Shown: one piece after another, positions 1 to 54,210 of the stretch | Layout of the letters: each line of letters starts with the position of its first letter | Numbering within the stretch: the stretch's first letter is position 1 | NCBI GenBank assembly: GCA_035562735.1 | Contig: DATMWB010000014.1 | Coordinates: 1 to 54,210, forward strand | DNA from: Candidatus Methanoperedens sp. | Lineage (GTDB): Bacteria > Patescibacteriota > Microgenomatia > UBA12405 | Length of the DNA stretch: 54,210 bases | Direction of reading: 5' to 3' | Notes under the pieces: model-generated | Databases searched by the model: none | The model's input: only the letters and a program-made list of their open reading frames with translations | What the model was told of the DNA's origin: nothing | Translations under genes and position numbers: made by a program

Positions 1-3000
1 TATGATGAGGCAATAAATTTTAAAGTTGAGAATTATAGAAAACCTGAATATTTTATTGAGGCAGAAAGCAAGGTAATGGAGGTGGTTAGAGGTGATGAGA
101 TTGATGTTGAGGTAAAGGGTGAGTATTTTTCTGGACAACCTTTAAGTTCTGAAGTGGTAAATTATAAAATATTTGCTAGTCAGGGTTTTGGTGATTATGA
201 CTACTATTACCCAATCAGTGCGAGTAATTTTTATCATGCTTGGGGTCAGAATGAGATTGAGACAGGTAGCGTAACTTTGGACAGTAAAGGTAAGGCAAAG
301 GTAAGTTTGGCAACAAACAAAAACGATTCTTTGGGGAAGTATCAGCTGTATTATGTTGAATTTTCATATGCCGATGCCACTGGGAATCAAAATTTAACGG
401 CGGTCAATGTGTTGGTTCGCTCGGGAGAGGTATCGATATACCGTGACAGTGATACAGGATATGGAGGAAAAACTAATCAGAAGTTGGATTTACCCCTGAT
501 TGTTAAGTCAAATCAAAAAGGGGTGAATTTGGCACAAAATATAGAAATTGGTGTGGCCAGGCGTTGGTGGCAAAAATATAATGATGAGAACAGTAAATAT
601 CCACAGTATCGTGAAGAGAAAGAAAATATGGGTAATTTTTTTGTAAACTCGGATAAGAGTGGTAAGGCAGTATTTAGTTTTACTCCAACAAAAGAGGGAA
701 GCTATGAACTGAATACAAAGATGACTGACAAACGAGGTAATGTGGTGGTGAAGACCTTTTATCTTTGGGTTTCTGATAAATATGCAAACTATAAGGGGGA
801 AAACAGTAATTCTACTATAAGGATCACTACTGACAAAAAGAAATATGTCCCTGGGGATAAAGCGATAATAAATATTAGTTCGGATATTCCAGATAGAGAT
901 ATTTATTTTGGAGTAGAAAGAGCGTATCAGGATCGATACCAAGTGGTACACATGAATGGAACTTCAGCTGATGTTGAATTGATGATAAGCGAACATGATA
1001 TGCCAAATATATTTTTGGTAGCAAAATCATTTGAAGTGACGGGACTTCAGGGAGACATTCAGAACGTTGAAGTTGATACCTCTAATAAAAAAATTACTTA
1101 TACAATTAATACTGATAAGAAACTTTATTCTCCAGGAGATGAAGTAACGGTGAATGTTGAGGCACGCGATAAAGCTGGCAATCCTGTTGAGAGTAACTTA
1201 GCGCTGTGGGCGGTTGATAAATCTCTATACTCTTTGGCTGACGTAAATTATGGGGACGTATTTGAAACTTTTTGGCAAAAAAGAGGTGATGAAACCCAAC
1301 AATCACATTCTCTTGAGGGTATTACAGTAATTGGAGGTGCTGAGAAGGGAGGATGTTTTTTGCCAGGGACAAAGGTACTTATGGCTAACAGTATTTCTAA
1401 GCCGATTGAAGATATTAAGGTAGGCGATAAGATTTTGACCCGGGTATCACCAAAGTCAGCAAAAATGATGAAGACAAAGGTGACGGCGTTACACAGTACA
1501 TTTACCATGGGGTATTTTGTGATTAATGCTGAATTAAAGTTGACGGGAAATCATTTATTAATGGTTAATGGTAAGTGGGCTGAGGCAAGAACAATTAGTA
1601 TTGGAGATGAATTGATTGGAATTGGAGATAAAAAAATAATCGTTGATTCGATAGAATTCTTGAATTTACCAAGCAAGGTATACAACCTCACGACTGATAC
1701 TTATCATAGTTTTTTTGCAGAGGGTGTCTATGTTCACAATGATAAGGGTGGGGGTACACGAGATAATTTTGCTGATACGGCATATTGGAATGCATCAATA
1801 AATACAGGAAGTGACGGCCGGACTCAGGTAAAATTCAAATTACCAGATAACCTGACAACGTGGGTTTTAACTACGATTGGGGCATCGAGTGATACCAAGG
1901 CTGGACAGGGTTTTACCGAGATAAAGGTAAGTAAAGATTTGGCAATTAGACCTGTGCTACCAAATGTGTTGGGTGAAAGGGACACGATTACTGTATCAGC
2001 TTTGGTCAATAATTATAGTGAGCTTGAAAGTAAGGCGACAGTAGAATTGGTAACTAATGCCGGTGAGGTTCTAAGCCCCTTGTCACAAAAGGTAGAGGTT
2101 TTAGCAAATGATTTTGTTCAGGTAGTATGGCAGATAAAGGTAGGTGAGGCAAAGGAAAAAGTAAAATTTGAGTTCAAAGTGAATGATGATAAGGGAAGGT
2201 CAGATGCTGTTGTCCAAGAGATAGAGGTACGTAGTATAGGATATTGGGAGCAAAAATCAGACTTTAGGAGTGGGTCATCAACTATTTCTTTGCAAGTGCC
2301 AAATATTGCTTACGATATCAATAAATCAAAGGTTGAAGTTGCTTTGAGTTCAACAGTAATGGGATCCCTACCAACGGCATTGAAGTATTTGATTAATTAT
2401 CCTTATGGCTGTGTTGAACAAACAACGAGTGCTTTGGTACCAAAGTTGATGGCACGGAAATACCCCGTTTTTTTTGCTGAAGCATTGAAATCTGAATCAA
2501 AGTATCAAGTTATGAGTGAAGGTTTTGACAAGTTAAGAGAATTGCAAAATTATGATGGTTCATGGAGCTGGTGGTGGAAGGGGAGTAAACCGGAGGCCTT
2601 TGTTTCGGCCTATGTATTTAGAATTTTAAATGAAGCAAAACTTTTGGGTATAAGTATTGATGAGGGGATGTATAACAAAGCCTTAAGATATCTATCAGAG
2701 AATTTTGATAATGTAGAGTTTGAAAATAAAATCATTAAGGCTTATGGATTGTCTTTTGCTACTGATTCAAAATATCATCGGGGGATAGAAGGTGATTTAT
2801 CAGCTGTGAGTGATGATTTTTTGGCAATGGCGGTGCAGGCAAACTTGACAGCAGGTATAAATGATTCCTCAAAAAGTGGTTTGGATCTTCTTCTAAAAAG
2901 AATGACAGTGACTGATAGTGGGGTCCATTGGAATGCAGGTAGTTTAGAGCGTTTTGGTTCGAAGGAAGCTAGTACTGCTTTGGCAATACAGGCTTTGGCG

Positions 3001-3984
3001 AAAAGTGGTGCCCATCAGGATGTGGCGGCAAAAGCAATAAATTATTTAATGAAGAATCGCTATCATGATTATTGGGGTAGTACTTACACAACTGCCCAGA
3101 CAATATTGGCGATTATTGATTATAGTTTGGCAGTGAAGGAGTCTGAAGCTAACATTTTGTATCGAGTAATGTCTGGCGGCGAACAATTGGCAAGTGGGAT
3201 GTTTAGTGGATCAAAAACTATACCCGCTTTAGTGAATATCGATTTGAAATTGTATGCCAAAAATAAGGAAATTAGGATTGAAAAAAAAGGTGAGGGGGAA
3301 TTATATACGACAGTTAACCAAAAATGGTGGATAAAAGATGCAAAATCACCCGAAGTATCCAATGGAGTTAAAATTGTAAAGACGATTGTAAATGTAAAGG
3401 GCGAGGCTTACAATTTTGTTCCGGGGGACTTGGTGAGAGTGAATTTAGATGTAAGCTTTCCTGATGGAGATAACATTGCTCGGGGATATGCGATTATAGA
3501 GGACCACCTACCTTCAGGATTGGTACCAGTAAATACTAGATTATTAAATGAATCTGACAATCAAAGTGATGATATTTATACGGAAAAGCAATTCTTAAAA
3601 GACGGAGTTATTATCCCTATTTTCTATTCTGGCAATACCCAGCGATTTAGTTACTTGGCAAGGATTATTAATGCTGGAACTTTTTATATGCCTCCGGCCT
3701 ATTATTCACAAATGTACTACCCTGATACTTGGGCGAGGTCAGAGTCATCGAGTTTTATGGTTGAAGATATGATAAGAATTAGTGCATTAAGTGGTATAAA
3801 AGATATCAAGTTAGATTTGAAGAATTACTTGACACTGAAGAATTTAGTCATTGTTATATTTTTTACAGCGATGTTGGGAGCTTTGGCTTTTTGGAAGAAA
3901 AAAAAGTTAAAGAGTATTAAAAATAATGAAGAAACTGAGGCGCCACCAAGAGACGAAACACCTGAATCGAACTCTAGTATTTAG
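1..3984 (+). CDS. Alpha-2-macroglobulin family protein, 5'-truncated by the window edge, with a C-terminal TM anchor
   Basis: Frame 1 is open from nt 1 (YDEAINFKVENYRKPEYFIE...), so the ATG at 76 is internal. Thioester motif GCVEQT lies in YPYGCVEQTTSAL (CVEQ = 2410-2421). Post-bait motif is RDNFADTAYWN. A C-terminal hydrophobic helix LVIVIFFTAMLGALAFW is followed by KKKK. Confidence 0.85.
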   Translation, partial: YDEAINFKVENYRKPEYFIEAESKVMEVVRGDEIDVEVKGEYFSGQPLSSEVVNYKIFASQGFGDYDYYYPISASNFYHAWGQNEIETGSVTLDSKGKAKVSLATNKNDSLGKYQLYYVEFSYADATGNQNLTAVNVLVRSGEVSIYRDSDTGYGGKTNQKLDLPLIVKSNQKGVNLAQNIEIGVARRWWQKYNDENSKYPQYREEKENMGNFFVNSDKSGKAVFSFTPTKEGSYELNTKMTDKRGNVVVKTFYLWVSDKYANYKGENSNSTIRITTDKKKYVPGDKAIINISSDIPDRDIYFGVERAYQDRYQVVHMNGTSADVELMISEHDMPNIFLVAKSFEVTGLQGDIQNVEVDTSNKKITYTINTDKKLYSPGDEVTVNVEARDKAGNPVESNLALWAVDKSLYSLADVNYGDVFETFWQKRGDETQQSHSLEGITVIGGAEKGGCFLPGTKVLMANSISKPIEDIKVGDKILTRVSPKSAKMMKTKVTALHSTFTMGYFVINAELKLTGNHLLMVNGKWAEARTISIGDELIGIGDKKIIVDSIEFLNLPSKVYNLTTDTYHSFFAEGVYVHNDKGGGTRDNFADTAYWNASINTGSDGRTQVKFKLPDNLTTWVLTTIGASSDTKAGQGFTEIKVSKDLAIRPVLPNVLGERDTITVSALVNNYSELESKATVELVTNAGEVLSPLSQKVEVLANDFVQVVWQIKVGEAKEKVKFEFKVNDDKGRSDAVVQEIEVRSIGYWEQKSDFRSGSSTISLQVPNIAYDINKSKVEVALSSTVMGSLPTALKYLINYPYGCVEQTTSALVPKLMARKYPVFFAEALKSESKYQVMSEGFDKLRELQNYDGSWSWWWKGSKPEAFVSAYVFRILNEAKLLGISIDEGMYNKALRYLSENFDNVEFENKIIKAYGLSFATDSKYHRGIEGDLSAVSDDFLAMAVQANLTAGINDSSKSGLDLLLKRMTVTDSGVHWNAGSLERFGSKEASTALAIQALAKSGAHQDVAAKAINYLMKNRYHDYWGSTYTTAQTILAIIDYSLAVKESEANILYRVMSGGEQLASGMFSGSKTIPALVNIDLKLYAKNKEIRIEKKGEGELYTTVNQKWWIKDAKSPEVSNGVKIVKTIVNVKGEAYNFVPGDLVRVNLDVSFPDGDNIARGYAIIEDHLPSGLVPVNTRLLNESDNQSDDIYTEKQFLKDGVIIPIFYSGNTQRFSYLARIINAGTFYMPPAYYSQMYYPDTWARSESSSFMVEDMIRISALSGIKDIKLDLKNYLTLKNLVIVIFFTAMLGALAFWKKKKLKSIKNNEETEAPPRDETPESNSSI
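1354..1740 (+). other. Hint / intein-like domain (129 aa) inserted in-frame in the A2M
   Basis: Starts with Cys (CFLPGTKVLM, block A). It has the TxxH block B (LTGNHLLMV), block F (VYNLTTDTYHSFFAEG) and terminal block G (VYVHN). The next residue is Asp, not Cys/Ser/Thr. The flanks are similar: ..EKGG before and DKGGG.. after. Confidence 0.8.
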
Positions 3985-4708
3985 TTTTGGGTTGTTGTTT
4001 TTGTTTTTATTGGTGTCTTTTTTGAAAGATCGCTTTACTGGTAGTGAAATGACTCCAAAGATAAGGGGGGCAATAGTAACTCATCATGAGGTAGCCCAAG
4101 AGTTGATGATTGATTTGGGAAAAAAGATATCTAATCAGGGTAGAGTTTTATCAAATATTATCATTGTGGGTCCGAATCATGATGAACTCGGAGGAGGAAA
4201 CTTGTTGAGTGATGATGAATTATTAGTTTATAAAAGTGAGAAATTAATTACTCATGATGAAGTTGTAGTAAATAGGGATCACGCTTGTTTTGCCCCAAGA
4301 TCTGTATTGCAAAAATATTTACCAAACACAAAAATATCATGTATCTTAGTTAGTAGTCGGACGCGAGAAGAAGAAATTAAAAAAATAGTGGAGATCTTAA
4401 AATCGAGCTTAGGGGAAGACGGAGTGTTGGTGGCCTCTGTTGATTTTTCCCATTACCTACCACTTCGAGATGCTTTGGAAAAGGATTCTATAACTTGGAA
4501 GTACATTGAAGAGTTTGATGTGGAGGCATTACAAAAACTGAATAATGACCATTTAGATTCTCCTAAAACGATGGCGATACTTTTTGAATATTTGAAGAAT
4601 ATTGGGGCGATGAATTTTTCAAAAGTAAAACATGTTAATTCGGCTCAAATATTGGGAACACTTGATAGTTCATCAACAACAAGTTATTTCGAGGTTATTT
4701 ATTGGTAG
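3926..4708 (+). CDS. Memo-like / AmmeMemoRadiSam system protein B-like protein with an N-terminal TM helix
   Basis: Motifs IVGPNHDE and VASVDFSHYLP resemble the GPxH and DxSHY metal-site motifs of the Memo/LigB-like superfamily. The N-terminal hydrophobic segment is LVFSFGLLFLFLLVSFL. The start is uncertain because it overlaps the A2M by 59 nt. Confidence 0.5.
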   Translation: MKKLRRHQETKHLNRTLVFSFGLLFLFLLVSFLKDRFTGSEMTPKIRGAIVTHHEVAQELMIDLGKKISNQGRVLSNIIIVGPNHDELGGGNLLSDDELLVYKSEKLITHDEVVVNRDHACFAPRSVLQKYLPNTKISCILVSSRTREEEIKKIVEILKSSLGEDGVLVASVDFSHYLPLRDALEKDSITWKYIEEFDVEALQKLNNDHLDSPKTMAILFEYLKNIGAMNFSKVKHVNSAQILGTLDSSSTTSYFEVIYW

Positions 4709-4718
4709 AATTTATTTC

Positions 4719-5132
4719 ATGAAAAGATTAGAAATAATTTCTGAAAAATTGACAACTGCAGTTGGAACTCCTATTTCTATTGTGGTTCATACACTAATAT
4801 TTATTGGGGTTTTTTCATTGACATTATTTGGAGTAAATTTTGACGATGTTTTGTTGGTTTTGACGACAGTGTTGTCACTTGAGGCAATATATTTGGCAAT
4901 TTTTATTCAGATGACAGTTAACAAAACTACAAAAAGTTTGGCTGGGGTGGAAAAGGATATAGACGATATCCAGGAGGATGTTGAAGATTTGGGAGATGAT
5001 GTTAAAGAGATTACAGAGGATATTGATGAAGACGAACAGGAGGAAGATGAAGTAATCTTGGCGATAAAGGATATTGAAAAAAGGCTGGAAAAACTACATA
5101 GAGATGTAATCAAGATTAATAAAAGAAGTTGA
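4719..5132 (+). CDS. Small two-TM membrane protein (DUF1003 / low-affinity iron permease-like) with an acidic coiled-coil tail
   Basis: The internal ATG at 4719 (MKRLEIISEKL) avoids overlap with the upstream gene. There are two hydrophobic helices, then LSLEAIYLAIFIQMTVNK, then a D/E-rich tail. Confidence 0.45.
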   Translation: MKRLEIISEKLTTAVGTPISIVVHTLIFIGVFSLTLFGVNFDDVLLVLTTVLSLEAIYLAIFIQMTVNKTTKSLAGVEKDIDDIQEDVEDLGDDVKEITEDIDEDEQEEDEVILAIKDIEKRLEKLHRDVIKINKRS

Positions 5133-5141
5133 GTTTAAGCG

Positions 5142-5960
5142 CTAAAATAAATTTTTAGATCGAAAGGTATTGATTTCTTCTTTTTGTTTTTTGTTGGCAA
5201 TTCGAAGATAAGTCTTAAATATTTGAAGCCAAGTATCAAAGGAGACTTGGGTGGGTTTAAGGTTGGTTAATTTAAATGTTTTTTCAAGGGTTTTGAGTTG
5301 AGGATAGGTAAAAACTTTTTTATAGGAATCGAGAAAGGTAGCTTGCCATTGACTAAACCCATAGATGACAAAGTCTTTGTATTCTGTTTTGTAATCGTCC
5401 TTGATGAAGGGAAGAGGACGTTTTTTAAATTCAATAAAGACGACGATGATTTGGGGTTTTTTGGTGAAGTTGCTACGGTCAACATCACCAATAATTTTTA
5501 TTTCATACCAAGGCTTTGTGAGGAGTGAACTTTGAGTTTCTGGGCAACCAACAAATTTTTTTGCAGTTTCGTACTGCATTAGAAAATACATAGAGTCGGG
5601 AAGCGGGGTACTTTTTAGGAAACGATTTATAATTTCAGCTGTTATGGAGAAGGGGATGTTGGCAAAAACTTTGTAAGGAGTTGTAGGCAATTTGAATTTC
5701 AAAAAGTCTTCTGTGTGAACTTTTAAATTGAGGATATTTTTTGTGCTTTCAATTAAATTATTGGCTAAAATATTGTCTTTTTCTATGGCGATAACTGACT
5801 TAGAAACTTTCACTAATTCTTTGGTTATGACTCCATGACCTGGTCCAATTTCTAAAACTAGATCGTTTTTGGTAATATCTGAAGAGGCTAGAAGCTCGGT
5901 AGCAAGCTCGGGATATTTTATAAAATTTTGAGAGAGGGAGTCTTTTTGATGGTAGGCCAT
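5142..5960 (-). CDS. rRNA adenine N6-dimethyltransferase family protein (Erm/KsgA-like)
   Basis: SQNFI motif near the N-terminus. SAM-binding motif LEIGPGHGVITKEL. AIEKD. Substrate-adenine motif FANIPFSITAEII. Confidence 0.75.
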   Translation of the reverse strand: MAYHQKDSLSQNFIKYPELATELLASSDITKNDLVLEIGPGHGVITKELVKVSKSVIAIEKDNILANNLIESTKNILNLKVHTEDFLKFKLPTTPYKVFANIPFSITAEIINRFLKSTPLPDSMYFLMQYETAKKFVGCPETQSSLLTKPWYEIKIIGDVDRSNFTKKPQIIVVFIEFKKRPLPFIKDDYKTEYKDFVIYGFSQWQATFLDSYKKVFTYPQLKTLEKTFKLTNLKPTQVSFDTWLQIFKTYLRIANKKQKEEINTFRSKNLF

Positions 5961-6014
5961 AGTAGTAATCTGATAGGTATAGTAGCATTTTTAGTTCTTA
6001 GATATAATTGAGAA

Positions 6015-6710
6015 GTGAGGAAAGTAATCTTTCGGTCAAAGTTTTTTATCATGTTGATGGCGGAAATAGTGTTGGGACTAGTTTTAAGTATTGGTATGGC
6101 GATGATTTTTTTTAAAATTTATAGGGAATTATTTTTGATTAACATTGCCAACTTTGATGTTTTAGTCTCAAGATACATATATGAAATCAGAGATCCATTT
6201 TTAACTGGGATGATGAAATTTATAACTGATTTTGGTGCTGATTATTTGTTGATTAATTTTTTAGTACTGGTTTCATTTTTTCTCTGGAAGAAGAGAAAGC
6301 GTGAGGCTTTATCTTTTACAATTATTCTTGCGACAGGCTTGTTGTTGAACTTATTTTTAAAAGAAGTTATTCAGCGGCCTAGACCAATGATGTCACCTTT
6401 GGTGGCGATGTCTTCATATAGTTTTCCTTCTGGTCATACGATGAATTCGACAATTTTTTATTTGACAATAGCATTTTACTATTACCATCTTACGAGGAGA
6501 AAAAAAGGTAGTTTATTGATAATGATTGGGGCTCTAGGAATGATTTTACTAATAGGTTTTAGCCGAGTTTACCTTGGGGTTCATTATCCGAGCGATGTGT
6601 TGGCGGGATATGTGGTGGGGACGTGGTGGTTGGTGACTATTTTGCTGATAAATAAATCATATAGTTTTGTAAAGCACTATCTTGAAGAAAAGAAAAAACT
6701 TTCTTTTTAG
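6015..6710 (+). CDS. PAP2-family phosphatase (undecaprenyl-diphosphatase/BcrC-like)
   Basis: The three PAP2 motifs are present: KEVIQRPRP, SFPSGHT, SRVYLGVHYPSDVLAG. The protein has multiple TM helices. Confidence 0.8.
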   Translation: MRKVIFRSKFFIMLMAEIVLGLVLSIGMAMIFFKIYRELFLINIANFDVLVSRYIYEIRDPFLTGMMKFITDFGADYLLINFLVLVSFFLWKKRKREALSFTIILATGLLLNLFLKEVIQRPRPMMSPLVAMSSYSFPSGHTMNSTIFYLTIAFYYYHLTRRKKGSLLIMIGALGMILLIGFSRVYLGVHYPSDVLAGYVVGTWWLVTILLINKSYSFVKHYLEEKKKLSF

Positions 6711-6724
6711 GATAGAATGGTTGT

Positions 6725-7093
6725 ATGAGCAAATTGTGGTTTTATAAATTTTTTAAGGGTTTTTTTTATGCCACAAGAGGGATTGTTGAGGGATTTAAAG
6801 AGAGAAACATGAGGGTTCATGGAATAATGGCGGTTTTGGTTATTGTGATGGGTTGGTTTTTGGGTTTAACTAGAATTGAATGGTATATTGTTTTTATTTT
6901 GATTGCTTTGGTATTTGGGGCAGAATTGTTTAACTCAAGTATTGAAGAATTGGCGAATATAGTCAAAAGAAAAAATAAATGTGAATATGAAGAGACAAGA
7001 GTGACTCGTGATTTGGCTGCTGGGGCAGTACTGGTTATGGCATTTGTGAGTGCGGCAATAGGATTGATGATTTTTTTACCGAAGATAATATAA
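6725..7093 (+). CDS. dgkA: Diacylglycerol / undecaprenol kinase
   Basis: 122 aa with 3 TM helices. FKERNMRVH and AELFNSSIEELANIV are typical of prokaryotic DgkA. Confidence 0.75.
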   Translation: MSKLWFYKFFKGFFYATRGIVEGFKERNMRVHGIMAVLVIVMGWFLGLTRIEWYIVFILIALVFGAELFNSSIEELANIVKRKNKCEYEETRVTRDLAAGAVLVMAFVSAAIGLMIFLPKII

Positions 7094-7111
7094 CTGGTGT
7101 AGAATTAGTTT

Positions 7112-8974
7112 ATGTGGTTTATTGTAGTGTTTTTTTGGTTCTTTTTAGGGATAAATCAAGTTGAAGCAAAATCATATACAGTAGGTCCAGTAAATATTGT
7201 GGCGACTGTCAATCGTGATGGTTCGATGCTAGTCGAAGAAGAAAGGGTGTTTAATTTTGAAGGGGATTATAGTTATGCCTATGAATACATAAACAAGAAA
7301 GGGGAAAGGGATGTACCTTATATTTTAAAAAATTTTTATGTTTCTGACGAAAATGGTTTTTACAGACCTAAAAATAATAGTGAAGAAAAAATTCCAAATA
7401 CTTTTTATGTTACCGATGAGGGAGATAGGTACTATATTAAGTGGTTTTACAGTGCCAACTATGAAAAGAAAACTTTTACTTTGAGATATGAAGTTGAAAA
7501 TGCGGTGACCTTGCATGATGATGTGGCAGAAGTCTACTGGCAGGCAATTGGAGATGATTGGGATTTGGGACAAAGTGAGGTTAATGTCGATTTTATTTTG
7601 CCCTTAGGAATTGATGGAAAACAAATTCAAGCATGGGCACACGGACCTTTGGAGGGGAGGATTTCGATTCCTGACAGTAGATTGGTCAAGATGAATGTAT
7701 CAAATCTTTCTAGTAAAACATTTTTTGAAGCTAGGATTTTGCTTCCAAAAAATACTTTTAGTAGTGGGGTAGTTGGAAATAAAAATAGAGATAAGATATT
7801 GGGCGAAGAAGAAGGTTTTATCGCCAAAACAGAAGCAGATAAAAAAAGAACGAGGATGATAGGGTATTTGGCTGGAGGTCTTTTTTTGACAATGGCTGGC
7901 TGGCAAATTTGGGAAATAACAAAGAAAATAGGTTTATTTATAAAGTATGGAAAGGATAAAGCTTTGCCTCAAGCTTCACTTTCTGGGAGATGGTGGGAAC
8001 CACCAAGCGAAATTGATCCAGCTCAGGTAGAGCAATTAATTTCTGGGAGTGAGGGGATTACGACAAAATCTTTGACAGCAACAATTTTGTCTTTGGTAAA
8101 TGATAGGTTTTATAAAATAAGTCGGAGTGATCAAAAGGAGGGCTTCATATTTAAAAAATATAAATATTATTTAGAGCCAATAGGAGAAAATAAAAAAAAT
8201 GCTTCAACCATTCAGATGTTGATTGTTGAATTACTCGAAAGAATAATGGGGAGCAAAAACAAACTGTGTCTTGATGATATTAGTGCTTGGTTTAGAGCTC
8301 ATCAAAGTTCGTCGAGAACTTTTTTGATGAGTACATTTCCCAAAAAAGTATTTAAAGAGAATCTAGATGAAGGATATTTTGACGAGACAGCAGAGAAGAT
8401 GAAGGATAAATACATTGCCTGGTTGTCAATTATTATTTTTTTTGTGGGAATGTTTACGGCTGGATTACTTACTCCATTGGGAGTAATAGCTGTTTTGGGG
8501 GCATTTTTAAACGTAAGCTTGGCTTTTCTTCTAATGGTGATTGGTTTTTTGATGTCTTCTTTTGGGCATAAAAGGACTGAGAAAGGGCAGGAAGAGGCGG
8601 CAAAGTGGATAGGTTTTAAGAAGCACTTAAAAGAGTATAAGCAAACTATAAAAGAACCGATTGATTCGGTGGTGATTTGGGAAAAGTATTTGGTTTATGG
8701 AACTGTATTGGGAATCTCAATAAAGACGCTATCAGAGCTACCAATAAATTTAAGTGATAGTGATAGGGGGATGCTGATGTCGTATTGGGGAAGTGGCAGC
8801 GATGTGGGGGGGGTTGGTAACTTTGGACAAAGCTTGGCTTCAATAGGAGAGGCAATGAATAGTATAAGTAGTGCAGTCAACTCAAGCTATGGAGCATCGG
8901 GGGTAGGTAGTAGTGGAGGGTCTTCGGGTGGTGGTGGTGGTGGCGGTGGTGGTGGCGGTGGCGGCGCTGGTTAA
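7112..8974 (+). CDS. DUF2207-like membrane protein with a C-terminal poly-glycine tail
   Basis: Signal peptide, N-terminal beta-rich ectodomain, central and C-terminal TM helices, and a terminal SSGGSSG13AG tail, as commonly seen in DUF2207 proteins. Confidence 0.6.
   Translation: MWFIVVFFWFFLGINQVEAKSYTVGPVNIVATVNRDGSMLVEEERVFNFEGDYSYAYEYINKKGERDVPYILKNFYVSDENGFYRPKNNSEEKIPNTFYVTDEGDRYYIKWFYSANYEKKTFTLRYEVENAVTLHDDVAEVYWQAIGDDWDLGQSEVNVDFILPLGIDGKQIQAWAHGPLEGRISIPDSRLVKMNVSNLSSKTFFEARILLPKNTFSSGVVGNKNRDKILGEEEGFIAKTEADKKRTRMIGYLAGGLFLTMAGWQIWEITKKIGLFIKYGKDKALPQASLSGRWWEPPSEIDPAQVEQLISGSEGITTKSLTATILSLVNDRFYKISRSDQKEGFIFKKYKYYLEPIGENKKNASTIQMLIVELLERIMGSKNKLCLDDISAWFRAHQSSSRTFLMSTFPKKVFKENLDEGYFDETAEKMKDKYIAWLSIIIFFVGMFTAGLLTPLGVIAVLGAFLNVSLAFLLMVIGFLMSSFGHKRTEKGQEEAAKWIGFKKHLKEYKQTIKEPIDSVVIWEKYLVYGTVLGISIKTLSELPINLSDSDRGMLMSYWGSGSDVGGVGNFGQSLASIGEAMNSISSAVNSSYGASGVGSSGGSSGGGGGGGGGGGGGAG
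8927..8965 (+). repeat. (GGY)13 trinucleotide tract encoding 13 consecutive Gly
   Basis: Direct reading: ggt x5, ggc, ggt x3, ggc, ggt, ggc, ggc, in frame with the 7112 ORF. Confidence 0.95.
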
Positions 8975-9036
8975 TACGTCTTGCAATTATATTTATCTTA
9001 ATTCATACTGAAATATCACTATATTTATTTTTATAA

Positions 9037-12000
9037 ATGAAAAGTATTAAAAGAAATTGGTTTTTTGTGGTTTTGGTTTTATTTTTTGCTTTGATATTGG
9101 GAGAAAGAAAGGTTGTATTTGGAGTTGAAAGACCTCCAATACTTCAAGAGGAGAAAACTAGTATTGATAACAAAGCTTATGTTGCAGGAGAGGTGGTCGT
9201 TAAATTTAAAAAAGATAAAATAAATCTAAATTCAACTTTTTCTTTGACAAGTCAGGTAAGGAAATTGATATTTGATTTAACAAATGGTTATGAAACTGGA
9301 GACACAATAAAAAGTGGTAACATTGTTGTCCTAAAGATTGGTGAAGGTCAGCAGGTTGATGAGGTCATTAACACTTTAATGTCCGATCCAAATGTGGAAT
9401 ATGCTGAGCCGAATTATTATCAACAACTTACTACTTTGAGTTTAAATGATACATATAAGGATAATCTTTGGGGTTTGGATAACTTTGGACAGAGTATAAC
9501 TTTGGGAAGTGGATTAACGGCTATTGGGACTAGCGGTGCGGATATTGATGTTCGACGAGCTTGGGCTTTGACAACGGGGAGTACGGAAGTAGTAGTGGCG
9601 GTGATTGATTCTGGGGTGGCATATAATCATCCAGATTTGAGTGGGGTAATGTGGGATGGAACAAGTTGTAAAGATGAAGACGGAAATGCTTTAGGCGGAT
9701 GTTTACATGGTTATGATTATCGATACGATAGTGAAGACAATGATCCATTGCCAACTGATAGTTCTCACGGAACACATGTTGCGGGAACTATCGCTGCTGA
9801 GAGAAACAACAGTAAAGGTATTGCAGGAGTGGCCCCAAATGTGAAAATAATGGCTCTTAAATTTGATTTAAGCTCAACTGCGGCAGCAAAGGCAATTGAT
9901 TTTGCAACCCAAAATGGAGTAAAGATCATTAACGCAAGCTGGGGGGGTAATTCTCCCTCATCAACAATTTATGACGCTATAGTCAGGTTTGAAACGGCTG
10001 GAGGTATTTTTGTGGCTGCAGCAGGAAATGAAGGAGAAGATAATGAATCGGTTCATCATTATCCATCTGATTATACTTTGAGTAACATTGTGGCAGTGGC
10101 GGCAACAGATCAAAATGATTTATTGGCTGATTTTTCAAATTTTGGTAGTACCTCAGTTGATGTGGCGGCACCGGGTGTAGATATATATAGTACGATTGAT
10201 GAGGCGGCGTTAATCGATTACGACTTTAATTCTATTGGTGGTGGATCTCTTCCTTCAACTTGGACTTCTGATCTTGGTGCTAGTTGGGGAGCATATAATT
10301 TAGGTGGTACTGGTACAGTGAATATGGCAATTTATGGAGATTTAAATTATCCCTATGTTGAAGGGGTTGATTCTTATGTGACATCAGATACTGTAAATTT
10401 GTCAACAGTATCAAATGCAAAGTTTAGTTTTTCCGCGGCGTGTGATACAGAAAATACAGATCCTTTGCTTGGGGGTGATTTTATGGCTCTTGAAGTTAGT
10501 GGTAATGGAACAACCTTTACTGAGATAGCAAGATGGAATGAATATTCTCTAACTGCATTAGGGGCTGTGCCTGGGTATTATTATACTTATGAAGTTGGTA
10601 TAAGTGCTTCAGATTTGACTAGTAATTTTAAATATAGATTGAGATGGACGACGGATACAGATGGAAGTTATGGAGGAGGAGATGGCTGTAAGGTTGATAA
10701 CTTTGAAATTATTACTTATACGGATGGTTCAGATGAGTTGTATGACTTTTATCAGGGAACTTCGATGGCGGCTCCTCATGTAGCTGGTTTGGCTGGATAT
10801 TTATGGTCAATAGCTCCGTCAGCTTCAATGAGCGATATTATTAGCAATATATTAGGTAATGGAGATACTTTAGCGTCACTGGCTGGTAAGACGTCGACAG
10901 GTAGAAGAATTAATGCTTATAACTCTGTAGTAAGTTTGGGGGTTACTGCTCCAGCCGGTCCATCGGTGACAGGTTTGAGTAATGATGCAGTGGCTGCCAA
11001 GAGTAAAACATTTACTTGGAGCTCAGCAACCCCATCCACTGACGGCTATCGTTTTTCTATTGATCAGTCAGTATCTGGCGTGCCTACTGGAAGTTATAGT
11101 GTGGGTCTAACTGGGACTACATATTCAAGTGGTGACGGAACTTTTTATATTCATGTTCAGGCACAAGACGCTGATTTAGCTGAAGGGGCGGTATCAACAG
11201 CCTCATTTATTTTGGATAATACGGGTCCTGAGGCAAGCGTAACTAGTAGTGCTACAAATTTGTTTATCTTATCCTTTGGTGAGACATTGTATAGCGATGT
11301 TGGTGCAACCTTTGCCATTGGAACTGATGTGGCTAGTAGATTTGCCGTAAGTTCAGAAATTGGAATTTCTGAAGCTCTTGTGGCTGGTAGTGAGAGTATA
11401 AGTATAGGTGTAACTGGAACACCACTGGCTGGGACGAATGTAAATTTACTTTCAGGAACAGCAACAAATAATTTTTATGATTATTTAACAAATGCAGGTG
11501 GAACTTTGGCTGTATTTTATGATGGTGATGCATGGCAGGCAAATCCAACCGCTTTAAATGTGGCGACAAGTCATTTTCCAGATTTAATTACCACAGGCCA
11601 ACTGACTTTGGGAGGAAGTGCTCCTGAGACGGCTACGTCAATTACAGCAGCAAATAATTTAACATTAAATATTGGGGGTACTGGGGCAAACAGTAGTGTT
11701 GGCTTGACACTGGGGACTATTATTACTGAACTAAATGATGCGGTATTTAACGCAAATCTAATATCTGGAACGCAAGTTGATGTGTCAACAATATCCGGTC
11801 TTGAGGTGGGTTACACAGCGGCTGGAGCGATTCAGTGGGGTATTACTGGAACAACACTGAAATTTAGTCAACCAATAATTGTAAGTATTTATCTTGGATC
11901 GGCCTATGATTCACAAACTTTATATGTTTATCGTTCCGAATCTTTGTCAGTAGGTTGGACTAGTACTGGGTTATCGTCACCAACCTGTGTAGTTAGTAGT

Positions 12001-12534
12001 GGTTATTGCTCTTTTGCAGCGACTCAAGCGTCTTATTTCTTGGCGGCATCGTCAGCAACGCCGACCCCAACTCCAAGTCCAACTTCTGCACCAACATCTG
12101 CACCGAGTAATGATAGTGGAAGTAACAATCAATCATCTGGGCCACCGGAAGCACCAAGATGCAACGACAGAATTCCAATATTTGCACCTGATTTGTTTAG
12201 AATTACTACTTCAAAAGGTAGTGCTAAGATTATTTTTACTCCGGTTAATGAACAAATTACGGGATATGCCGTCATGTATGGTCATAAGAAAGGTGATGAA
12301 AGGTATGCGGCTATATTTAGTCCCATAAATAACAATGAAGGGGAGCAGAGTTTTACTGTTAATAAGTTAAACCCAAAGATTACGTATTATTTTAAAGTTA
12401 CAGCATTCAACGGTTGTGTGTCTGGACCTTGGTCAGATTGGATTCCAGCAAAACCAGACAGGAAAAGAGAGATACATAAATACAAAACAGTAATAAAAAA
12501 TAAGGTTAAGACTTTAGTTAATAGATTTCTTTAA
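9037..12534 (+). CDS. Secreted S8 (subtilisin-like) serine peptidase with an inserted domain and a long C-terminal extension
   Basis: Signal peptide. Catalytic motifs VAVIDSGV (Asp), HGTHVAGTIAA (His), AAAGNEG (oxyanion Asn) and GTSMAAPHVAG (Ser). An insert of about 180 aa sits between APGVDIYS and GTSMAAPH. A PT-rich linker (ATPTPTPSPTSAPTSAPS) precedes an FN3-like end. Confidence 0.9.
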   Translation: MKSIKRNWFFVVLVLFFALILGERKVVFGVERPPILQEEKTSIDNKAYVAGEVVVKFKKDKINLNSTFSLTSQVRKLIFDLTNGYETGDTIKSGNIVVLKIGEGQQVDEVINTLMSDPNVEYAEPNYYQQLTTLSLNDTYKDNLWGLDNFGQSITLGSGLTAIGTSGADIDVRRAWALTTGSTEVVVAVIDSGVAYNHPDLSGVMWDGTSCKDEDGNALGGCLHGYDYRYDSEDNDPLPTDSSHGTHVAGTIAAERNNSKGIAGVAPNVKIMALKFDLSSTAAAKAIDFATQNGVKIINASWGGNSPSSTIYDAIVRFETAGGIFVAAAGNEGEDNESVHHYPSDYTLSNIVAVAATDQNDLLADFSNFGSTSVDVAAPGVDIYSTIDEAALIDYDFNSIGGGSLPSTWTSDLGASWGAYNLGGTGTVNMAIYGDLNYPYVEGVDSYVTSDTVNLSTVSNAKFSFSAACDTENTDPLLGGDFMALEVSGNGTTFTEIARWNEYSLTALGAVPGYYYTYEVGISASDLTSNFKYRLRWTTDTDGSYGGGDGCKVDNFEIITYTDGSDELYDFYQGTSMAAPHVAGLAGYLWSIAPSASMSDIISNILGNGDTLASLAGKTSTGRRINAYNSVVSLGVTAPAGPSVTGLSNDAVAAKSKTFTWSSATPSTDGYRFSIDQSVSGVPTGSYSVGLTGTTYSSGDGTFYIHVQAQDADLAEGAVSTASFILDNTGPEASVTSSATNLFILSFGETLYSDVGATFAIGTDVASRFAVSSEIGISEALVAGSESISIGVTGTPLAGTNVNLLSGTATNNFYDYLTNAGGTLAVFYDGDAWQANPTALNVATSHFPDLITTGQLTLGGSAPETATSITAANNLTLNIGGTGANSSVGLTLGTIITELNDAVFNANLISGTQVDVSTISGLEVGYTAAGAIQWGITGTTLKFSQPIIVSIYLGSAYDSQTLYVYRSESLSVGWTSTGLSSPTCVVSSGYCSFAATQASYFLAASSATPTPTPSPTSAPTSAPSNDSGSNNQSSGPPEAPRCNDRIPIFAPDLFRITTSKGSAKIIFTPVNEQITGYAVMYGHKKGDERYAAIFSPINNNEGEQSFTVNKLNPKITYYFKVTAFNGCVSGPWSDWIPAKPDRKREIHKYKTVIKNKVKTLVNRFL

Positions 12535-12858
12535 GGCTGGCAGGTTTTTGTTGAGGCACTGTTGAAATTGGGTGTTAGGTGTAAAGGCACATTTGCCGTT
12601 CTTCTGTCTTTCACAGACGGCATATTTATAACATTCGTATTCATCTCTCCATTCACAGGTACTAATTCCACTTTCTCCTGCTTGTTCATCGACGCACAAT
12701 TGACCGCTACATCCACCTTTTATGCAACCATTGTTATTTTGAGCATTATTTGGTGAAGTTGGTTTTTTGAGGGTAAAGATGATTAAAGTGGAAATAATTA
12801 TTAAAAAAACGGTAACAAGAGTAATTAGAAAAAGATTTTGCCTTTTTTGTTTATTCAT
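12514..12858 (-). CDS. Small membrane-anchored or secreted protein with eight cysteines
   Basis: N-terminal TM/signal helix, then CIKGGCSGQLC...STCEWRDEYECYKYAVCERQKNGKCAF...QQC (8 Cys). From memory it resembles the domain annotated as eight-cysteine-cluster. Confidence 0.5.
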   Translation of the reverse strand: MNKQKRQNLFLITLVTVFLIIISTLIIFTLKKPTSPNNAQNNNGCIKGGCSGQLCVDEQAGESGISTCEWRDEYECYKYAVCERQKNGKCAFTPNTQFQQCLNKNLPALKKSIN

Positions 12859-12884
12859 AAGTTAGTTTAGCTTAAAAAAGCGGT

Positions 12885-13076
12885 TTATTTAAATATAAAC
12901 AACTTTTCGATAGTTGTATTCAAAATATTTGCGACATCATGGGCTAATTTAAGCGATGGCATATATTTATTTTGTTCAAGGTAAAGGATTGTTTCACGGC
13001 GGACGTTGACCATTTTTGCTAATTGAGCTTGGGTAAGATTGTTGATAATGCGATAGGCTTTTATTTTATTTTTCAT
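12885..13076 (-). CDS. XRE-family helix-turn-helix transcriptional regulator (63 aa)
   Basis: [39 protein letters not shown] is a typical Cro/C1 HTH of the short YozG-like type. Confidence 0.85.
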
Positions 13077-13078
13077 GG

Positions 13079-13121
13079 GTTAGAATTTTCTAACAATATA
13101 ATGTTAAAAGTTTCTAACATT
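13079..13121. promoter_or_regulatory. Two inverted repeats sharing TTTCTAACA, candidate XRE operator
   Basis: GTTAGAAttTTCTAAC at 13079-13094 and AATGTTAaaagtttcTAACATT at 13100-13121, immediately upstream of the XRE start codon on the minus strand. Confidence 0.35.
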
Positions 13122-13130
13122 GGTGTCAAG

Positions 13131-13171
13131 AAGATAAAAAAACAAAAAGCCCTCTGATAAAACAGAGGGCT
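13131..13171 (-). terminator. Rho-independent terminator downstream of the RRM gene
   Basis: 9-bp stem agccctctg/cagagggct (13148-13156 with 13163-13171), loop ataaaa. On the minus strand it is followed by tttttgttttttt. Confidence 0.7.
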
Positions 13172-13193
13172 TATGATTAGTCAATATTATTGA

Positions 13194-13487
13194 TTAATAG
13201 CGATTTCTGGAATAATTGTCACGTCGAGGTGGACGATCTTCCATTGGTTTAGCTTCGTTGACCTTAACGGTTCGACCGTCGAGTTCTTTGCCATCCCACA
13301 TATTGATAGCTGCTTGAGCTTCTTCTTCGGTGGACATTTCAACAAAACCGAATCCTTTGGATTGACCAGAGAATTTATCTTTGATAATTACTGCGGAGAT
13401 AACGCTTCCCGCTTGGGCGAAAGATGCACCCAAAGTGTCTTCAGTGGTTTGAAAAGACAAGCCACCGACATAGAGTTTCTTATTCAT
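13194..13487 (-). CDS. RRM-domain RNA-binding protein
   Basis: RNP-2 KLYVGGL and RNP-1 KGFGFVEM motifs, with a basic R-rich tail. Confidence 0.9.
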   Translation of the reverse strand: MNKKLYVGGLSFQTTEDTLGASFAQAGSVISAVIIKDKFSGQSKGFGFVEMSTEEEAQAAINMWDGKELDGRTVKVNEAKPMEDRPPRRDNYSRNRY

Positions 13488-13610
13488 TTTTTACTAACAA
13501 AATACTAAGAGGACAGTGCAGTATAAGGTAAAAGGGGGGAAATAGATAGCAATAGTATTGTTTTGGTATTTTTTTTTATATCAAATAGGTGCTTATTACT
13601 ACTAAATAGG

Positions 13611-13639
13611 TTGACTTTTATCCTATATATTAGTAATAT
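13611..13639 (+). promoter_or_regulatory. Sigma70-like promoter TTGACT-17 nt-TAATAT
   Basis: TTGACT at 13611-13616, a 17-nt spacer, TAATAT at 13634-13639. It sits about 200 nt upstream of the 13844 ORF. Confidence 0.5.
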
Positions 13640-13645
13640 ATGTTG

Positions 13646-13843
13646 TTTTCCACACAGGAGATTCAAAGCGAATCTGCATTTGTTGTGTGAAAGTCGATAG
13701 GGCGCGGCTCTATCGATCACTCTTTAAAAATCGGTTTTTCAAATCAAAGAAAGGAGGTGATAACAGGAAAATTGTGGTAATTAACCTAACCTCGTAAATC
13801 TAAAGGTTAGGGCCATTCATCGGATAGTAAGGGAGAAAAAAAC
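13646..13843 (+). promoter_or_regulatory. Long structured 5' leader of unknown class
   Basis: Nested hairpin cacaca/tgtgtg (13651-13656 with 13684-13689) encloses agattc/gaatct (13659-13664 with 13670-13675). Further hairpins are tcgatag/ctatcga (13694-13700 with 13710-13716) and cctaacct/aggttagg (13785-13792 with 13804-13811). An orphan perfect SD, AAGGAGGTGA (13751-13760), has no start codon at proper spacing. Confidence 0.35.
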
Positions 13844-15388
13844 ATGAAGACCAAGATTAGGTTTTCAAAGGTAATGAGTTTGTTTTTGCTGTTAGGCTTG
13901 ATGTTGAGCGCGTTGAACGTGGGAACTGTGTCAGCGCACCACTCAACAATTACCGGAAAGGTTGTCTGTCAAGCTGATGGAAATCAGAGAATTGATTGGA
14001 CAATCAAAAATTCTGAATCTGGGAAGATCGAGACTGTCACAGCACTGAGCCGATCAATCGGTCTGTCTGTACCATTCGACATTCCAAAGAGTGGAAAAGC
14101 GACTGGGTCGGAAGTATTCTCTGGTTCGGCAACTAGTGTCATCACACTGAGTGTGACTGCTACTTGGCCTGGATATGGACCGGTGACAAATACTGGCTCT
14201 GTAACCTTGCCTGGTGGATGTCAGCCACCTCAACCCCAGAAGGTATATGTGTGCAAGTACGTAGGCACACCTGGGGTAAATGAAAGGTTGCAGGATGGAA
14301 ACAATCCGATTGAAGTTTCGATAAACTCCATTCCGGATTATCAGGGTGTTGGCTCATATTTTGGTGATGCTCATTCGAGATCCTATGTTTTGGCAACCGT
14401 CCCCCAAAATCCTGAACCGACAAGAGCTGACTGTCCACAACCGCCTGTCTATGGCTGCATGGATGAAACGGCGCTGAACTATAACCCATTGGCAACAGTG
14501 GATGACGGTTCATGTCAATATCCTCCGCCTCCAGTACCTGGCTGCATGGATGAAACGGCGCTGAACTATAACCCATTGGCAACAGTGGATGACGGTTCAT
14601 GTCAATATCCTCCTGAGGAAGTCCTTGGTTGTACTGATCCCGAAGCAACTAATTTCAATCCCTTGGCGACAAAGGATGATGGGTCGTGTCAGTACACTCC
14701 TGAACCTCCGGAGCCGCCGGTCGTCGTTAGGGTCAAACCAGTATGCACTGAACTAGGTTGTTTTGGACCCAATATTGATGACACACCGTCTGACGGGGAA
14801 TGTGTGGCAACTGTTATCACAGCTGATGACGTTTGTCATTTTGACCCCAAATCATGGTCCTGTGTCTCAGGTCATCCACAAGTGGTGCTGTATTGCCTAA
14901 ATGCAGATAGTGCCGTCCGAATGGGTGGGGTTTATTTTGAGACATCTCCGGTGACCAATGCTGATCAACCAGGTTGGTCGATTCTTTACACACCCTTGGG
15001 TGCATATCGAGACTATTGGTTCTGGCTGAAAGCAGGTCTGAATCCAGAAATGGATGATGTTGAGTTCTGGACAAATTGGCAGGATAAGATTTTCCTGACC
15101 AAGTCAGCACCCCAATATCACGGCGCTGCCTGTTCATTACCGGTTTTATTTACGGTTGACGGTGGTTACATCGAACTTCTTCCTGGACAGAACTCCTGGG
15201 AGGCAATAAAGTTCGTGGTCGAACGACAGTGGGGTCTTTCAGAAGACGCAGATAGCGTCTTGTATCATCGGGCATGGGGTTACGTGGATCAGTACTTCAA
15301 GGACAATCCCTTGACTGATCCAGTACGCTTATGGAAACACAACAAGGTTTTGGCTCCGGCCAGACCTGATTGGGTTCCAGAGCCCTAA
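13844..15388 (+). CDS. Secreted protein of unknown function with three CxDxxAxNYNPxAxxDDGSCQY modules, in a GC-rich island
   Basis: Signal peptide ending VSA|HH and SD-like aagggag 8 nt before the ATG. The motif GC(M/T)D..A.N(Y/F)NPLAT.DDGSCQY is repeated three times. GC content is visibly higher than in all neighbouring genes. Confidence 0.7.
   Translation: MKTKIRFSKVMSLFLLLGLMLSALNVGTVSAHHSTITGKVVCQADGNQRIDWTIKNSESGKIETVTALSRSIGLSVPFDIPKSGKATGSEVFSGSATSVITLSVTATWPGYGPVTNTGSVTLPGGCQPPQPQKVYVCKYVGTPGVNERLQDGNNPIEVSINSIPDYQGVGSYFGDAHSRSYVLATVPQNPEPTRADCPQPPVYGCMDETALNYNPLATVDDGSCQYPPPPVPGCMDETALNYNPLATVDDGSCQYPPEEVLGCTDPEATNFNPLATKDDGSCQYTPEPPEPPVVVRVKPVCTELGCFGPNIDDTPSDGECVATVITADDVCHFDPKSWSCVSGHPQVVLYCLNADSAVRMGGVYFETSPVTNADQPGWSILYTPLGAYRDYWFWLKAGLNPEMDDVEFWTNWQDKIFLTKSAPQYHGAACSLPVLFTVDGGYIELLPGQNSWEAIKFVVERQWGLSEDADSVLYHRAWGYVDQYFKDNPLTDPVRLWKHNKVLAPARPDWVPEP
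14453..14700 (+). repeat. 3 x 87-bp in-frame tandem repeat (29-aa modules)
   Basis: 14453-14526 and 14540-14613 are identical 74-nt cores. A diverged third copy begins at 14627. The period is 87 bp. Confidence 0.9.
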
Positions 15389-15421
15389 GCCCACAAAACT
15401 TTTATGATTTGAAACAACCGG

Positions 15422-15484
15422 CCCGGGGAGGAGCAATAAAAAGCCTCCCCGGGATCCCCGGGAAAATTTTGGTTTTTCCGGGGA
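15422..15484 (+). terminator. Two consecutive GC-rich hairpins after the island ORF (possible terminator or 3'-end protection)
   Basis: 10-bp stem cccggggagg/cctccccggg (15422-15431 with 15444-15453). 7-bp stem tccccgg/ccgggga (15455-15461 with 15478-15484), whose loop contains ttttggttttt. There is no classical trailing U-tract. Confidence 0.4.
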
Positions 15485-15486
15485 AT

Positions 15487-15544
15487 TAGCGTATTCCGCC
15501 AAGCGGGACTGATGAGTATCTCCTAAGAGGGGAACGAAACGCTA
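15487..15544 (+). ncRNA. Type III hammerhead self-cleaving ribozyme motif
   Basis: The sequence reads UAGCGU-A|UUCCGC-CAA-GCGGGA-CUGAUGA-GUAUCUCC-UAAGA-GGGGAAC-GAAA-CGCUA. The invariant CUGAUGA (15509-15515) and GAAA (15536-15539) are present. The A15.1:U16.1 pair and the GUA cleavage triplet are present. Stems I, II and III are all closed by complementary sequence. Confidence 0.75.
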
Positions 15545-15554
15545 CAATAATACG

Positions 15555-16619
15555 ATGATAAAAATTGAGGATTATGATTACGAATTGCCACAAGAGTTAA
15601 TTGCTCAGGAGGCATTGGAAAAAAGAGATGAATGCCGACTTTTAATAGTAAATAGACTCACCCCCAACCCCTCCCTTAAAAGTGAGGGGAAAAATAATAT
15701 TAGTAATAATATTGGAAGTATTAGTGAAAAGAAGTTTTTTGAAATAGCGGATGAATTAGGGGAAAATGATGTATTAGTGTTGAATGAAAGCCGGGTGTTT
15801 CCAGCAAGATTAATTGGAAAAAAGGATAGTGGGGGAAGGGTAGAACTGCTATTGCTCAACAGACTAAATGAATTTGAATGGGAAGCCATATGTCGTCCTG
15901 GGTTAAAAAATGGTAAGCAATTATTTTTTGATGGTTTGAAGGCTGAAGTTATTGGAAATTTAGAAGAAACTATAAAGGTCAAATTTGATTTTAAAGGTGA
16001 TTTTTGGAAAATTTTAGAAAGCATTGGTAAAACGCCAATTCCACCATATATTCATAATGATAAAGAGAATGTGATTCGACGTGACTATCAGACGGTGTAC
16101 GCGGCGAATTATGGATCGGCAGCGGCACCCACAGCAGGATTGCATTTTACCGACGGTTTACTAAAGAAATTGCTGGAAAATGGAGTTCAAATAGAGAAAG
16201 TAAATTTAAATGTAGGACTAGGGACCTTTAAACCAATTAATGAAAAAAATTTGAAAACAGGGAAGTTGCATTTGGAATTTTTAGAAATAAAAACAGAAGT
16301 GGCCCAAAGATTAAATATGGCTAAAAAACAAGGAAAAAGAATTATTGCAGTTGGAACAACTTCAGTAAGGGTCTTGGAAGCGATGAGCGATATAAGGGGA
16401 AAATTAAAATCGGGGAGCGGAGAAACGGATATCTTCATATACCCTCCTTATAAATTTAAATTTGTAGATTCTTTAATTACTAATTTTCATTTGCCTAAGA
16501 GCAGTCTTTTAATGTTGATTGCAGCTATGATTGGGGAGGAATGGCGAGAGGTGTACAAATTTGCTATAAAAAAACGATTTAGGTTTTTCAGTTTTGGTGA
16601 TGCAACGTGGATCAGATAA
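15555..16619 (+). CDS. queA: S-adenosylmethionine:tRNA ribosyltransferase-isomerase
   Basis: DYDYELPQELIAQEALEKRDECRLL, NESRVFPARL, PIPPYI, YQTVYA, AAPTAGLHFT, AVGTTSVR, TNFHLPKSSLLML, RFFSFGDA. Confidence 0.92.
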   Translation: MIKIEDYDYELPQELIAQEALEKRDECRLLIVNRLTPNPSLKSEGKNNISNNIGSISEKKFFEIADELGENDVLVLNESRVFPARLIGKKDSGGRVELLLLNRLNEFEWEAICRPGLKNGKQLFFDGLKAEVIGNLEETIKVKFDFKGDFWKILESIGKTPIPPYIHNDKENVIRRDYQTVYAANYGSAAAPTAGLHFTDGLLKKLLENGVQIEKVNLNVGLGTFKPINEKNLKTGKLHLEFLEIKTEVAQRLNMAKKQGKRIIAVGTTSVRVLEAMSDIRGKLKSGSGETDIFIYPPYKFKFVDSLITNFHLPKSSLLMLIAAMIGEEWREVYKFAIKKRFRFFSFGDATWIR

Positions 16620-16702
16620 TGTGTTATAATTCCTAGATTAAAAATTTATATTTATTTAAATAGTTTTCCCTAAATTTTAGGGCAAAAAATAATAAGAACT
16701 AT

Positions 16703-17590
16703 ATGAAAACAAAAACAGTAAATAGGACTGGAAAGAGTCTAGTCAAAAAAGCGTTAGTAGTAGGTGCTAAAAAAGCTAAGGAAATTGATAAAAATAGTCT
16801 AAAAGAGACTAATGAAAAAGTAAGAATCGAGAAGGAAGCATTAAAAAATAAAGCTATAGAAAGTATTGAAGTTAAGAAAGAAATTGTAAAAGAGGATAAA
16901 AAATATACTCTGACTATTGATGTAAAGGACTTGTTGACAGCTGGATGTCATTTGGGTCACAAGATCTCAAAGACAAATCCAAAGATTAAAGAGTATTTAT
17001 ATGAAGCAAGAGAAGGTATTCAACTTTTTGATTTAAATAAAAGTTTTGAGGGTTTGGAAAAAGCATGTAATTTTCTTTATAATGCCAAAAGAAACGGAAA
17101 GCAAATTGTGATGCTTGGTACAAAGAGACAAGCACGTGAAGTGGTACGTCGAGTAGCACTTGATGCAGGTGTTCCATATATTACTGATCGTTGGGTTGGA
17201 GGAACAGTATCTAATTGGAGTGAAATAAAAAAGAACATAAAGAAATTGAATGATATTACTAGTGGTTTTGAAACTGGAAAATATGCTCAAACAAGTAAAA
17301 AAGACTTATCAGAATTAAATAAAGAAAAAACTCGTTTAGAGAGAATGATTGGAGGTTTAACTAAACTTGATAAATTGTTTGATATTATTTTTGTGGTAGA
17401 TTCAGGTTTTGAAAAAACAGCCATAAAGGAGGCTACTGAAAAGGGTGTTAAAGTGGTGTCAATTGTCGATACCGACAGTAATCCTGAGAAAGTAGACTAT
17501 GCCATTACCGCCAACGATGATAATGTCAAAAGCATTAGTATTATTGTTGAGGAAATTGGTAGAGCTATGAAAGCTGCAGGAGTTAAATAA
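16703..17590 (+). CDS. rpsB: 30S ribosomal protein S2 with a Lys/Glu-rich N-terminal extension of about 70 aa
   Basis: The conserved core starts at LLTAGCHLGHKISKTNPKIKEYLY..REGIQLFDLNKS. VDTDSNPEKVDYAITANDD lies near the C-terminus. Confidence 0.9.
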   Translation: MKTKTVNRTGKSLVKKALVVGAKKAKEIDKNSLKETNEKVRIEKEALKNKAIESIEVKKEIVKEDKKYTLTIDVKDLLTAGCHLGHKISKTNPKIKEYLYEAREGIQLFDLNKSFEGLEKACNFLYNAKRNGKQIVMLGTKRQAREVVRRVALDAGVPYITDRWVGGTVSNWSEIKKNIKKLNDITSGFETGKYAQTSKKDLSELNKEKTRLERMIGGLTKLDKLFDIIFVVDSGFEKTAIKEATEKGVKVVSIVDTDSNPEKVDYAITANDDNVKSISIIVEEIGRAMKAAGVK

Positions 17591-17596
17591 AGCTTT

Positions 17597-17659
17597 GTCA
17601 TCGCGAGCGAAGCGTGGCGATCTTTAAAGATTGCTTCGTCGATTACTCCTCGCAATGAC
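17597..17659. repeat. Imperfect 63-nt palindromic element between rpsB and tsf
   Basis: gtcatcgcgag..cgaagc..gatcttt|aaagatt..gcttcg..ctcgcaatgac. The arms pair with a few mismatches or wobbles. It is GC-rich relative to its surroundings and resembles the widespread palindromic repeats that translate as ..LLRR..PRNDV-type peptides. Confidence 0.6.
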
Positions 17660-17680
17660 GTTAAATATTTATATAAAAAA

Positions 17681-18139
17681 ATGGATAATAAACAAATAAT
17701 TGAATTAGTTAAAAAAATTCGAGCTGAAATGGGTCTCGGAATTATGGAAATAAAAGCAGCTTTGGAAGAGGCCGGTGGCGATGAAAAGAAAGCTAAGGAG
17801 ATATTAAAAGCAAAAGGATTTGAAAAAGCAGAAAAAAGAGCTGAAAGAGAAACTCATCAGGGACGAGTAGCTACTTATACTCATTCAACTGGAAAGATTG
17901 GTGTCATGGTAGAGATGCTTTGTGAGACGGATTTTGTGGCAAAAAATGAAGATTTTGTGGCAGTAACAAAAGATTTGTGTTTACAAGTAGCGGCTATGAA
18001 TCCAAAAGATACTGAAGAATTATTGGAACAAGAATTTATCAAAGATCCCTCGGTAAAAATGAAGGATTTGGTGACTGCTTTGAATGCAAAATTTGGTGAA
18101 AATATAAAAGTCGGTCGAATTTGTAGATTTGAAATATAA
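17681..18139 (+). CDS. tsf: Translation elongation factor Ts (short form, 152 aa)
   Basis: N-terminal UBA-like LVKKIRAEMGLGIMEIKAALEEAGGDEKKAKEILKAKG, then GRVATYTHSTGKIGVMVEMLCETDFVAKNEDF. Confidence 0.85.
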   Translation: MDNKQIIELVKKIRAEMGLGIMEIKAALEEAGGDEKKAKEILKAKGFEKAEKRAERETHQGRVATYTHSTGKIGVMVEMLCETDFVAKNEDFVAVTKDLCLQVAAMNPKDTEELLEQEFIKDPSVKMKDLVTALNAKFGENIKVGRICRFEI

Positions 18140-18163
18140 AAAAATAATTTTGAATGTTTTTTG

Positions 18164-18194
18164 GACCCTCATGAAATATGAGGGTCTTATTTTG
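18164..18194 (+). terminator. Rho-independent terminator after tsf
   Basis: 9-bp stem gaccctcat/atgagggtc with loop gaaat (18164-18186), followed by ttattttg. It overlaps the 3' end of the convergent gene. Confidence 0.75.
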
Positions 18195-19638
18195 CTGGGA
18201 TATATTGCCAAACGTTTGCCCAGTTATTTCCATCGTCGGACATAATTTGAGTAACGAAGGTAAAGTCGGGATTTTTTTGATATATCTTGTCATTAAATAT
18301 TCCGATGTGGTGAAGTATTGGGGTAAATTTGTCATGGGAGAAGGAATAATCGTTTGTTGAGTAGGCAGAAGTAATTACATAGATATTTGTATCAGTATGG
18401 TTTTTGTTGAGCAATGATTCACATATGCAGATGATATCTTCTTTGCATTTTTGGAATGGTGTTTCTGAATCGTAGGGAACATATACCTCTTTTTTGATTA
18501 CATAATAGCGAAGAATATGAGGCTCGTATATTAGTACAGTGGTTGGTTTTTGAAATTTTGTTTTGTTTAACCAATCAGCAACAAGTCGATATTCTTTCAT
18601 GTCATTTGGGTGGCTATAACTTGAAGGAACATCGATCCTAGCTATGTTATAGCCTAATAAGCAAACTAGTACAGCAAAACTAATATATTTTGATTTGTGG
18701 TTACTTAATATTAAATATAATATCCATATCATGGGAGTGTTGTAACGTATGGCAAAGTTAGGAAAGGCAAACAGAAACAGTTGGTGTAGAAAAAAGGCTA
18801 GATATATTATTTTTTGAATAGGTTTTGATTTTTGGTTTATTATTCCGTAGGTAGATAAGCAGAGAACTACAAATGAAAAAAATTGATTTTGGTTTTGGAG
18901 AGGGTAGGAGCTTTCAAATGTTATTAGATCAATAAGGGAGTAATAGTTTAATAGGTTTGGTAATTTTTTCAAACCATTAAAAATTTCTTCTATGTAAGCA
19001 TTACCAAGAATGGAGTTTCCAATTCGAGAGTGGAAGTTAAGTACAATTAACCATAAAAAAATGGGGATAAAGCTAAATAAGATATTTTTTAGTTTTAAGG
19101 AAGGTCTTTTAGAGTAATGTTCGATAATAAATACTGAGATGGGTATGACGACACTTTCATAACGAAGTAAAAATAGTAGGCCAAAGAGAAGGTAAACATA
19201 AGGTTTTTTTCTGTAATAATATAGGATGAGTGAGAGTGTCAAAAAAAATGAATATATTATTTCATTTGTTACATCCACAGAATACAAAAGATTTATTTGG
19301 TTGGTTGCGACCAATAAAACCAGTAGAAAGGAAAACAGTGGGGATATAATAGGGCTGACAAGTATATAAATTGCGACCAATGTAAGAGAAGATAGTGTAA
19401 TGTTGATAAGTTTTACTGCAGCAATTTCTGGATAGATAACAAAAGAAGATAATATTTTTGCTAGTGAAGTAATCATTATTGGAGCAAGAGGGGGTGGGTG
19501 AATGCTATCAGGGAGTTTGAAGTTTATATATCGATAACCATCACCAATGTATTGAAAGATGTCTGGATTGGGAATTGCTTGAGCGTTTCTATTGTTCCAA
19601 AGGTTCCACCAGAAAAACGCAGAGATTAGTATGGTCAC
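18187..19638 (-). CDS. Polytopic membrane protein, possible GT-C-type glycosyltransferase
   Basis: About 10-11 predicted TM helices followed by a soluble C-terminal domain of about 130 aa. I recognise no catalytic motif with certainty. Confidence 0.35.
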   Translation of the reverse strand: MTILISAFFWWNLWNNRNAQAIPNPDIFQYIGDGYRYINFKLPDSIHPPPLAPIMITSLAKILSSFVIYPEIAAVKLINITLSSLTLVAIYILVSPIISPLFSFLLVLLVATNQINLLYSVDVTNEIIYSFFLTLSLILYYYRKKPYVYLLFGLLFLLRYESVVIPISVFIIEHYSKRPSLKLKNILFSFIPIFLWLIVLNFHSRIGNSILGNAYIEEIFNGLKKLPNLLNYYSLIDLITFESSYPLQNQNQFFSFVVLCLSTYGIINQKSKPIQKIIYLAFFLHQLFLFAFPNFAIRYNTPMIWILYLILSNHKSKYISFAVLVCLLGYNIARIDVPSSYSHPNDMKEYRLVADWLNKTKFQKPTTVLIYEPHILRYYVIKKEVYVPYDSETPFQKCKEDIICICESLLNKNHTDTNIYVITSAYSTNDYSFSHDKFTPILHHIGIFNDKIYQKNPDFTFVTQIMSDDGNNWANVWQYIPAK

Positions 19639-19694
19639 TATGAAAAATAGATTTTTAAGACTTATTATTTTTATGGTTTTAGTATACTAAATTC

Positions 19695-21575
19695 ATGTGT
19701 GGAATATTTGGGATTGCTGGGTTCTCTGAAAAAGATGATAAATGGCCTGTTTTTAGGGATTTACTGTCTGAGTCTTGTCGTCGGGGGACCGATGCAGCGG
19801 GAGTGGGTGTGTTTTCTTCAAAGAATAAAACAGTTTTTAAGAGAGAAGGTAGTGGTAGGAAGATGCTTGATTTATTTGAATTTAAGCAAAAAGTAGTCTC
19901 TCAAATTGATAAGTCGAGAATATTGATTGGACAAACACGTTTGGCAACAAACGGGAGTCCAAAGATATATGAAAACAATCAACCAATAGAAGTAGAGGAT
20001 CTAACATTGGTCCACAATGGAATTATTATAAATTCCCGTGAATTATCAAAAAAATACAGGATATCAGAAAAGCAATCTGATTCTAAGATTTTGGCTGAAA
20101 TTTTGAGGATAGAATCTAAAAAAACAGGGTCGATGCGACAGGCACTAGTAAAAATTTCAGGTCAAATTGCAGGAACAATGAATGTGATTGTAGTTTCAAA
20201 GTATAGTGGAAAGTTGTCAATTAATGCGGTGACAAACAATGGTTCTTTGTACGTTGGGATTTGTGAAAATTTTTTAATTTTTGCCTCGGAAAAGTTTTTT
20301 CTTAATCGTGTGGCAATAAAACATAATTTAGAAATTAAAGTTTTGAAAATTAAGGCAAATACAGGATTCGAAATAGATGAAGGGGGAGCTAGAGAGGAAT
20401 ACATTCTTAGAAAACCGACGATTAGTCATGAATCAACCATTTTATCAAGACCAAGTCAGAATGTACTGAAACACAAATTTGATAAAAAGATAAAAGAAAC
20501 AGAACGATGTGTCAGGTGCTTATTGCCGGTTAATACTCCAAATATAAGTTTTGATGATAAGGGGATATGTAGTTTTTGTAGAAGTCATAAAAAAATAATA
20601 TATGGGCGTGATTTAGAATTAAAAGAAATGGTAGAAAAATATAAGAATAAGGATGGGGGTGCGGATTGTATTATTGCTTTTAGCGGTGGTAGGGATAGTG
20701 CTTACGGTTTACACTATTTGGTTAAAGAGTTGGGAATGCACCCCGTGGCAGTTACTTTTGATTGGGGAATGATATCAGATATCGGAAGGAGAAATCAGGC
20801 AAGATTACTAGGAAGTTTGGGAATCGAACAAATAATTGTTTCAGCAGATTTAACAAAAGTGAGAAGTGATATTAAAAAGAATCTAGAGGCATGGCTTTTG
20901 AAACCAGATTTGGGAATGGTGCCTTTGTTAATGCAGGCAGACAAGGTAACAGAATACTATGTGGACAAAATTAAAGAGGAATTAGAATTGGATCTTGTCT
21001 TCTTTTGTCGAGGTAATGAGTTAGAAAGAGAGGAATTTAAAGCGGGATATTGTGGAGTAAAGAATGCGGACCCAGGAGGAGTAATTCATAATTATTCTGT
21101 GGTCGATAAGTTGAGGTTGCTTTGGTATTATCTACGCCAATTTGCGACAAATCCACATTATCTAAATTCATCTTTGCTTAGTAGTTTGTTGGGGTATCTA
21201 GTGACCTATGTTGTACCTCATGACTATATATACCTCTGGCATTATATAAAATGGGAAGAAAATAAAATAATAAAAACTCTTGTTGATGAATACGGATGGG
21301 AAGATGATGGAGAAACTGGAATAACATGGAGGATTGATGATGGTTCACCGGCTTTTTACAATTATTTATATAGACAAATTCAAGGATTTACGGAAAATGA
21401 CTCTTTTAGAAGTAATCAAATCAGGGAAGGTTTATTGACAAGAGATGAAGCAAAAAATATAGTTGAAAGGGAAAATAAACCTAGGTATGCGGCTTTACAA
21501 TGGTATTTTGAGACAATAGGGGTAGACGGTGATAGAGTATTGTCGATAATTGATAGGGTAGAGAAGAAATATTAA
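19695..21575 (+). CDS. Fusion of a class-II (Ntn) glutamine amidotransferase domain and an N-acetyl-sugar amidotransferase (PP-loop ATPase)
   Basis: N-terminus MCGIFGIAG (catalytic Cys2), RLATNG, VHNGII. The C-terminal half has CVRCLLPVNTPNISFDDKGICSFCRSH (Zn ribbon) and the PP-loop CIIAFSGGRDSAY, typical of WbpG/PseA-like amidotransferases. Confidence 0.75.
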   Translation: MCGIFGIAGFSEKDDKWPVFRDLLSESCRRGTDAAGVGVFSSKNKTVFKREGSGRKMLDLFEFKQKVVSQIDKSRILIGQTRLATNGSPKIYENNQPIEVEDLTLVHNGIIINSRELSKKYRISEKQSDSKILAEILRIESKKTGSMRQALVKISGQIAGTMNVIVVSKYSGKLSINAVTNNGSLYVGICENFLIFASEKFFLNRVAIKHNLEIKVLKIKANTGFEIDEGGAREEYILRKPTISHESTILSRPSQNVLKHKFDKKIKETERCVRCLLPVNTPNISFDDKGICSFCRSHKKIIYGRDLELKEMVEKYKNKDGGADCIIAFSGGRDSAYGLHYLVKELGMHPVAVTFDWGMISDIGRRNQARLLGSLGIEQIIVSADLTKVRSDIKKNLEAWLLKPDLGMVPLLMQADKVTEYYVDKIKEELELDLVFFCRGNELEREEFKAGYCGVKNADPGGVIHNYSVVDKLRLLWYYLRQFATNPHYLNSSLLSSLLGYLVTYVVPHDYIYLWHYIKWEENKIIKTLVDEYGWEDDGETGITWRIDDGSPAFYNYLYRQIQGFTENDSFRSNQIREGLLTRDEAKNIVERENKPRYAALQWYFETIGVDGDRVLSIIDRVEKKY

Positions 21576-21592
21576 TCTGATAAAATAATGTA

Positions 21593-22144
21593 ATGATAAA
21601 TTTTACCGATGTGAATGTCCGAATGGGGAAAATTACTGATATTTTTATAAATGATATTGCATCGATACGAACTGGTAGAGCAACACCGGGATTGATTGAA
21701 AATGTAATGGTTGAAGTTTACAATGGACAAAAAATGCGTTTGCAGGAATTGGGCTCTATAAGTATTCCTGATGTTCGGAGTATTGTCTTTGAACCTTGGG
21801 ATCAGGCAATTATTAGGGAAATAAACAATGGTATTCAGGCGGCAAATATTGGAATGATGCCTTCTGTTGATGGGAACCTTATAAGGTTGAGTTTGCCTAT
21901 GCTGACAGTCGAGCAAAGAGAAGATTATGTAAAGCTTTTGGGAAGAAAGTTAGAAGGTGCCAGAGGTATGATTCGAGACGCCAGAGCTGATTTTAGAAAA
22001 AAATTGATGGATGCAAAGAATGATAAAACGGTGTCTGAAGATGAATTTAAAAGAGATGAAGTAGAATTGCAAAAACTAACAGACCAATTTATGGGAAAGC
22101 TAGAAGAATTATCAAAGAGAAAAGAAGTGGAGATTAGGGCATAA
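21593..22144 (+). CDS. frr: Ribosome recycling factor
   Basis: IASIRTGRATPGLIENVMVEVYNGQKMRLQELGSISIPDVRSIVFEPWD; LTVEQREDYVKL. Confidence 0.92.
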   Translation: MINFTDVNVRMGKITDIFINDIASIRTGRATPGLIENVMVEVYNGQKMRLQELGSISIPDVRSIVFEPWDQAIIREINNGIQAANIGMMPSVDGNLIRLSLPMLTVEQREDYVKLLGRKLEGARGMIRDARADFRKKLMDAKNDKTVSEDEFKRDEVELQKLTDQFMGKLEELSKRKEVEIRA

Positions 22145-22146
22145 AC

Positions 22147-23220
22147 ATGGATATTCTTATATTCGTCGTAGCATTGTCGATTTTGGTACTGGTCCATGAA
22201 TTTGGGCATTTTTTTGCAGCGAAATTTACAGGAGTTAGAGTAGAGGAGTTTGGGTTGGGATTGCCACCACGGATTCTTGGAAAAAAATGGTGGGGTACAG
22301 TGTGGAGCTTGAATTGGTTACCTATTGGTGGTTTTTGTAAATTGTATGGTGAGGACCCGTTGATAGCTTCTGAAAAAGCTACCAGTAGTAAGGATTCATT
22401 TTTAGCAAAAAATCCATGGCAAAAGGCAATAATTGTTTTGGGTGGAGTATCAATGAATTTATTGTTGGCTGTAACGATATTTGCGATGGTGTATACGATA
22501 TTGGGAGTACCAGTTGAAACAGATAGGGTTAGTATAATTGGAGTAGCTGAAAAGAGTCCAGCACAAGAAGCGGGTTTAAAAACAGGTGATGTTGTTGTTG
22601 AAGTTGAAGGTAGAAATATTAAGAAAGGGAGTGAATTGACGGAAGAAATTGCCAGGTACAAAGGCAGGGAAGTAAATTTGTTGGTGATAAGAAAGGGACA
22701 AGGAGAACCATTAAAGCTATCGGTTTTGGTTAGAGAAAAGGCACCTGAGGGTCAAGGTTTGATGGGGGTGGTAATAAGTAACACCGAAATGCAAAAAATT
22801 AAATGGTATGAATTTTATAAAGGAATAGGGGCAGGTTTTAAAGAAGCTTATTATTGGGGGAAAATTATTAGTAGTGGTTTATATCAGATGGTGGCAGGTC
22901 TGTTTACAGGTAAGGTCCCAAGTGATGTTGCTGGACCAATTGGGATGTATAAAGCTACTTCGAGTATACGTAATGATCAAGGATTTTTGGCTATGGTTCA
23001 TTTTTTTGGAGTAGTTTCAGTAAATTTGGCAGTGGTAAATGTTTTACCTTTTCCAGCTTTAGATGGAGGGAGGATATTGTTTGTAATTTATGAATTAATT
23101 ACTAAAAAACGTGCCAATGAAAAGTTTGAGACTGTTGTGAATAATATTGGAATGATGATTCTATTGGGACTGATATTGCTAGTAACAATAGGGGATATCA
23201 TGAGACTATTTTTGCGATGA
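22147..23220 (+). CDS. rseP: RIP metalloprotease (site-2 protease, M50) with a PDZ domain
   Basis: HEFGHFFAAK zinc motif, PDZ segment SPAQEAGLKTGDVVVEVEG, C-terminal NLLPFPALDGG. Confidence 0.85.
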   Translation: MDILIFVVALSILVLVHEFGHFFAAKFTGVRVEEFGLGLPPRILGKKWWGTVWSLNWLPIGGFCKLYGEDPLIASEKATSSKDSFLAKNPWQKAIIVLGGVSMNLLLAVTIFAMVYTILGVPVETDRVSIIGVAEKSPAQEAGLKTGDVVVEVEGRNIKKGSELTEEIARYKGREVNLLVIRKGQGEPLKLSVLVREKAPEGQGLMGVVISNTEMQKIKWYEFYKGIGAGFKEAYYWGKIISSGLYQMVAGLFTGKVPSDVAGPIGMYKATSSIRNDQGFLAMVHFFGVVSVNLAVVNVLPFPALDGGRILFVIYELITKKRANEKFETVVNNIGMMILLGLILLVTIGDIMRLFLR

Positions 23221-24353
23221 AAAAGATAATCAAAAAAATGAGTGTTTTATTTTTGTCAATTTTTTGTGTTTTTGTTTCATTGTTAGTTGTTGAGGTAGTG
23301 CTTAGAATTTGGGGACCACCACAAATACGGTTAGTAGGAACAAAGTTGTTGTTGAAAAAAAACATTACGACAAAGAATTCGTGCTATTTTGATTCAGATA
23401 AAATAAAAAAGAACATCGTCGTGACAAAAAATTCTTTGGGTTTTCGCGGTCCAGAACCGCCGGAAAATTTTTATAAACATTTGTCTTTGGTAGCTGTTGG
23501 TGGTAGTACAACTGAGTGTATTTTTATTACAGAGGGGAAAACTTGGACTGATTACTTACAGTCAAATTTATTGACATATTTTCCCGATATATGGATTAAC
23601 AATGCCGGTATTGATGGTCATTCAACCTATGGACATATTGAATTAATGAGACAATATGTTGGTAAATTAAGGCCAGACTATGTGTTGTTTTTGGTGGGAA
23701 TAAACGATATGGCTGTCGAAGGAGAGAGTATACAGGACAAACAACAGATTTCTGAAGAAAATGTAATTGGAAAAAGTATTATTCAAAAAATTAGGGACAA
23801 TAGTATGATTTTAGCATTCTATAAGTTTCAAAAAGATAAAAAAATAGGACATGATATGTTTACGATGAAAACAACGATAAAGGAATACAATAGTATTGTA
23901 AATTATAAAGTACTTGGAGCATCAACTGATTATGACGCAGTTACTTCACAAGATCTAGAGAGGATTAATAATAATTTGATGGCATACCGGAATAGGCTAG
24001 AGAGATTGGTGCTTTTAACAAAAAGTTATTCAATTCATCCAATATTAGTCACGCAACCTGCTGTCTATGGATTTGGAGTTGATGATGTTACGGGAATTGA
24101 TTTGGGGAATATTCCTATCGTAGAGTTTACCGAGCCTGGTGTGACAAGAAGCGGAAAAGACAAATGGATGATATTGCAAAAATATAATGAGGTGACTAGG
24201 GAAGTGTCTAGTGAGTTTGGTATACCACTGATTGATTTAGCAATGGAGATGCCAAAAAGTACAAAATATTTTTATGATTATATTCACTTTACGGAGGAAG
24301 GTGCTCAAAAAGTGGGGGAAATTGTAACGAAAAATTTGATTAAAATTTTGTAG
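23217..24353 (+). CDS. SGNH/GDSL-family hydrolase with an N-terminal TM anchor
   Basis: Block I VAVGGSTTEC, block III LVGINDM, block V DYIHFTEEG. Confidence 0.65.
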   Translation: MKKIIKKMSVLFLSIFCVFVSLLVVEVVLRIWGPPQIRLVGTKLLLKKNITTKNSCYFDSDKIKKNIVVTKNSLGFRGPEPPENFYKHLSLVAVGGSTTECIFITEGKTWTDYLQSNLLTYFPDIWINNAGIDGHSTYGHIELMRQYVGKLRPDYVLFLVGINDMAVEGESIQDKQQISEENVIGKSIIQKIRDNSMILAFYKFQKDKKIGHDMFTMKTTIKEYNSIVNYKVLGASTDYDAVTSQDLERINNNLMAYRNRLERLVLLTKSYSIHPILVTQPAVYGFGVDDVTGIDLGNIPIVEFTEPGVTRSGKDKWMILQKYNEVTREVSSEFGIPLIDLAMEMPKSTKYFYDYIHFTEEGAQKVGEIVTKNLIKIL

Positions 24354-24414
24354 ATCCTTTTTTGTCAATATTACTATTGGTGACAATAGGGGATGTGATG
24401 AATATAATAAGGAA

Positions 24415-25800
24415 GTGAGAAGTTTAAAGAAAAAAGAATTGTTTTGGCCATTTTTAGTTGTCGGAGTGGGGGCTGTTTTAGTTTTTTTGTTGATTGAATT
24501 GCCACTATTAAATAAACCTATGATGGCCGAGGGCAACGCATATTCACGACTGCAGACGATTGTTATGGAAATAAATTCACCAAACTATTTAACGGATTTT
24601 TCTTGGTTGCCTTTTTATAACAAAATAATGTCTTGGCCGATGGGAGTATATAGCGAACCCACAGCGCAGTCGGTGAGAATTTTTAGTCTAATTATTACTT
24701 TGTTGAGTTCAGGGTGTGTCTATGCCTTAACTTATGAACTAACAAAGCTGAAATCCTTGTCTATAATTGCTCTTTCGTTTTTTTTGATAAACCCACTGAC
24801 TTTGAGCCTGTCGACTTTAATACTTTCGGAAAATCTTTGGATTTTTATGCTGCTATTGTCGCTGGTATTTTTGGTGCAAAAAAATAAAAAATACTGGGTT
24901 ATGGGGATAGTTGCTTGGTTTGTGTCACAAGGAATAAGATACGAATCATGGTATTTAACTCCGGTGTTAATGTTTATTATTTGGACAAGACATAGAAACT
25001 TAAAATTGTTGATTTCGTTTTTTATCGCTTCGCTCTTATTTCCTTTATATTGGATAATAGAGAGCTATCGATACACTGGAACTTATTTAAATATACTTAA
25101 TATTAAAAAGCATTATGCTGCTAATGGTCCGCAAAACATATATGGTCATCTGAATGAAAGTATCAGGGTTTGGTTGGAGAAAATTGAGCTAGTTATTTCT
25201 TGGCCTTTTGTATTGATTTATTTATTAGGAATTTATGAGTTTGTAAGGCAGAAAAATTGGTTATGGTTAATACCTACCGTATCGGTATTTTTATTAATTA
25301 TTCAGGTGTTTTTAGGAACAATGGAATATTTTCCAGCAAGATATTTAGTTGTATTACCTGCGACTATTTATCCTTTGATTTTCGTGTTTATAAAAAAACA
25401 TTACGAGAATAATATTTTGTTGGGTACGGGCATAATAGTATTTTTATTTATTTTTGAGCTGGTAAATATTATCCCAAGAATGAGACTAATTGATGTTGTT
25501 CCGGATAAAGATACTTTGGCGGTGGCAAATTATATTGAGCAGAATTTTGATAGAAATAGCAAAGTAAGGTATTTGGAAGAGGACAGTAGAGATACGACAT
25601 GGACTTTTAGTACGATTTGGTATTTTTCAAAAGTACCACTTTCAAGCTTTATTTATGCCAAAAAAAATAACGATGTGAATTTTGTTGGTGATGAGGAGAT
25701 GGTGACAATTATGGAAAAGGGAATAGATAAAAAGGTTGATAAATTATATAAAAAAATAATGTACGAGAATGACTACTATATTGTGTTTGGGAGAGAGTAA
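24415..25800 (+). CDS. Polytopic membrane protein, possible GT-C/PMT-like glycosyltransferase
   Basis: More than 10 TM helices plus a C-terminal soluble domain. The architecture resembles the 18187-19638 product. Confidence 0.35.
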   Translation: MRSLKKKELFWPFLVVGVGAVLVFLLIELPLLNKPMMAEGNAYSRLQTIVMEINSPNYLTDFSWLPFYNKIMSWPMGVYSEPTAQSVRIFSLIITLLSSGCVYALTYELTKLKSLSIIALSFFLINPLTLSLSTLILSENLWIFMLLLSLVFLVQKNKKYWVMGIVAWFVSQGIRYESWYLTPVLMFIIWTRHRNLKLLISFFIASLLFPLYWIIESYRYTGTYLNILNIKKHYAANGPQNIYGHLNESIRVWLEKIELVISWPFVLIYLLGIYEFVRQKNWLWLIPTVSVFLLIIQVFLGTMEYFPARYLVVLPATIYPLIFVFIKKHYENNILLGTGIIVFLFIFELVNIIPRMRLIDVVPDKDTLAVANYIEQNFDRNSKVRYLEEDSRDTTWTFSTIWYFSKVPLSSFIYAKKNNDVNFVGDEEMVTIMEKGIDKKVDKLYKKIMYENDYYIVFGRE

Positions 25801-25802
25801 AT

Positions 25803-26735
25803 TTATTTTTCAATGAAGCTCCATTTGGGATTGGTGGTGATTTCCGAAAATAGGATATCGCTATACATTTGGTTGGCGAGGGCGTTTGGATGTGGGTCTG
25901 TGGGGCTAAGGCTAAAGTTCATGTAAACTTTTTCATCGAAATATCTTTTGTATTTGTCCATATATTTACCAATACTTGTCGAAATAGTTGTTTTATTGTT
26001 TTTAGTGAGTAATTGATGGTAGTAGTCAAATTGGGTGTTGTCACGATGATAATCTTTATCGATGAGAAAAATGGCATTGTCTTTTGGGAGTAGTTGGATG
26101 CTTTGGTCGACGACACATTGATTAATAGGGTTTTTCCATGATTGATTAATGATTGAATCAATAGGAAAATCTTCAATGAAATAGGTTGGTTTTTCATTTA
26201 TGTACTTTTTTTGGCAATTATTTGTGATTGGGTCATTAGTATTCGACTTATTTAGAATGGCATCGTTTGTGACAGGGAGAATGATATAAAGGTTTGCAAA
26301 GATGAGATTGGATATTCTCTGATAGCTATTATAGTAGTCGAGAGTATTATTTCCACGTTTACCATAAGAAAAGACACGAGTTGGTCTAATTTTGTTTAAT
26401 CTTTTTTCTAATAATTTGGCGAATCTTTGGTTGTTTCTAACTCCTTGACCCCAAACATGAGAATCACCAATGATGGCAATTCGAAACTGGTTTTGTAAAA
26501 TTTCGCCTTTTAATTCATTGAGATTGTTTAGGGCTGATAGATCTTTTCCTCGGTCACCATAATCTAAAAAATTAAAATTTTCTTCTGATAAAACGTAACC
26601 ATGTGTATTGCTTTTTTGATAAAAAAATTTGTCGAAGAAATATTTTTCAGCGAGTCGATAACAAAGATAGCTTACGATTACACAGAGGGACAATGAAAGT
26701 AAAACTAAAAGGATAATTCTATTTGTTTTCTTCAT
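25803..26735 (-). CDS. TM-anchored SGNH hydrolase, tandem paralog 3 of 3
   Basis: Shared motifs AEKYFFDKFFYQKS, IAIIGDSHVWGQGV, LNKIRPT, DPHPNALANQMY, ITTNPKWSF. Confidence 0.6.
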   Translation of the reverse strand: MKKTNRIILLVLLSLSLCVIVSYLCYRLAEKYFFDKFFYQKSNTHGYVLSEENFNFLDYGDRGKDLSALNNLNELKGEILQNQFRIAIIGDSHVWGQGVRNNQRFAKLLEKRLNKIRPTRVFSYGKRGNNTLDYYNSYQRISNLIFANLYIILPVTNDAILNKSNTNDPITNNCQKKYINEKPTYFIEDFPIDSIINQSWKNPINQCVVDQSIQLLPKDNAIFLIDKDYHRDNTQFDYYHQLLTKNNKTTISTSIGKYMDKYKRYFDEKVYMNFSLSPTDPHPNALANQMYSDILFSEITTNPKWSFIEK

Positions 26736-27648
26736 TTGTGTCTATAAAGCCCCATTGTGGATTGGTAATAATTTCATTAAAAAGAGTGTTTGCATAAATT
26801 TTATTGGATTTAGAGGAGGGGTGGCTTTCGGCTTTACTTACTGATGAATTTATTGATATGTTATATGGGATGTTTATGATATTAAGATCGTTTGAAATTA
26901 TGTTGTTAAATTCATCATTAATATCAAACACACCTTGAATACTACTAAGATTGATGTAAATAGTGTTTGATTTTGGCAATAATGGCAGTAAGTTTTTATA
27001 GGCACAATAATTGGCCGAATTAATCGAGAGGGAAGATTTAACAGCCTGATAATATTTGTCTGGTGAAGGATTGTCATCAACATCGTAAATAACATTCTGG
27101 GGACAGTTTCTTATGAGAATGTTTAGAAAATCGTCTGAAGAATATCTATTATCACCGTTTAATAAAAAGTCATTATAGAGTAGTCCAAAGATATATAAGT
27201 TTGCTTGGCCAAAAACCGATAATGATTTTTTGTATTTTAAATAGTTATCAAATATATTATCACCACCTATTCCAAGTGAATATACTTTTGTTGGTCTAAT
27301 TTTGTTTAACTTATTTTCGAGGATGTGGGCAAACCTGTCTGGATTTTTTATGCCTTGTCCCCAGAGGTAAGAATCGCCCAATATAACAATTTTGTAATTG
27401 TGGTCGTCAAAAGTACCAAGAACATCGGAGTTACTTGAGTTTAAGGTGATAATATCTTTTGCTCTATCTCCAAAGTCGGCATAAGATAGTTTTGAATTAG
27501 TAGTCCAATAGCCGTGAGTGACACTTTTCTGAAAAAATATCTTATCAAAAAAGTATTTTTCTGCTATGTAGTAGCAAATGAAATAGGTAATAAGACATGT
27601 TATGGCTGATAAAAGAATAAGAATAAAAATTTTATGTAATCTTGACAT
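26719..27648 (-). CDS. TM-anchored SGNH hydrolase, tandem paralog 2 of 3
   Basis: AEKYFFDKIFFQKS, IVILGDSYLWGQGI, LNKIRPT, ESHPSSKSN, ITNPQWGF. Confidence 0.6.
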   Translation of the reverse strand: MSRLHKIFILILLSAITCLITYFICYYIAEKYFFDKIFFQKSVTHGYWTTNSKLSYADFGDRAKDIITLNSSNSDVLGTFDDHNYKIVILGDSYLWGQGIKNPDRFAHILENKLNKIRPTKVYSLGIGGDNIFDNYLKYKKSLSVFGQANLYIFGLLYNDFLLNGDNRYSSDDFLNILIRNCPQNVIYDVDDNPSPDKYYQAVKSSLSINSANYCAYKNLLPLLPKSNTIYINLSSIQGVFDINDEFNNIISNDLNIINIPYNISINSSVSKAESHPSSKSNKIYANTLFNEIITNPQWGFIDTNEENK

Positions 27649-28622
27649 TATTTAGTAAATTCCCATTGTGGATTGGTGGTGATTTCATTATATAAGATGT
27701 CGGCATACATTTGGTTAGCTAGGGCACTTGGATGACCTTCTTTTTGACTGATAATGAAATATTTTTGAATATTATTGTAATATTTGATGTATTTTGGAAG
27801 TTTTAAAGTGTTTATGTTTGTGCTTAAGAGATATTTACTATGGTTTATTAAGAATTCTTGGTATTTTTTATATAAAAAATTATTACCAAAATAATCGGTG
27901 GTAATAAAATAAATAGATTTATCCTTTGGAAGGATGGATAAACTTTGATTTAAAATACACATATTTACTGGATTGTTCCAGGCACTAGTAATAAAAGATT
28001 CATAATTTAAGAGATGGTGAATATCATTTTGGGAAATGAAGTCGCTGTCAAATACGGGTCGATAATTTTGAGTGGTTGATAAGCATTGGTTATAAACGGG
28101 AGATGACTTGTCGTTTTTATTTACTAAAATATCATTTTCAACTAAACTGAAAATGGTTATATTTGGATTTAATGTTTTTGATAAACTTTGATAATTATTT
28201 AGATAATCGACGATGTTCCAACCGGTTTTTCCCAAAGATAATATCTTTGTTGGACGAATTTTATTTAGTTTTTTTGAGAGAAGGTGAGAAAATCTTTGAT
28301 TATTTTTTACACCTTGTCCCCAGAGATATGAGTCACCAAAAATTACGATAGTGTAGGTTTTTTCCATATCATCTAGTTTGAAGTTGCTTTGAGTCTCGAG
28401 ATCTTGACTGCGTTCGCCAAAGTCAATGTGATTACTCTTATTGTAGTTTTCGGGTATATATCCGTGGGCGATACTTTTTTGATAAAAAAATTTGTCAAAG
28501 AAATATTTTTCAGCAATAAGATAGCAAAATAGATATGTTGAAAGTGATAACAGAATCGATAAAAACAATAAAGGTAATACTTTTTTGATTTTTTTCACTG
28601 GTCTAAAAAAGCATATATACAA
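27648..28622 (-). CDS. TM-anchored SGNH hydrolase, tandem paralog 1 of 3 (start may be GTG at 28598)
   Basis: AEKYFFDKFFYQKS, IVIFGDSYLWGQGV, LNKIRPT, EGHPSALANQMY, ITTNPQWEF. The ATG at 28622 overlaps the small upstream ORF. A GTG at 28598 would give MKKIKKVLPL, matching the paralog N-termini. Confidence 0.6.
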   Translation of the reverse strand: MYICFFRPVKKIKKVLPLLFLSILLSLSTYLFCYLIAEKYFFDKFFYQKSIAHGYIPENYNKSNHIDFGERSQDLETQSNFKLDDMEKTYTIVIFGDSYLWGQGVKNNQRFSHLLSKKLNKIRPTKILSLGKTGWNIVDYLNNYQSLSKTLNPNITIFSLVENDILVNKNDKSSPVYNQCLSTTQNYRPVFDSDFISQNDIHHLLNYESFITSAWNNPVNMCILNQSLSILPKDKSIYFITTDYFGNNFLYKKYQEFLINHSKYLLSTNINTLKLPKYIKYYNNIQKYFIISQKEGHPSALANQMYADILYNEITTNPQWEFTK

Positions 28623-28746
28623 AGGATGATATCGGTGATGTTTGGGAGAAAATTATCAAGGCTCCAAAAATAATTAGAATAACAATTGGAGGTATTAGCC
28701 ACCATTTTTTATTCTCTAAAAGATATTCGATTAGTTCTTTCCACAT
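28603..28746 (-). CDS. 47-aa single-TM protein (DUF5989-like), absent from the supplied ORF track
   Basis: Manual translation gives MWKELIEYLLENKKWWLIPPIVILIIFGALIIFSQTSPISSFVYMLF*. The ATG lies 2 nt after the carbamoyltransferase stop. The KKWWL-IP-TM-...F(V/I)Y.LF pattern matches the small proteins that typically follow NodU-type carbamoyltransferases. Confidence 0.6.
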   Translation of the reverse strand: MWKELIEYLLENKKWWLIPPIVILIIFGALIIFSQTSPISSFVYMLF

Positions 28747-28747
28747 A

Positions 28748-30448
28748 TTATTTTTTGATAAGGTAATTATTAATAACTAAATAATCTATTTCTGTATTCA
28801 AAAAGCATTTTATAGCATCTTCTGGTGTACAAACAATTGGTTCTCCTTTGACATTAAAAGAAGTGTTGAGTATCAAGGGAATGCCAGTTTTTTTGTAATA
28901 ATCATTGATTAACTGATAATATTTGGGATTTGATTTTTGATCGATGGTCTGAAGACGACCACTACCATCTACATGAACAACAGCGGGAACAAGATCTTGG
29001 ACTGATTTTTTAAAAGGGTATACCATAAGCATGTAATCAGCTGAAATAGGAATGTTTTTATCGGTAATAAAGAATTTTTTGGTGTGTTCTCGAAGAATTA
29101 CAGGAGCAAAAGGGCGAAACATTTCACGATGTTTTACTTTGGCATTGATAATATCTTGCATTTCTTGGCTAGTAGCCGCGGCGAGTATACTTCGATTGCC
29201 TAAAGCGCGTGGTCCCCATTCCATTTTTCCTTGAAAAAAACCAATTACTTTTTGTCTGATTAGTAAATCAGAAACTAGGTCATTTAACTTTTTATCATCA
29301 GAAATAAGGGTAGATTTTAGTTTGTATTTTTTGATGGCAGTTTTGACTTGCCAAGGAGTAAAATCTGGCCCAAGATAAGGTGAGGGGAGTAATTTGGGGG
29401 GTGTTTTGGTTAAATGATGATATAGATAAAGAGCAGCGCCCAGTGATGCTCCGCCATCGCCAGGATCAGGAGTAATATAGAGATTCTTAAATGGTGTATT
29501 TTTGAGGATTTTACCGTTTGCTAGAGAATTTAAGGCAGAACCACCAGATAAGACCAAATTTTTTGAGGGATATTTCTTATAAAGCTTATTTAACATAAAA
29601 AATAGGGTTTCTTCAAAAACTTGTTGAGTGGCAGCGGCAATGTTCTCATAGCGAGGAATCATATCAGAATCTTTTTCTCTAGCTGGTCCATCAAGTAATT
29701 TACACAAATGATGATTAAACATTTTTTCTTGGTATTCAAAAGAAAAATATTTTGTATTTAATTGAAAGCTGCCGTCGGAATTTAATTTTATAAGGTTTTT
29801 TATTTTTTTATAGTATTCTTTTGGATGTTTTCCATAAGCAGAAAGACCCATGACCTTGTATTCATCATTGTTGACAGCAAAACCTAAATAAGCGGTCATG
29901 GCACTATAAAAAAGACCTAATGAGTGAGGAAAGTTAATTTGTTTTTTTAGAAAAATTTTATGTTCCTTGGCAAAGCCATAAGTGGTGGTAGCCCATTCGC
30001 CGACACCATCAAGAGTTAAAATGGAGGCCTGCTTAAAGGGGGAGGTAAAGTAGGAGGCAGCAGCATGAGAAAGATGGTGGGGAATAAAATTAATTTTGTT
30101 GTGGTAATGAAGCTCATTTCTAAGAATTTCTCTGATTCGAAGTTTTTGTAAGATCCAGTTGGGAATAGTATCGAAGAAAATTTTAATACTTTTTGGAAAG
30201 TGTTTAGTATGTTGTTCTAAAATTCTTCCAAATTTTATAATGGGTTTTTCGTAAAAGACAATATTGTCAACTTCATTGATAGCAATTCCAAGGGAGTTCA
30301 AACAGTAATTTATTGATTTGTAGGGAAAGTTATTGTCATGTTTTTTTCGAGTAAATCTTTCTTCTTGGGCAGCAGCAATGATTTCACCATCCTTAATAAT
30401 GGCGGCAGCTGAATCATGATAAAAACATGAAAGTCCAAGGATAATCAT
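28748..30448 (-). CDS. Carbamoyltransferase (NodU/CmcH family)
   Basis: MIILGLSCFYHDSAAAIIKDGEIIAAAQEERFTRKKHD, HHLSHAAASYF, LSGGSALN, NTSFNVKGEPIV. Confidence 0.9.
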   Translation of the reverse strand: MIILGLSCFYHDSAAAIIKDGEIIAAAQEERFTRKKHDNNFPYKSINYCLNSLGIAINEVDNIVFYEKPIIKFGRILEQHTKHFPKSIKIFFDTIPNWILQKLRIREILRNELHYHNKINFIPHHLSHAAASYFTSPFKQASILTLDGVGEWATTTYGFAKEHKIFLKKQINFPHSLGLFYSAMTAYLGFAVNNDEYKVMGLSAYGKHPKEYYKKIKNLIKLNSDGSFQLNTKYFSFEYQEKMFNHHLCKLLDGPAREKDSDMIPRYENIAAATQQVFEETLFFMLNKLYKKYPSKNLVLSGGSALNSLANGKILKNTPFKNLYITPDPGDGGASLGAALYLYHHLTKTPPKLLPSPYLGPDFTPWQVKTAIKKYKLKSTLISDDKKLNDLVSDLLIRQKVIGFFQGKMEWGPRALGNRSILAAATSQEMQDIINAKVKHREMFRPFAPVILREHTKKFFITDKNIPISADYMLMVYPFKKSVQDLVPAVVHVDGSGRLQTIDQKSNPKYYQLINDYYKKTGIPLILNTSFNVKGEPIVCTPEDAIKCFLNTEIDYLVINNYLIKK

Positions 30449-30651
30449 TAATACATAACCTCCAGTGATGATTTATTTGAGTGTTTTTGCCAACAAATTG
30501 ATTTGTCTTTTTTTGAGAATTTTAGAAAAATATGTCCTAAAAAGATACCAATAAAATATATAAAAAAACAACCAACAAAGGTGGTTATTTTTTGAATGAT
30601 TTGAGTATAGTTAGTAAAAATATTTTTTAATGTTTTCAAAGAAAAAAACAT
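30448..30651 (-). CDS. Small hydrophobic protein (67 aa), translationally coupled to the carbamoyltransferase
   Basis: The internal ATG at 30651 lies just after the upstream stop at 30656-30658. There is one clear TM helix, TTFVGCFFIYFIGIFLGHIF. The TAATG stop/start overlaps the next gene. Confidence 0.35.
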   Translation of the reverse strand: MFFSLKTLKNIFTNYTQIIQKITTFVGCFFIYFIGIFLGHIFLKFSKKDKSICWQKHSNKSSLEVMY

Positions 30652-30655
30652 AAAA

Positions 30656-32023
30656 TTATTGTAACATTTGAAGCTCAAGAAGATAAGCGGTGTTTGGTTC
30701 GAGGTATAAGTTTTCAACATAAGTAGCTGAGGAAATGGTAAATATTTTTGAGTTAGTTTTACCTAAATATTTACTTGTTTTTAATTGATATCTTCCCGGA
30801 GTTAGACCTTGAAAGGTAATTGGCGTTGTCTCGACATGTAAATTTTTGGGATCGTAATTAACTATTAAGGTTTTAATACTTTTGGATGTTTTTGAAGAAA
30901 GTGATGTTACCCAAGTACCATCACCTGTCGACGATAGCTGTTGACCATCAAGTTGGTTAATAAATTGGAAGGCAAAAAAACGAGGTTTTGGTTTGTTGTC
31001 GTGAGTCAATATACCCCAACCGGTTGATTTTTCGGAACGTGGTGAAGGACCATCAACGGCTTCAAAAGTAAAAAGACGATGTATTTTGCCATATAATTGG
31101 GTTGTCAATGAAATCAGATGAATGCCACTTTGGAAGTTATCGTAACTTGGGTCTGGTTCAGGATTTGGACCGACCTCAGTGATTAGTCTTTCAATATTAA
31201 AATATTGTGGATAGTCAGAAATAATTTTATTTAGACTATCAAATTCATTAAGATAATCATTCATATTTGTTGAATATTTGTGCCAAGAAATAAAATCTAA
31301 GGGAAGATTGTTTTGAGAGGCGGTTTTAAATAAGGCTTTTATCCAATTGCTGTAATAGGCGGTGGTGGCGGGACCACCAATCTTGTATAAGGATCCCTTA
31401 GCCCCTTGGGCAACTGCTTTGGCTGTGTTGATATAGAGGATAGAATAATTAGGACTTCTTCCATAGTGCCAACCACCAAAGAGATCTGGTTCATTCCAGA
31501 CTTCGTAGTAAATTCCTGAGATATTTTTTTTAATTGAGTAATGTTGAGCAGTAGCGATAACTAGATTATTCCATTGAGTCCAGTCTTTTGGTTCACCAGC
31601 GTTTTGATTGTTTTGGCTCATGGAAGCAGTAGTGTAAGAAAGAGAAAGCATTGGTTTGGCGCCAGTACTGATAATGCTATTAACAATCTCGTCAAGGCGG
31701 GAAAAGTCATAATTACCATTGCCTTGATCCACATTGTAATAGTCAAAAAGATGATCTATGCGGATTAATTCAGGTTTTATTAGTCGAAGCTGTGAAGCAA
31801 CGGGTTTTATCATATCAAGGGGTTCTTCGCCTCCTTGAGATAAATTTCTCCACAAGGATGGATTAATATTTGTATTTTGAGTTTGGGTATTGATGATTAT
31901 ATTGGCTAAGGTTCCTGCGGCAGAGCGGCGGAGATCAAGAATTGATTTGGTGGCGAGAACTAAGATGGGAAGAAATAAAATTAAGAGGATAGATTTAATG
32001 GACTTCACTATAAAATTATACAC
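30656..32023 (-). CDS. Secreted glycoside hydrolase, clan GH-A (GH39/GH5-like)
   Basis: N-terminal signal/TM. Acid/base motif YYEVWNEPDL. Candidate nucleophile LITEVGP about 100 aa downstream. C-terminal beta-sandwich-like region. Confidence 0.6.
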   Translation of the reverse strand: MYNFIVKSIKSILLILFLPILVLATKSILDLRRSAAGTLANIIINTQTQNTNINPSLWRNLSQGGEEPLDMIKPVASQLRLIKPELIRIDHLFDYYNVDQGNGNYDFSRLDEIVNSIISTGAKPMLSLSYTTASMSQNNQNAGEPKDWTQWNNLVIATAQHYSIKKNISGIYYEVWNEPDLFGGWHYGRSPNYSILYINTAKAVAQGAKGSLYKIGGPATTAYYSNWIKALFKTASQNNLPLDFISWHKYSTNMNDYLNEFDSLNKIISDYPQYFNIERLITEVGPNPEPDPSYDNFQSGIHLISLTTQLYGKIHRLFTFEAVDGPSPRSEKSTGWGILTHDNKPKPRFFAFQFINQLDGQQLSSTGDGTWVTSLSSKTSKSIKTLIVNYDPKNLHVETTPITFQGLTPGRYQLKTSKYLGKTNSKIFTISSATYVENLYLEPNTAYLLELQMLQ

Positions 32024-32043
32024 AGTAGTATATAATTTAGGTC

Positions 32044-32823
32044 ATGCTTAGTATTGGGATTGGACAAAGACGGTGGTGGGATTTTTTGTTGACCATGACA
32101 GAAAGAGAAATTAAATCAAAATATAAATTTAGTGTTTTAGGACTTTTTTGGATAGTACTCAATCCAATTATTCAGATGTTGGTAATCGGATTTGTTTTTA
32201 GGTTTTTCACTTCTATAAAAACCGAAATTTACATGATGTATTTATTTTCTGGATTAGTTGTATGGAACTTTTTTTCATCAAGCGTAACTAGAAGTACACC
32301 AGCAATTGTAAATGAAAGATATTTGCTAAAAAAGGCCAAATTTCCTCGGGAGACAATAGTGTTGTCAATTGTATTGTCAAATTTAGTTCAATTAGCACTG
32401 TCAGTTGTGTTGATGATATTAATAGCCATTTTTTTAGGGGTAAAGATTTCCTTTGCTTATTTAATATTTTTACCCTTATCGTTACTATTAATTGCTTTGT
32501 TTACAGCTGGTTTTGCTTTGGTTTTTTCATCTTTGAATGTAAAGTATCGAGATACGAGTTTTGTGATTAATTTTTTAGTTTCAATTTGGTTTTATGCGAC
32601 TCCGGTAATATATTTATTGACAATGTTGCCGGAATGGATGTCAAAGTGGTTATATTTAAATCCTATGACAGGGTTAATAGAATTTTTTCGTTGGATAATG
32701 CTTGGATTAGAAGTTGAAAATTGGTTTTTCATGTGTGGTAATTTGTTTTTTGCATTGCTAACTTTTGTAATTGGAAATTATGTTTTTAAACGGTTTAGTT
32801 TAGATTTTGATGACTGGGTATAA
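32044..32823 (+). CDS. ABC-2 type polysaccharide/teichoic-acid exporter permease (Wzm/TagG-like)
   Basis: EREIKSKYKFSVLGLFWIVLNPIIQM followed by 6 TM helices. Confidence 0.8.
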   Translation: MLSIGIGQRRWWDFLLTMTEREIKSKYKFSVLGLFWIVLNPIIQMLVIGFVFRFFTSIKTEIYMMYLFSGLVVWNFFSSSVTRSTPAIVNERYLLKKAKFPRETIVLSIVLSNLVQLALSVVLMILIAIFLGVKISFAYLIFLPLSLLLIALFTAGFALVFSSLNVKYRDTSFVINFLVSIWFYATPVIYLLTMLPEWMSKWLYLNPMTGLIEFFRWIMLGLEVENWFFMCGNLFFALLTFVIGNYVFKRFSLDFDDWV

Positions 32824-32824
32824 G

Positions 32825-33514
32825 ATGAAAAAAGGGGAAATTATTCTTGATAAAGTATCTAAAATATATGAGTCTAGGCAGGGTGGTGAATTTTATGTGG
32901 CGCTTGATAATATAAATTTAAAAATTAAATCAGGTGATAGAATTGGTCTAATTGGGTGTAATGGAAGTGGAAAGACAACACTATTAAAATTAATCGCAGG
33001 GATTGCAAAGGCAAGTAGAGGAGAGGTGAGAGTTGAGGGAAAGGTAAATTCTCTTTTAGAAATAGGTGCTGGTTTTCATCCGGATTTGTCAGGGATTGAT
33101 AATATAATGTTAAATGGTTTGTTGGCGGGAATGAGCAGAAATGAGGTGTTGGAGTTAAAAAATAAAATTGTAGAATTTTCTGATTTAGGTGAACATATTG
33201 GAATGCCATTTTATACTTATTCTTCAGGAATGAAGTTAAAATTGGCTTTTTCAGTGGCGGTAGCAGCAGATCCTGATATTTTGATTTTTGATGAGGTGGT
33301 ATCGATGGGGGATGAAAAGTTTATAAAAATGTTTAAAGACTATTTTTCAGAGGTTTTGAGACAAAGAAAAACAGTACTTTTTGCAACCCATGTTTTAGAA
33401 GTATTGTCTTTGTATTGTGATAAAACAATTTGGATGGACAAGGGAAGGGTTAGATTGATGGGGAAGACAGATGAGGTTATAAAGCAATATCGTAAGGAGT
33501 ATGGTAATGAGTAA
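32825..33514 (+). CDS. ABC exporter ATP-binding protein (Wzt/TagH-like)
   Basis: Walker A GCNGSGKTTLL, signature YSSGMKLKLAF, Walker B ILIFDEV. The ATG at 32825 follows the permease stop directly. Confidence 0.85.
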   Translation: MKKGEIILDKVSKIYESRQGGEFYVALDNINLKIKSGDRIGLIGCNGSGKTTLLKLIAGIAKASRGEVRVEGKVNSLLEIGAGFHPDLSGIDNIMLNGLLAGMSRNEVLELKNKIVEFSDLGEHIGMPFYTYSSGMKLKLAFSVAVAADPDILIFDEVVSMGDEKFIKMFKDYFSEVLRQRKTVLFATHVLEVLSLYCDKTIWMDKGRVRLMGKTDEVIKQYRKEYGNE

Positions 33515-34223
33515 GACGTCAGATTGGAACAGAGATAAATTTGGTAAAAAAGGGGCTTTTAGTTATTATGAGGGTAACAAAGAAAACTCGATTCGGATTG
33601 AAATAATAAAGAAAAAGGTTGGTGAGTTTTATCAAAATAGAGGAAAAAAGAAATTGAAAATACTGGACTTGGGGTGTGGAGATGGAAAAATATGCCAACT
33701 TTTTAAAAGTATAGGTTTTGACGTATATGGAGTTGACGTAAGTAAGGAAAATATAAAAAAGGTTAACAAGTTAGGTGTTTTTGGATTGGCCGCGAACATT
33801 GAAAAGGGATTGCCTTATGGTGATAATTTTTTTGATTATGTATTTGCAGGTGAGGTGATTGAACACCTAATTGATAGTCGAACATTTTTTTATGAGGTTA
33901 ACAGAGTCTTGAAAAAGAACGGATTTTTATTGATAACCACACCAAATTTGGCTCATTTACCGGAAAGGTTCAGATTACTGTTTGGAAAGAATCCAACTCA
34001 GGTTTCCCCAATTCATGATTTTTTATACTTACATGTAAGACCCTTTACTTGGGATATGTTGAAATATGCTCTTGAGTTATACAAATTTAAAATCTTAAGT
34101 TTGAAATCAACAATGGTGGTGTTTAGGTGGGACGGAGACAGGGTTGTTTGTGGATCAAGGTTTTTGGGAAATTTGTTCCCGACTTTTGGTTTTACGCTGA
34201 TTGTTGAGGTTCAGAAAAGATAG
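33501..34223 (+). CDS. Class I SAM-dependent methyltransferase
   Basis: ILDLGCGDGK motif I; VFAGEVIEHL; LKKNGFLLITTPN. Confidence 0.8.
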   Translation: MVMSKTSDWNRDKFGKKGAFSYYEGNKENSIRIEIIKKKVGEFYQNRGKKKLKILDLGCGDGKICQLFKSIGFDVYGVDVSKENIKKVNKLGVFGLAANIEKGLPYGDNFFDYVFAGEVIEHLIDSRTFFYEVNRVLKKNGFLLITTPNLAHLPERFRLLFGKNPTQVSPIHDFLYLHVRPFTWDMLKYALELYKFKILSLKSTMVVFRWDGDRVVCGSRFLGNLFPTFGFTLIVEVQKR

Positions 34224-34227
34224 AAAT

Positions 34228-34971
34228 TTACGTTGTTTTCTTTAGGATAAAGATGGCGATGTTTGGTATCTGGCTGGCTTTAGCTAAGACTCTTGTTGAG
34301 TTATTTTTTGATTGTGGTTCAAGAAATTGAACAAGGGAAAATTTATTTTTTGAAAAAATATCAATATAATTTTGTAAAGTTCTGTGAATATAGTGGGTCA
34401 TTACTCCGTTATATATTTCTTTAATATATGTTTTTTCTTCAAAGTATTTACCGATTTGATATGGTTTATTGTCTTGTTCCATAAACCAGCGATAATTTTC
34501 TTGGTGATAAAAACAAGGGTGGGGGATGATTATAATAAGGTGTCCGTTTGAGTCTAAATATTGAGAAACATTATTAAGGGTGATGTCTATTTTTTTAAGA
34601 TAGGTAAAGACTAAATTTGAAACCACTAATTTAAATTTTGGTTTATCCTTGTGGTTACTGTCCTTTTTTTCGATATCTTGGATCCAATAATCTATCTTTG
34701 GTGAATGGTTTTTGGCGGCATTGATCATTTCAGGGGACAAATCACAGCCAAAAGTATGCCTCTTTTGGGCAGATATTTGACGAGTAAGAAAACCCTCACC
34801 GCAACCAAGATCAAGAACTTTGTCCCCAACCTTGGTATATTTTTTTAATATTTTCAAAATTGCGGGAACAATTATTTGGGTGTATGGTGAAGGGTAGTTG
34901 TCTGTATTATCGAGGAGCTTTATGTATCCGTCACAATCTTTTTCCCAATATTTTTTACTTAGTGAGGTCAT
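34228..34971 (-). CDS. Class I SAM-dependent methyltransferase
   Basis: VLDLGCGEGFLT motif I; GCDLSPEMI; LDSNGHLIIIIPHP. Confidence 0.8.
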   Translation of the reverse strand: MTSLSKKYWEKDCDGYIKLLDNTDNYPSPYTQIIVPAILKILKKYTKVGDKVLDLGCGEGFLTRQISAQKRHTFGCDLSPEMINAAKNHSPKIDYWIQDIEKKDSNHKDKPKFKLVVSNLVFTYLKKIDITLNNVSQYLDSNGHLIIIIPHPCFYHQENYRWFMEQDNKPYQIGKYFEEKTYIKEIYNGVMTHYIHRTLQNYIDIFSKNKFSLVQFLEPQSKNNSTRVLAKASQIPNIAIFILKKTT

Positions 34972-35024
34972 GTTCCATCATTATAGTCGATGAATGTCAT
35001 TTTGTGGTAAGATTTTTCAAATAA

Positions 35025-36524
35025 ATGAAAGTATTACTTATATATCCACCGGTGACTTGTGTAGGGTCCGGTTTGGTGGTTACTTCACATGCGCCAATGG
35101 GATTGATGTATTTGTCTTCATATATTAGACAAGTTGGGCATGAAGTGAAATTGTTGGATGCATTGGCTGACGGAAAAGATAAGGTCATTAAAACAAGGAA
35201 TGGAGTACGTTTAGGAATGACATGGTCTCAAATAAAGAAAAATATTGATAAATTTGGACCGGAGGTTGTGGGTTTGAGTGTAATGTTTACTGCATATTAT
35301 GAGGATGCTCTTGATTTGGCAAAAAAGATAAAAAAACACTATCCAAAAGTTAAGATTGTTTTTGGCGGTTCTCATGTTAGTACCAATCCCTGGTTATCGA
35401 TGAAGGATAAGGTAATTGACTATATAGTTTATGGTGAGGGGGAATTAACTTTTGAGAAGTTGTTAAAAACGTTGGAAAGTAAAAAGAAAGATTTTTCAAA
35501 GATATATGGCTTGGCATATAGGTTGAAGAGAAAGACAGTAGTAAATAGACCGGCTGAGTTGATAAAAGATTTGGATATCTTACCTTTTCCAGATTGGAAT
35601 ATGCTTAATTTGAAAAATTATGAGCTGGGTGATGAGTCGCAGGTGATGAGAAAACCATGTTTTAGTGTAGAAACATCAAGAGGTTGCCCCAATCATTGTA
35701 TGTACTGCTCATCTTTTGCGGTATGGAGGCACCAATGGAGAGGGAGAAGTCCAAAAAATGTGTTGGATGAGATAGAAAATTTGGTTAGAAATTTTGGAGC
35801 TCGAGAAATTGCTTTTTATGATGATAGTATGTCGGTTGATAGAAAAAGAATGGTTGAAATATGCAAAGGAATAATAAAAAGAAAACTTGATATTAAGTGG
35901 ACCCCTCCAAATGGCATAGCCCACTGGACATTAGATAAAGAATTATTGGTATTAATGAAAAAATCAGGTTGTTATAAGATAACTTTTGGAATTGAATCGG
36001 GGGATCCCGAGACCAGAAGGTGGGTAGGAAAACCATATGATTTAAATCAAGCCAAGGAATTAACAAAATTTGCCAATGATATTGGCTATTGGACTTTGGC
36101 GACAAATATCATTGGTTTTCCTTATGAAACAAGGGGGCAAATAAGAAAAACTTTGGACTATGCAATTGATTCTGGGGTGGATACGGCATTGTTTTTCAGG
36201 CTGGGGTTGAGGCCAGGGGCACCGGTATATGGGATATTTGAGAAGGAGGGTTGGTTACCAAAAGACAAAAAAGTTTTATTTACAGAAAATTTATCATTGG
36301 ATACAAAGTATATAAAGGGTAGCGAGTTGGTGGAATTACAACAGAGAATGTATGAAGAATTTATGAGAAAAAGATGGGGGAGTATTTCCGTGGTAGTTAA
36401 ATTGTTAAAAAAGATTAGATCAATAGAGGATATGTTTTATACTCTCAAACAAATGAAATATATATATGACTTTAGAAGTGGTTGGGTTGGGCGCAGGTCA
36501 GGAGTTATTTCGAAAAGAGTGTAG
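35025..36524 (+). CDS. B12-binding-domain radical SAM protein (class B)
   Basis: N-terminal Rossmann-like B12 domain (KVLLIYPP...GLMYLSSYIRQVGHEVKLLD), then ETSRGCPNHCMYCS (CxxxCxxC). Confidence 0.85.
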   Translation: MKVLLIYPPVTCVGSGLVVTSHAPMGLMYLSSYIRQVGHEVKLLDALADGKDKVIKTRNGVRLGMTWSQIKKNIDKFGPEVVGLSVMFTAYYEDALDLAKKIKKHYPKVKIVFGGSHVSTNPWLSMKDKVIDYIVYGEGELTFEKLLKTLESKKKDFSKIYGLAYRLKRKTVVNRPAELIKDLDILPFPDWNMLNLKNYELGDESQVMRKPCFSVETSRGCPNHCMYCSSFAVWRHQWRGRSPKNVLDEIENLVRNFGAREIAFYDDSMSVDRKRMVEICKGIIKRKLDIKWTPPNGIAHWTLDKELLVLMKKSGCYKITFGIESGDPETRRWVGKPYDLNQAKELTKFANDIGYWTLATNIIGFPYETRGQIRKTLDYAIDSGVDTALFFRLGLRPGAPVYGIFEKEGWLPKDKKVLFTENLSLDTKYIKGSELVELQQRMYEEFMRKRWGSISVVVKLLKKIRSIEDMFYTLKQMKYIYDFRSGWVGRRSGVISKRV

Positions 36525-37146
36525 ACAATTCCCAGATGGGAATTGCTTTAAATCCATATTTTTTGGCAGGTAAAATATCATGGCTTATTGAGTCACCGAC
36601 AAAGAGGTGACGAAATTTTGCAGCATTGGTAAAATCAAGGATTTGCTCGAATATTTTTGAGTTTGGTTTTAGAAGTTTAGTGTTGTCGCGAGCAAAGATT
36701 TTTTCGAAAGGTCCAGTATTTTTTTCTTTGGTGTTAAAGCCAATTTTTTTTAAACAGGAAAGAACTTCGGAAGTAGTGGAGTTGGTAAGTATTAGGTGAT
36801 GATATCGATCTTGTGATGCTTCAATTTGCTTGACTAAAGATAAGTTTTTTTTGAGATATTTGCTTTTATTTATTTTTGAATCGACAATGTCTAGTACTTT
36901 AATTTCTAGAGTAGAAGTGAGATGGGCAGCTGCAGCGGACCAAGAACCAAATTTTTCACTTATCTTTTTGAAGGAATTTGTGGAAAGAGTTTTATTTTTT
37001 TTCTTGGCAACTAAATAAAACTCTTGGAAAAGGTCATGACCTAGCTTTTTATTTTCGTATAAAGTGCCATCAAAATCCCAGACAATATATTTGGTGGTAT
37101 TTCGAATAATAAAAGAATTCAAATTATTTAAAGAAAACCTTATCAT
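36505..37146 (-). CDS. HAD-superfamily hydrolase
   Basis: Motif I IVWDFDGTLY, motif II LILTNST, motif IV FVGDSISHDI. Confidence 0.7.
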   Translation of the reverse strand: MIRFSLNNLNSFIIRNTTKYIVWDFDGTLYENKKLGHDLFQEFYLVAKKKNKTLSTNSFKKISEKFGSWSAAAAHLTSTLEIKVLDIVDSKINKSKYLKKNLSLVKQIEASQDRYHHLILTNSTTSEVLSCLKKIGFNTKEKNTGPFEKIFARDNTKLLKPNSKIFEQILDFTNAAKFRHLFVGDSISHDILPAKKYGFKAIPIWELSTLFSK

Positions 37147-37149
37147 TGG

Positions 37150-38283
37150 TTAAATACGAGGTATGTTATCTCGAGTTGTATTTGGAGAAACGACAACAAC
37201 TTCGGTGTTTTTTCTAATTTCATCGAGATTCTTACAGCCGAGATACCACATGGAACGACGTAGTCCACCAACGAGTTCTCCAACAATTTGGATAACACTA
37301 CCCTTATAGGGGATTAGGCCAGAAACGCCTTCATGAGTAAAACTAAAGGGCTGACTGTAACTGGATACAAAATGATTTTTGTTTGATGATGGATAATGGA
37401 TTATTTTTTTTATGATTGTTTTTATAAGCTGGAGATAGTTGATAGGAGATAATTTGGGTTTGTATTCAGTTTGGTTGCTGCACATACCAGCAGAAAATTT
37501 ATAATTTTGGCCATTCCTGGTGATAATTGGACCTGGGCATTCGTCTGTACCTGAAAAAAGACCACCAATCATTACTGCACTGGCACCAAATGCAATGGCC
37601 TTGGTAATATCGCCAGCATGTTCGATTCCCGTATCAGAAATTAGGGGGACATTGTATTTTTTGGCTATTTGATAGCAATCTAGAACTGCACTTAGTTGAG
37701 GTCGACCAACGCCGGTAACTAGTCTGGTGGTACAGTGAGAACCACCACCAATGCCAACTCGAATACTATCGGCCCCAGCCTTGATTAAGGCTTCGGTGGC
37801 TTTGCCGGTGACAACAAGAGCAACACATACTTGGGCGGAGGGGTGTTTCTTTTTGATTTTTTTTAAAAAGTTAATTGTTTGTAGGTTTTCAGCTTGAGCG
37901 GTTTCAATACATATCAAATCAGTTTTTAGTTTTAGTAAACGCGAAACATGTTGTAGTCCTTTTGGGGAAAAATCAGAAACTGATACTGCAATTTTTACAT
38001 GATGTTTTTTAATTTCTTTGACTTGTTGAAGTTGTTTTTTAAAGCTTTGAAAACAATGCAAAAATGCTATACCACCAAGTTTTCCTAGGGCGATAGCCAT
38101 CTTTGTTTCACTAATATTTGGCATTGGTGACGAGCAAATAGGGATATCAATTTCAAGATTTTTTGAAATTTTTGTTTTTAAATTTGTTTTTATAGTGTCT
38201 TCGATCATTGAAAAATCAGAATAAGCTGGCAGGAGTAAGACATCATTAAAAGTTAATTCAGGAGTATTTGAAAGTATTTTCAT
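37150..38283 (-). CDS. IMP dehydrogenase / GMP reductase family oxidoreductase lacking the CBS subdomain
   Basis: [41 protein letters not shown], catalytic-loop [35 protein letters not shown]. At 377 aa there is no Bateman insert. Confidence 0.8.
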
Positions 38284-38315
38284 ATAGATAGAAAAGAGTA
38301 TACCAGCTTAAAAAT

Positions 38316-39476
38316 TTATATAAAAATTGACCTTGGTTTTTTGAAGATAAAATCAGGACTTTGGTTTAGGTTGTATGCTCCGATGGCGAAAAAAATAACA
38401 AAGTCGTTTGGAAAAAGGGGAGGAAGGATATCTTGGTAGAGTAGGTCAGATTCTTGACAGGTACAACCAAAAATTTTGGTAGAAAGAACTTTTGAGGAGA
38501 TATTCTGCTGGGGAGAAAAATCTTGATTGTAAGTTTTAATAATTAATTTATGATACCAGGCCGACGGAAGCATGTTGATGGTTGTGTCTAGAGTGACTGA
38601 CTGGGAATTAGCACTTAATTTTGAGTCAATTACTTTACTGACCATGATAGTTGAATCATCAACTAAAAAACGTCCTGGTTCAATAATGAGGGAGATTTTT
38701 CTATTTATGTGTTTTTTTAAGGGTATTGAGATTGCATCAATATATCTTTTTATATCAGGTTGGGATTGAACCTCTGAACCGGGAATAATGGAGTGTGATG
38801 GAAAGCCACCACCAAAGTCGATATATTTTAGAGTATTTTGTGATAGATATTTGGAAATAAAGCTGGAGACGATGTTGGAATATTTCTGATATGTTTTTGG
38901 TTGGTGGATGTCACTGCCGATATGAATGTGAAGACCACTTAATGGAATATGGTGTTCATGAAGTAAGGATATGGCTTTTTTTGCATCTCCTGATTCGATA
39001 TTAAAGCCAAAACGACTTGGATGAAAGTCGGAATTAATTCTAATGCCGATTTTAGCATTAATATTTTTTTTATATTCAAATAAGGATTTTAATTCCGTAA
39101 AGTTGTCTATATTTATAGTTAGTGGTTGAGATAGAATTTGGTGAAGATTGCCTTTATTTGGGCCATTAAAGATAATTGACTCGTAGGAATACTTTTGTTT
39201 TAGAGCCATTTCTAGCTCAAATTTGGAAACAACTTCAGATAACTGAAAATTGAAATTTTTAGCTATGTCGTAATTTGTTTTATAAGAATAAGCAACCTTT
39301 ACATTTTTTGGAATTTGATTTAAACGTTTTTTGATAATATCTTTGTCGGTAATGAAAACTGGAGTTTGGTAATAATTTTTCAATATGTTTTTTGTAGTTT
39401 TAGGATGGTCAACAATATTTGGAAAATATGAAAAATCAATTGGTAGAGAACTTTTTTTGAGAAAGGCTAATTTCAT
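38316..39476 (-). CDS. PLP-dependent decarboxylase, Orn/DAP/Arg decarboxylase family (fold type III)
   Basis: VAYSYKTNY (PLP lysine), LHIHIGSD, IDFGGGFP, IIEPGRFLV, FGCTCQESDLL. Confidence 0.75.
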   Translation of the reverse strand: MKLAFLKKSSLPIDFSYFPNIVDHPKTTKNILKNYYQTPVFITDKDIIKKRLNQIPKNVKVAYSYKTNYDIAKNFNFQLSEVVSKFELEMALKQKYSYESIIFNGPNKGNLHQILSQPLTINIDNFTELKSLFEYKKNINAKIGIRINSDFHPSRFGFNIESGDAKKAISLLHEHHIPLSGLHIHIGSDIHQPKTYQKYSNIVSSFISKYLSQNTLKYIDFGGGFPSHSIIPGSEVQSQPDIKRYIDAISIPLKKHINRKISLIIEPGRFLVDDSTIMVSKVIDSKLSANSQSVTLDTTINMLPSAWYHKLIIKTYNQDFSPQQNISSKVLSTKIFGCTCQESDLLYQDILPPLFPNDFVIFFAIGAYNLNQSPDFIFKKPRSIFI

Positions 39477-39504
39477 GTAATTGAATGTATTATAATGGAG
39501 ATTA

Positions 39505-40179
39505 ATGTTTGATTGGAGTTCTGATAGAAATTTAGTAAATAAAGAGAATACCGAAAAGTTTATTAGGTATTTTGCCCGTGAAGATGTTTGGCACCATCAG
39601 GATATTAGTAAAGGAGGCTTGGGATATGGTTGGGTCCATTATTCGTTAATTAGATTGATAAAAGCTAAAAATATTTTATGTGTGGGAAGTAGATGGGGAT
39701 TTATACCAGCGGTGTGTGCCTTGGCATGTAAAGATAGTAACTATGGCCAGGTGAATTTTGTTGATGCGGCATATGATATGGATGATTATGGAAAGGTTGC
39801 GGGGAAACACTGGGGTGGTCAGGGTTTTTGGAAGAAATGTAATCCAAAAAAATATTTTGGTAAATTTGGCTTAGAAAAATACATTTCTTTGCATGTCATG
39901 ACTACTATAGAATATGCTTCAAAATATAAAAAGGAAAAATATGCTTATGTGCATATTGATGGGGATCACTCCTATGAGGGAGTAAAACAGGATTTTGAAT
40001 TATTTTGGAAAAAAGTAGTGAAAGGTGGATTTTTGGTAATACATGATGTTTTTAGTCCAGATAAAGATGGAAATGTATATGGTACGAGAAAATTTTGGGA
40101 AGAAATTAAAAAGAGTGGAAAATATAAATTGATTGAGATTCGAGAAGATCCGGGAGTGGGAATTATTCAAAAAGATTGA
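39505..40179 (+). CDS. Class I SAM-dependent methyltransferase (Methyltransf_24/CmcI-like)
   Basis: ILCVGSRWGF..., YVHIDGDHSYEGVKQDFELFWKKVVKGGFLVIHDV. Confidence 0.6.
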   Translation: MFDWSSDRNLVNKENTEKFIRYFAREDVWHHQDISKGGLGYGWVHYSLIRLIKAKNILCVGSRWGFIPAVCALACKDSNYGQVNFVDAAYDMDDYGKVAGKHWGGQGFWKKCNPKKYFGKFGLEKYISLHVMTTIEYASKYKKEKYAYVHIDGDHSYEGVKQDFELFWKKVVKGGFLVIHDVFSPDKDGNVYGTRKFWEEIKKSGKYKLIEIREDPGVGIIQKD

Positions 40180-41236
40180 GAGCAGCGGTTTTGTTTCGCC
40201 TAGTGTCGGCTTTGTTACAGACAATAATTTTACAACTTTGTCGACAATTTCGAATATGATCACGTTGGGTTTGAGCTGTCTTACTCCACCAGATGGTTTG
40301 AGGAGTATCTTTTAAGATGTTGCCGATAATTGGGAAGCCAAAACAGAGGCGAATATTGCCCTGATGGTCGATGATAAAGTTGTTGACACCTGCTGCACAG
40401 GGTTGACGACTAAACATATTGGGATTTTGGTAGTAACGAATGGCAGTTTTAAGATCTGAGTGCGAGGTGATAATGATGGGTTCTGACTTAGTAGTTTTAA
40501 TGATTTTTTTTAAAACGGCTGTAATTTTGCTTTTTTGCGGCCAAAGTGGGTTATTTTTTGACATGTGAGTACTACTATTTGGTCCTAGATTCGGAAGAAG
40601 ACATTGAAAGCTAATACCATTAGTCTCATTCTTTTTGGCAATTTTTATTAATTTCTCTAATTCAGCGACATTTTGTTTCATCATAACGGTGTTGATATAT
40701 ATATATGGTTTTGATGGTGTTTCTTGAAGATATTTGATGGCTTTGATGGCTTTACCATAGGTACCTGGTACACCGCGAAGATAATCGTGGGTTTTTGCGG
40801 TTGCACCATCTATAGATATGGAAATGGCATACAAATGATTTTCAACTAGCTTTTTTGCCATTGGTTTATCTAAAAGAGTAGCATTGCTATTAATGTGAGA
40901 AATTATTCCTAGACTATAGGCATAACCAATAATTTTAGGGAGATCTTTGTTCATCAGCGGCTCCCCACCAGTAAAAAAAATGTAGCAGTTGCCAAGCCAA
41001 GAGTGAAGTCTATCAATAATAATTTTAGCTTCATTAAAGGTGAGATGTTTTTCAGGAGGATTTTTCCAAATGTCACATTGTCGACATTTGAGAACACAGT
41101 TTGGAGTTAGATTAAAAATAATTGAGGTGGGTTTATTGAGGGGTTTTTTTAGGTTAAGAGAGGCGTGAATTAGCATGTCTTGCCACCAAGTGGAAACTTC
41201 TATTTGAGCTAGTTTTATTTTTTTGGGAAGGTTCAT
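40163..41236 (-). CDS. Radical SAM protein with a SPASM-type C-terminal domain
   Basis: LTPNCVLKCRQCDIW (CxxxCxxC), FFTGGEPLMN, C-terminal CAAGVNNFIIDHQGNIRLC plus a further Cys pair CRQSCKIIVC. Confidence 0.85.
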   Translation of the reverse strand: MNLPKKIKLAQIEVSTWWQDMLIHASLNLKKPLNKPTSIIFNLTPNCVLKCRQCDIWKNPPEKHLTFNEAKIIIDRLHSWLGNCYIFFTGGEPLMNKDLPKIIGYAYSLGIISHINSNATLLDKPMAKKLVENHLYAISISIDGATAKTHDYLRGVPGTYGKAIKAIKYLQETPSKPYIYINTVMMKQNVAELEKLIKIAKKNETNGISFQCLLPNLGPNSSTHMSKNNPLWPQKSKITAVLKKIIKTTKSEPIIITSHSDLKTAIRYYQNPNMFSRQPCAAGVNNFIIDHQGNIRLCFGFPIIGNILKDTPQTIWWSKTAQTQRDHIRNCRQSCKIIVCNKADTRRNKTAALNLFE

Positions 41237-43095
41237 GTGTGTTTTGGAACTATTTTAAGTAAAGGTTGGAGTGTAATATTCCAATCCAAGTTTCTGTAGA
41301 TTTTTAATGATTCTTGATGTTTTGAAAACCAATACTTTTTTTGAGAATATTTTTTAATCTGTTTGTCAATATTCTTTTCATTATAATAGATGGTGGCCTT
41401 TTTAAGTAGCTCATCTTTTCTCCATTCAGGACATAAAACAGGAAGACCATAGCTAAGATAAAGTAGATGTTTAGCTGAGAAGCCTTCGGAACGAAGTTTG
41501 TCTTGAGATAAAGTTATTAGACCAAGTTGGTAATTTGAAATTGAATCTTCGTTTTTTAAATATGATTTATAGTTGTCTAGTTTTGGATATAAAGTGGGAT
41601 CTGGTTTTTCATAACTGAAAATATCGATTTGATGATGCTGGGAAATATATGACAACATTTTTGGATTGACCCAATATGAATTTAGTTTACCCAGATGAAT
41701 TATTTTGATTGGTTTTTTAAAAACTGAGATTGAAGATTGTTTTTGACAACCCCAATTTAAACAAAGAGAATGTTCGGCTTTGAAGCCAAGTCGTATGGCT
41801 AGTTTTTTATAAGTGTACCAGTGAAAGGATGTGTAATCAGATTTTTGAAAAACCATCTTTTCATACTTTTTAAGTATGTTAATGGTATTTTTAGAGAATA
41901 CTTGACTGTGTTCTAGTTCGCTTGAAAAAATAGTGGGGGAGTCATATAAAGTTTTATATGGCCTATTTTGATTTGTAACAATGAGCATGTCTTCGGGGTA
42001 TTGAACAATTGCTAGAGTTGTTTTGTTTTTTTGTAAAAGCCGATTTAGAATCATTGATTTTAAAAGCATGGTTTCAATTAAAAGTAGGGGATAGATATCA
42101 AGCTGATGATAAGTGTAATAACTTTTGAGGAGGCGATATTTTAAAAGGCGCCAACCATAAATAAAAAGGTAGCGACGAGAGGCAATAACTTTTTGAAATT
42201 CTTGATGTGAATCAAGAGTAGTTACATAATGGTGATGTTTTGTCAGAAATTTGAAAAATGCCTGTGACCTTTGTTGGTTGGCTCCGGAATCATTTTTATT
42301 AATGATGGTAATAGGTCTTGGAAAATTTTTATTGTACCCGATAATAAAGGCAATTTTTAGAATAGAGGTAATGGAAAAATTTAATGGGAATATTGAAGGC
42401 TGATAGTTATCAAAGTTACCCCATTTTTTTGTTATTTTTGCCTTGAATTGACCACGGATGTAACTTTTTTTTAGGCTTGAAAAGAGGCTTGAGTTTTCAG
42501 GATGGCTAACAACCATTTGTGGATTATAAGCACTGACAAACTGATATTCTTTTAGTTGTTGGTTAAAGTCAACATCTTCAAATATTTTAAATTTTTGATC
42601 AAAACGAAAATTCTTAATTTTCTGGTGGTTAAAAATTACATTTTTGGTGTCGAGAGGATGAGAAAGATTGAACCATTTTTGATAATTATCATATTGGCAT
42701 TTAGCTATTTGACTCTGCTTATTTAAGAGGATTGTTTTTCCTACAACAAAGGCTACTTTGGAATGTTTTTTTATAAAATCATATGCAGATATTGTCCAGT
42801 TTTTGTAAAGGATACAGTCGTCGTCTATGAATGCTAAATATTTTGTATGACATTTTTTTATTGCTTGATTACGAGCAAGTGGAATGCTGGGTTTTTTAAT
42901 AAAATAATAAGTGGATTGGAGCTTTTTATACTTATGGCAAAGATTTTTGATTTCTTGATGAAAACAATTGTCGATTATTAATACCTTTTGGGGGTGGTGT
43001 GACTGTCTATAAAGACTCTCAAGACATTTTTCAAGTTGTTTTGGTCTTTGATAGGTTACAATGGCGACAGTTAAGTCTTTGATGATGGTTGACAT
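41233..43095 (-). CDS. Two-domain glycosyltransferase: N-terminal GT2 (GT-A) plus a C-terminal GT-B-like domain
   Basis: N-terminal VAIVTYQRPKQLEKCLESLYRQSH, VLIIDN, AFIDDDC (DxD). The C-terminal part ends SEGFSAKHLLYLSYGLPVLCP, resembling the E-x7-E / G-x-PV region of GT4 enzymes. Confidence 0.7.
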   Translation of the reverse strand: MSTIIKDLTVAIVTYQRPKQLEKCLESLYRQSHHPQKVLIIDNCFHQEIKNLCHKYKKLQSTYYFIKKPSIPLARNQAIKKCHTKYLAFIDDDCILYKNWTISAYDFIKKHSKVAFVVGKTILLNKQSQIAKCQYDNYQKWFNLSHPLDTKNVIFNHQKIKNFRFDQKFKIFEDVDFNQQLKEYQFVSAYNPQMVVSHPENSSLFSSLKKSYIRGQFKAKITKKWGNFDNYQPSIFPLNFSITSILKIAFIIGYNKNFPRPITIINKNDSGANQQRSQAFFKFLTKHHHYVTTLDSHQEFQKVIASRRYLFIYGWRLLKYRLLKSYYTYHQLDIYPLLLIETMLLKSMILNRLLQKNKTTLAIVQYPEDMLIVTNQNRPYKTLYDSPTIFSSELEHSQVFSKNTINILKKYEKMVFQKSDYTSFHWYTYKKLAIRLGFKAEHSLCLNWGCQKQSSISVFKKPIKIIHLGKLNSYWVNPKMLSYISQHHQIDIFSYEKPDPTLYPKLDNYKSYLKNEDSISNYQLGLITLSQDKLRSEGFSAKHLLYLSYGLPVLCPEWRKDELLKKATIYYNEKNIDKQIKKYSQKKYWFSKHQESLKIYRNLDWNITLQPLLKIVPKHT

Positions 43096-44468
43096 TGAGA
43101 GTTAATAAAACCAAGAGTAAACATAAATAAATCAAAACTTGGATCTAAATTTAGTAAAGGATGGAATTGACTGCTAATTAGAAAGGTCATGGCCCCGACG
43201 ATAGCTCCAAAGCATATTAGATATGAAGAGGGTTTTATTTTTTTAAAAAATATTGATTTGAAGACAAAAAAGATAAAAAATGAAGCAGCAAAAATGCCAA
43301 GTTCGGAAGTAATAATTAATAGGGTGTTGTGAACGGGGACGATAAAACCGTCAAGATTTTTGGGTAATTTTTGCTCAATAAGATAGTTGGTAAAGTTATT
43401 TAAACCGACTCCTAAGGGATGTTGACTAACCATAATTAAGCTTTGCCACATTAGCTCTAATCTAATGGAAGCATTGCCATTGTCTTCAAATATTTTGGTA
43501 ATTGATTGAATTCTACTGGCGATAATAATTATGGAAATGGCTATAAATATTGAAAGAATAATTTTCCCCCATTTTTTGGAAATTAGAGGTAAATATTTGT
43601 TTTTTATATTTGGAAAAAGCATAATGAGGGAAAGTAAAAGTGTGAACCAAACAGAGCGACTATTTGTGCCAAGCATTGTAATAATTCCGATAAGTGATAT
43701 TGGAAGGGTCATGGCGTAGTTTGTGTAAATTCCATAACTTATAAATATTGGTAAAAGAATAGACATAAAACTACCAAAGTAAACTGGGTGAGAAATAAAT
43801 CCAGAGACACGGTATTGTGCTAATCCATCAGTTGTTGAATAACCTTGATCTTCACTAAAAGAGGGTGTTAGTTCAATGAATTTTCCGAGTGGTCTTTGTT
43901 TGATTATTTGATTAAACCCAATAAGAGTGGAAAAAATGAATATTGAACTGACAATGATAGGAAATAGATTAAATTTTTGTTTAAAAAATATTTTGGCTGA
44001 AAAATATATGAAGACTGAAAGCCAAAGTCTGAGTAAGCCGAGGAAGGTGATGGTTGAAGAGAAAAATATGGTATTTATACAAGCGATACTAAAAAAAATA
44101 ATTAATGGCCAGTCGTCTTTGAAGGAAGGTAAAGAAATTTTTTTGTAGTTGATGATTAGAAGGAGAAACAAAAATAAGGCGAAAATTAGTTTTAAATTTA
44201 ATCCAAAATAAAAAGAATATCCAGATGTGGGGACACCAACAAAGAGAGGATTTGTTACTTCAAATAGCCACTCACGAAGATTATTTTCAAAAGGTAGAGA
44301 GAGGAAAAAAGTTATAAGGGTGGTGTTTATCAACGAAAATTTAAAATAAAGGAAGAGTATTGCTGGAGCTAATAAGAAAATTAAAATGTATGATTTTACG
44401 TTAAATATAACGAAAAATAGTAAGTAAAATCCGCTTAGAAAAAGAAAAAGTCGCTGGTTATTTGACAT
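43071..44468 (-). CDS. O-antigen ligase / Wzy-like polytopic membrane protein
   Basis: More than 10 TM helices. GTNSRSVWFTLLLS and PVHNTLLIITSELGIF are typical of the Wzy_C/O-antigen ligase domain. The start is set at MSNNQ (44468) to minimise overlap. Confidence 0.7.
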   Translation of the reverse strand: MSNNQRLFLFLSGFYLLFFVIFNVKSYILIFLLAPAILFLYFKFSLINTTLITFFLSLPFENNLREWLFEVTNPLFVGVPTSGYSFYFGLNLKLIFALFLFLLLIINYKKISLPSFKDDWPLIIFFSIACINTIFFSSTITFLGLLRLWLSVFIYFSAKIFFKQKFNLFPIIVSSIFIFSTLIGFNQIIKQRPLGKFIELTPSFSEDQGYSTTDGLAQYRVSGFISHPVYFGSFMSILLPIFISYGIYTNYAMTLPISLIGIITMLGTNSRSVWFTLLLSLIMLFPNIKNKYLPLISKKWGKIILSIFIAISIIIIASRIQSITKIFEDNGNASIRLELMWQSLIMVSQHPLGVGLNNFTNYLIEQKLPKNLDGFIVPVHNTLLIITSELGIFAASFFIFFVFKSIFFKKIKPSSYLICFGAIVGAMTFLISSQFHPLLNLDPSFDLFMFTLGFINSQCQPSSKT

Positions 44469-45291
44469 CCTCAATCTCAAGGCCATATAAATTGATGTTT
44501 TGACTGTAGAAGTATATAGAGTTGCCAACTTTAATTTGTTGGTGTCCCGCAAAATACCAACGTCCATCAATAAGTTCGGTGTTTACCTGAAAGGTTACAA
44601 CAACATCCTTGGCATTTTCATTTAGTTTAAAACCTAGACTTTGGTTGTTGTTGGTCAATTCACTAACATATATTCTGGTTGTTTTTTCAGTATGAAATGA
44701 AGTAATAGTAGCTATGATGCTTTGATCATAGCGATTTTTCATAACGTCGTTAATTTTTATATTGTTTATTATATAGGCATCAATTCCTCGACCCCGAGCG
44801 GTAACGGTAAATGTTTTTTTTGGATAACCTGATGATGGCATGTCAATATCAACAATTTGCCCATAAACAATATTTTGATCTGGGGCAATTTCGATGGCGG
44901 AACCTAGGTCTAAAGGCTTATTTTTGAAAATATGTTGTTGAATTCTTTTTTGATAGGTTGTTCTTAATTTCACTGTTAGGTAGACATCAGCTTCTTCTGA
45001 ACCTCTTTCATAGTTTTCGACATTGATTATTTCGGCAATAACTTTTCCTGACTTACCATATTCCTTTTGACCTATTTTTAGTTTGTCACTGAGCCAAAAT
45101 GGGGTTCTGTATCCATAGGGATTGTAATTTTCTGCCCAACTCTTGTTGATGATTTCGATTTTGACAGTTTTCCATTCGACTTTCTGACCAAAAAACTTGA
45201 TAACAAAGACGACAAAGACAATAATTGAAATTGAAATAAAAACTTCAAAAATACTCAAGGTTTTTAGCCGTTGTTTTACCCATTTAAACAT
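44458..45291 (-). CDS. Membrane-anchored beta-rich protein of unknown function
   Basis: The only evidence is one N-terminal TM helix (IFEVFISISIIVFVVFVI), ORF length and its operon position ahead of the Wzy-like gene. Confidence 0.4.
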   Translation of the reverse strand: MFKWVKQRLKTLSIFEVFISISIIVFVVFVIKFFGQKVEWKTVKIEIINKSWAENYNPYGYRTPFWLSDKLKIGQKEYGKSGKVIAEIINVENYERGSEEADVYLTVKLRTTYQKRIQQHIFKNKPLDLGSAIEIAPDQNIVYGQIVDIDMPSSGYPKKTFTVTARGRGIDAYIINNIKINDVMKNRYDQSIIATITSFHTEKTTRIYVSELTNNNQSLGFKLNENAKDVVVTFQVNTELIDGRWYFAGHQQIKVGNSIYFYSQNINLYGLEIEDVK

Positions 45292-45312
45292 AGGTTATTA
45301 TATTACATAGAG

Positions 45313-46434
45313 ATGAAGATAGCTAAAAGAGGTGTTTTTAGAAAAATTGGTGAGTTGTTGGACGGTTTTTTCCGATACAACATACAATCAAAGTTTTTTC
45401 CTTTGAGTCCTAGGAGTCTGATGATAAATTTGACATACAAATGTAATTCAAGATGTGTGATGTGTAATATATGGAAGATTAGACCTAAAAATGAGATTAC
45501 ATATGAGAAATGGCAGGAGCTTATGAAAGATAATATTTTTTCTGATATACGTAATCTAACAATTTCAGGCGGGGAGCCGGTTTTATATACTGACTATGTC
45601 AAATCTGTAAAACTTTTCGTTGACTCAATGCCAAAGCTGAGGAGATTGGTGCTTAATACGAATGGATTTTTACCAAAAATAATTGAGGAGAGTATAAGAG
45701 AAATTGCAAAATATTGTGTTAAAAGAAAAATAAAGGTAGCGGTTTCAGTATCAGTTGATGGGGTTGGGTCAGTGCATGATAAATTGAGGCGGATACCTGA
45801 GGGATTTAAAAAAGCAACAGAGACGATTAATCGCTTAAAAAAGATATGTAATGAGTTTGATATCAGTGTGGGAGTCTCAACGGTGATAATGAGACAAAAT
45901 GTAAAAAGTTATTGGGAGATGAAAAAATGGTTACAGAAGAATGAAATAAATGGCGGTTTTCAAATTGTAGGTTTTCATAAAGATTTTTTGAAAAATAAGT
46001 CACAAGAGAAAAAAATAGGGATAAATTCGATGGTTAAAAATGATTTCTTGGAGGTACTTGGAGATGTTCGTAACTCGAGAAATAAGTTTTCGTTGATTCG
46101 ATATTATTGGGACGACATGATTCAGATGTATGGGGAATCGTCTTATCGAAGTACTCCTTGTCCCTTTTTGAAAGATGACTTTGTAATTGATAGTTTGGGG
46201 GATGTTTACTACTGTTTGTCAGTGAGACCTATTGGAAATTTTTTGAAAGAAAAAAGATCGGTTGGCAAGATATATTTTGATAAAAAAAATATTCTTTTTA
46301 GGAAAAACTTACCCAGGAGGGATTGCCAAAATTGTAATAGCGGATGTAATGTCACAAATGGGATAGCCTTTGAAGCTAAACGTTATATTTGGTACAAATT
46401 AACTGGAAGTCTGTGGCCGATTAAAAGTATTTGA
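45313..46434 (+). CDS. Radical SAM protein with a Cys-rich (SPASM-like) C-terminus, paralog of 40163-41236
   Basis: LTYKCNSRCVMCNIWK, ISGGEPVL, C-terminal CPFLKDDFVIDSLGDVYYC and CQNCNSGC. The start is set at 45313 (MKIAKRG). Confidence 0.8.
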   Translation: MKIAKRGVFRKIGELLDGFFRYNIQSKFFPLSPRSLMINLTYKCNSRCVMCNIWKIRPKNEITYEKWQELMKDNIFSDIRNLTISGGEPVLYTDYVKSVKLFVDSMPKLRRLVLNTNGFLPKIIEESIREIAKYCVKRKIKVAVSVSVDGVGSVHDKLRRIPEGFKKATETINRLKKICNEFDISVGVSTVIMRQNVKSYWEMKKWLQKNEINGGFQIVGFHKDFLKNKSQEKKIGINSMVKNDFLEVLGDVRNSRNKFSLIRYYWDDMIQMYGESSYRSTPCPFLKDDFVIDSLGDVYYCLSVRPIGNFLKEKRSVGKIYFDKKNILFRKNLPRRDCQNCNSGCNVTNGIAFEAKRYIWYKLTGSLWPIKSI

Positions 46435-47515
46435 TATAGTTACGGATATGTCTTTGCTGATTTTTAAGAATTTTATCGAGGTAGATTTGTAGATAAGTGG
46501 TGACTGGTATTTTAAGATCTTTTTGAATAATATTGGCTGCTTGGATATCTGTATCGTAGATTATTTTTGATTTATCCTTTGTAAAAAACTGTGATATTTC
46601 GGGGATGTTTCTGAGAACTGGAATACAGCCACTACTAATGGCTTCCATCAAAGTTAATGGAAAACCTTCATAGTCAGAGGATAAAAGAAATATCTTGGAA
46701 TTTGAATAATATTTTGAAGTGTCTAGTGTTGGTTTGATAATTTCGACATTTTTTTGAAGAGATAATTTGTTTATTAGTTTGATGATTTTTTTGCGGTCAT
46801 CACCATCTCCGACAATTTTAACCTTCAATTTGGGTACATTTTTGGTTACTAATTTAATTATTTGAAGAAAGAGTGGTAAATTTTTTTGGGCATCAATACG
46901 ACCGACAAAGAGGATATCGATTAGTCTTTTGTTTTGTGGAATTATTTTTTGAGGTGGGTAGTCGAGGGGTAGCCAGTTTGGTGAAGCAACAATATTTTTT
47001 TGCGAATGTCCATGATAAATCATTTGCTCTAAATCTTTTTTTTGAATAGGAGTTTGGACAAGGATGGTGTTGGCAAGGGGGTAAAGCCATTTTATGAGTA
47101 GTTTTCTTAAGGAAGGAAAAGTTTCTGTATAGACATATTTTGAGGTAAGGATGTCTTCACCAATGGTTAAGCGAGGTTTAAGCCATGGTAAGAGCTGAAG
47201 AGCTACTAAAGTGGGAACAGTTCCAAGATCCATAAAGGAAAGAATTTTGTCTGGTCTAACAATGGCTAGTTTTTGGATTAGCCAGAGAGTAAACCAAGTT
47301 ATATTGAAATTATGTGTATGAATGCTTGGAGCAAGTACGGTTATATCTTTGGGGATACAATCTAGAAAAATTCCTTCACGTTTTCGAAGACATAAAATTA
47401 TCTTTGTATTAGGGAGAAACTTTTGGTGGTATTTGATAATGTCAAGAATTTTCCTTTGGATACCTCCAAGTCGCATATCATGGAAGACAATCATGAGGGT
47501 ATGTTTTGTTTTCAT
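46421..47515 (-). CDS. Glycosyltransferase family 4 (GT-B)
   Basis: FVGRIDAQKN, LLSSDYEGFPLTLMEAISSGCIPV. Confidence 0.85.
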   Translation of the reverse strand: MKTKHTLMIVFHDMRLGGIQRKILDIIKYHQKFLPNTKIILCLRKREGIFLDCIPKDITVLAPSIHTHNFNITWFTLWLIQKLAIVRPDKILSFMDLGTVPTLVALQLLPWLKPRLTIGEDILTSKYVYTETFPSLRKLLIKWLYPLANTILVQTPIQKKDLEQMIYHGHSQKNIVASPNWLPLDYPPQKIIPQNKRLIDILFVGRIDAQKNLPLFLQIIKLVTKNVPKLKVKIVGDGDDRKKIIKLINKLSLQKNVEIIKPTLDTSKYYSNSKIFLLSSDYEGFPLTLMEAISSGCIPVLRNIPEISQFFTKDKSKIIYDTDIQAANIIQKDLKIPVTTYLQIYLDKILKNQQRHIRNYIKYF

Positions 47516-48615
47516 TACAAATATTTGCTTAGGTGATTAACAGTATTATTAAAATTTATTTGTTGATTTAACAATGTTTTCTTTTGATAATAACTTGAGA
47601 TTAGCTTTCTTTGGTGAGAATTTGATAGCAGTTTTTTAATATTTTTAATAGCCTTGGTGTTTGTATTATACAAAAGATAATTAGAAGAAAAGTCAAAATA
47701 ATTTTGGATTTCTTTAAGACTAATACAAATTGGTATTGAACCGGAGGCGGTAGCTTCCAGAAGAGTCAAGGGAAAGCCCTCGTGCCTTGAAGTTAATAAA
47801 AAAAGTTTTGAACGCTGGAAGTATTTATATGATTTCGTTGTTTTTGGATGAAGTGAAACTTGAGGGTTTAGATTATTTTTAAAAATATATTTTTTAATTT
47901 TTGGAGTTAGGGAGCCATAGCCTACCATAGAAATATTTAATTTTGGATTATTTGCTAATAAACGTTTACATATTTTTAGAAATTTAAGAGGGTTCTTTTG
48001 AGGTTCAAAACGACCTAAAAATAAGATGTCGATATCTCTTTTTTGATTAGAAATTTGTTTGGGATAAGTATTGGGGAGCCAATTTTCAAGGATAGCAATT
48101 TTGTTTTTTAAAGAAGATTTTATTTTTAGTAAGTTGCTTTTACCTGATTGAGATAAGACGATTATTGAATTTGAAAAAGGATATAAAATTTTTACTAAAA
48201 TAATTCTTAAAAACGAAAAAGAATCTGTTTTTAACTGTTGAATAATACTTGAATCTTCACTAATGACTAATTTCGTTTTTGAAAAACTAAACATTTTTCC
48301 TATGATGGCAGAGATAGCACTGTAATTGCCAAAGGCAATAACAAGATTGGGTTTTATTTTGTTGAATGCACAGGATAACCAAAAAGGAAATATTAGGGTT
48401 TTTAGCTTTAATTTGTCAGTAAGAGGTGGGTGGACAAGATTGATATTGGGTGGAATTTTTGCAAGTAGTGGACCGATTTTTGTTTTTAAAATAATCGTTA
48501 ATTTGTAATTTTTTTTCTTGGAATAGTGTTTTGAAATATCAACGATTTTTGTTTCAATCCCACCAATATTTAGATTGTTGAAAACAATTATAATTTTTTT
48601 GGAAGTTGTTTCCAT
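47515..48615 (-). CDS. Glycosyltransferase family 4 (GT-B)
   Basis: FLGRFEPQKNP, LLTSRHEGFPLTLLEATASGSIPI. Confidence 0.85.
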   Translation of the reverse strand: METTSKKIIIVFNNLNIGGIETKIVDISKHYSKKKNYKLTIILKTKIGPLLAKIPPNINLVHPPLTDKLKLKTLIFPFWLSCAFNKIKPNLVIAFGNYSAISAIIGKMFSFSKTKLVISEDSSIIQQLKTDSFSFLRIILVKILYPFSNSIIVLSQSGKSNLLKIKSSLKNKIAILENWLPNTYPKQISNQKRDIDILFLGRFEPQKNPLKFLKICKRLLANNPKLNISMVGYGSLTPKIKKYIFKNNLNPQVSLHPKTTKSYKYFQRSKLFLLTSRHEGFPLTLLEATASGSIPICISLKEIQNYFDFSSNYLLYNTNTKAIKNIKKLLSNSHQRKLISSYYQKKTLLNQQINFNNTVNHLSKYL

Positions 48616-48649
48616 CTATAAGCTGATTTTAACAGGTATAATTGGCATA

Positions 48650-49759
48650 ATGAAACGGAAAAAAATTGCGATTGTCTCAGATGTAATGATGAGTATTGGT
48701 GGGGCAGAGATGGTAGTTATGAAATTGATGGAGATGTATCCTGCGGCTGATTTCTATACTTTGTTTATTAGCCCCAAAGCCTTAAAAGGAATTGAAGAAA
48801 GGTTTCCAAAAATTAATGTTCGAACTTCAATTTTTCAGAGAATTATAAAGGGGGATAATGTCAGCAAATATGTTTCAATAATTAAATTAATATCTTGGAT
48901 GTATTGGGAATTATTGGATTTAAGTAGGTATGATTTAGTAATATCTTCATCACATTCCTTTATGTCAAAAAATGTAAAAAAGGGTAAGGGAGCCAAGCAT
49001 CTATCATATATTCATACACCTCCAAGATATTTATATGATGAGTTTAATGAGATTGGATGGATAAAGACAAAACCATGGTCACTATTCTTTTGGCCGTGGA
49101 AAAAAATATTACGATATGTTGACTGGATGGGAGCGAAAAGACCGGATGTAATGATGGCAAATTCGGTCAATGTGGCAAAGAGGATTGAAAAATATTACGG
49201 TAGAGTGGCGGTGGTTGTATATCCTCCAGTAGGAGGGAATTTTGGGGTAAGAAAAGGAAGTAAAAAAGATAACTACTTTGTTTGTTTGTCTCGTCTAGTA
49301 AGGCAAAAAGGAATTGATTTGGCAGTATCTACCTGCTCTTTTTATAAAATTCCATTGATAGTGGTGGGAAAAGGTGGGGAAATTAGTCGGTTGAGAAATA
49401 TGGCTGATACTTGTGTTGAGTTTGTAGAAGAGTGTGACGATAATTTAAAATTTAAAATATTGGCTAACGCAAAGGCGTTGATATATACATCAAAGGAAGA
49501 GGATTTTGGAATGGTACCAATTGAAGCTTTAAAATTAGGAACTCCGGTTATTGCTTATATGTCTGGTGGAGTGGTTGAGAGTGTTGTTGACGGGGTCAAT
49601 GGGATTTTATATAAAGAATTCAATAAAGTATCCTTGTATGAGGCAATCAAAAAATTTAATAAAAAAAAGATTAGTAGACAGACTTGTATTTCTTCAGTAA
49701 GGAAGTTTTCTGATAAAGTTTTTGAAAAGAAAATTAGAGATTATGTAGATAATGAATAA
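48650..49759 (+). CDS. Glycosyltransferase family 4 (GT-B)
   Basis: LSRLVRQKGID, IYTSKEEDFGMVPIEALKLGTPVIA. The start is set at MKRKKIAIV (48650). Confidence 0.85.
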   Translation: MKRKKIAIVSDVMMSIGGAEMVVMKLMEMYPAADFYTLFISPKALKGIEERFPKINVRTSIFQRIIKGDNVSKYVSIIKLISWMYWELLDLSRYDLVISSSHSFMSKNVKKGKGAKHLSYIHTPPRYLYDEFNEIGWIKTKPWSLFFWPWKKILRYVDWMGAKRPDVMMANSVNVAKRIEKYYGRVAVVVYPPVGGNFGVRKGSKKDNYFVCLSRLVRQKGIDLAVSTCSFYKIPLIVVGKGGEISRLRNMADTCVEFVEECDDNLKFKILANAKALIYTSKEEDFGMVPIEALKLGTPVIAYMSGGVVESVVDGVNGILYKEFNKVSLYEAIKKFNKKKISRQTCISSVRKFSDKVFEKKIRDYVDNE

Positions 49760-50453
49760 AAAAGTTGGAATATTGGGAATTAATTTGAGTTTGATGAATT
49801 TTGATGAAAGCATTCAATTTATTAAAAAGAGGATTAAGTTGAAAAAAGGAACAGTGGTCTATTGTTGTACCTTAAATGAAGTAAAAATGGTGAATGAAGA
49901 TAAAAATTTCGAATACTTATTTAATAAGGCAGATTTAATTACCCCTGATGGAATGCCTTTGGTTTGGGGTATTCGATTAAAGACGGGTAAGGGAGAAAGG
50001 GTATATGGACCTGAATTGATGGAGGAAATATTGTCTATGGATTTTTGTAAATATGTTTTTGTAGGAGACAAAAAAAATATGAGCTTTTTTAAAAAAATAG
50101 GTGATTATATTGTTATGCCAATGAAAGATAAATTTTCAGTTGAAGATTATAATGAACTTTTCATTAAATTGAATATGTCTAAAGGTCAGTTGGTGTGGTT
50201 GGGGTTGGGTTCAAAGAAACAAGTGGAAGTGGCTTATGAAATGAAAAAGAGGGGGCTAAATAAAGTAATAGTTACTGTCGGGGCTGCCTTTGATTTTATT
50301 AGTGGAAACAAAAAGCAGGCACCAAGGTGGTTAAGAAATTTGGGAGGAGAATGGTTATTTAGGTTGTTTACTGAACCAAGAAGATTGGGTGGGAGATATC
50401 TAAAAATAATGAAATTTTTAGGGAAGAGTGTTTATAAAAAAGTAATCAATTAG
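49752..50453 (+). CDS. WecB/TagA/CpsF-family glycosyltransferase (GT26)
   Basis: ITPDGMPLVWG, WLGLGSKKQ, VGAAFDFISGNKKQAPRWLRNLGGEWLFRLFTEPRRL. Confidence 0.85.
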   Translation: MNKKVGILGINLSLMNFDESIQFIKKRIKLKKGTVVYCCTLNEVKMVNEDKNFEYLFNKADLITPDGMPLVWGIRLKTGKGERVYGPELMEEILSMDFCKYVFVGDKKNMSFFKKIGDYIVMPMKDKFSVEDYNELFIKLNMSKGQLVWLGLGSKKQVEVAYEMKKRGLNKVIVTVGAAFDFISGNKKQAPRWLRNLGGEWLFRLFTEPRRLGGRYLKIMKFLGKSVYKKVIN

Positions 50454-52278
50454 TAAGATTGAGAATTGTTTGCTTAAATTCATTTTCTCCCGGTCGCATA
50501 AAGTTGGAAGAATTTTGATTGAGATATTCTTGGCAATGTAATTTTGAATCTACATTTTGTTGGCATTCTGTTTTTAGGAGCTCTGTGGCTGTATTGGTGT
50601 CACCGTTGTGCCAGTAGGCATTGGCAAGTTCGATGTAAAAATGACTCCAACCCTGAGAAAAATGAAGAGCAATTTTTAAGATATTGATAGAGCTATTTTT
50701 ATCTCCCTGCTCATATTTATAAATACCTTGTTCGTATGCTATTTTTGCAAGTTCGATTGTTTTTGAAACTGGGATAGCGTCGATGTTTAGATTTTTGTTT
50801 GCTAAATAGAGTGTTTGGTCTAATCCATGAGAATCATTATTTAAGAGCTGATATTTGGCGAGATTAATATAAGATTGGATATTTTCTTCGAGTGGGTTTA
50901 TTTCAATTAACTTTTGATAAAAGTTGACTTTTGTTGTATTTTCGGCCAGTGTTCGATAAAGAGGTAAATAATTTTTAAATAGAGTGAGACTACTTTGGAG
51001 ATTTTTTTCATTAACATTTTTTAAACGGGGATTTATATTGAAGGGATCAAGAGATTGGCTTAGGTTGTATTTTTGACTGATATAGAAGTAATCAGAAGCT
51101 GTTTTGCTAATAAAAAATAAAGAAATGATGATGAGGAGGATTAGGCTGGCAGGATGTTTGTTATCGGAAGGTAAAGCAGGGGATACAAAATGTGGAAACT
51201 CATAAAAAATAAAAAATAAAGATAAGGAAAAAATGCCTATAGAATTCCAACTAGGATCGAGTAGAGAATTTAATAAAGCTGAGAAAGCTATTGCGAAGCT
51301 AAGTCGATGGTTTTGGTGTTGATATTTTAGGCTGACCAGGATAGTGCCAAAAAATATAAGAGTAAAAGGTAGACCATTTAGACATAGAAATTCTAGAAAA
51401 GAATTGTGAGCGTAGTTGGTGTTGGTATCGGGATAGCTTTGGTAAAGCTTGTTTATATAGAAGAAGTTTCCCGGTCCATGTCCAAGAATTGGACGATCCA
51501 AAAAAGCATTTATAGCTTGTTGCCAATATTCTGGCCTCCGACCATCAAAACTTTTTGTATATTTATTTTGAGAGAGAAATTGAAGATTGGTTATAAGGGT
51601 AAAAATAACAAGCAAAATGACAAAGGGGGCTTGAAGGTGGCGAGCTATTTTGGGCAATACTATATATATAGTACCCAAGGTCAGAGCAGTTATGGCTGAG
51701 CGAGAATTGGTAAGAAAAATAATTGTTGAAATAAAGATAATTGAGATAATATTAAAAAGTTTTTTTGATGGAGTAAGAGAAGTCGAATTGGTTAGTTTAA
51801 AGAGGAGGTAAGGAAAAGAAAAGATGAGCAAATCGGCAAAATAGCTGTGTCCCCATACTTGAAGAATAAAATTATCGAGGGACTCGTCGGGGGGGATAGT
51901 GACTAGTCCGATTTTGTTTAACAAAAAAATTACTGAGTAAAAAAAAGAAAAATATAGAATGTATTTGGATACCTCTTCAATTTTCAGGTATTTTAAAGAT
52001 AGATTTAACAGGATAAAACAAAAGATAAGGTTAAATAGAGCATAATATGAAAAACCAATATTTTTTGAAAAAAGAGTTGAAAGTAAGGATAAAAATATAA
52101 GTATTAGTTCAAAATATACAAGTTTTTTGTTAATTTTTTTTGATGTTTTATGATTTAGAGAGGTAAAGTATAAAAGAATTGTTCCGCCATAAAGAATTAG
52201 GGATTCAGAATAATTGATGGCTTTCCCAAAAATTGGAATTATTAAGATAAAACAAGTAAGGATGAAATTAAAGGTCAT
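50446..52278 (-). CDS. O-antigen ligase / Wzy-like membrane protein with a C-terminal TPR-like domain
   Basis: TNSRSAITALTLG and NYAHNSFLEFLCLNGLPF (Wzy_C-type) lie within about 12 TM helices. The last 200 aa or so are soluble and helical-repeat-like (YLANKNL.., AYEQGIYKYEQGDKNSSI.., LANAYWHNGDTNTATELL). Confidence 0.7.
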   Translation of the reverse strand: MTFNFILTCFILIIPIFGKAINYSESLILYGGTILLYFTSLNHKTSKKINKKLVYFELILIFLSLLSTLFSKNIGFSYYALFNLIFCFILLNLSLKYLKIEEVSKYILYFSFFYSVIFLLNKIGLVTIPPDESLDNFILQVWGHSYFADLLIFSFPYLLFKLTNSTSLTPSKKLFNIISIIFISTIIFLTNSRSAITALTLGTIYIVLPKIARHLQAPFVILLVIFTLITNLQFLSQNKYTKSFDGRRPEYWQQAINAFLDRPILGHGPGNFFYINKLYQSYPDTNTNYAHNSFLEFLCLNGLPFTLIFFGTILVSLKYQHQNHRLSFAIAFSALLNSLLDPSWNSIGIFSLSLFFIFYEFPHFVSPALPSDNKHPASLILLIIISLFFISKTASDYFYISQKYNLSQSLDPFNINPRLKNVNEKNLQSSLTLFKNYLPLYRTLAENTTKVNFYQKLIEINPLEENIQSYINLAKYQLLNNDSHGLDQTLYLANKNLNIDAIPVSKTIELAKIAYEQGIYKYEQGDKNSSINILKIALHFSQGWSHFYIELANAYWHNGDTNTATELLKTECQQNVDSKLHCQEYLNQNSSNFMRPGENEFKQTILNLTN

Positions 52279-52314
52279 TGATAAGATTATATGATAAGTG
52301 TATAAAGGAATTTT

Positions 52315-52932
52315 ATGTTGAATCGAATTTTGGGATTGTTATTTTTGTTGGTATTTAGTCCGGTCATATTTGGGCTGACTTTGTTGGTGTGGATTTTTTC
52401 TGGATGGCCGATTTTATTTTTTCAGAATAGAGTGGGGTATAAGGGGAAAATATTTAAAATCATAAAATTTAGAACGATGTGTAGAGATGCTGAAACAATC
52501 AAGAAAAAATATATAAAATTGAATGAGGCTGATGGACCGGTGTTTAAGATAAGAAATGATCCAAGGTTGACAAAGGTGGGAAAATTTTTGTTTCATTGTG
52601 GTTTGGATGAAATGCCTCAATTTATAAATATGATAAAAGGTGAGATGGTTTTGATTGGACCTAGACCCTTACCTTTGGATGAAGAGAAAAAAATAGATCA
52701 AAAGTACTCAAAGTATAGGACTCGTGTCCGACCGGGTATTTTGTCACCTTGGATTTTAAATGGATATCACAAGTTAAAATTTAGAGACTGGATGGAAAGT
52801 GATTTGGACTATATAGAAAATAAAAGTTTATTGGGAGATGTGGGTATTTTTTTCCGAGGGTGTGAATTGATGTGGAAGTTGCTGTGGAGAGAAATGGGAA
52901 GTTTTTTCAGTAAAAATTCAGAAAGATGGTAA
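52315..52932 (+). CDS. Undecaprenyl-phosphate sugar phosphotransferase (bacterial sugar transferase, WbaP/EpsL-like short form)
   Basis: FFQNRVGYKGKIFKIIKFRTM, DGPVFKIRNDPRLTKVGKFL, LDEMPQFINMIKGEMVLIGPRP. Confidence 0.9.
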   Translation: MLNRILGLLFLLVFSPVIFGLTLLVWIFSGWPILFFQNRVGYKGKIFKIIKFRTMCRDAETIKKKYIKLNEADGPVFKIRNDPRLTKVGKFLFHCGLDEMPQFINMIKGEMVLIGPRPLPLDEEKKIDQKYSKYRTRVRPGILSPWILNGYHKLKFRDWMESDLDYIENKSLLGDVGIFFRGCELMWKLLWREMGSFFSKNSERW

Positions 52933-53026
52933 TTTGTTTTTGTTTGATATATTGACCCTTATTATTAAACGTGTAAAACTGATTATTAGTAGTAGTTTAT
53001 ACAAAGTAAAAATCTAAAATAAAATT

Positions 53027-54210
53027 ATGAAAAAGGGCTTCGCTCAAATTCCTTTGATGATAGGGTTATTGTTGATGGCGGTAGCGGTTCCGGTAGCAAC
53101 AAAACTGGTACAAACCAATCAGGATACAAGGAATAAGGCGGCTCATATATGTGGTGCATTGGGACAGGGATGTTGTTTAACTGAGTATGTTGGAGCAACA
53201 CCTATCTATAATACGTGTAATTCACCTCTTAAATGTAATGGGGGAAAATGTTCTACTACTGGGGCTCCCACTGTAACAAAGTCCCCACTGACTCCAACAG
53301 TTGCAGGAGGTTGTGTGGCTGCTTCTGGAAGACCCTATTTAGCTAATGGTGCAACATATTGTGAAACACCCTATCTATTAGGATCTAGAAAATGGAAATG
53401 TACTAATGGGGTTGCTTCTGTGGCACAAAACTATCTTGTAGCTAGGAATTGTGAAGAAACAATACCAACGTTGTCAGCAGGTGGATGTAGATATCTAATT
53501 GCTGGGATAACGGAAACATTAACAAATGGTCAAGAGAAATGTTACAACCTGGCTGGTTCTTCACTGGGTTCACAAAAAATTAAATGTAGTAACGGTTCGA
53601 CAAGTGTTGTTCAAACTTACGTTCAAAATGATTGTAAAGCCATCTTACCAACTCTCTCTCCCGGCGGTTGTCGCTACATATTCGCTGGATTAACTGAAAC
53701 CCTAAAGAATGGTGAGCAAAAATGTTACAACTTGGCAGTAGGTGAGTTCGGATCACAAATGATCAAGTGTAGTAATGGGTCTACAAGCTCAGTTCAAAAG
53801 TATATTCAACAAGATTGTAAAGCCATCTTACCAACTCTTTCTCCCGGCGGTTGTCGCTACATATTCGCTGGATTAACTGAAACCCTAAAGAATGGTGAGC
53901 AAAAATGTTACAACTTGGCAGTAGGTGAGTTCGGATCACAAATGATTAAGTGTAGTAATGGATCTACAAGCTCAGTTCAAAAGTATATTCAACAAGATTG
54001 TAAAGCCATCTTACCAACTCTCTCTCCCGGCGGTTGTCGCTACATATTCGCTGGATTAACTGAAACCCTAAAGAATGGTGAGCAGAAATGTTACAACTTG
54101 GCAGTGGGTGAGTTCGGATCACAAATGATTAAGTGTAGTAATGGATCTACAAGCTCAGTTCAAAAGTATATTCAACAAGATTGTAAAGCCATCTTACCAA
54201 CTCTCTCTCC
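53027..54210 (+). CDS. Secreted/anchored protein built of about 61-aa four-cysteine modules, 3'-truncated by the window edge and absent from the ORF track
   Basis: Manual translation from the ATG at 53027 gives MKKGFAQIPLMIGLLLMAVAVPVATKL.... Repeated GGCRY(I/L).AG.TETL.NG..KCYNLA......Q.IKCSNGSTS.VQ.Y.Q.DCKAILPTLSP modules follow. No stop occurs before nt 54210. Confidence 0.7.
   Translation, partial: MKKGFAQIPLMIGLLLMAVAVPVATKLVQTNQDTRNKAAHICGALGQGCCLTEYVGATPIYNTCNSPLKCNGGKCSTTGAPTVTKSPLTPTVAGGCVAASGRPYLANGATYCETPYLLGSRKWKCTNGVASVAQNYLVARNCEETIPTLSAGGCRYLIAGITETLTNGQEKCYNLAGSSLGSQKIKCSNGSTSVVQTYVQNDCKAILPTLSPGGCRYIFAGLTETLKNGEQKCYNLAVGEFGSQMIKCSNGSTSSVQKYIQQDCKAILPTLSPGGCRYIFAGLTETLKNGEQKCYNLAVGEFGSQMIKCSNGSTSSVQKYIQQDCKAILPTLSPGGCRYIFAGLTETLKNGEQKCYNLAVGEFGSQMIKCSNGSTSSVQKYIQQDCKAILPTLS
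53639..54210 (+). repeat. 183-bp tandem repeat, 3 full near-identical copies plus a partial fourth
   Basis: Copies start at 53639, 53822, 54005 and 54188. Adjacent full copies differ at 3 of 183 positions. More diverged copies lie upstream from about 53273. Confidence 0.9.

Follow-up and report, generated by a model that had tools for sequence, protein, structure and literature searches.

A2M, C3 and TEP proteins are thought to need a cut by an external protease at the bait or ANA site. At the left end of the DNA analyzed here, a stretch of 54,210 nucleotides that we call the window, an alpha-2-macroglobulin (A2M) gene carries a Hint domain resembling self-processing inteins at this site, raising the question of what such a domain does to the chain that contains it. 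A full-text search of the literature outside subscription journals returned no Hint or intein in any A2M, and A2Ms of the CPR (Patescibacteria), which are ultra-small bacteria, figure there solely as putative protease inhibitors (PMC8080830, PMC9793634).

The host protein and the site of the insert

The A2M reading frame (frame 1) is open at the left window edge and runs to a stop at 3984, with approximately 347 N-terminal A2M codons lying beyond the edge. A full-length homolog, P0156 (1674 aa, 79% identical), begins with a signal or anchor, and both P0156 and Hint-less homologs also share the C-terminal anchor and tail predicted here. Profile searches identified the Pfam domains A2M_BRD, A2M, TED and bMG10 in the host protein (Table 1), which displays the ring of MG domains with BRD, A2M, TED and C-terminal MG domains typical of the A2M superfamily, including a CxEQ thioester within the TED (CVEQ, aa 804–807). 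The best Foldseek matches of the full AlphaFold model were native ECAM (5A42) and Salmonella SaA2M (4U48), and the matches at E ~1e-46 comprised these two proteins together with A2ML1, C5 and TEP1. Only two cysteines occur in the 1327 residues, one of them Cys452.

The bait of this protein consists of a short Gly-rich linker plus the Hint domain and is followed by the conserved alpha'NT Arg-x-x-Phe motif, which begins 7 residues after the Hint. Alignment to human A2M equates R587 with R732 and F590 with F735 (PMC9352918), bearing out the sequence-only reading, which had placed the insert at the bait position before RDNFADTAYW of a thioester-containing A2M; its estimate of about 220 aa to the CVEQ motif agrees with the 224 aa between Asn580 and Cys804. 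In ECAM, a 56-residue stretch stands in place of linker, Hint and linker. We conclude with confidence that the Hint occupies the site of the unstructured bait of A2M and of the ANA domain of C3, C4 and C5, sharing with them the topological position that separates the LNK/MG6 segment from alpha'NT. The ANA domain, whose fold is unrelated to that of the Hint, shows that this site can accommodate a folded domain. Bait and ANA, however, serve as passive targets for external proteases (furin, convertases), whereas the Hint is predicted to carry bond-breaking chemistry at both of its ends. Cleavage of bait or ANA releases alpha'NT and triggers the conformational change, and discontinuity of the bait is by itself enough to trigger collapse of A2M (PMC9352918).

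Table 1. Features of the A2M gene, its Hint domain and the neighboring gene (window positions).
Feature	Position	Strand	Remarks
3' part of A2M family gene	1..3984	+	1327 codons + stop
A2M_BRD (bait-region domain)	817..1236	+	Pfam, aa 273-412, E 8.9e-15
N-side linker HSLEGITVIGGAEKGG	1306..1353	+	ends in near-invariant Gly-Gly (-2/-1)
Predicted type-A BIL / PT-HINT domain	1354..1740	+	129 aa, no endonuclease insert; in-frame in A2M gene
Cys452 (Hint Cys1)	1354..1356	+	TGT codon; predicted N-S acyl-shift nucleophile; Cys in 322/322 family members
Block B, TGNH	1543..1554	+	Thr515 to His518; Thr 319 + Ser 4, His 323/323
Block F, VYNL	1678..1689	+	Asn in 323/324
Block G, VHN	1732..1740	+	His 324/324, Asn 324/324
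Asn580	1738..1740	+	AAT codon; predicted cyclizing residue
C-side linker DKGGGT	1741..1758	+	+1 Asp581 (1741-1743), +2 Lys582, +3 Gly
alpha'NT-like motif RDNFADTAYW	1759..1788	+	R587 in 323/323 sequences
A2M (PF00207) domain	1777..2049	+	Pfam, aa 593-683, E 1e-17
Thioester motif CVEQ	2410..2421	+	Cys804 to Gln807, within TED
bMG10 domain	3391..3726	+	Pfam, aa 1131-1242, E 4.2e-15
C-terminal hydrophobic helix NLVIVIFFTAMLGALAFW, then KKKKLKS	3841..3915	+	predicted membrane anchor and cytoplasmic tail
Memo-like protein gene	3926..4708	+	N-terminal hydrophobic anchor; downstream of A2M gene

Identity of the inserted domain

The boundaries first assigned to the Hint segment proved exact when checked against the sequence. 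The segment matches the Pfam family PT-HINT (PF07591) with E 6.5e-13 and 49.5 bits against a cut-off of 27.7, and it scores above the cut-off of TIGR01443 (intein_Cterm); Hint_2 (PF13403), which we take to be type-B-like, reaches only E 0.0078, below threshold. A sequence search of the PDB returned 2LWY, a "bacterial intein-like domain" (BIL), at E 3e-9, and profile comparison with 2LWY gave E 3.6e-16. In the AlphaFold model, a confident Hint (pLDDT 93–98) is flanked on both sides by low-confidence linkers, with pLDDT <50 for aa 439–449 on the N-side. The best Foldseek matches of the Hint model are BIL domains (E 2e-11, TM 0.74–0.85), BIL2 and 2LWY ranking ahead of all canonical inteins, and many inteins and Hedgehog follow. 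These profile, PDB and fold matches confirm what had been read from the sequence, namely a Hint domain with all splicing blocks and of the BIL type.

The segment combines a HINT fold and a score above the curated profile threshold with Cys1, the block-B Thr-x-x-His, a C-terminal His-Asn (H579-N580) and no nucleophile at +1, as expected of a type-A BIL. His-Asn in block G separates type-A from type-B BILs, the latter having no similarity to intein block G (PMC4031507), and the VHN of this domain rules out a type-B assignment. We are almost certain that the segment is a type-A BIL conserved at the bait position. Its best sequence match, Clostridium thermocellum BIL4 (2LWY; TM 0.85), shares the ~130-aa fold, Cys1, TxxH, a VYN block F and the terminal His-Asn. 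Like type-A BILs in general, the Hint lacks a +1 nucleophile and an endonuclease and sits in a variable part of a protein that is secreted or displayed at the surface; it differs from them in its A2M host, in its location within an activation loop, in being fixed and co-diverging across a superphylum where type-A BILs are sporadic, and in its near-invariant flanks, with Gly-Gly at -2/-1 and Lys at +2.

Cys1, TxxH and the terminal HN are also what an ordinary class-1 mini-intein performing canonical splicing would contain, an interpretation that we find scarcely credible and reject as an identity for the domain. Block F contains Asn, as in 2LWY, whereas class-1 inteins usually have Asp, and the best matches are to BIL and PT-HINT rather than intein families. 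The +1 residue, judged non-nucleophilic from this one sequence (Asp581), is mostly Q, D, E, G or N throughout the family (Q137, D91, E47, G26, N9, S5, K4, A3, L1), with Cys and Thr never observed and Ser in only 5 of ~322 members. Inteins occupy conserved functional sites of essential proteins, mostly those of replication or repair, and are distributed sporadically. The Hint fits neither description, since the A2M is a non-essential surface protein, the Gly-rich loop that holds the insert is variable, and the Hint is near-universal and co-diverging within its clade.

Cys1, the block-B His, the His-Asn pair and the +2 Lys show essentially no variation across ~320 diverged sequences. Such invariance of the catalytic residues suggests that the Hint is very probably capable of self-excision. 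It is left unexplained if the Hint is retained as a folded bait or binding module with its own chemistry silent, external proteases cutting the linkers instead; the flexible, low-confidence linkers on either side do hold Lys and Arg, and the folded ANA at the same site offers a precedent, but we consider such a passive role very unlikely.

Distribution and inheritance

The survey of A2M homologs suggested by the sequence-only reading located the insertion at this position in no fewer than 80 GTDB species and 145 protein clusters (50% identity), almost all of which bear a Patescibacteria label. The searches yielded roughly 449 GTDB matches and 667 clusters, and the 80 loci kept from the GTDB scan all span the Hint; at least 145 of the best 150 clusters (50% identity) span it in one stretch, and it is present in 115 of the top 120 homologs. 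Some MAG records bear the labels Gammaproteobacteria, Micavibrio, Nevskiaceae or Limnocylindrales, and their loci have a CPR-like GC of 0.38–0.45. Distances between Hints correlate with distances between the protein bodies (r = 0.74), at mean identities of 49% and 42%, respectively, and this co-divergence with the host protein indicates vertical inheritance. The GC content of the Hint (0.362) shows no anomaly relative to the rest of the gene (0.377). A recent mobile insertion is ruled out by GC, by the correlation of distances, by the lack of an endonuclease and by the identical junction in all relatives. We conclude with confidence that the Hint has become fixed in the bait loop of a membrane-anchored A2M, where it is passed on vertically, and that the host is a Patescibacteria (Shapirobacteria-like) bacterium.

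Two groups of relatives bear on function. Hint-less relatives are rare and nested among Hint-bearing ones in at least two places, where the loop is a plain AEKGGGGGxxR. Separately, CxEQ is present in 277 Hint-bearing relatives and the thioester absent from at least 20, as scored by HMM and a MAFFT check plus Pfam, a regular expression having given many false losses. In the thioester-less members the Hint Cys is the sole Cys, and their existence implies that the role of the Hint is not tied only to the TED thioester. Related Hints of the CPR lie at protein C-termini or in tandem arrays, and a similar Hint is found at the extreme C-terminus of a CPR pilin-like protein.

Junction chemistry and fate of the flanking chains

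Both junctions are strongly conserved. Gly occupies -1 in 324 of 327 sequences and Lys occupies +2 in 319 of 322, within a near-invariant x-Lys-Gly at +1 to +3. The x-K pair is missing from Hint-less loops, and Lys582 strictly co-occurs with the Hint. The flanks EKGG and DKGGG had been read as a duplicated or preferred insertion site; the Gly-Gly and x-Lys-Gly elements stand as near-invariant, whereas the Lys at -3 is not fixed (G43, K8, R8, M5; n=76).

For the outcome of self-excision, itself very probable, we lean, tentatively and with a little less than even confidence, toward re-ligation of the two ends. Export and folding of the A2M would come before the Hint reaction. Cys452 would then take over Gly451 as a thioester through an N-S acyl shift in which Thr515 and His518 assist, cyclization of Asn580 with the help of His579 would release the 129-aa Hint, and the released ends would be joined by an amine, the candidates being the alpha-NH2 newly exposed on residue 581 and the epsilon-NH2 of Lys582. 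This would yield an unbroken A2M that is still spring-loaded and whose bait is a short Gly/Lys/Arg loop of Hint-less length, and the Hint would be a removable pro-segment or a fixed passenger rather than a trigger.

Several observations argue for re-ligation. Conservation of both junction chemistries everywhere fits removal without a chain break, and the summed linkers of Hint-bearing proteins (17–20 residues) match the Hint-less loop (17–19). The nested Hint-less proteins appear viable with a plain loop, and thioester-less relatives have kept the Hint. Without ligation the product would be spent, since bait discontinuity collapses A2M. Finally, the required chemistry has precedents: type-A BILs are able to join their flanks through aminolysis even when +1 is not a nucleophile, though in assays they mainly cleave (PMC4031507), and BIL2 is reported to attach the C-terminus of its N-extein to the epsilon-amine of a Lys as an isopeptide (PMC8616854). 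The initial claim that such domains cleave rather than splice is too strong. Against re-ligation, type-A BILs mostly yield cleavage products when assayed (PMC7664689, PMC4031507), and the location of related CPR Hints at C-termini or in tandem arrays, where splicing would be senseless, suggests a cleavage or transfer module. A negative correlation between N- and C-side linker lengths would favor ligation, and the compensation found is weak (Spearman -0.18, p 0.001; Pearson -0.07, not significant), with kinship among the sequences ignored in both coefficients. The Hint-bearing loop tolerates indels, and losses of a neutral passenger from such a loop would be expected to be commoner than the ~4% seen.

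The same retention of the Hint, with loss rare in an indel-tolerant loop, can be read in favor of an autocatalytic trigger, in which the Hint would cleave one or both junctions without ligation. A break beside alpha'NT would free the plug and allow a protease-free conformational change, like a built-in convertase; the TED thioester, where present, would be exposed and could couple to nearby nucleophiles, leaving a product of two non-covalently held chains. The position of the Hint at the ANA/bait site with its C-junction 7 residues from the alpha'NT Arg, the tendency of characterized BILs to cleave and the sufficiency of bait discontinuity to fire an A2M all agree with this scheme. Nevertheless, a single cleavage would be enough, yet both reaction centers are invariant; unregulated firing would waste a 1700-aa trap; and a protein with two Cys could form no interchain disulfide. 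The nested plain loops would moreover require at least two switches between self- and protease-triggered modes, and the Hint is kept in thioester-less members. We therefore treat cleavage without ligation as possible but somewhat unlikely, and the first suggestion that the domain arms the thioester autocatalytically, while possible, is not favored in view of the nested Hint-less loops and the at least 20 thioester-less Hint carriers.

The top Foldseek match, Tetrahymena thermophila BUBL BIL2 (6Y75/6TMM; E 2e-11, identity only 22%), raises the prospect of acyl transfer in trans, similar to that of BIL2 or Hedgehog. The N-junction Gly-Gly thioester would be attacked from outside, for instance by a Lys on a second protein, an amine of the cell wall or a lipid, and the ~800-aa N-part of the A2M would end up covalently fixed to a partner or host surface. 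BIL2 couples a C-terminal GG to lysines of several substrates, and its N-extein likewise ends in basic-Gly-Gly before Cys1, the family's [K/R/G]-G-G|C-F (EKGG|C here) aligning with R-G-G|(C1A)-F. The Hint Cys as the only Cys of thioester-less members and the C-terminal Hint of the pilin-like protein are also compatible with transfer. On the other hand, the N-extein here is an MG domain and not a ubiquitin fold, and the terminal Asn and the +2 Lys, dispensable for Hedgehog-type transfer, are invariant. We know of no acceptor, and we judge transfer in trans quite unlikely. BIL2 further differs in being eukaryotic, with ubiquitin-like exteins where those of the Hint are MG domains, and its activation is reported to be Zn-dependent.

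In a related but rather improbable arrangement, the Hint would be a single-turnover ubiquitin-like conjugation device that passes its Gly-Gly thioester to a lysine while cyclization of Asn580 simultaneously releases the alpha'NT plug and the A2M fires with no protease involved. The conserved Lys582 that follows the Hint, a putative nucleophile, would serve in cis and give an isopeptide-"spliced" A2M; in trans, the acceptor lysine would belong to a partner or to a host surface. In the thioester-less clade, the sole warhead would be the thioester of the Hint.

The trap may thus mature or fire without an outside protease, and a large, ancient bacterial clade has kept a domain of predicted self-processing activity at an activation site for a very long time. 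If it re-ligates, it would represent natural, widespread nucleophile-free splicing, amine-mediated and possibly through an isopeptide, in a secreted protein, as well as a kind of pro-domain new to spring-loaded traps; joining in cis through Lys582 would be a new form of protein splicing. If it cleaves, the protein would be the first self-triggering member of the A2M/complement superfamily, and if it conjugates, CPR episymbionts would own a self-arming, covalently attaching complement-like protein. Whether it re-ligates or cleaves, the result bears on the plug-in-channel trigger and on the dealings of CPR episymbionts with their hosts, and the Hint with its GG and xKG flanks is a possible module for protein engineering.

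Like E. coli ECAM/YfhM and SaA2M, to which it is ~14% identical, the host protein has a membrane-tethered MG-BRD-A2M-TED(CxEQ)-MG10 architecture; unlike them, it is anchored by a C-terminal TM helix and its neighbor gene is Memo-like. PBP1c has been reported as a partner of enterobacterial A2Ms. Rfam and tRNA scans of the window returned no matches. The Memo-like gene accompanies CPR A2M genes as a conserved downstream neighbor, whether or not they contain the Hint, and occurs at 53 of 80 loci.

Identity and placement of the Hint domain

The Hint segment translates to 129 aa that begin with CFLPGTKVLM, contain TGNH and VYNL...YHSFFAEG, and end in VHN, followed by Asp. The sequence-only reading, which had called an intein-like domain here upstream of an intact CVEQ thioester motif, was exact in all of its coordinates, CVEQ included, and its call is borne out by profile searches: the segment alone matches PT-HINT with an E value of 6.5e-13 (49.5 bits against a cut-off of 27.7) and also reaches the cut-off of the NCBIfam intein C-terminal model. 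The closest solved structure by sequence is 2LWY, a Clostridium thermocellum 'bacterial intein-like (BIL) domain' (E 3e-9, or 3.6e-16 with a profile). In an AlphaFold model of aa 434-600, pLDDT is 93-98 across the Hint and <50 in both flanks. Foldseek places Tetrahymena BUBL BIL2 (6Y75/6TMM, E 2e-11) at the top, with BIL2 and 2LWY (E 1.4e-10, TM 0.85) ranking ahead of all canonical inteins and Hedgehog.

Coordinates of the A2M gene, its domains and associated features (aa numbers follow the frame-1 A2M frame)
Feature	Location	Strand	Remarks
Alpha-2-macroglobulin (A2M) family gene	window edge to stop at 3984	+	frame 1, open from edge; 1327 aa
A2M_BRD	aa 273-412	+	Pfam
Linker before Hint	aa 439-449	+	low confidence, AlphaFold
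Hint	1354-1740	+
PT-HINT	aa 467-581	+	Pfam
Linker after Hint	aa 582-594	+	low confidence, AlphaFold
A2M domain	aa 593-683	+	Pfam
TED	aa 786-901	+	Pfam
CVEQ	2410-2421	+
bMG10	aa 1131-1242	+	Pfam
Memo-like (PF01875)	3926-4708	+	N-terminal hydrophobic anchor; directly 3' of A2M gene, overlaps its end
S8 subtilase	9037-12534	+	1165 aa; fervidolysin-like prodomain and fn3; 5 kb downstream of A2M gene
Memo-like gene after A2M	L082 8596-9534		related locus
Memo-like gene after A2M	L083 5824-6765		related locus
Split Hint-A2M gene	L001 9001-12717		related locus

The A2M ends in a hydrophobic helix followed by KKKK, and P0156, a complete homolog with 79% identity, bears a signal or anchor at its N-terminus as well, so the protein is, as read from its sequence, extracytoplasmic and membrane-tethered. 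In a 1196-aa AlphaFold model (pLDDT 83.5), whose best structural matches are native ECAM (5A42) and Salmonella A2M (4U48), a confident Hint is flanked by low-confidence linkers. Placement in the bait region, also proposed earlier, is upheld by a phmmer alignment of VYVHNDKGGGTRDNFADTAYW in this protein with VHVEEPHTETVRKYFPETWIW in human A2M, in which R587 pairs with R732 and F590 with F735; these two conserved alpha'NT residues of human A2M act as the plug of the MG2-MG3-LNK channel (PMC9352918). The same site in complement proteins is occupied by a folded ANA domain (PMC9352918). When the family profile is aligned to ECAM, ECAM residues 882-937 lie opposite the linker-Hint-linker stretch. 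Cysteine is extremely depleted in the A2M: its only two, Cys452 of the Hint and Cys804 of the thioester, are both thioester-forming. Two is the modal number among 201 full-length homologs, and Hint-less homologs have one.

Spread, conservation and probable loss

A GTDB scan at one genome per species found 449 relatives, and the Hint is spanned by all 80 of the loci kept; a Shapirobacteria MAG, 75% identical, comes closest. Where records give a lineage, relatives are mostly Patescibacteria/CPR (including Shapiro-, Davies-, Woyke-, Morani-, Pacei-, Peregrini- and Saccharibacteria, WWE3). A library of 1.84 billion proteins, clustered at 50% identity, yielded 667 proteins at E ≤ 1e-30; of the top-scoring 150, nearly all cover the full profile of Hint and flanks with a single continuous match, and the insertion recurs in 115 of the 120 full-length homologs that match best. 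Across about 320 sequences with a Hint, 296 of them with a unique junction, Cys1 (322/322), the block-B His (323/323), and the penultimate His and terminal Asn (324/324 each) are invariant, and the block-F Asn (323/324), Gly at -1 (324/327) and Lys at +2 (319/322) are nearly so. The +1 residue is Gln in 137, Asp in 91, Glu in 47, Gly in 26, Asn in 9, Ser in 5, Lys in 4, Ala in 3 and Leu in 1, with Cys and Thr at zero. Mean pairwise identity is 49% for the Hint, at least equal to the 42% of the A2M body, their distances are correlated (r = 0.74), and the GC of the Hint equals that of the gene, which indicates an old, vertically inherited insertion under constraint.

Five close homologs have AEKGGGGG(G)xxR at the site in place of the Hint; all Hint-less sequences come from Logan assemblies, P0249 and P0254 from two sequencing runs. 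A neighbour-joining tree of the body scatters them over at least two positions within the Hint-bearing proteins, and their monophyly received 0 of 100 bootstraps, which suggests secondary, near-precise losses. The missing unit is the Hint plus 'x-K', and therefore Lys+2 is part of the Hint module; the remaining loop has 17-19 residues, in line with the 17-20 of the summed linkers in Hint-bearing proteins. At least 20 Hint-bearing representatives lack CxEQ and a TED Pfam match, and in many of them the only Cys in about 1700 aa is Cys1 of the Hint; the role of the Hint is therefore not limited to arming the TED thioester. This clade comprises P0098, P0099, P0103, P0111, P0117, P0119 and P0138-P0154, with loci L071 and L072.

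Many MAG records with this gene are labelled Gammaproteobacteria, Pseudomonadales, Bdellovibrionales, Nevskiaceae, Micavibrio or Limnocylindrales. Most such loci have CPR-like GC (0.38-0.45 in L004, L007, L010, L015, L034 and L055; 0.55 in Bdellovibrionales-labelled L033) and CPR-like A2M sequences; these MAGs are probably mis-binned or wrongly labelled. At L001, a 311-kb contig carrying homolog P0002, the gene is split into ORFs of 302, 481, 134, 112 and 96 aa, reflecting either a pseudogene or assembly frameshifts.

Possible outcomes of a predicted Hint excision

Type-A BILs form an N-terminal thioester and cyclise their Asn. They carry His-Asn and lack a +1 nucleophile (PMC4031507); cleavage products dominate, and ligation of the flanks is possible through attack of the freed amine on the thioester (PMC4031507; PMC7664689). 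In the A2M bait, sequence is irrelevant and discontinuity is the trigger, via alpha'NT retraction (PMC9352918). We infer that the Hint would excise itself after export, whereupon an A2M with re-joined ends would be spring-loaded in the normal way, its bait a short Gly/Lys/Arg stretch, and ends left apart would make the A2M fire itself. We lean tentatively towards re-joining, at a little under an even chance, because both chemistries are conserved throughout, the family includes relatives with a plain loop, members without a thioester retain the Hint, and the trap would be spent if its ends stayed unligated. The general bias of BILs to cleavage and the domain's strong retention and exactly ANA-like placement speak for self-triggering by excision without re-joining, which we nonetheless judge unlikely. 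BIL2 joins the GG at the end of its N-extein to a Lys through an isopeptide bond (PMC8616854), and its N-flank, RGG before C1, aligns with the EKGG before Cys452; by this parallel a trans-transfer could be envisaged, a model we hold to be quite improbable.

Published work mentions CPR A2Ms solely as large membrane proteins possibly inhibiting host proteases (PMC8080830, PMC9793634), and full-text searches of freely available papers turned up no account of an A2M that contains a Hint, BIL or intein. The sequences are already public under generic names, with precomputed Pfam matches to both domains. Therefore, the kind of domain is known, and what is new is a type-A BIL in a mechanistically loaded A2M context.

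Related Hints and gene neighbourhood

Some related CPR Hints are arrayed in tandem with only HN|KG(G)(G)|CF between units; judged from such sequences, this Hint clade brings its own Gly/Lys flanks and is widely used in CPR secreted proteins. P0136 (1132 aa) has five closely related Hints in tandem with just KG, KGG or KGGG in between, and a Tim44-like domain besides, P0126 (3399 aa) has three within a giant PKD/Ig protein, and P0006 (396 aa), type-IV-pilin-like with an N_methyl motif, carries one at its extreme C-terminus in a Hedgehog-like layout; all three are probably also of CPR origin.

A Memo-like gene is paired with the A2M gene in 53 of 80 GTDB loci and also follows Hint-less CPR A2Ms, in what looks like a conserved operon. 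At L082, a PGA_cap gene comes next. No tRNA gene or Rfam family reached threshold across the 54-kb window (1-54210). The downstream subtilase may form a protease/trap pairing with the A2M; in the closest relative (L002), a 62%-identical subtilase copy adjoins the A2M gene.

What the first reader, a model, noticed from the sequence alone, without database searches (positions are those of the whole stretch)
13611..15545. GC-rich single-gene cassette embedded in an AT-rich genome
From about 13650 to 15545 the composition changes abruptly. Hand-counted 60-nt lines inside the ORF are roughly half G+C, against about a quarter to a third in the flanking genes. The segment forms a self-contained unit: a near-consensus promoter (TTGACT-17-TAATAT), a structured leader of about 200 nt, one secreted protein, two GC-rich hairpins and a hammerhead. 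The GC-rich gene also throws long antisense ORFs (14160-14648, 14817-15137), which is typical of foreign high-GC DNA. I found no integrase, tRNA or flanking direct repeat. If it was horizontally acquired, the mechanism is not obvious, and the ribozyme may be part of the mobile or insulating unit.
Basis: partly seen in the sequence, partly recalled or inferred. Interest (0 to 1): 0.7.

Follow-up and report, generated by a model that had tools for sequence, protein, structure and literature searches.

The report
Ribozyme-ended slot for swappable secreted-protein gene
In an AT-rich uncultured bacterium (Candidatus Shapirobacteria), a GC-rich secreted-protein gene sits in a conserved 2-kb unit of promoter, folded leader, two hairpins and a hammerhead ribozyme, and relatives carry an unrelated GC-rich gene in the same unit or no unit at all.

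Summary
Gene X (13844-15388) has 48% GC and 43.5% GC3, against 34% and 30% for the other 42 ORFs. It is the strongest tetranucleotide and codon-usage outlier in the window. Five independent assemblies reproduce both junctions, so it is not a chimera.

About 2.0 kb (13532-15543) is missing from at least five related genomes, where the RRM gene and queA lie 64-66 bp apart. A sister species has the same promoter, the same first ~110 nt of leader, both hairpins and the hammerhead. Its ORF (Y) shows no significant similarity to X and is also GC-rich. One 66-residue domain of X is 60-80% identical to proteins encoded in 63-66% GC actinobacterial DNA.

I read the unit as a conserved expression chassis whose ORF body is exchanged by recombination. 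The hairpins lack U-tracts, so the hammerhead probably makes the mRNA 3' end and separates it from queA. Ribozyme activity is inferred, not shown. A conserved 16-bp complementarity between the two UTRs borders the variable part, but my energy controls support it only weakly. The function of the protein is unknown.

The parts
13532..15543 (+). Whole unit (about 2.0 kb) that is present here and absent from empty-site relatives
   Evidence: BLASTN against L004 aligns window 12889-13531 and 15554-15637 with only 19 bp between them in L004. L034-L038 match L007 only up to the same two edges. RRM and queA are 64-66 bp apart in L004, L034, L037 and L038.
13611..13639 (+). Promoter-like site TTGACT-17-TAATAT, with a predicted transcription start near 13646
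   Evidence: Found by the consensus scan. Conserved as TTAACT-17-TAATAT in L001 and TTGACT-17-TAAAAT in L007. The start site is inferred.
13646..13843 (+). 5' leader. The first ~110 nt are conserved between the X and Y loci and hold helices P1 (13651-13657/13683-13689), P1b (13659-13664/13670-13675) and P2 (13694-13703/13707-13716). The rest is lineage-specific and includes hairpin 13785-13792/13804-13811.
   Evidence: Across three distinct sequences, 23 pairs are 98.6% paired, against 30-44% when the partner is slid. Five pairs change on both sides. Two further variants (L027-type, L028) keep the pairing through wobble changes. MFE z=-2.4. No Rfam family matches.
13730..13746 (+). 5' arm AUCGGUUUUUCAAAUCA of a possible long-range helix, which is also the innermost conserved element on the left
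   Evidence: Inverted repeat I3. Identical in the window and L007; L001 carries one extra T in the T-run. It pairs with 15405-15421 in full-length folds of three transcripts. Controls show that predicted end-to-end pairing is common.
13750..13761 (+). Strong Shine-Dalgarno-like AAAGGAGGUGAU with no start codon at a working distance; purpose unknown
   Evidence: Read from the sequence. It is weaker in L007, AGAGAGGAUG.
13844..15388 (+). Gene X, 514 aa. Signal peptide 13844-13936, N-domain 13937-14218, actinobacterial-type VCKYVGTPG domain 14219-14443, three 2-Cys repeats 14444-14698, and a Cys-rich C-domain 14699-15385.
   Evidence: ORF. dN/dS is about 0.05 against L001. Only the N-domain and repeats are shared with P0078. 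The middle domain is 60-80% identical to proteins from 63-66% GC DNA. The repeats match thousands of proteins. The C-domain has 2 close and 5 remote relatives. Tandem 87-nt repeats lie at 14434-14607.
15405..15421 (+). 3' arm UGAUUUGAAACAACCGG, which is also the first conserved element after the stop codon
   Evidence: The core GAUUUGAAA is invariant in all four lineages and the other positions vary (L002 AAGATTTGAAATAACCG, L007 ATGATTTGAAATAAACCGG).
15422..15484 (+). Two GC-rich hairpins, hp1 (15422-15431/15444-15453) and hp2 (15455-15467/15472-15484), neither followed by a U-tract
   Evidence: Local fold z=-3.7. The terminator scan does not call them on the + strand, although it does call the canonical hairpin plus U-tract terminator of the RRM gene at 13147-13172. 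Both hairpins are kept with different sequence in L002 and L007.
15487..15545 (+). Type III hammerhead ribozyme candidate with predicted cleavage between A15493 and U15494. Stem III is 15487-15492/15539-15544, stem I 15494-15499/15503-15508, core CUGAUGA 15509-15515, stem II 15516-15535, and GAAA 15536-15539.
   Evidence: RF00008 at 25.5 bits, E=0.015, below the gathering score. L002 scores 23.6 bits. The core is intact and 94.7% of pair cells are paired, against 41-49% when slid, but only one pair changes on both sides. The hammerhead fold is the local MFE. It is found only in filled sites.
15543..15548 (+). -10-like TACAAT 6 nt upstream of the queA ATG (15555), overlapping the end of the hammerhead
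   Evidence: TAMAAT lies 5-8 nt upstream of the queA ATG in filled and empty genomes alike. The idea that queA mRNA is leaderless is an inference.
13194..13487 (-). Left flank, an RRM-type RNA-binding protein gene transcribed divergently
   Evidence: Pfam RRM_1, 3e-20. It is 95-100% identical in relatives.
15555..16619 (+). Right flank, queA (S-adenosylmethionine:tRNA ribosyltransferase-isomerase)
   Evidence: Pfam Queuosine_synth, 7.7e-114.

Best explanation
The RRM-queA spacer of one Shapirobacteria clade holds a conserved expression chassis of about 2 kb. From left to right it has a sigma-70-type promoter, a leader that begins with two conserved stem-loops, an ORF for a secreted Cys-rich multidomain protein, two GC-rich hairpins without U-tracts, and a type III hammerhead that ends 10 nt before the queA start codon.

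Shown: the non-coding parts are conserved between species while the ORF body differs (X here, Y in the L007 species). Both ORFs are compositionally foreign to their genomes. The whole unit is missing in other relatives.

Inferred mechanism: ORF bodies, or domains within them, enter by homologous recombination in the conserved flanks from a GC-richer gene pool. At least one domain of X traces to Actinobacteria. Transcription from the strong promoter reads through the hairpins, which are not terminators. The hammerhead cuts after A15493. The X mRNA then ends in two hairpins plus a 9-nt tail with a 2',3'-cyclic phosphate, and the 5' stem-loops protect its other end, giving a stable and well-expressed message. 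The downstream piece carries a 5'-OH and the ribozyme body, so queA is uncoupled from the strong promoter. queA may use its own -10 element as a leaderless mRNA.

A conserved 16-bp complementarity between the leader and the 3' UTR may close the mRNA into a panhandle. That step is the weakest part of the model.
For: Composition.

Empty sites in L004, L005, L034, L037 and L038.

Same chassis with another ORF in L007 and L039-L043. The promoter, P1, P2, the AAAAAUCGGUUUUUCAAAUCAAAGAA stretch, both hairpins and the hammerhead are conserved. X against Y gives BLASTP E=0.036 and hhalign probability 7.8%. Y has 48% GC and 47% GC3 in a 37% GC genome.

Leader helices with 5 compensatory pairs.

Hammerhead core and fold.

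The hairpins are not terminator-like, although this genome does use canonical terminators.

X is a real gene under purifying selection, dN/dS about 0.05.

Foreign signal. The middle domain is 60-80% identical to proteins encoded in 63-66% GC DNA with GC3 of 81-86%. X and Y are enriched in G-ending codons (0.50 against 0.25). The probably highly expressed RRM, rpsB and tsf genes are not, so this is not translational selection.

Recombination. X groups the window with L001 (95% aa) and puts L002 at 68%. queA groups L008 with L002 (86%) and puts the window at 79-80%. dS is 0.12 for RRM, 0.5-0.7 for X and 1.4 for queA between the same two strains.

Precedent. Bacterial hammerheads flank single genes and cut polycistronic RNA in vitro (PMC3088659). 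5'/3' UTR pairing is known for hbs and icaR (PMC5737220, PMC3868564).
Against: No cleavage or transcript data exist. The hammerhead is below Rfam's gathering score, and its covariation is not significant (1 compensatory pair, 173 of 500 shuffles as good).

Only two ORF types and four chassis lineages are known, so repeated exchange rests on few events.

No donor of a whole ORF was found.

The GC3 of X stays at 44-50% in lineages with saturated synonymous sites. That fits maintained GC-richness at least as well as recent import.

The X and Y N-domains may be distantly homologous, sharing a VTATW...C.PP motif, which would favour divergence in place.

The panhandle is weak. The core of each arm never varies, so there is no covariation. 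MFE folds of 13 of 18 control genes also pair their ends, with runs of up to 13 stacked pairs. The cognate duplex beats only 97.8% of non-cognate flank pairs.
Confidence: 0.5

Rival explanations
1. This is a resident, fast-evolving surface-protein gene and not foreign DNA. The slot is ancestral and was lost several times. X and Y are extremely diverged alleles of one gene family. The GC-richness is maintained in place, either by GC-biased gene conversion at a recombination hotspot or by selection on mRNA stability or structure.
For: GC3 stays at 44-50% in the window, L001 and L002 although synonymous sites between the window and L002 are saturated (pS 0.92). X and Y have parallel architecture: a signal peptide, a beta-rich N-domain bounded by Cys, three short 2-Cys repeats and a Cys-rich C-domain. 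They show marginal similarity around VTATW. No full-length donor was found. The neighbouring S8 peptidase is also hypervariable.
Against: The middle domain is 60-80% identical to actinobacterial proteins and is not seen in Y or P0078. The GC-normalised tetranucleotide pattern is also atypical. The X and queA trees disagree. The chassis is absent in five lineages that are interleaved with filled ones in a poorly resolved queA tree.
Confidence: 0.25
2. This is a discrete mobile cassette. The 16-17 bp imperfect inverted repeats (13730-13746 and 15405-15421) that border the variable segment act as DNA recombination sites for a recombinase encoded elsewhere, and ORF cassettes are exchanged site-specifically.
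For: The arms are inverted repeats that sit exactly at the edges of the X/Y-variable segment, and their core is conserved.
Against: No integrase, transposase or tRNA lies in the neighbourhood. The window and the fetched loci hold no second copy of the arms, the leader or the 3' module. I found no target-site duplication and no attC-like core sites on inspecting the sequence. Every known copy sits at the same RRM-queA site. The unit missing from empty sites is larger than the IR-bounded segment.
Confidence: 0.08
3. The hammerhead-like motif does nothing useful. The hairpins end transcription in this organism, and the motif is a conserved stretch of the queA upstream region or a relic.
For: The score is below Rfam's threshold. 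The bare core pattern is expected about 1.4 times by chance in the window. Covariation is not significant. The L001/L008 lineage carries G at the cleavage position and a C-A mismatch in stem I, so the motif can decay.
Against: All core positions, G10.1-C11.1, A15.1-U16.1 and a non-G at position 17 are intact in three of four lineages. The 62-nt block is 94% identical where the flanks are 60-80%. Stem I changes keep the pairing (U-G, C-G, U-A; C-G to U-A). The motif is absent upstream of queA in every empty-site genome. The hairpins lack the U-tract that this genome's own terminators have.
Confidence: 0.15
4. This is an assembly chimera that joins DNA of a GC-richer organism into an AT-rich contig.
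For: Only the abrupt change in composition.
Against: Both junctions recur in independent assemblies from JGI and Logan, including a contig 100% identical across the left junction. Conserved regulatory RNA spans the junctions.
Confidence: 0.01

Closest known systems
Bacterial hammerhead ribozymes flanking single genes (Perreault et al. 2011, PMC3088659); Rfam RF00008 Hammerhead_3
   Same: It has the canonical core, three helices and type III topology. It sits at a gene boundary inside a probable co-transcript, next to a gene whose identity is not constant. That is the context in which hammerheads were proposed to cut long transcripts into single-gene mRNAs.
   Different: It is chromosomal, in a Candidate Phyla Radiation bacterium, and not in a prophage. 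It is a single ribozyme, not a flanking pair or triplet. It is fixed next to a housekeeping gene and combined with conserved hairpins and a conserved leader. It scores below the Rfam threshold. A full-text search found no paper that mentions both hammerhead ribozymes and the candidate phyla radiation.
5'/3' UTR base-pairing in bacterial mRNAs: B. subtilis hbs (14 bp, PMC5737220) and S. aureus icaR (PMC3868564)
   Same: A 16-bp complementarity links the leader and the 3' UTR of the same mRNA. Its length is similar to the hbs interaction, which protects against RNase Y.
   Different: Here it is only predicted. It does not cover the working Shine-Dalgarno sequence as in icaR. It is conserved around ORFs with no significant similarity to each other. 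My controls show that the energy-based support is weak.
Genomic islets and allelic replacement of surface-protein loci between conserved flanks (own knowledge: capsule, O-antigen and pilin loci of naturally competent bacteria)
   Same: The locus has atypical composition, varies between presence and absence among relatives, holds different gene content between conserved flanks, and shows tree incongruence with a flank.
   Different: The conserved flanks are non-coding RNA elements that belong to the unit itself, not neighbouring housekeeping genes. It is a single gene with no integrase or tRNA.
Integron gene cassettes (ORF plus attC hairpin)
   Same: A single ORF is followed by imperfect palindromes, and different ORFs occupy the same site.
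   Different: The unit carries its own promoter and leader. It has no integrase, no array, no RYYYAAC/GTTRRRY core sites, and no second copy anywhere.
Synthetic ribozyme insulators such as RiboJ (own knowledge: Lou et al. 2012)
   Same: A type III hammerhead between a promoter-driven upstream region and the next gene uncouples the two by cleavage and leaves the ribozyme body on the downstream RNA.
   Different: This one is natural. It is placed after an ORF, not between a promoter and a ribosome-binding site. The downstream gene has no evident Shine-Dalgarno sequence.

Membership tests
Hammerhead ribozyme, type III | Conserved core C3-U4-G5-A6-N7-G8-A9 ... G12-A13-A14 | tested here: met
   CUGAUGA at 15509-15515 and GAAA at 15536-15539. 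Both are invariant in four lineages.
Hammerhead ribozyme, type III | Three helices around the core, with stems I and II closed by loops and stem III open, plus G10.1-C11.1 and A15.1-U16.1 | tested here: met
   Nineteen pairs are 94.7% paired, against 41-49% when slid. The fold is the local MFE. Stem III has only 4 bp in L002 and L007. Covariation is not significant.
Hammerhead ribozyme, type III | Cleavage-site nucleotide 17 is not G | tested here: met
   It is A15493 in the window, L002 and L007. It is G in L001/L008, which I predict to be inactive.
Hammerhead ribozyme, type III | Reaches the Rfam RF00008 gathering score | tested here: not met
   25.5 bits in the window and 23.6 bits in L002, against 48.5.
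Hammerhead ribozyme, type III | Self-cleavage giving 2',3'-cyclic phosphate and 5'-OH ends | not testable with these tools
   This needs in vitro transcription or RNA-end sequencing.
Horizontally acquired genomic island | Composition and codon usage deviate from the host genome | tested here: met
Horizontally acquired genomic island | Absent from the same site in related genomes | tested here: met
   L004, L005, L034, L037 and L038 have empty sites.
Horizontally acquired genomic island | Mobility signatures: integrase, tRNA target, flanking direct repeats | tested here: not met
   No tRNA and no integrase among the neighbours. The short direct repeats look like chance matches.
Horizontally acquired genomic island | An identifiable donor lineage | tested here: inconclusive
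   Only the 66-residue middle domain has close relatives, in 63-66% GC Actinobacteria-type DNA. No full-length relative exists outside the clade.
Integron gene cassette | An attC site with core and inverse-core sequences, and an integron integrase nearby | tested here: not met
   Reading 15404-15554 shows no RYYYAAC ... GTTRRRY pair. There is no integrase.
Intrinsic (Rho-independent) terminator, for the two hairpins | A GC-rich hairpin immediately followed by a U-tract | tested here: not met
   The scan does not call them on the + strand, while it does call the RRM terminator at 13147-13172.
mRNA 5'/3' UTR interaction (hbs and icaR type) | Complementary UTR segments that are conserved and pair in vivo | tested here: inconclusive
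   The helix is conserved and predicted with probability near 1.0 in three transcripts. The core of each arm never varies, and end pairing is also predicted for 13 of 18 control genes. The cognate duplex falls in the best 2.2% of control pairs.

The most novel reading that the evidence does not exclude
A lineage of ultra-small Candidate Phyla Radiation bacteria keeps a natural plug-and-play expression cassette. It has a promoter, 5' stabiliser stem-loops, UTR arms that close the message into a panhandle, 3' hairpins and a hammerhead that acts as a ribozyme terminator and insulator. Secreted-protein ORFs with no significant similarity to each other, partly taken from GC-rich neighbours or hosts such as Actinobacteria, are swapped into it by recombination. 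If true, this would give a chromosomal bacterial hammerhead a defined physiological job. It would also provide a small, testable model for how these epibiont-like bacteria refresh their surface proteins.
Probability: 0.3. Interest if true: 0.8.

Novelty: new variant of a known kind. Interest (0 to 1): 0.64.

Why it matters
Hundreds of hammerheads are known in bacteria, but their function is still unclear (PMC3088659). Here one sits in a small, conserved and interpretable context. It lies between a strongly promoted, variable secreted-protein gene and a housekeeping gene, downstream of hairpins that cannot terminate transcription. A natural variant with G at the cleavage position is available as a control. 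That makes the idea of a ribozyme serving as mRNA 3'-end maker and insulator directly testable with a 180-nt transcript and with existing metatranscriptomes.

The locus also shows how streamlined, AT-rich Candidate Phyla Radiation genomes can change a surface protein. The regulatory RNA frame stays and the ORF is replaced, including a domain that matches Actinobacteria. This may bear on host or partner recognition in organisms that cannot yet be cultured.

Tried and rejected
Searches and predictions that gave nothing:
- Rfam at gathering level over the whole window found nothing. An E-value scan of 13400-15700 found only the sub-threshold hammerhead, so the leader belongs to no known family.
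- Pfam, NCBIfam and PHROGs on X and Y gave only a spurious sub-threshold PsaN hit on the repeats.
- A PDB sequence search on X found nothing.
- The AlphaFold2 model of X has mean pLDDT 62.8, and only the middle domain is confident. Foldseek against the PDB gave no hit below E=0.08. Protein function stays unknown.
- The full-length homology search was swamped by the 25-residue repeat, so I searched the domains separately.
- Viral contigs hold no hammerhead of this type and no relatives of the X C-domain or of Y.
- No second copy of the leader or the 3' module exists in the window or the fetched loci. The CCCCGGG motif occurs only in the hairpins.

Ideas I tested and dropped or weakened:
- Translational selection as the cause of the high GC3. 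The RRM, rpsB and tsf genes show a different codon pattern.
- A sharp recombination breakpoint between the window and the L001 strain. Identity varies gene by gene, and only the X/queA tree conflict and the dS differences remain as evidence.
- Thermodynamic proof of the panhandle. The first shuffle test looked strong, but proper controls weakened it.
- X/Y N-domain homology was not significant.

Dead ends:
- RRM cluster members P0176, P0188 and P0181 led to genomes with other synteny or empty sites.
- One cluster look-up was wasted on wrong coordinates.
Full report
1. THE OBSERVATION

The window is 34.6% GC. The ORF at 13844-15388 (X, 514 aa) is 48.2% GC. All three codon positions are raised. 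GC1/GC2/GC3 are 0.54/0.47/0.435, against means of 0.40/0.32/0.297 for the other 42 ORFs. The GC3 sd is 0.034 and the sd of total GC is 0.028.

The 1.5-kb window 14001-15500 is the top tetranucleotide outlier (z=5.8). X has the most atypical synonymous codon usage of all 43 ORFs. After normalising for base composition, its tetranucleotide pattern correlates with the rest of the window at r=0.47, against 0.70 +/- 0.05 for ordinary chunks.

- the promoter-like TTGACT-17-TAATAT at 13611-13639;
- a leader that folds better than shuffles;
- two GC-rich hairpins and a hammerhead-like motif;
- long antisense ORFs;
- no tRNA.

It is not a chimera. A Logan contig (L012) is 100% identical to window 12542-14481. 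Contigs from two JGI samples and several other runs span the same junctions.

2. THE ORGANISM AND THE SITE

queA, the gene immediately downstream, is 73% identical by tblastn (77% in a global alignment) to that of Candidatus Shapirobacteria GW2011_GWF2_37_20, a member of the Candidate Phyla Radiation. The 90% cluster of the RRM protein carries Shapirobacteria and Woesebacteria names.

In that reference genome (L004) the divergent RRM gene and queA are separated by 66 bp. Window 13532-15553 replaces 19 bp of L004. L005, L034, L037 and L038 also have nothing upstream of queA except a short spacer.

The unit of about 2.0 kb is therefore present or absent among relatives whose queA proteins are 72-86% identical to one another.

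3. THE SAME FRAME HOLDS A DIFFERENT GENE

I scanned metagenomes with a hammerhead pattern and looked up RRM cluster members. This recovered a second species: L007 and L039-L043, on contigs of up to 228 kb. Its gene order is RRM, then a 1.45-kb insert, then queA, rpsB and tsf.

The insert in that species has these parts in common with the window:
- the same promoter (TTGACT-17-TAAAAT);
- the same first ~110 nt of leader;
- the same short element after the stop codon;
- two hairpins;
- the same hammerhead.

Its ORF (Y, about 336 aa from the probable GUG start) is not detectably related to X. BLASTP gives E=0.036 on a 51-residue stretch, and hhalign gives probability 7.8%. Y is also GC-rich, with 47.9% GC and GC3 of 0.47 in DNA of about 37% GC.

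X and Y share a layout: a signal peptide, a beta-rich N-domain bounded by Cys, three short 2-Cys repeats and a Cys-rich C-domain. Both show 2 or 3 repeat copies in different assemblies. Short-read contigs tend to break in the X repeats, so copy numbers are uncertain.

4. WHAT X IS MADE OF

The full-length search is dominated by the 25-residue repeat GC.D..A.NYNPLAT.DDGSC.Y, which occurs in thousands of proteins.
- The N-domain and the repeats are shared with P0078, a protein with a sortase-like C-terminal signal in a 44% GC contig.
- The middle domain (KVYVCKYVGTPG...) is 60-80% identical to about 45 proteins. One is annotated as Actinobacteria. Two that I located are encoded in DNA of 63-66% GC with GC3 of 0.81-0.86.
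- The C-domain is nearly an orphan, with two close relatives at the same locus and five remote ones.

Family libraries, the PDB sequence search and a structure model gave no function. X is a real gene, because dN/dS against the L001 allele is about 0.05.

5. THE RNA PARTS

Leader. Helices P1, P1b and P2 are 98.6% paired across three distinct sequences, against 30-44% when the partner is slid. Five pairs change on both sides. Two more variants keep the pairing.

Hairpins. hp1 and hp2 are preserved with different sequence in L002 and L007. Neither has a U-tract, and the scan does not call them terminators. It does call the classical terminator of the RRM gene in the same region.

Hammerhead. The core, G10.1-C11.1, A15.1-U16.1 and A17 are intact. 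Stems I and II are closed and stem III is open, which is the type III topology. The predicted cut is at 15493/15494. It is the local MFE fold, and the 62-nt block is 94% identical among four lineages.

The hammerhead evidence has limits. Its Rfam score is 25.5 bits, below the threshold of 48.5. Covariation is limited to stem I and is not significant. The bare core pattern alone is expected by chance.

The L001/L008 lineage has G at position 17 and a C-A mismatch in stem I, seen in two assemblies. Its X allele has an in-frame TAG in one assembly. This may be a decaying copy, but the TAG lies in the repeat region, which assembles poorly.

6. A POSSIBLE PANHANDLE, AND ITS CONTROLS

The innermost conserved elements on the two sides are complementary: 13730-13746 (AUCGGUUUUUCAAAUCA) and 15405-15421 (UGAUUUGAAACAACCGG). 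They form 10+6 bp with a one-base bulge.

Full-length folds of the predicted mRNAs of the window, L001 and L007 place this helix in the MFE, with pair probabilities near 1.

My controls weaken this. Thirteen of 18 ordinary genes folded with equivalent flanks also pair their ends in the MFE, with runs of up to 13 stacked pairs. The cognate duplex is better than only 97.8% of non-cognate flank pairs. The core of each arm never varies, so covariation cannot be used.

What remains is the conservation of both arms and their position at the edges of the variable segment. This is compatible with an RNA helix, as in hbs or icaR. It is equally compatible with a role at the DNA level, or with independent functions for each arm.

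7. FOREIGN ORIGIN OR MAINTAINED GC?

For foreign origin:
- the actinobacterial-type domain;
- the GC-independent tetranucleotide deviation;
- general G+C enrichment at synonymous sites. G-ending two-fold codons are 0.50 against 0.25, and four-fold G is 0.22-0.28 against 0.13. The RRM, rpsB and tsf genes do not show this;
- tree conflict. X groups the window with L001 (95% aa) and puts L002 at 68%. queA groups L008 with L002 (86%) and puts the window at 79-80%. dS between the same two strains is 0.12 for RRM, 0.5-0.7 for X and 1.4 for queA.

Against a simple recent import:
- no full-length relative exists outside the clade;
- GC3 is still 0.44-0.50 in alleles whose synonymous sites are saturated. 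This suggests either repeated exchange with a GC-richer pool or active maintenance, for example by GC-biased gene conversion at a recombination hotspot.

I cannot separate these two readings with the present data.

8. MOST LIKELY MECHANISM

Shown: a conserved non-coding frame, a variable GC-rich ORF, and presence or absence among relatives.

Inferred:
- ORF bodies or domains are replaced by homologous recombination in the conserved ends.
- Transcription from the strong promoter runs through hairpins that cannot terminate it.
- The type III hammerhead cuts and leaves almost no scar on the upstream RNA. The X mRNA therefore ends in two hairpins with a 2',3'-cyclic phosphate, and its 5' end starts with stem-loops. 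From general knowledge, both features stabilise bacterial mRNAs.
- The downstream RNA carries a 5'-OH and the ribozyme body.

queA has no Shine-Dalgarno sequence. It has a TAMAAT hexamer 5-8 nt before its ATG in filled and empty genomes alike. It may therefore be made as a leaderless mRNA from its own promoter, and the ribozyme would protect that arrangement from read-through.

This matches the role proposed for hammerheads that flank single genes in prophages (PMC3088659). It also resembles synthetic ribozyme insulators (own knowledge). My confidence in the overall model is about 0.5.

9. COMPARISON AND NOVELTY

Each ingredient is known: genomic islets, bacterial hammerheads at gene borders, stabilising UTR structures and 5'/3' UTR pairing. 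The new elements are:
- the combination of these parts;
- its occurrence in a Candidate Phyla Radiation chromosome. A full-text search found no paper that mentions both hammerhead ribozymes and this radiation;
- conservation of the RNA frame around ORFs with no significant similarity to each other.

I classify it as a new variant of a known kind. It fails the tests for an integron cassette, an intrinsic terminator and an integrase-borne island (see the membership table).

10. VERDICT

The interest lies less in the GC content than in the conserved, ribozyme-ended frame and its exchangeable ORF. Ribozyme activity, transcript ends, the panhandle and the function of the protein remain untested.

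Noticed in passing
window 76-3984: A 1302-aa alpha-2-macroglobulin-like protein has a Hint/PT-HINT (intein-like) domain inserted at about residues 427-556. The same architecture is seen in relatives L047 and L048.
   Followed up: partly
window 9037-12858: An S8 peptidase (1165 aa) and a small Heavy_Cys_CGP protein are absent from L004. The peptidase core is only 51-70% nt identical between the window and the L010 strain, while its flanks are 85-90% identical. This is a second hypervariable secreted-protein locus about 700 bp (one HTH gene and the RRM gene) from the slot.
   Followed up: partly
window 15543-15554; L002, L004, L005, L007 upstream of queA: A -10-like TAMAAT hexamer lies 5-8 nt before the queA ATG, and no Shine-Dalgarno sequence is present, in filled and empty genomes alike. 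This suggests a leaderless queA mRNA.
   Followed up: no
L001 2249-2312, L008 (same strain); L001 about 1340-1350: In this lineage the hammerhead has G at cleavage position 17 and a C-A mismatch in stem I, seen in two assemblies. X has one repeat fewer and an in-frame TAG, seen in one assembly. This may be a decaying copy or an assembly error in the repeats.
   Followed up: partly
window 14434-14698; L039 against L040/L041: Both X and Y have 2 or 3 copies of their short Cys repeats in different assemblies. Short-read contigs L012, L027 and L030 all end at window 14481, inside the 87-nt tandem repeat, so copy number may be limited by assembly.
   Followed up: partly
window 15655-15720: queA carries a lineage-specific insert near its N-terminus (LTPNPSLKSEGKNNISNNIGS) with a hairpin-like CTCACCCCCAACCCCTCCCTTAAAAGTGAGGGG. 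The relatives have different inserts there.
   Followed up: no
window 13407-13421 and 15494-15508: Hammerhead stem I is 13/15 complementary to a + strand stretch inside the RRM gene, so it matches the sense strand of the RRM mRNA. This is probably chance.
   Followed up: no
window 13750-13761: A near-perfect Shine-Dalgarno sequence AAAGGAGGUGAU lies in the leader about 85 nt upstream of the real start, with no start codon at a working distance, directly after the conserved 5' arm. Its purpose is unknown.
   Followed up: no
L014 (JGI 3300072490, 73.6-kb contig): The actinobacterial-type VCKYVGTPG-domain protein P0138 sits among about 20 small ORFs on one strand that have almost no family hits, in 63% GC DNA. 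The contig looks phage- or plasmid-like, but PHROGs did not confirm this.
   Followed up: partly
window 19000-52300: A large block of cell-envelope glycan genes is present: GT2, two Wzy_C/O-antigen-ligase-like proteins, a carbamoyltransferase, GH39 and a B12-radical SAM protein. The whole 54 kb has no tRNA and no Rfam hit at gathering level.
   Followed up: no

Follow-up and report, generated by a model that had tools for sequence, protein, structure and literature searches.

Results

The queA locus and its inserted cassette

The DNA analysed here, a stretch of 54,210 nt (the window), derives from a bacterium related to Candidatus Shapirobacteria, within the candidate phyla radiation (CPR). 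On its plus strand the gene for a secreted protein is followed by two hairpins, a type III hammerhead motif and queA, the first gene of a queA-rpsB-tsf run (Table 1). In the related loci L001, L021 and L022/L023, queA and the gene for an RRM protein are divergent neighbours about 65 nt apart, as against approximately 2.07 kb in the window; in L002 and L024 other genes lie upstream of queA, and none of these five loci has either the cassette or the hammerhead. The native RRM-queA spacer of L001 is homologous to the window as far as about 13535, and then again only from G.TA.AATA (15541-15549), immediately ahead of the queA start codon. A conserved queA leader was considered as an identity for the motif and rejected, as L001, L002, L021, L022/L023 and L024 all carry queA without it.

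Table 1. Coordinates of the cassette, the hammerhead motif and queA in the window.
Feature	Position	Strand	Remarks
Cassette 5' region	13536..13843	+	Promoter-like site, ~200-nt leader, SD
Promoter-like site TTGACT-17-TAATAT	13611-13639	+	
Cassette gene, 514-aa secreted protein	13844..15388	+	~49% GC vs ~33% for the genome
GC hairpin 1	15422..15453	+	10 bp, 12-nt loop, no U-tract after
GC/AU hairpin 2	15455..15484	+	13 bp, no U-tract after
Type III hammerhead motif	15487..15544	+	Consensus, fold, homologous copies
Stem III, 6 bp, open	15487-15492 / 15539-15544	+	Read from sequence
Stem I and CAA loop	15494-15508	+	6 bp, one U.G pair
Core CUGAUGA (C3-A9)	15509-15515	+	
Stem II, bulged A15518 and UAAGA loop	15516-15535	+	7 bp, opens with G10.1:C11.1
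G12-A13-A14 (GAA)	15536-15538	+	
TACAAT, -10-like box	15543..15548	+	6 nt before queA ATG, overlaps last two bases of stem III
queA (S-adenosylmethionine:tRNA ribosyltransferase-isomerase)	15555..16619	+	Pfam Queuosine_synth, E=7.7e-114

The cassette protein combines a signal peptide with three 29-aa repeats bracketed by Cys and, at its C terminus, a rare domain; the start codon of its gene is preceded by the SD sequence AAGGGAG. The leader upstream of this gene (13640-13843) contains at least three hairpins (at about 13651-13690, 13694-13719 and 13786-13812), has no Rfam match, is 83.5% identical in L006, and may be regulatory. Of the two hairpins behind the gene, the first has an equivalent in L007 that is formed from diverged sequence (A-U to G-C) in a region only about 55% identical overall, while the second shows compensatory changes there (C-G to U-A, G.U to G-C); terminator prediction on the plus strand returned nothing at hairpin 2. 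An earlier note on this DNA had described a foreign-looking, GC-rich gene and two GC hairpins ahead of the motif, and both descriptions stand: the gene differs from the genome in GC content, carries an SD sequence in an SD-poor genome and is absent from five related loci, and folding confirms the hairpins. Searches of the cassette found neither a second ribozyme nor another RNA family; there were no convincing terminal repeats at the ends of the insert, and no integrase, transposase or reverse transcriptase was found in or around it. Viral contigs, queried with two DNA patterns and two proteins, gave no matches, and phage and plasmid records gave short chance matches only.

A type III hammerhead motif at the cassette edge

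The plus strand at 15487-15544 reads TAGCGT-A-TTCCGC-CAA-GCGGGA-CTGATGA-GTATCTCC-TAAGA-GGGGAAC-GAAA-CGCTA (58 nt), and ends 10 nt before the queA ATG (15555). Three helices surround the core, helices I and II being capped by loops and helix III being open; A15.1 (15539) pairs with U16.1 (15492), and position 17 (15493) is A, a non-G residue, giving a GUA cleavage triplet with predicted scission between 15493 and 15494. The lowest-energy fold (MFE) of the 58-mer is the three-way junction, which is retained in contexts of 144-201 nt together with the two upstream hairpins, and which is also the MFE of the L007 and L014 copies described below. The region has the same sequence in L004, an independently made assembly of this genome (Logan SRR7550492). 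On re-reading, the sequence, coordinates and helix lengths given in the earlier note proved correct throughout, and its identification of a complete type III hammerhead consensus is borne out, all core positions and three helices being there. No further copy was found within the window, even with search filters off or with our own descriptor.

The covariance model Hammerhead_3 of Rfam (RF00008) aligns with the motif from end to end (model positions 1-54) at 25.5 bits, under a gathering score of 48.5 bits that is a curated annotation cut-off and no biochemical criterion; a search at that threshold reported nothing. The corresponding E-value of 0.0016 is valid for a permissive search of 241 nt only and becomes approximately 0.4 when scaled to the whole window, and the match was lost again when the search was widened to 2.6 kb. 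Among Markov-shuffled windows, a strict descriptor (core plus helices of 6/2/6 bp) matched 1 of 300, and a looser one (core plus 4/2/4 bp) matched 23 of 300. Taken alone, then, the motif is suggestive but not decisive, and because it is marginal by itself the case rests on comparative evidence. The earlier note had counted the want of a significant covariance-model score against a hammerhead, and by that measure the sub-threshold score tells against the element; we judge the measure too strict, because the homologous copy in L014 likewise reaches only 32.7 bits, above the window copy and still below 48.5. Genuine bacterial hammerheads can, it would follow, score well under the Rfam gathering score.

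Homologous copies

Five further distinct copies were recovered: related Shapirobacteria have four of them, at the corresponding locus, and the fifth (L014) lies in an unrelated gene context. The full-length cassette protein was a poor query, its search being swamped by the Cys-bracketed repeat, and only the C-terminal non-repeat domain retrieved true relatives, just two in number (contigs L006 and L007), in both of which the cassette gene, hairpins, hammerhead and queA occur in the same order. Look-ups guided by QueA added L019 and L020, with intact hammerheads, and L018, with half a motif, and a pattern scan of metagenomes returned the L006 type from a second sample (L016) as well as L014. 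The comparisons that follow concern six distinct copies (the window, L006/L016/L017, L007, L019, L020 and L014), five of them from one locus type. The remaining pattern matches were set aside, L008, L010, L011, L013 and L015 as GC-rich chance matches, and L009 and L012 as they have no stem I and reach at most 18.5 bits with the family model. A tie between the hammerhead and the cassette protein family at large was also rejected, given that behind the only broader homologue (P0078/L005) there is an ordinary hairpin but no hammerhead.

All five queA-linked copies end exactly 10 nt before the queA ATG. The L014 copy has different surroundings: a gene for a 344-aa protein is followed by a hairpin without a U-tract, an A/G-rich stretch, the hammerhead and, 40 nt on, a gene for a GT2 glycosyltransferase. 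Its similarity to the window runs from ATTAGCGT to CGCTA, that is, between the two ends of stem III, with unrelated sequence on either side. In both gene contexts, the queA locus and L014, the hairpins ahead of the hammerhead have no U-tracts.

The core (C3 U4 G5 A6 N7 G8 A9 and G12 A13 A14) is present in six of six distinct copies, which differ elsewhere. Relative to the window, L020 and L019 have a bulged U and altered second loops (TAAATA and TAAAAA, respectively, for TAAGA), and L007 has U to A at 16.6, C-G for the U.G pair of stem I and a bulged C, all three retaining A at position 17. L014 carries the canonical GUC triplet (C17), a C-G pair at the same place in stem I, UAA as its first loop, C-G to G-C and U.G to U-A in stem II, and AAUUUAU as its second loop. 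Position 17 must be other than G under the NUH rule, for which Kore et al. (1998) is cited in PMC3088659, and G17 is predicted to be inactive. It is A or C in all five intact copies, and G in L006 and L016, which also have G to A in stem I and hence a C.A mismatch. These two changes are predicted to disable the L006/L016 hammerhead, the MFE of which is no longer a hammerhead fold. The cassette gene of L006 contains an in-frame TAG (TTG to TAG; 1341-1343 of L006, corresponding to about 14487 of the window) and is short of one 87-nt repeat unit, and its loss appears recent because the C-terminal part is still 96% identical at the protein level. The ribozyme changes are likewise recent, to judge from L019, which has an L006-type queA start and keeps an intact hammerhead. 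The coincidence of a putatively dead ribozyme with a nonsense-mutated cassette gene fits a function tied to the cassette, in what is a single case.

The main caveat to the ribozyme reading comes from L018, in which only the 3' half of the motif is present (A6 to the end of stem II, then GAAAC and TACAAT), at approximately 89% identity, next to an unrelated 5' part. As no ribozyme is possible there and the half nonetheless stays so similar, something other than cleavage, such as a part in the queA promoter region, may keep the 3' half conserved. Two readings are open to it: a fossil of recent date, or a sequence also useful as DNA upstream of queA.

The RRM-queA spacer (13488-15554 in the window) is a hotspot for insertions: L001, L021 and L023 have nothing in it, the window and L006 have the 514-aa cassette, and L007 and L020 show the 3' end of the cassette beside queA. 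The L018 spacer (3249-4063) contains an HTH_3 gene and a 134-aa minus-strand gene along with its half hammerhead, and on contig P0124 a 736-aa gene is separated from queA by a gap of 152 nt. Horizontal exchange of the cassette, as inferred from queA divergence, was considered and downgraded: the QueA tree is star-like, and queA is itself an outlier, because rpsB and the RRM gene are 90-98% identical. The identity profile is also compatible with vertical descent and a fast-evolving queA, and in the rough QueA tree the hammerhead-bearing loci are not cleanly grouped.

Conservation of the core and helices

Between the window and L007, the hammerhead is 91.5% identical (5 differences in 59 columns), as against 61-63% for the cassette gene, 54-61% for the spacer and hairpins, and 72-75.5% for queA. 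The probability of so few differences is about 1e-7 to 1e-9 at the rate of the cassette flanks (39-44% differing), and 0.0015 at that of coding queA (24.5% differing). Across the six distinct copies, variation is seen at none of the ten unpaired core positions and at 8 of the 12 other unpaired positions (Fisher p=0.0017), with 6 of 38 paired positions variable. Stem cells pair in 98.2% of cases across copies, compared with 37-48% in slid registers, and the changes within stems comprise one compensatory pair (C-G to G-C in stem II), two changes of one partner only (from U.G to C-G in one case, to U-A in the other) and two breaks. With only six sequences, formal covariation is not significant: the observed score was equalled or exceeded in 94 of 500 shuffles. 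Support for the helices comes mainly from conservation and from single changes that preserve pairing, and the identity of most stem positions could also be explained by recent shared ancestry or spread. The earlier note had proposed comparison with related loci, where a freely varying core and stems that do not covary would argue against a hammerhead; what we find there speaks for one, as the core is invariant, substitutions affect position 17, the bulge and the loops, and most stem changes preserve pairing.

The first loop is a conserved YAA, and the second varies (UAAGA, UAAAUA, UAAAAA and AAUUUAU). No consistent pairing or pseudoknot between loops I and II was found across the copies, L014 alone being able to pair UAA with UUA. 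Fast cleavage at physiological Mg2+ requires a tertiary contact between the peripheries of stems I and II, and given this variability and the want of consistent loop-loop pairing it is not assured.

A probable queA promoter

Among the 42 genes of the window, -10-like (TATAAT-like) boxes are enriched approximately 6-fold in the interval 5-13 nt before start codons, and 13 genes have such a box ending 4-10 nt before the ATG, where about 2.6 are expected. SD sequences are rare, with even a tetramer match in only 7 of the 42 genes, the cassette gene being an exception with its clear SD. This pattern suggests a CPR genome in which mRNAs are normally leaderless. The gap of 6 nt between TACAAT and the queA ATG is the modal spacing, and in the cassette-free loci TAAAAT stands 6-8 nt ahead of the same codon. 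Together with the enrichment of boxes and the rarity of SD sequences, this makes it probable that queA is leaderless and has its own promoter; the ribozyme would therefore occur on transcripts derived from the cassette, and not on the normal queA mRNA. Predicted cleavage would leave queA with a leader of 61 nt and no SD, which is unlike a way of making a translatable queA mRNA. The suggestion of the earlier note that cleavage provides a queA mRNA beginning with a 5'-OH and the ribozyme scaffold is accordingly doubtful, in view of the box overlapping stem III, its leaderless spacing and the scarcity of SD sequences, and a putative insulator role is plausible for read-through transcripts only.

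Discussion

The homologous copies show that the motif between the cassette and queA is beyond chance, and we hold it to be, with high probability on sequence grounds, a genuine hammerhead. Our preferred explanation, which we consider rather more probable than its competitors combined, is that this 58-nt element is a genuine type III hammerhead that closes an acquired cassette of about 2 kb and serves the transcript of that cassette, in forming its 3' end and uncoupling it from what lies beyond. For the specific function so proposed, namely a 3' end for the cassette mRNA and separation from queA, the balance is close to even.

The motif and its folds, the conservation pattern, the cassette boundaries and the promoter-box statistics are observations; cleavage activity, read-through and the effects on RNA stability we infer, along the following lines. 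RNA polymerase would start at the cassette's own promoter, transcribe the secreted-protein gene and pass the two strong hairpins, which should not terminate it because they lack U-tracts. The ribozyme, once transcribed, would fold as the lowest-energy three-way junction and cut after A15493. The cassette mRNA would thereby acquire a defined 3' end (a 2',3'-cyclic phosphate) just behind two protective hairpins, and would be detached from untranslated read-through RNA extending into queA-rpsB-tsf; with an open stem III of only 6 bp, the 5' product should dissociate and re-ligation be disfavoured. queA itself would start leaderless, from the TACAAT box that overlaps the 3' edge of the ribozyme.

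The most serious competitor, though an unlikely one in our estimation, reverses the beneficiary: the hammerhead would be a 5' insulator for queA, which would owe most of its expression to read-through from the cassette, and cleavage would yield a 5'-OH queA-rpsB-tsf mRNA with a structured, RiboJ-like leader. The invariable 10 nt between hammerhead and ATG in five of five queA-linked copies speaks for this, synthetic hammerhead insulators do act in such a way (PMC7536230), and the insertion has parted queA from what precedes its -10 box in cassette-free relatives, with no good -35 hexamer to be found inside the hammerhead. Against this, TACAAT has been kept at the modal leaderless spacing and has a homologue in the TAAAAT of cassette-free loci, the cleaved RNA would have a 61-nt leader without an SD in a genome of apparently leaderless starts, and the L014 hammerhead precedes a different gene at a different distance. 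The persistence of a 3' half beside queA in L018, the overlap with the -10 box, the sub-threshold Rfam score and the non-significant covariation might instead suggest that what is conserved is a DNA element or an RNA without catalysis, perhaps a queA promoter or operator or a structured 3' UTR, which resembles the hammerhead consensus incidentally. We regard this as improbable, since L014 has the whole module without TACAAT or queA, with homology ending exactly at the edges of stem III, and since cassette-free relatives run queA without the block; nor would a promoter need ten of ten unpaired core positions to be invariant while loops and bulge vary, or stem changes to preserve pairing.

More improbable again is that the ribozyme belongs to the mobility or RNA life cycle of the cassette, for instance in processing the RNA intermediate of a mobile element, and marks the end of that element instead of forming mRNA 3' ends. 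Its place at the right-hand edge of the insert, the different cargo of the RRM-queA spacer between lineages, the recurrence of the module behind an unrelated cargo gene in L014 and the failure of the rough QueA tree to group hammerhead loci cleanly are all in keeping with mobility, but the cassette showed no integrase, transposase, reverse transcriptase, second ribozyme or terminal repeats, viral, phage and plasmid collections held no matches beyond short chance ones, and the identity profile fits vertical descent with a fast-evolving queA too. Pure coincidence with a hammerhead descriptor might be entertained from the approximately 8% of shuffled 54-kb windows that match loose descriptors, and from the E-value scaled to the whole window; it is effectively refuted by the homologous copies, given the sharp peak of conservation and the intact recurrence of the motif in an unrelated context, and the strict descriptor is matched by a single shuffle in 300.

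Very probably, then, the element belongs to a known ribozyme class, and what sets it apart is the sub-threshold score, the CPR host, the fixed association with hairpins lacking U-tracts and the position at a cassette edge abutting a probable leaderless promoter. It resembles type III hammerheads (RF00008, clan CL00010) in its full core, A15.1-U16.1 pair, GUA or GUC triplet, closed loops I and II with III open, and G10.1-C11.1 pair. It departs from typical members of that family in scoring 25.5-32.7 bits, in its 7-bp stem II with a conserved one-nt bulge after the second pair, and in its short stem I with a YAA triloop; no loop-loop tertiary contact could be recognised in its sequence. Unlike the hammerheads of viroids and satellite RNAs, it occurs once in the DNA genome of a CPR bacterium. 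A parallel to the self-cleavage predicted here for a bacterial mRNA is glmS, a metabolite-dependent riboswitch ribozyme of different fold that resides in the 5' UTR, and whose cleavage alters the fate of the flanking RNA via a new 5'-OH; unlike glmS, the present element gives no hint of ligand control.

Hundreds of bacterial hammerheads are known, in all three topologies, often beside accessory or prophage genes and sometimes flanking genes, and they have been suggested to process polycistronic RNA (Perreault et al., 2011, PMC3088659; de la Pena et al., 2017, PMC6155905). The element shares with these an intergenic position between co-directional genes, a neighbouring cargo that is accessory or poorly conserved, and a proposed role in cutting long transcripts down to gene-length RNAs. 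It differs in being a single ribozyme outside any cluster, with no integrase or prophage nearby and no match in viral collections; in being always preceded by hairpins without U-tracts; and, at queA, in adjoining, and overlapping by two bases, the -10 box of a housekeeping gene that is probably leaderless. Synthetic insulators of the RiboJ type place a hammerhead and a hairpin between promoter and gene (PMC7536230). As in RiboJ, the hammerhead here lies just upstream of a coding sequence, and cleavage would remove the upstream RNA context. RiboJ sits within the 5' UTR of the translated mRNA it serves, with a ribosome-binding site next to it, whereas at queA the sequence offers a TACAAT 6 nt before the ATG, no SD and a genome enriched in such boxes, all of which point to a separate leaderless start. 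It is therefore more likely that the natural element forms 3' ends for the gene upstream than that it acts in the manner of RiboJ.

A literature search found no paper mentioning both hammerhead ribozymes and the candidate phyla radiation, and the present locus adds a probable example from that group. For the role of bacterial hammerheads, this locus provides an exceptionally clean natural series: loci with neither cassette nor hammerhead, loci with both intact, a nonsense-mutated cassette with a G17 hammerhead, a half-ribozyme that may be a fossil, and the same module behind other cargo. The series makes it possible to test the hypothesis that 3' ends made by a ribozyme uncouple an acquired gene from a leaderless housekeeping operon. 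A broader and much more speculative proposal, to which we give little weight at present, is that one or more non-terminating hairpins together with a type III hammerhead constitute a portable 3'-end-forming and insulating module of acquired, SD-dependent genes in leaderless CPR genomes. Were this so, the module would replace an intrinsic terminator and allow cargo to be dropped onto a housekeeping promoter without fusing the RNAs, the 3' strand of the ribozyme even supplying part of the downstream -10 box.

Other features of the window

Within the RRM gene, the 15 nt at 13407-13421 match the complement of hammerhead stem I and its loop (15494-15508) at 87%, probably by chance, because many similar short matches were listed. 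queA contains an in-frame, GC-rich palindromic insert at 15657-15713 (CCCCTCCCTTAAAAGTGAGGGG), which encodes ...TPNPSLKSEGKNN..., and the palindrome has no second copy in the window. In related QueA proteins this point carries other, hypervariable inserts (PTPDPSLKSEGKN, ENPHIPLEKGGQ and PTPNPSLDRAGRKN) or none, and the site looks like a hotspot for in-frame insertion of hairpin elements. Further downstream, tsf is unusually short (152 aa), and between tsf and frr the window has a block that is extra relative to L001 (18187-21575), comprising a gene on the minus strand (483 aa) and one with a GATase_6/7 (glutamine amidotransferase) domain (626 aa); a subtilase gene (9037-12534) is likewise missing from the equivalent site in L001. 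On the minus strand, 25803-28528 is taken up by three paralogous genes or units in a row, each about 0.92 kb long (about 239-310 aa) and sharing repeated segments that are 60-81% identical. Tandem direct repeats with a period of 183 nt run from 53384 to the end of the window at 54210, in at least four copies, with 92% identity among the later copies. Over all 54 kb, at approximately 33% GC, the GC skew is positive throughout, strongly and evenly so (commonly 0.2-0.48).

Follow-up and report, generated by a model that had tools for sequence, protein, structure and literature searches.

A conserved four-gene core with a putatively repurposed IMP-dehydrogenase-like enzyme in the tailoring block of a Candidatus Shapirobacteria surface-glycan locus

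Radical SAM enzymes of the SPASM type are best known as peptide maturases, and to our knowledge no glycan pathway uses enzymes of the IMP dehydrogenase (IMPDH) family. Homologues of GMP reductase (PF00478) are found in the toyocamycin and tubercidin clusters, with a HAD protein (PF00702) listed for toyocamycin, and RoyL enzymes, which are divergent QueC homologues, have been reported to ligate lysine, ornithine or DABA to 7-carboxy-7-deazaguanine (preprint 10.64898/2026.04.15.718813). The window analysed here, 54,210 nt from a genome of Candidatus Shapirobacteria (Patescibacteria), carries at 33501-46434 a genuine gene set that forms the tailoring part of a surface-glycan locus. All ORFs that a sequence-only reading had proposed for this block are present, and their families are borne out by Pfam: one B12-binding radical SAM enzyme, two SPASM-type paralogues (SPASM1 and SPASM2), three methyltransferases, a HAD phosphatase, a CBS-less IMPDH-like protein and a PLP decarboxylase of the Orn/DAP type. 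The surface-glycan setting supposed by the same reading is confirmed as well, the block being surrounded by genes for an ABC transporter, for glycosyltransferases and for Wzy_C proteins. Among solved structures, SPASM1 comes nearest to BlsE and the B12 enzyme to AprD4, both of them radical SAM enzymes that act on sugars; no characterised orthologue was found for the block enzymes, every match lying under the curated cut-offs. Within its locus, the region probably serves to tailor a polyprenol-linked surface glycopolymer that is exported by an ABC transporter and bears a substituent made by a conserved gene quartet.

The initiating transferase, the WecG/TagA protein, the GT4 enzymes and the ABC-2 pair constitute a lipid-linked polymer pathway. 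The initiating polyprenyl-phosphate sugar-phosphate transferase is encoded at 52315..52932 (plus strand; Pfam Bac_transf 167.7 bits, NCBIfam EPS_sugtrans 197 bits) and the WecG/TagA-family glycosyltransferase at 49752..50453 (plus; Pfam Glyco_tran_WecG, 119.9 bits). Three GT4 glycosyltransferases (46421-47515 and 47515-48615, minus; 48575-49759, plus; Pfam Glycos_transf_1) are syntenic in the related loci L007 and L009-L013. The exporter comprises a Wzm/TagG-like ABC-2 type permease (32044..32823, plus; Pfam ABC2_membrane 84 bits) and a Wzt/TagH-like ATPase (32807..33514, plus; Pfam ABC_tran) without a carbohydrate-binding extension. Counts were taken over 36 dereplicated loci that carry the IMPDH-like gene; in 19 of them, an ABC-2 homologue lies no more than 7 kb away from this gene. 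The transporter is flanked by a GH39-like glycoside hydrolase (30656-32023, minus; Pfam Glyco_hydro_39) and by the NodU/CmcH-type carbamoyltransferase (28748-30448, minus; Pfam Carbam_trans_N/C), whose NodU-type assignment at 28748 thus stands; both genes are syntenic in L011 and L048, and GH39 alone in L010 and L012. Genes for NDP-sugar synthesis are absent from the window.

Two Wzy_C-family membrane proteins are encoded, a polymerase or ligase at 43071..44570 (minus; Pfam Wzy_C, 58.9 bits) and a second one with a C-terminal extension at 50446..52278 (minus; 67 bits), for which L003 has a comparable protein with faint TPR matches. Because export proceeds by an ABC transporter, a ligase function is more likely for both than a polymerase function. 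The first is accompanied by a DUF4330-like protein with an N-terminal membrane anchor (44458..45291, minus; weak Pfam DUF4330, 23.3 bits), and this putative Wzy partner is conserved beside Wzy in 10/36 loci. The gene at 41233..43095 (minus), which had been described as a GT2/GT-B fusion, does encode a GT2 domain (Pfam Glycos_transf_2, residues 9-118), but its GT-B half receives no HMM or PDB-profile support: the 380-aa C-terminal domain is an orphan for which neither Pfam nor hhalign nor PDB profiles gave a match and which AlphaFold models poorly (pLDDT 31), the sole hint of GT-B being a GT4-like ‘EGFSAK...GLPV’ motif.

The stop of the GT2 fusion overlaps by 4 nt the start of SPASM1 (40163..41236, minus), a radical SAM protein with a reduced, twitch-like SPASM C-terminus (Radical_SAM 77.5 bits; SPASM 20.8 bits, just below the Pfam cut-off of 21.5 bits). 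This overlap agrees with the results of an exhaustive search, in which SPASM1-family domains were found fused to GT2 domains and to one another. The paralogue SPASM2 (45271..46434, plus; Radical_SAM 66.9 bits, SPASM 22.4 bits), which may start at TTG 45271 instead of ATG 45313, has orthologues of 47-74% identity in L003, L007 and L010-L013. Paralogy was rightly proposed (28% identity, E 2e-23), and the C-x3-C-x2-C-(D/N)-IWK signature occurs in both proteins, as CVLKCRQCDIWK and CNSRCVMCNIWK. As for the C-terminal cysteines, five and not seven are conserved in the SPASM1 family, where C47, C51 and C54 together with C280, C298, C331, C335 and C340 are invariant (family alignment A1).

BlsE is the closest solved relative of SPASM1 (profile 1.2e-17; fold TM 0.66/0.71), its margin over peptide-modifying SPASM enzymes being slight (E 1.8e-14 vs 3.5e-14), with SuiB, anSME, CteB and SkfB near it in match score. 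This proximity, the reputation of SPASM enzymes and the adjoining ABC exporter would fit RiPP maturation, or a free nucleoside-like metabolite exported from a secondary-metabolite cluster within the glycan locus. There is, however, no intergenic room for a precursor gene: the gaps inside 33.5-46.4 kb measure only 4, 53, 32 and 28 nt, and no free-standing small ORF fits there, just as the sequence-only reading had noted. The absence of such an ORF and the GT2 fusions of the SPASM1 family make a RiPP role unlikely; moreover, Wzy, GT2 and GT4 genes are constant companions of SPASM1 and SPASM2, and the ABC-2 transporter, initiating phosphotransferase and WecG/TagA protein indicate a lipid-linked polymer, which leaves a secondary-metabolite cluster a very slim chance. 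Under glycan tailoring, the SPASM-type enzymes would modify sugar residues of the growing chain alongside the adjoining GT2 enzyme, likely by oxidising, decarboxylating or epimerising a hexose or uronate, as in BlsE, BtrN and DesII.

The B12-binding (class B) radical SAM enzyme (35025..36524, plus; B12-binding 80.8 bits, Radical_SAM 74.5 bits in Pfam) bears the motif CPNHCMYC, and its best NCBIfam match is the Sden_1168 P-methyltransferase (205 bits vs a cut-off of 575). AprD4 and TokK are its best PDB matches, the AprD4 model scoring 75 bits against a cut-off of 500. The enzyme is found in 8/36 loci, and in the nearest relatives (L011, L012, L046 and L048) its place is filled by a SPASM1 paralogue; thus, it is a swappable accessory of the block, which might C-methylate a sugar or side chain. 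Two class I SAM methyltransferases precede it: MT_a (33501..34223, plus; Pfam Methyltransf_11/23/31), which reaches no NCBIfam cut-off, and MT_b (34228..34971, minus; Methyltransf_31/12/23), with orthologues of 49-64% identity in L003, L011 and L012. The MT_b cluster is represented in 15/36 loci, often beside a radical SAM gene, and the methyltransferases of the block may be responsible for O-methylation.

It had been suggested that the locus builds an aminoglycoside- or aminocyclitol-like unit by means of a BtrN-type dehydrogenase, a GenK-type C-methylase, a BtrK-type decarboxylase and the carbamoyltransferase. The confirmed carbamoyltransferase, AprD4 as the best PDB match of the B12 enzyme, the weak matches of SPASM1 to BtrN and DesII and that of the decarboxylase to BtrK (5.6e-14) are in line with this idea, but the likeness to AprD4, BtrN and BtrK is at superfamily level only and far under curated cut-offs. 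When the larger ORFs of the window were scanned for known families, neither a cyclitol synthase nor a sugar aminotransferase of the DegT type came up, and the conserved partners of the block (IMPDH-like protein, HAD protein and ABC-2 exporter) are not aminoglycoside-pathway enzymes, so that such a unit appears quite improbable.

The block is strongly co-conserved and its genes are co-inherited. Relatives at 58-88% identity share gene order, and Shapirobacteria have a fixed core composed of GT4s, SPASM2, the DUF4330-like gene, Wzy_C, the GT2 fusion, SPASM1, Methyltransf_24, the decarboxylase and the ABC exporter. The last two of these are separated by a variable slot, occupied here by the IMPDH-like, HAD and B12 radical SAM genes and two methyltransferases. 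Near the IMPDH-like gene, HAD is present in 30, Methyltransf_24 in 28 and the ABC ATPase in 25 of the 36 loci; a PLP decarboxylase is found in 27 (19 of fold III and 8 of the unrelated PF00282 fold), a SPASM radical SAM gene in 18 and Wzy in 17. The conserved quartet of decarboxylase, IMPDH-like, HAD and Methyltransf_24 genes adjoins the ABC exporter, and the module recurs in other Patescibacteria and on at least one archaeal contig, which encodes a bona fide archaeal Dph2. The radical SAM proteins, none of which reaches an NCBIfam cut-off, are not housekeeping enzymes, and the neighbourhood comparison shows co-conservation; the block therefore holds against both findings that had been named as counting against it.

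The IMPDH-like gene (37150..38283, minus; Pfam IMPDH E 1e-95) encodes a CBS-less member of the IMPDH/GMP-reductase superfamily from a distinct ‘GS-H-C-TTR’ clade, scoring 298 bits against the NCBIfam IMPDH cut-off of 481.5 and 208 against 397 for GMP reductase. Invariant features of the family are the catalytic Cys, a His ahead of it and the Gly-rich phosphate/ribose loops, while the Arg-Tyr dyad is missing; the protein itself keeps the catalytic Cys loop, but neither the Arg-Tyr flap nor the GNxxT and YRGMGS motifs. The adjoining HAD-family phosphatase (36505..37146, minus; Pfam HAD_2, Hydrolase; DxDGT motif) shows weak full-length matches to pyrimidine 5′-nucleotidase/SDT1-type enzymes, and it neighbours the IMPDH-like gene in 30/36 loci. 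RihC-like nucleoside hydrolases are recruited beside the module in 4/36 dereplicated loci. Taken together, the invariant Cys and loops, the 5′-nucleotidase likeness and the RihC-like neighbours support a nucleotide-type substrate.

Patescibacteria depend on salvage, and the two genes might represent ordinary purine salvage (guaB/guaC plus a nucleotidase) placed in the locus by chance, the glycan pathway then consisting of radical SAM enzymes, methyltransferases and glycosyltransferases only. The very strong resemblance to the IMPDH family and the intact catalytic Cys would be expected in this case, as would the public annotation as ‘IMP dehydrogenase’ or ‘GMP reductase’, the latter being the NCBI name for the clade. 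However, the IMPDH-like gene stays adjacent to HAD, Methyltransf_24, decarboxylase and ABC exporter genes at identities between 39% and 88% and in bacteria and archaea alike, even where the decarboxylase fold changes, and L009 and L010, which are close relatives, lack the IMPDH-like/HAD pair at the same locus. The IMPDH-like enzyme has lost the Arg-Tyr dyad and the NAD-contact motifs, whereas a more distant ‘SHC’ subfamily retains the NAD motifs without the block's neighbour genes. Salvage is thus an improbable explanation, and the conserved core of the glycan-tailoring block is formed by four genes of predicted chemistry, including one for an apparently repurposed IMPDH-like enzyme.

The decarboxylase of the quartet (38316..39476, minus; Pfam Orn_Arg_deC_N, Orn_DAP_Arg_deC) is a fold-type III PLP enzyme of the Orn/DAP/Arg family, with N-citrylornithine decarboxylase FslC as the best PDB match (2e-32). 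Fold III is kept across all Shapirobacteria-type loci, the PF00282 enzyme standing in its place in 8 loci, and two folds may mean different amines as products rather than one. The Methyltransf_24 gene (39505..40179, plus; 58 bits) overlaps with its 3′ end the opposite-strand SPASM1 by 17 nt, an antisense layout kept in L001-L013. Its sole PDB match, 6g7d (3e-5; deposited as ‘Methyltransferase domain protein’), which we take to be the sugar 1-O-methyltransferase MeT1, was counted in favour of glycan tailoring. The operon running from decarboxylase through the IMPDH-like gene to HAD, together with Methyltransf_24, would provide a small amine-bearing substituent, probably from a phosphoribosyl compound or nucleotide.

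Four sister loci of the Shapirobacteria type have neither the IMPDH-like nor the HAD gene but contain a divergent QueC-like gene, with the SPASM1/Methyltransf_24/decarboxylase trio kept; this replacement makes a purine-related substituent or an amine more plausible than an aminocyclitol. Two of the four carry 7-deazaguanine genes: L007 encodes a QueE-like protein and, with scores above curated cut-offs, FolE and QueD, and L008 encodes a queuosine-precursor transporter (130 bits vs a cut-off of 51). By analogy, the glycan-attached unit could be a purine- or 7-deazapurine-diamine conjugate. The IMPDH-like enzyme would make the Cys-thioimidate E-XMP* from IMP or GMP, and, without the water-activating Arg-Tyr flap, the omega-amine of a diamino acid would attack it to yield N2-substituted GMP; the decarboxylase would take off the alpha-carboxylate and HAD the 5′-phosphate, Methyltransf_24 and SPASM1 completing the unit before its attachment. 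In the sister loci, the QueC-like protein would act as an amide synthetase in an equivalent coupling to 7-carboxy-7-deazaguanine. Such a scheme accommodates the constant trio, the deazaguanine-pathway genes of L007 and L008, the invariant His in a family devoid of the Arg-Tyr dyad and the mutual exclusion, among the loci examined, of the IMPDH-like/HAD pair (36 loci) and the QueC-like PP-loop gene (4 loci). RoyL-type ligation and the PF00478 proteins of the toyocamycin and tubercidin clusters (preprint 10.64898/2026.04.15.718813) offer precedents, and FslC works on N-omega-acylated ornithine. Nevertheless, analogy is its sole basis, the QueC-like loci are just four, with strongly diverged QueC-like proteins (36-54 bits, best PDB match Cap9), and deazaguanine genes are missing from the flanks of L009 and L010. 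No phosphoribosyltransferase is present, no enzyme is assigned to joining base and glycan, and the PF00282 decarboxylases are closer to His/Tyr decarboxylases than to diamino-acid enzymes, which together render the conjugate rather unlikely.

As to the fate of the quartet's product, decoration of the polymer is favoured over separate export as a proposal: the substituent would join the chain as a side group or a terminating cap before ABC export. The three radical SAM genes, which had seemed unusual for a glycan cluster, are not so in these Patescibacteria, where several per locus are common; multiple radical SAM genes in one glycan locus are typical of the lineage and not unique to the window, and pairs of SPASM and methyltransferase genes are recurrent in the gene maps.

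Every gene that the sequence-only reading had placed in the block at 33501-46434 was recovered by ORF listing combined with Pfam and NCBIfam scans. From left to right these are two class I methyltransferases (33501-34223, plus strand, and 34228-34971, minus strand), the B12-binding radical SAM enzyme (35025-36524, plus), an HAD protein (36505-37146, minus), an IMPDH family protein without the CBS domain (37150-38283, minus), a PLP decarboxylase of the Orn/DAP/Arg type (38316-39476, minus), a Methyltransf_24 protein (39505-40179, plus), a radical SAM/SPASM-like enzyme, hereafter SPASM1 (40163-41236, minus), a GT2 fusion protein (41233-43095, minus), a Wzy_C protein (43071-44570, minus), a weak DUF4330 match (44458-45291, minus), and a second radical SAM/SPASM enzyme, SPASM2 (45271-46434, plus). 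The block is flanked by an ABC-2 permease and an ATPase (32044-33514), and family scans also revealed three GT4 proteins, WecG/TagA, a second Wzy_C protein, a Bac_transf initiating enzyme, a GH39-like hydrolase, and a NodU-type carbamoyltransferase in its surroundings. The genes around the block complete a lipid-linked glycopolymer pathway of the ABC-dependent kind, with the ABC-2 permease/ATPase pair, the initiating polyprenyl-phosphate transferase, and cytoplasmic glycosyltransferases all present (PF01061, PF00005, PF02397, PF03808, PF00534, and PF00535). Rfam and tRNA scans of the window gave no matches. As for the protein originally described as a GT2/GT-B fusion, its GT2 part stands, while the GT-B half gained no support from any search run: the C-terminus had no match in Pfam at E≤1 or in a PDB profile search, reached 8% probability with hhalign against an alignment of the GT4 proteins of the locus, and yielded an unusable single-sequence AlphaFold model (pLDDT 31).

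The genes of the block do travel together, the same order being found around homologues of the B12 enzyme at 74% and 58% identity. The best-matching loci belong to MAGs named Candidatus Shapirobacteria (Patescibacteria/Microgenomates); one of them, L011, shows 62-91% amino-acid identity across the locus. A tblastn matrix of such Shapirobacteria-type loci reveals a fixed core, comprising the GT4s, SPASM2, the DUF4330-like protein, Wzy, the GT2 fusion, SPASM1, Methyltransf_24, the decarboxylase, and the ABC transporter, and a variable slot between the decarboxylase and the transporter that has two kinds of content. The first is the IMPDH-like/HAD pair, usually with one or two class I methyltransferases; it is accompanied by the B12 radical SAM enzyme in the window, L001 (two copies), and L003, and by a third SPASM1 paralogue (348 aa, 33% identity) instead in L011, L012, L046, and L048. 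The second, found in L007-L010, contains a divergent QueC-like PP-loop protein. The two kinds never occur together among the loci compared. Since the B12 enzyme alternates with a SPASM1 paralogue in the slot, it is best viewed as a swappable accessory, SPASM1 and SPASM2 belonging to the lineage core. Slot-wise swapping, both of B12 for SPASM radical SAM enzymes and of IMPDH-like/HAD for QueC-like genes, probably diversifies the cell surface.

A broader view is provided by 36 dereplicated loci with an IMPDH-like gene (39-100% identity), in which ORFs within 7 kb of that gene were clustered. HAD is the most constant neighbour (30/36), followed by Methyltransf_24 (28/36), the ABC ATPase (25/36), the ABC-2 permease and the Orn/DAP-type decarboxylase (19/36 each), SPASM radical SAM enzymes (18/36), Wzy (17/36), and class I methyltransferases (15/36); less frequent are the DUF4330-like protein (10/36), the B12 radical SAM enzyme (8/36), and a RihC-like nucleoside hydrolase (4/36). 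In 8 of the 36 loci a decarboxylase of another fold (PF00282, fold I) was found, and this exchange of one fold for another at the same position shows that the decarboxylation step as such is needed. L057, one of the contigs with the module, carries a genuine archaeal Dph2, so that the module crosses domains. The possibility that this Dph2 provides the decarboxylase with a 3-amino-3-carboxypropyl group was also weighed and rejected, as by its score it is the genuine archaeal protein and more likely a housekeeping neighbour.

SPASM1 and SPASM2 are indeed paralogous (28% identity, E 2e-23), and both bear the C-x3-C-x2-C-(D/N)-IWK signature. With the SPASM HMM, SPASM1 scores 20.8 bits, just under the cut-off of 21.5, and SPASM2 22.4 bits; the C-terminus of the SPASM1 family has five invariant Cys residues versus the seven-Cys motif of the SPASM domain, and the modelled SPASM1 fold (pLDDT 87) matches SPASM/twitch enzymes in structure comparison. 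The radical SAM enzymes are not housekeeping proteins, because none reaches a curated NCBIfam cut-off; the best scores are 118 bits vs 500 for SPASM1 (AhbD) and 67 vs 306 for SPASM2. The closest solved relative of SPASM1 by profile is BlsE, the cytosylglucuronate decarboxylase of blasticidin S biosynthesis (1.2e-17), and BlsE is also the best match of the predicted model by fold (TM 0.66/0.71). The substrate of BlsE is a sugar acid, not a peptide; however, peptide-modifying SPASM enzymes score nearly as high for SPASM1, so the margin is small. In addition, SPASM1 and BlsE share only about 19% identity, the NCBIfam BlsE model gives 52.7 bits vs a cut-off of 400, and the five invariant C-terminal Cys residues are unlike the BlsE pattern.

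Domain fusions in the family at large provide further evidence. An exhaustive HMMER profile search returned 1536 representatives at E≤1e-30, many of the top matches being long proteins; the idea of a rare family, which arose from the 35 matches of a word-indexed search, was thereby rejected. By Pfam, the representatives P0280, P0294, and P0300 combine GT2 with two SPASM-type radical SAM units in one protein, and tandem radical SAM/SPASM fusions of two or three units are also present; with P0276 included, the fusion proteins are 600-1900 aa long. These fusions mirror the overlapping genes for the GT2 fusion and SPASM1 in the window, which ties the SPASM1 family to glycosyltransfer rather than to peptides. 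A role of SPASM1 as a RiPP maturase would call for an adjacent precursor gene, and the reported absence of a RiPP-like precursor ORF was confirmed: gaps within the block are only 4-53 nt, leaving no space for a separate precursor-peptide gene, and the ORFs of at least 20 aa are all embedded in larger genes. The locus defines a radical SAM family linked to GT2 glycosyltransferases genetically and sometimes by physical fusion, and this domain link appears undescribed in the literature searched.

The B12 enzyme has the class B architecture (PF02310, 80.8 bits with a cut-off of 32.1; PF04055, 74.5 bits; motif CPNHCMYC) and shares the N-terminal B12-binding domain and the CxxxCxxC radical SAM core with TokK, PhpK/Sden_1168, Fom3-type enzymes, AprD4, and OxsB. 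AprD4 and TokK are its closest solved relatives, with OxsB and CysS also among the PDB matches. It nevertheless lies outside the characterised equivalogs (PhpK/Sden_1168, BchE, HpnJ/R, TokK-type, and others), with NCBIfam scores of 205/575, 184/481, and 177/578, the best model being that of the Sden_1168 P-methyltransferase (205 bits vs 575). A homologue with 47% identity resides in a phosphonate cluster of L006, but phosphonate genes are absent from the window, and the B12 enzyme is replaced by a SPASM-type enzyme in the nearest relatives. In L006 (JGI 3300024995, Ga0210018_1000073), the phosphonate cassette consists of a CTP-transferase/PEP mutase fusion, phosphonopyruvate decarboxylase halves, and Fe-ADH; alongside it are an asparagine-synthase-like gene and five genes for radical SAM enzymes of the B12-binding type.

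The sequence-only reading had proposed that the locus builds an aminoglycoside- or aminocyclitol-like unit. This proposal found no support: the resemblances to aminoglycoside enzymes are at the superfamily level only, and Pfam/NCBIfam scans of the larger ORFs of the window detected neither a cyclitol-forming enzyme (2-deoxy-scyllo-inosose synthase or inositol-phosphate synthase) nor a sugar aminotransferase. Among the closest known systems are the ABC-dependent glycopolymer pathways with terminal capping (Wzm/Wzt for O-antigen, TagA/TagGH for wall teichoic acid); they share with the window the ABC-2 permease/ATPase, WecG/TagA, the initiating polyprenyl-phosphate sugar-phosphate transferase, and GT2/GT4 enzymes, and in the window, as in ABC-dependent glycopolymer pathways, methyltransferase genes adjoin the transporter. 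Unlike those systems, the window has an ATPase without a carbohydrate-binding extension and no glycerol-phosphate or ribitol-phosphate polymerase, and the set of two or three radical SAM enzymes with the IMPDH-like protein, HAD, and decarboxylase has no counterpart in the characterised ABC-dependent systems.

The IMPDH-like protein belongs to a large clade from Patescibacteria and DPANN-labelled contigs, whose members have no CBS domain and are about 370 aa long. It has in common with IMP dehydrogenase and GMP reductase (PF00478) the TIM-barrel, the catalytic loop GxGxGSxCTTR, and the Gly-rich phosphate loops, which in IMPDH bind ribose-5'-phosphate. Its 11-residue catalytic Cys loop, aligned to GVGPGSICTTR of 1vrd, is invariant in the family, as are the Gly-rich loops and the His before the Cys. 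In contrast to these enzymes, the family lacks the Arg-Tyr flap, 'IDTAHGHS', and, owing to replacement, 'GNxxT' and 'YRGMGS'; residues 269-312 form a non-homologous K-rich insert without RY. The equivalog scores are all under the cut-offs, both for IMP dehydrogenase (TIGR01302, 298 vs 481.5 bits) and for GMP reductase (PRK05096, 208/397; TIGR01305, 189/492; PRK05458, 153/344). The related proteins of L084-L125 from brine and marine metagenomes (30-32% identity, CBS-less, 'GSHCTTR', no Arg-Tyr flap) were excluded from the module because they retain the motifs for NAD contact (VDVAHGH, GNVAT) and their genes have neither HAD nor Methyltransf_24 nor a decarboxylase beside them.

Its partners in the module are HAD, the decarboxylase, and Methyltransf_24. 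HAD has the DxDGT phosphatase motif and a full-length but weak similarity to pyrimidine 5'-nucleotidases. The decarboxylase matches FslC, the N-citrylornithine decarboxylase, best in the PDB (2e-32) and possesses both Pfam domains and the KTN, GGGF, and EPGR motifs of the fold-type III PLP enzymes FslC, BtrK, and DAP decarboxylase, but it falls under the lysA (142 vs 298) and FslC (122 vs 500) cut-offs, and its position is taken by the PF00282 enzyme in other loci. For Methyltransf_24, the only PDB match is a weak one to 6g7d, which we take to be the mannoside 1-O-methyltransferase MeT1. In L001-L013, the loci of the Shapirobacteria type, the Methyltransf_24 gene always runs opposite to the genes around it, its 3' end overlapping that of SPASM1 by 17 nt in the window; in more distant loci it is often co-directional with the decarboxylase gene.

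Taken together, the block probably tailors a surface polymer that is built on polyprenol and exported by the ABC transporter. In this scheme, the SPASM enzymes would act on sugars alongside GT2, the B12 enzyme would C-methylate, the methyltransferases would O-methylate, and the quartet of decarboxylase, IMPDH-like protein, HAD, and Methyltransf_24 would supply a substituent or cap that bears an amine and has its probable origin in a phosphoribosyl compound or a nucleotide. The constant place of the quartet beside the exporter would fit such a capping or decoration role; together with the weak match of Methyltransf_24 to 6g7d, it hints at a possible non-reducing-end cap controlling chain length and export.

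A bolder version concerns the nature of this unit and is prompted by the mutual exclusivity of IMPDH-like/HAD with QueC-like and deazaguanine genes. In L007 (12892-17121), FolE and QueD, both above cut-offs, a QueE-like protein, and a divergent QueC-like protein are encoded beside the same decarboxylase, and L008 (3023-8270) encodes a queuosine-precursor transporter and a QueF-like T-fold protein; these genes occupy the slot of the IMPDH-like and HAD genes of the window. RoyL, a divergent QueC homologue, is reported to couple Lys, Orn, or DABA to 7-carboxy-7-deazaguanine, and PF00478 and HAD enzymes to tailor toyocamycin-type nucleosides (10.64898/2026.04.15.718813). It is conceivable, if rather improbable, that the glycopolymer of some Patescibacteria, and apparently of some DPANN archaea, is decorated or capped by a unit in which a decarboxylated diamino acid is attached to a heterocycle of the guanine type. 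The C-N bond would be formed by a repurposed enzyme of the IMPDH family, through aminolysis of its covalent thioimidate, and a RoyL-like QueC homologue would act on 7-carboxy-7-deazaguanine instead in the sister loci; both slot variants would couple such a heterocycle with a diamino acid, which the decarboxylase would then trim, and radical SAM enzymes fused or adjacent to GT2 enzymes would remodel the unit. If so, the IMPDH fold would be credited with a reaction new to it, and the polymer would be the first cell-surface glycan with a purine or deazapurine.

The pairing with HAD is indeed shared with the ToyE/TubD-type GMP-reductase homologues of 7-deazapurine clusters, as reported for toyocamycin. 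However, the PF00478 homologue and HAD are the only parts of a preQ0/CDG cluster in the window, where phosphoribosyltransferase and preQ0 genes are absent and the setting is a glycan locus. Divergent QueC-like PP-loop proteins, candidate counterparts of the RoyL-type peptidyl-7-deazapurine amide synthetases, occur in L007-L010 and not in the window; their similarity to QueC is only 36-54 bits. A fusion protein elsewhere in the window (19695-21575, plus), in which a class II glutamine amidotransferase is joined to a WbuX-like PP-loop N-acetyl-sugar amidotransferase domain (146 bits vs 203), was tried as the QueC-like counterpart and showed no significant similarity. The slot of L010 (13445-18201) contains genes for a metallophosphoesterase, a D-2-hydroxyacid dehydrogenase, a DegT aminotransferase, a methyltransferase, and the QueC-like protein, a set reminiscent of a pathway that converts a phosphorylated hydroxy-acid into an amino compound.

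Whatever the unit supplied, tailoring of an exported surface polymer by this locus bears on the biology of its carriers. Cells of Patescibacteria and DPANN archaea are extremely small, and for the most part they live attached to other cells; contacts with hosts and phages are therefore probably mediated by their surface polymers, the chemistry of which is, to our knowledge, almost entirely uncharted. A surface-glycan locus with tailoring genes is a known kind of system, and the module of IMPDH-like protein, HAD phosphatase, PLP decarboxylase, and Methyltransf_24 beside an ABC exporter, widely shared and uncharacterised, appears undescribed in the literature searched, where nothing relevant was found on the gene combination in CPR or glycan contexts and the preprint on 7-deazapurine mining was the only useful source. 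The new IMPDH-fold clade without the hydrolytic flap and the radical SAM enzymes likely acting on glycans are concrete targets for enzymology.

Several features elsewhere in the window deserve mention. GC skew over 1-54210 is very strong and strand-independent (+0.29 overall; on the top strand, +0.33 for plus-strand and +0.25 for minus-strand genes), and in minus-strand proteins Gly and Val are about half as frequent, and Gln and His about twice as frequent, as in plus-strand ones. A 1302-aa alpha-2-macroglobulin-like protein (76-3984, plus) bears an insert of the Hint/PT-HINT/intein-like kind (about residues 422-556), which separates the bait-region domain from the A2M domain. The region 13000-16000 is a GC-rich patch (43-46% vs about 33% elsewhere) with an ORF of 514 aa (13844-15388) lacking a credible family match; just upstream, at about 12920-13490 on the minus strand, are what we take by eye to be two small genes, one for an RNA-binding protein of the RRM type and one of the HTH kind. 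The amidotransferase fusion lies, together with a 483-aa ORF without a family match (18187-19638, minus), between the rpsB region and frr. Finally, within 23217-28622 one gene (23217-24353) is clearly GDSL/SGNH, and three paralogues in tandem (25803-28622, minus) are weakly GDSL-like; a similar triplet adjoins the ABC transporter in the distant locus L043.
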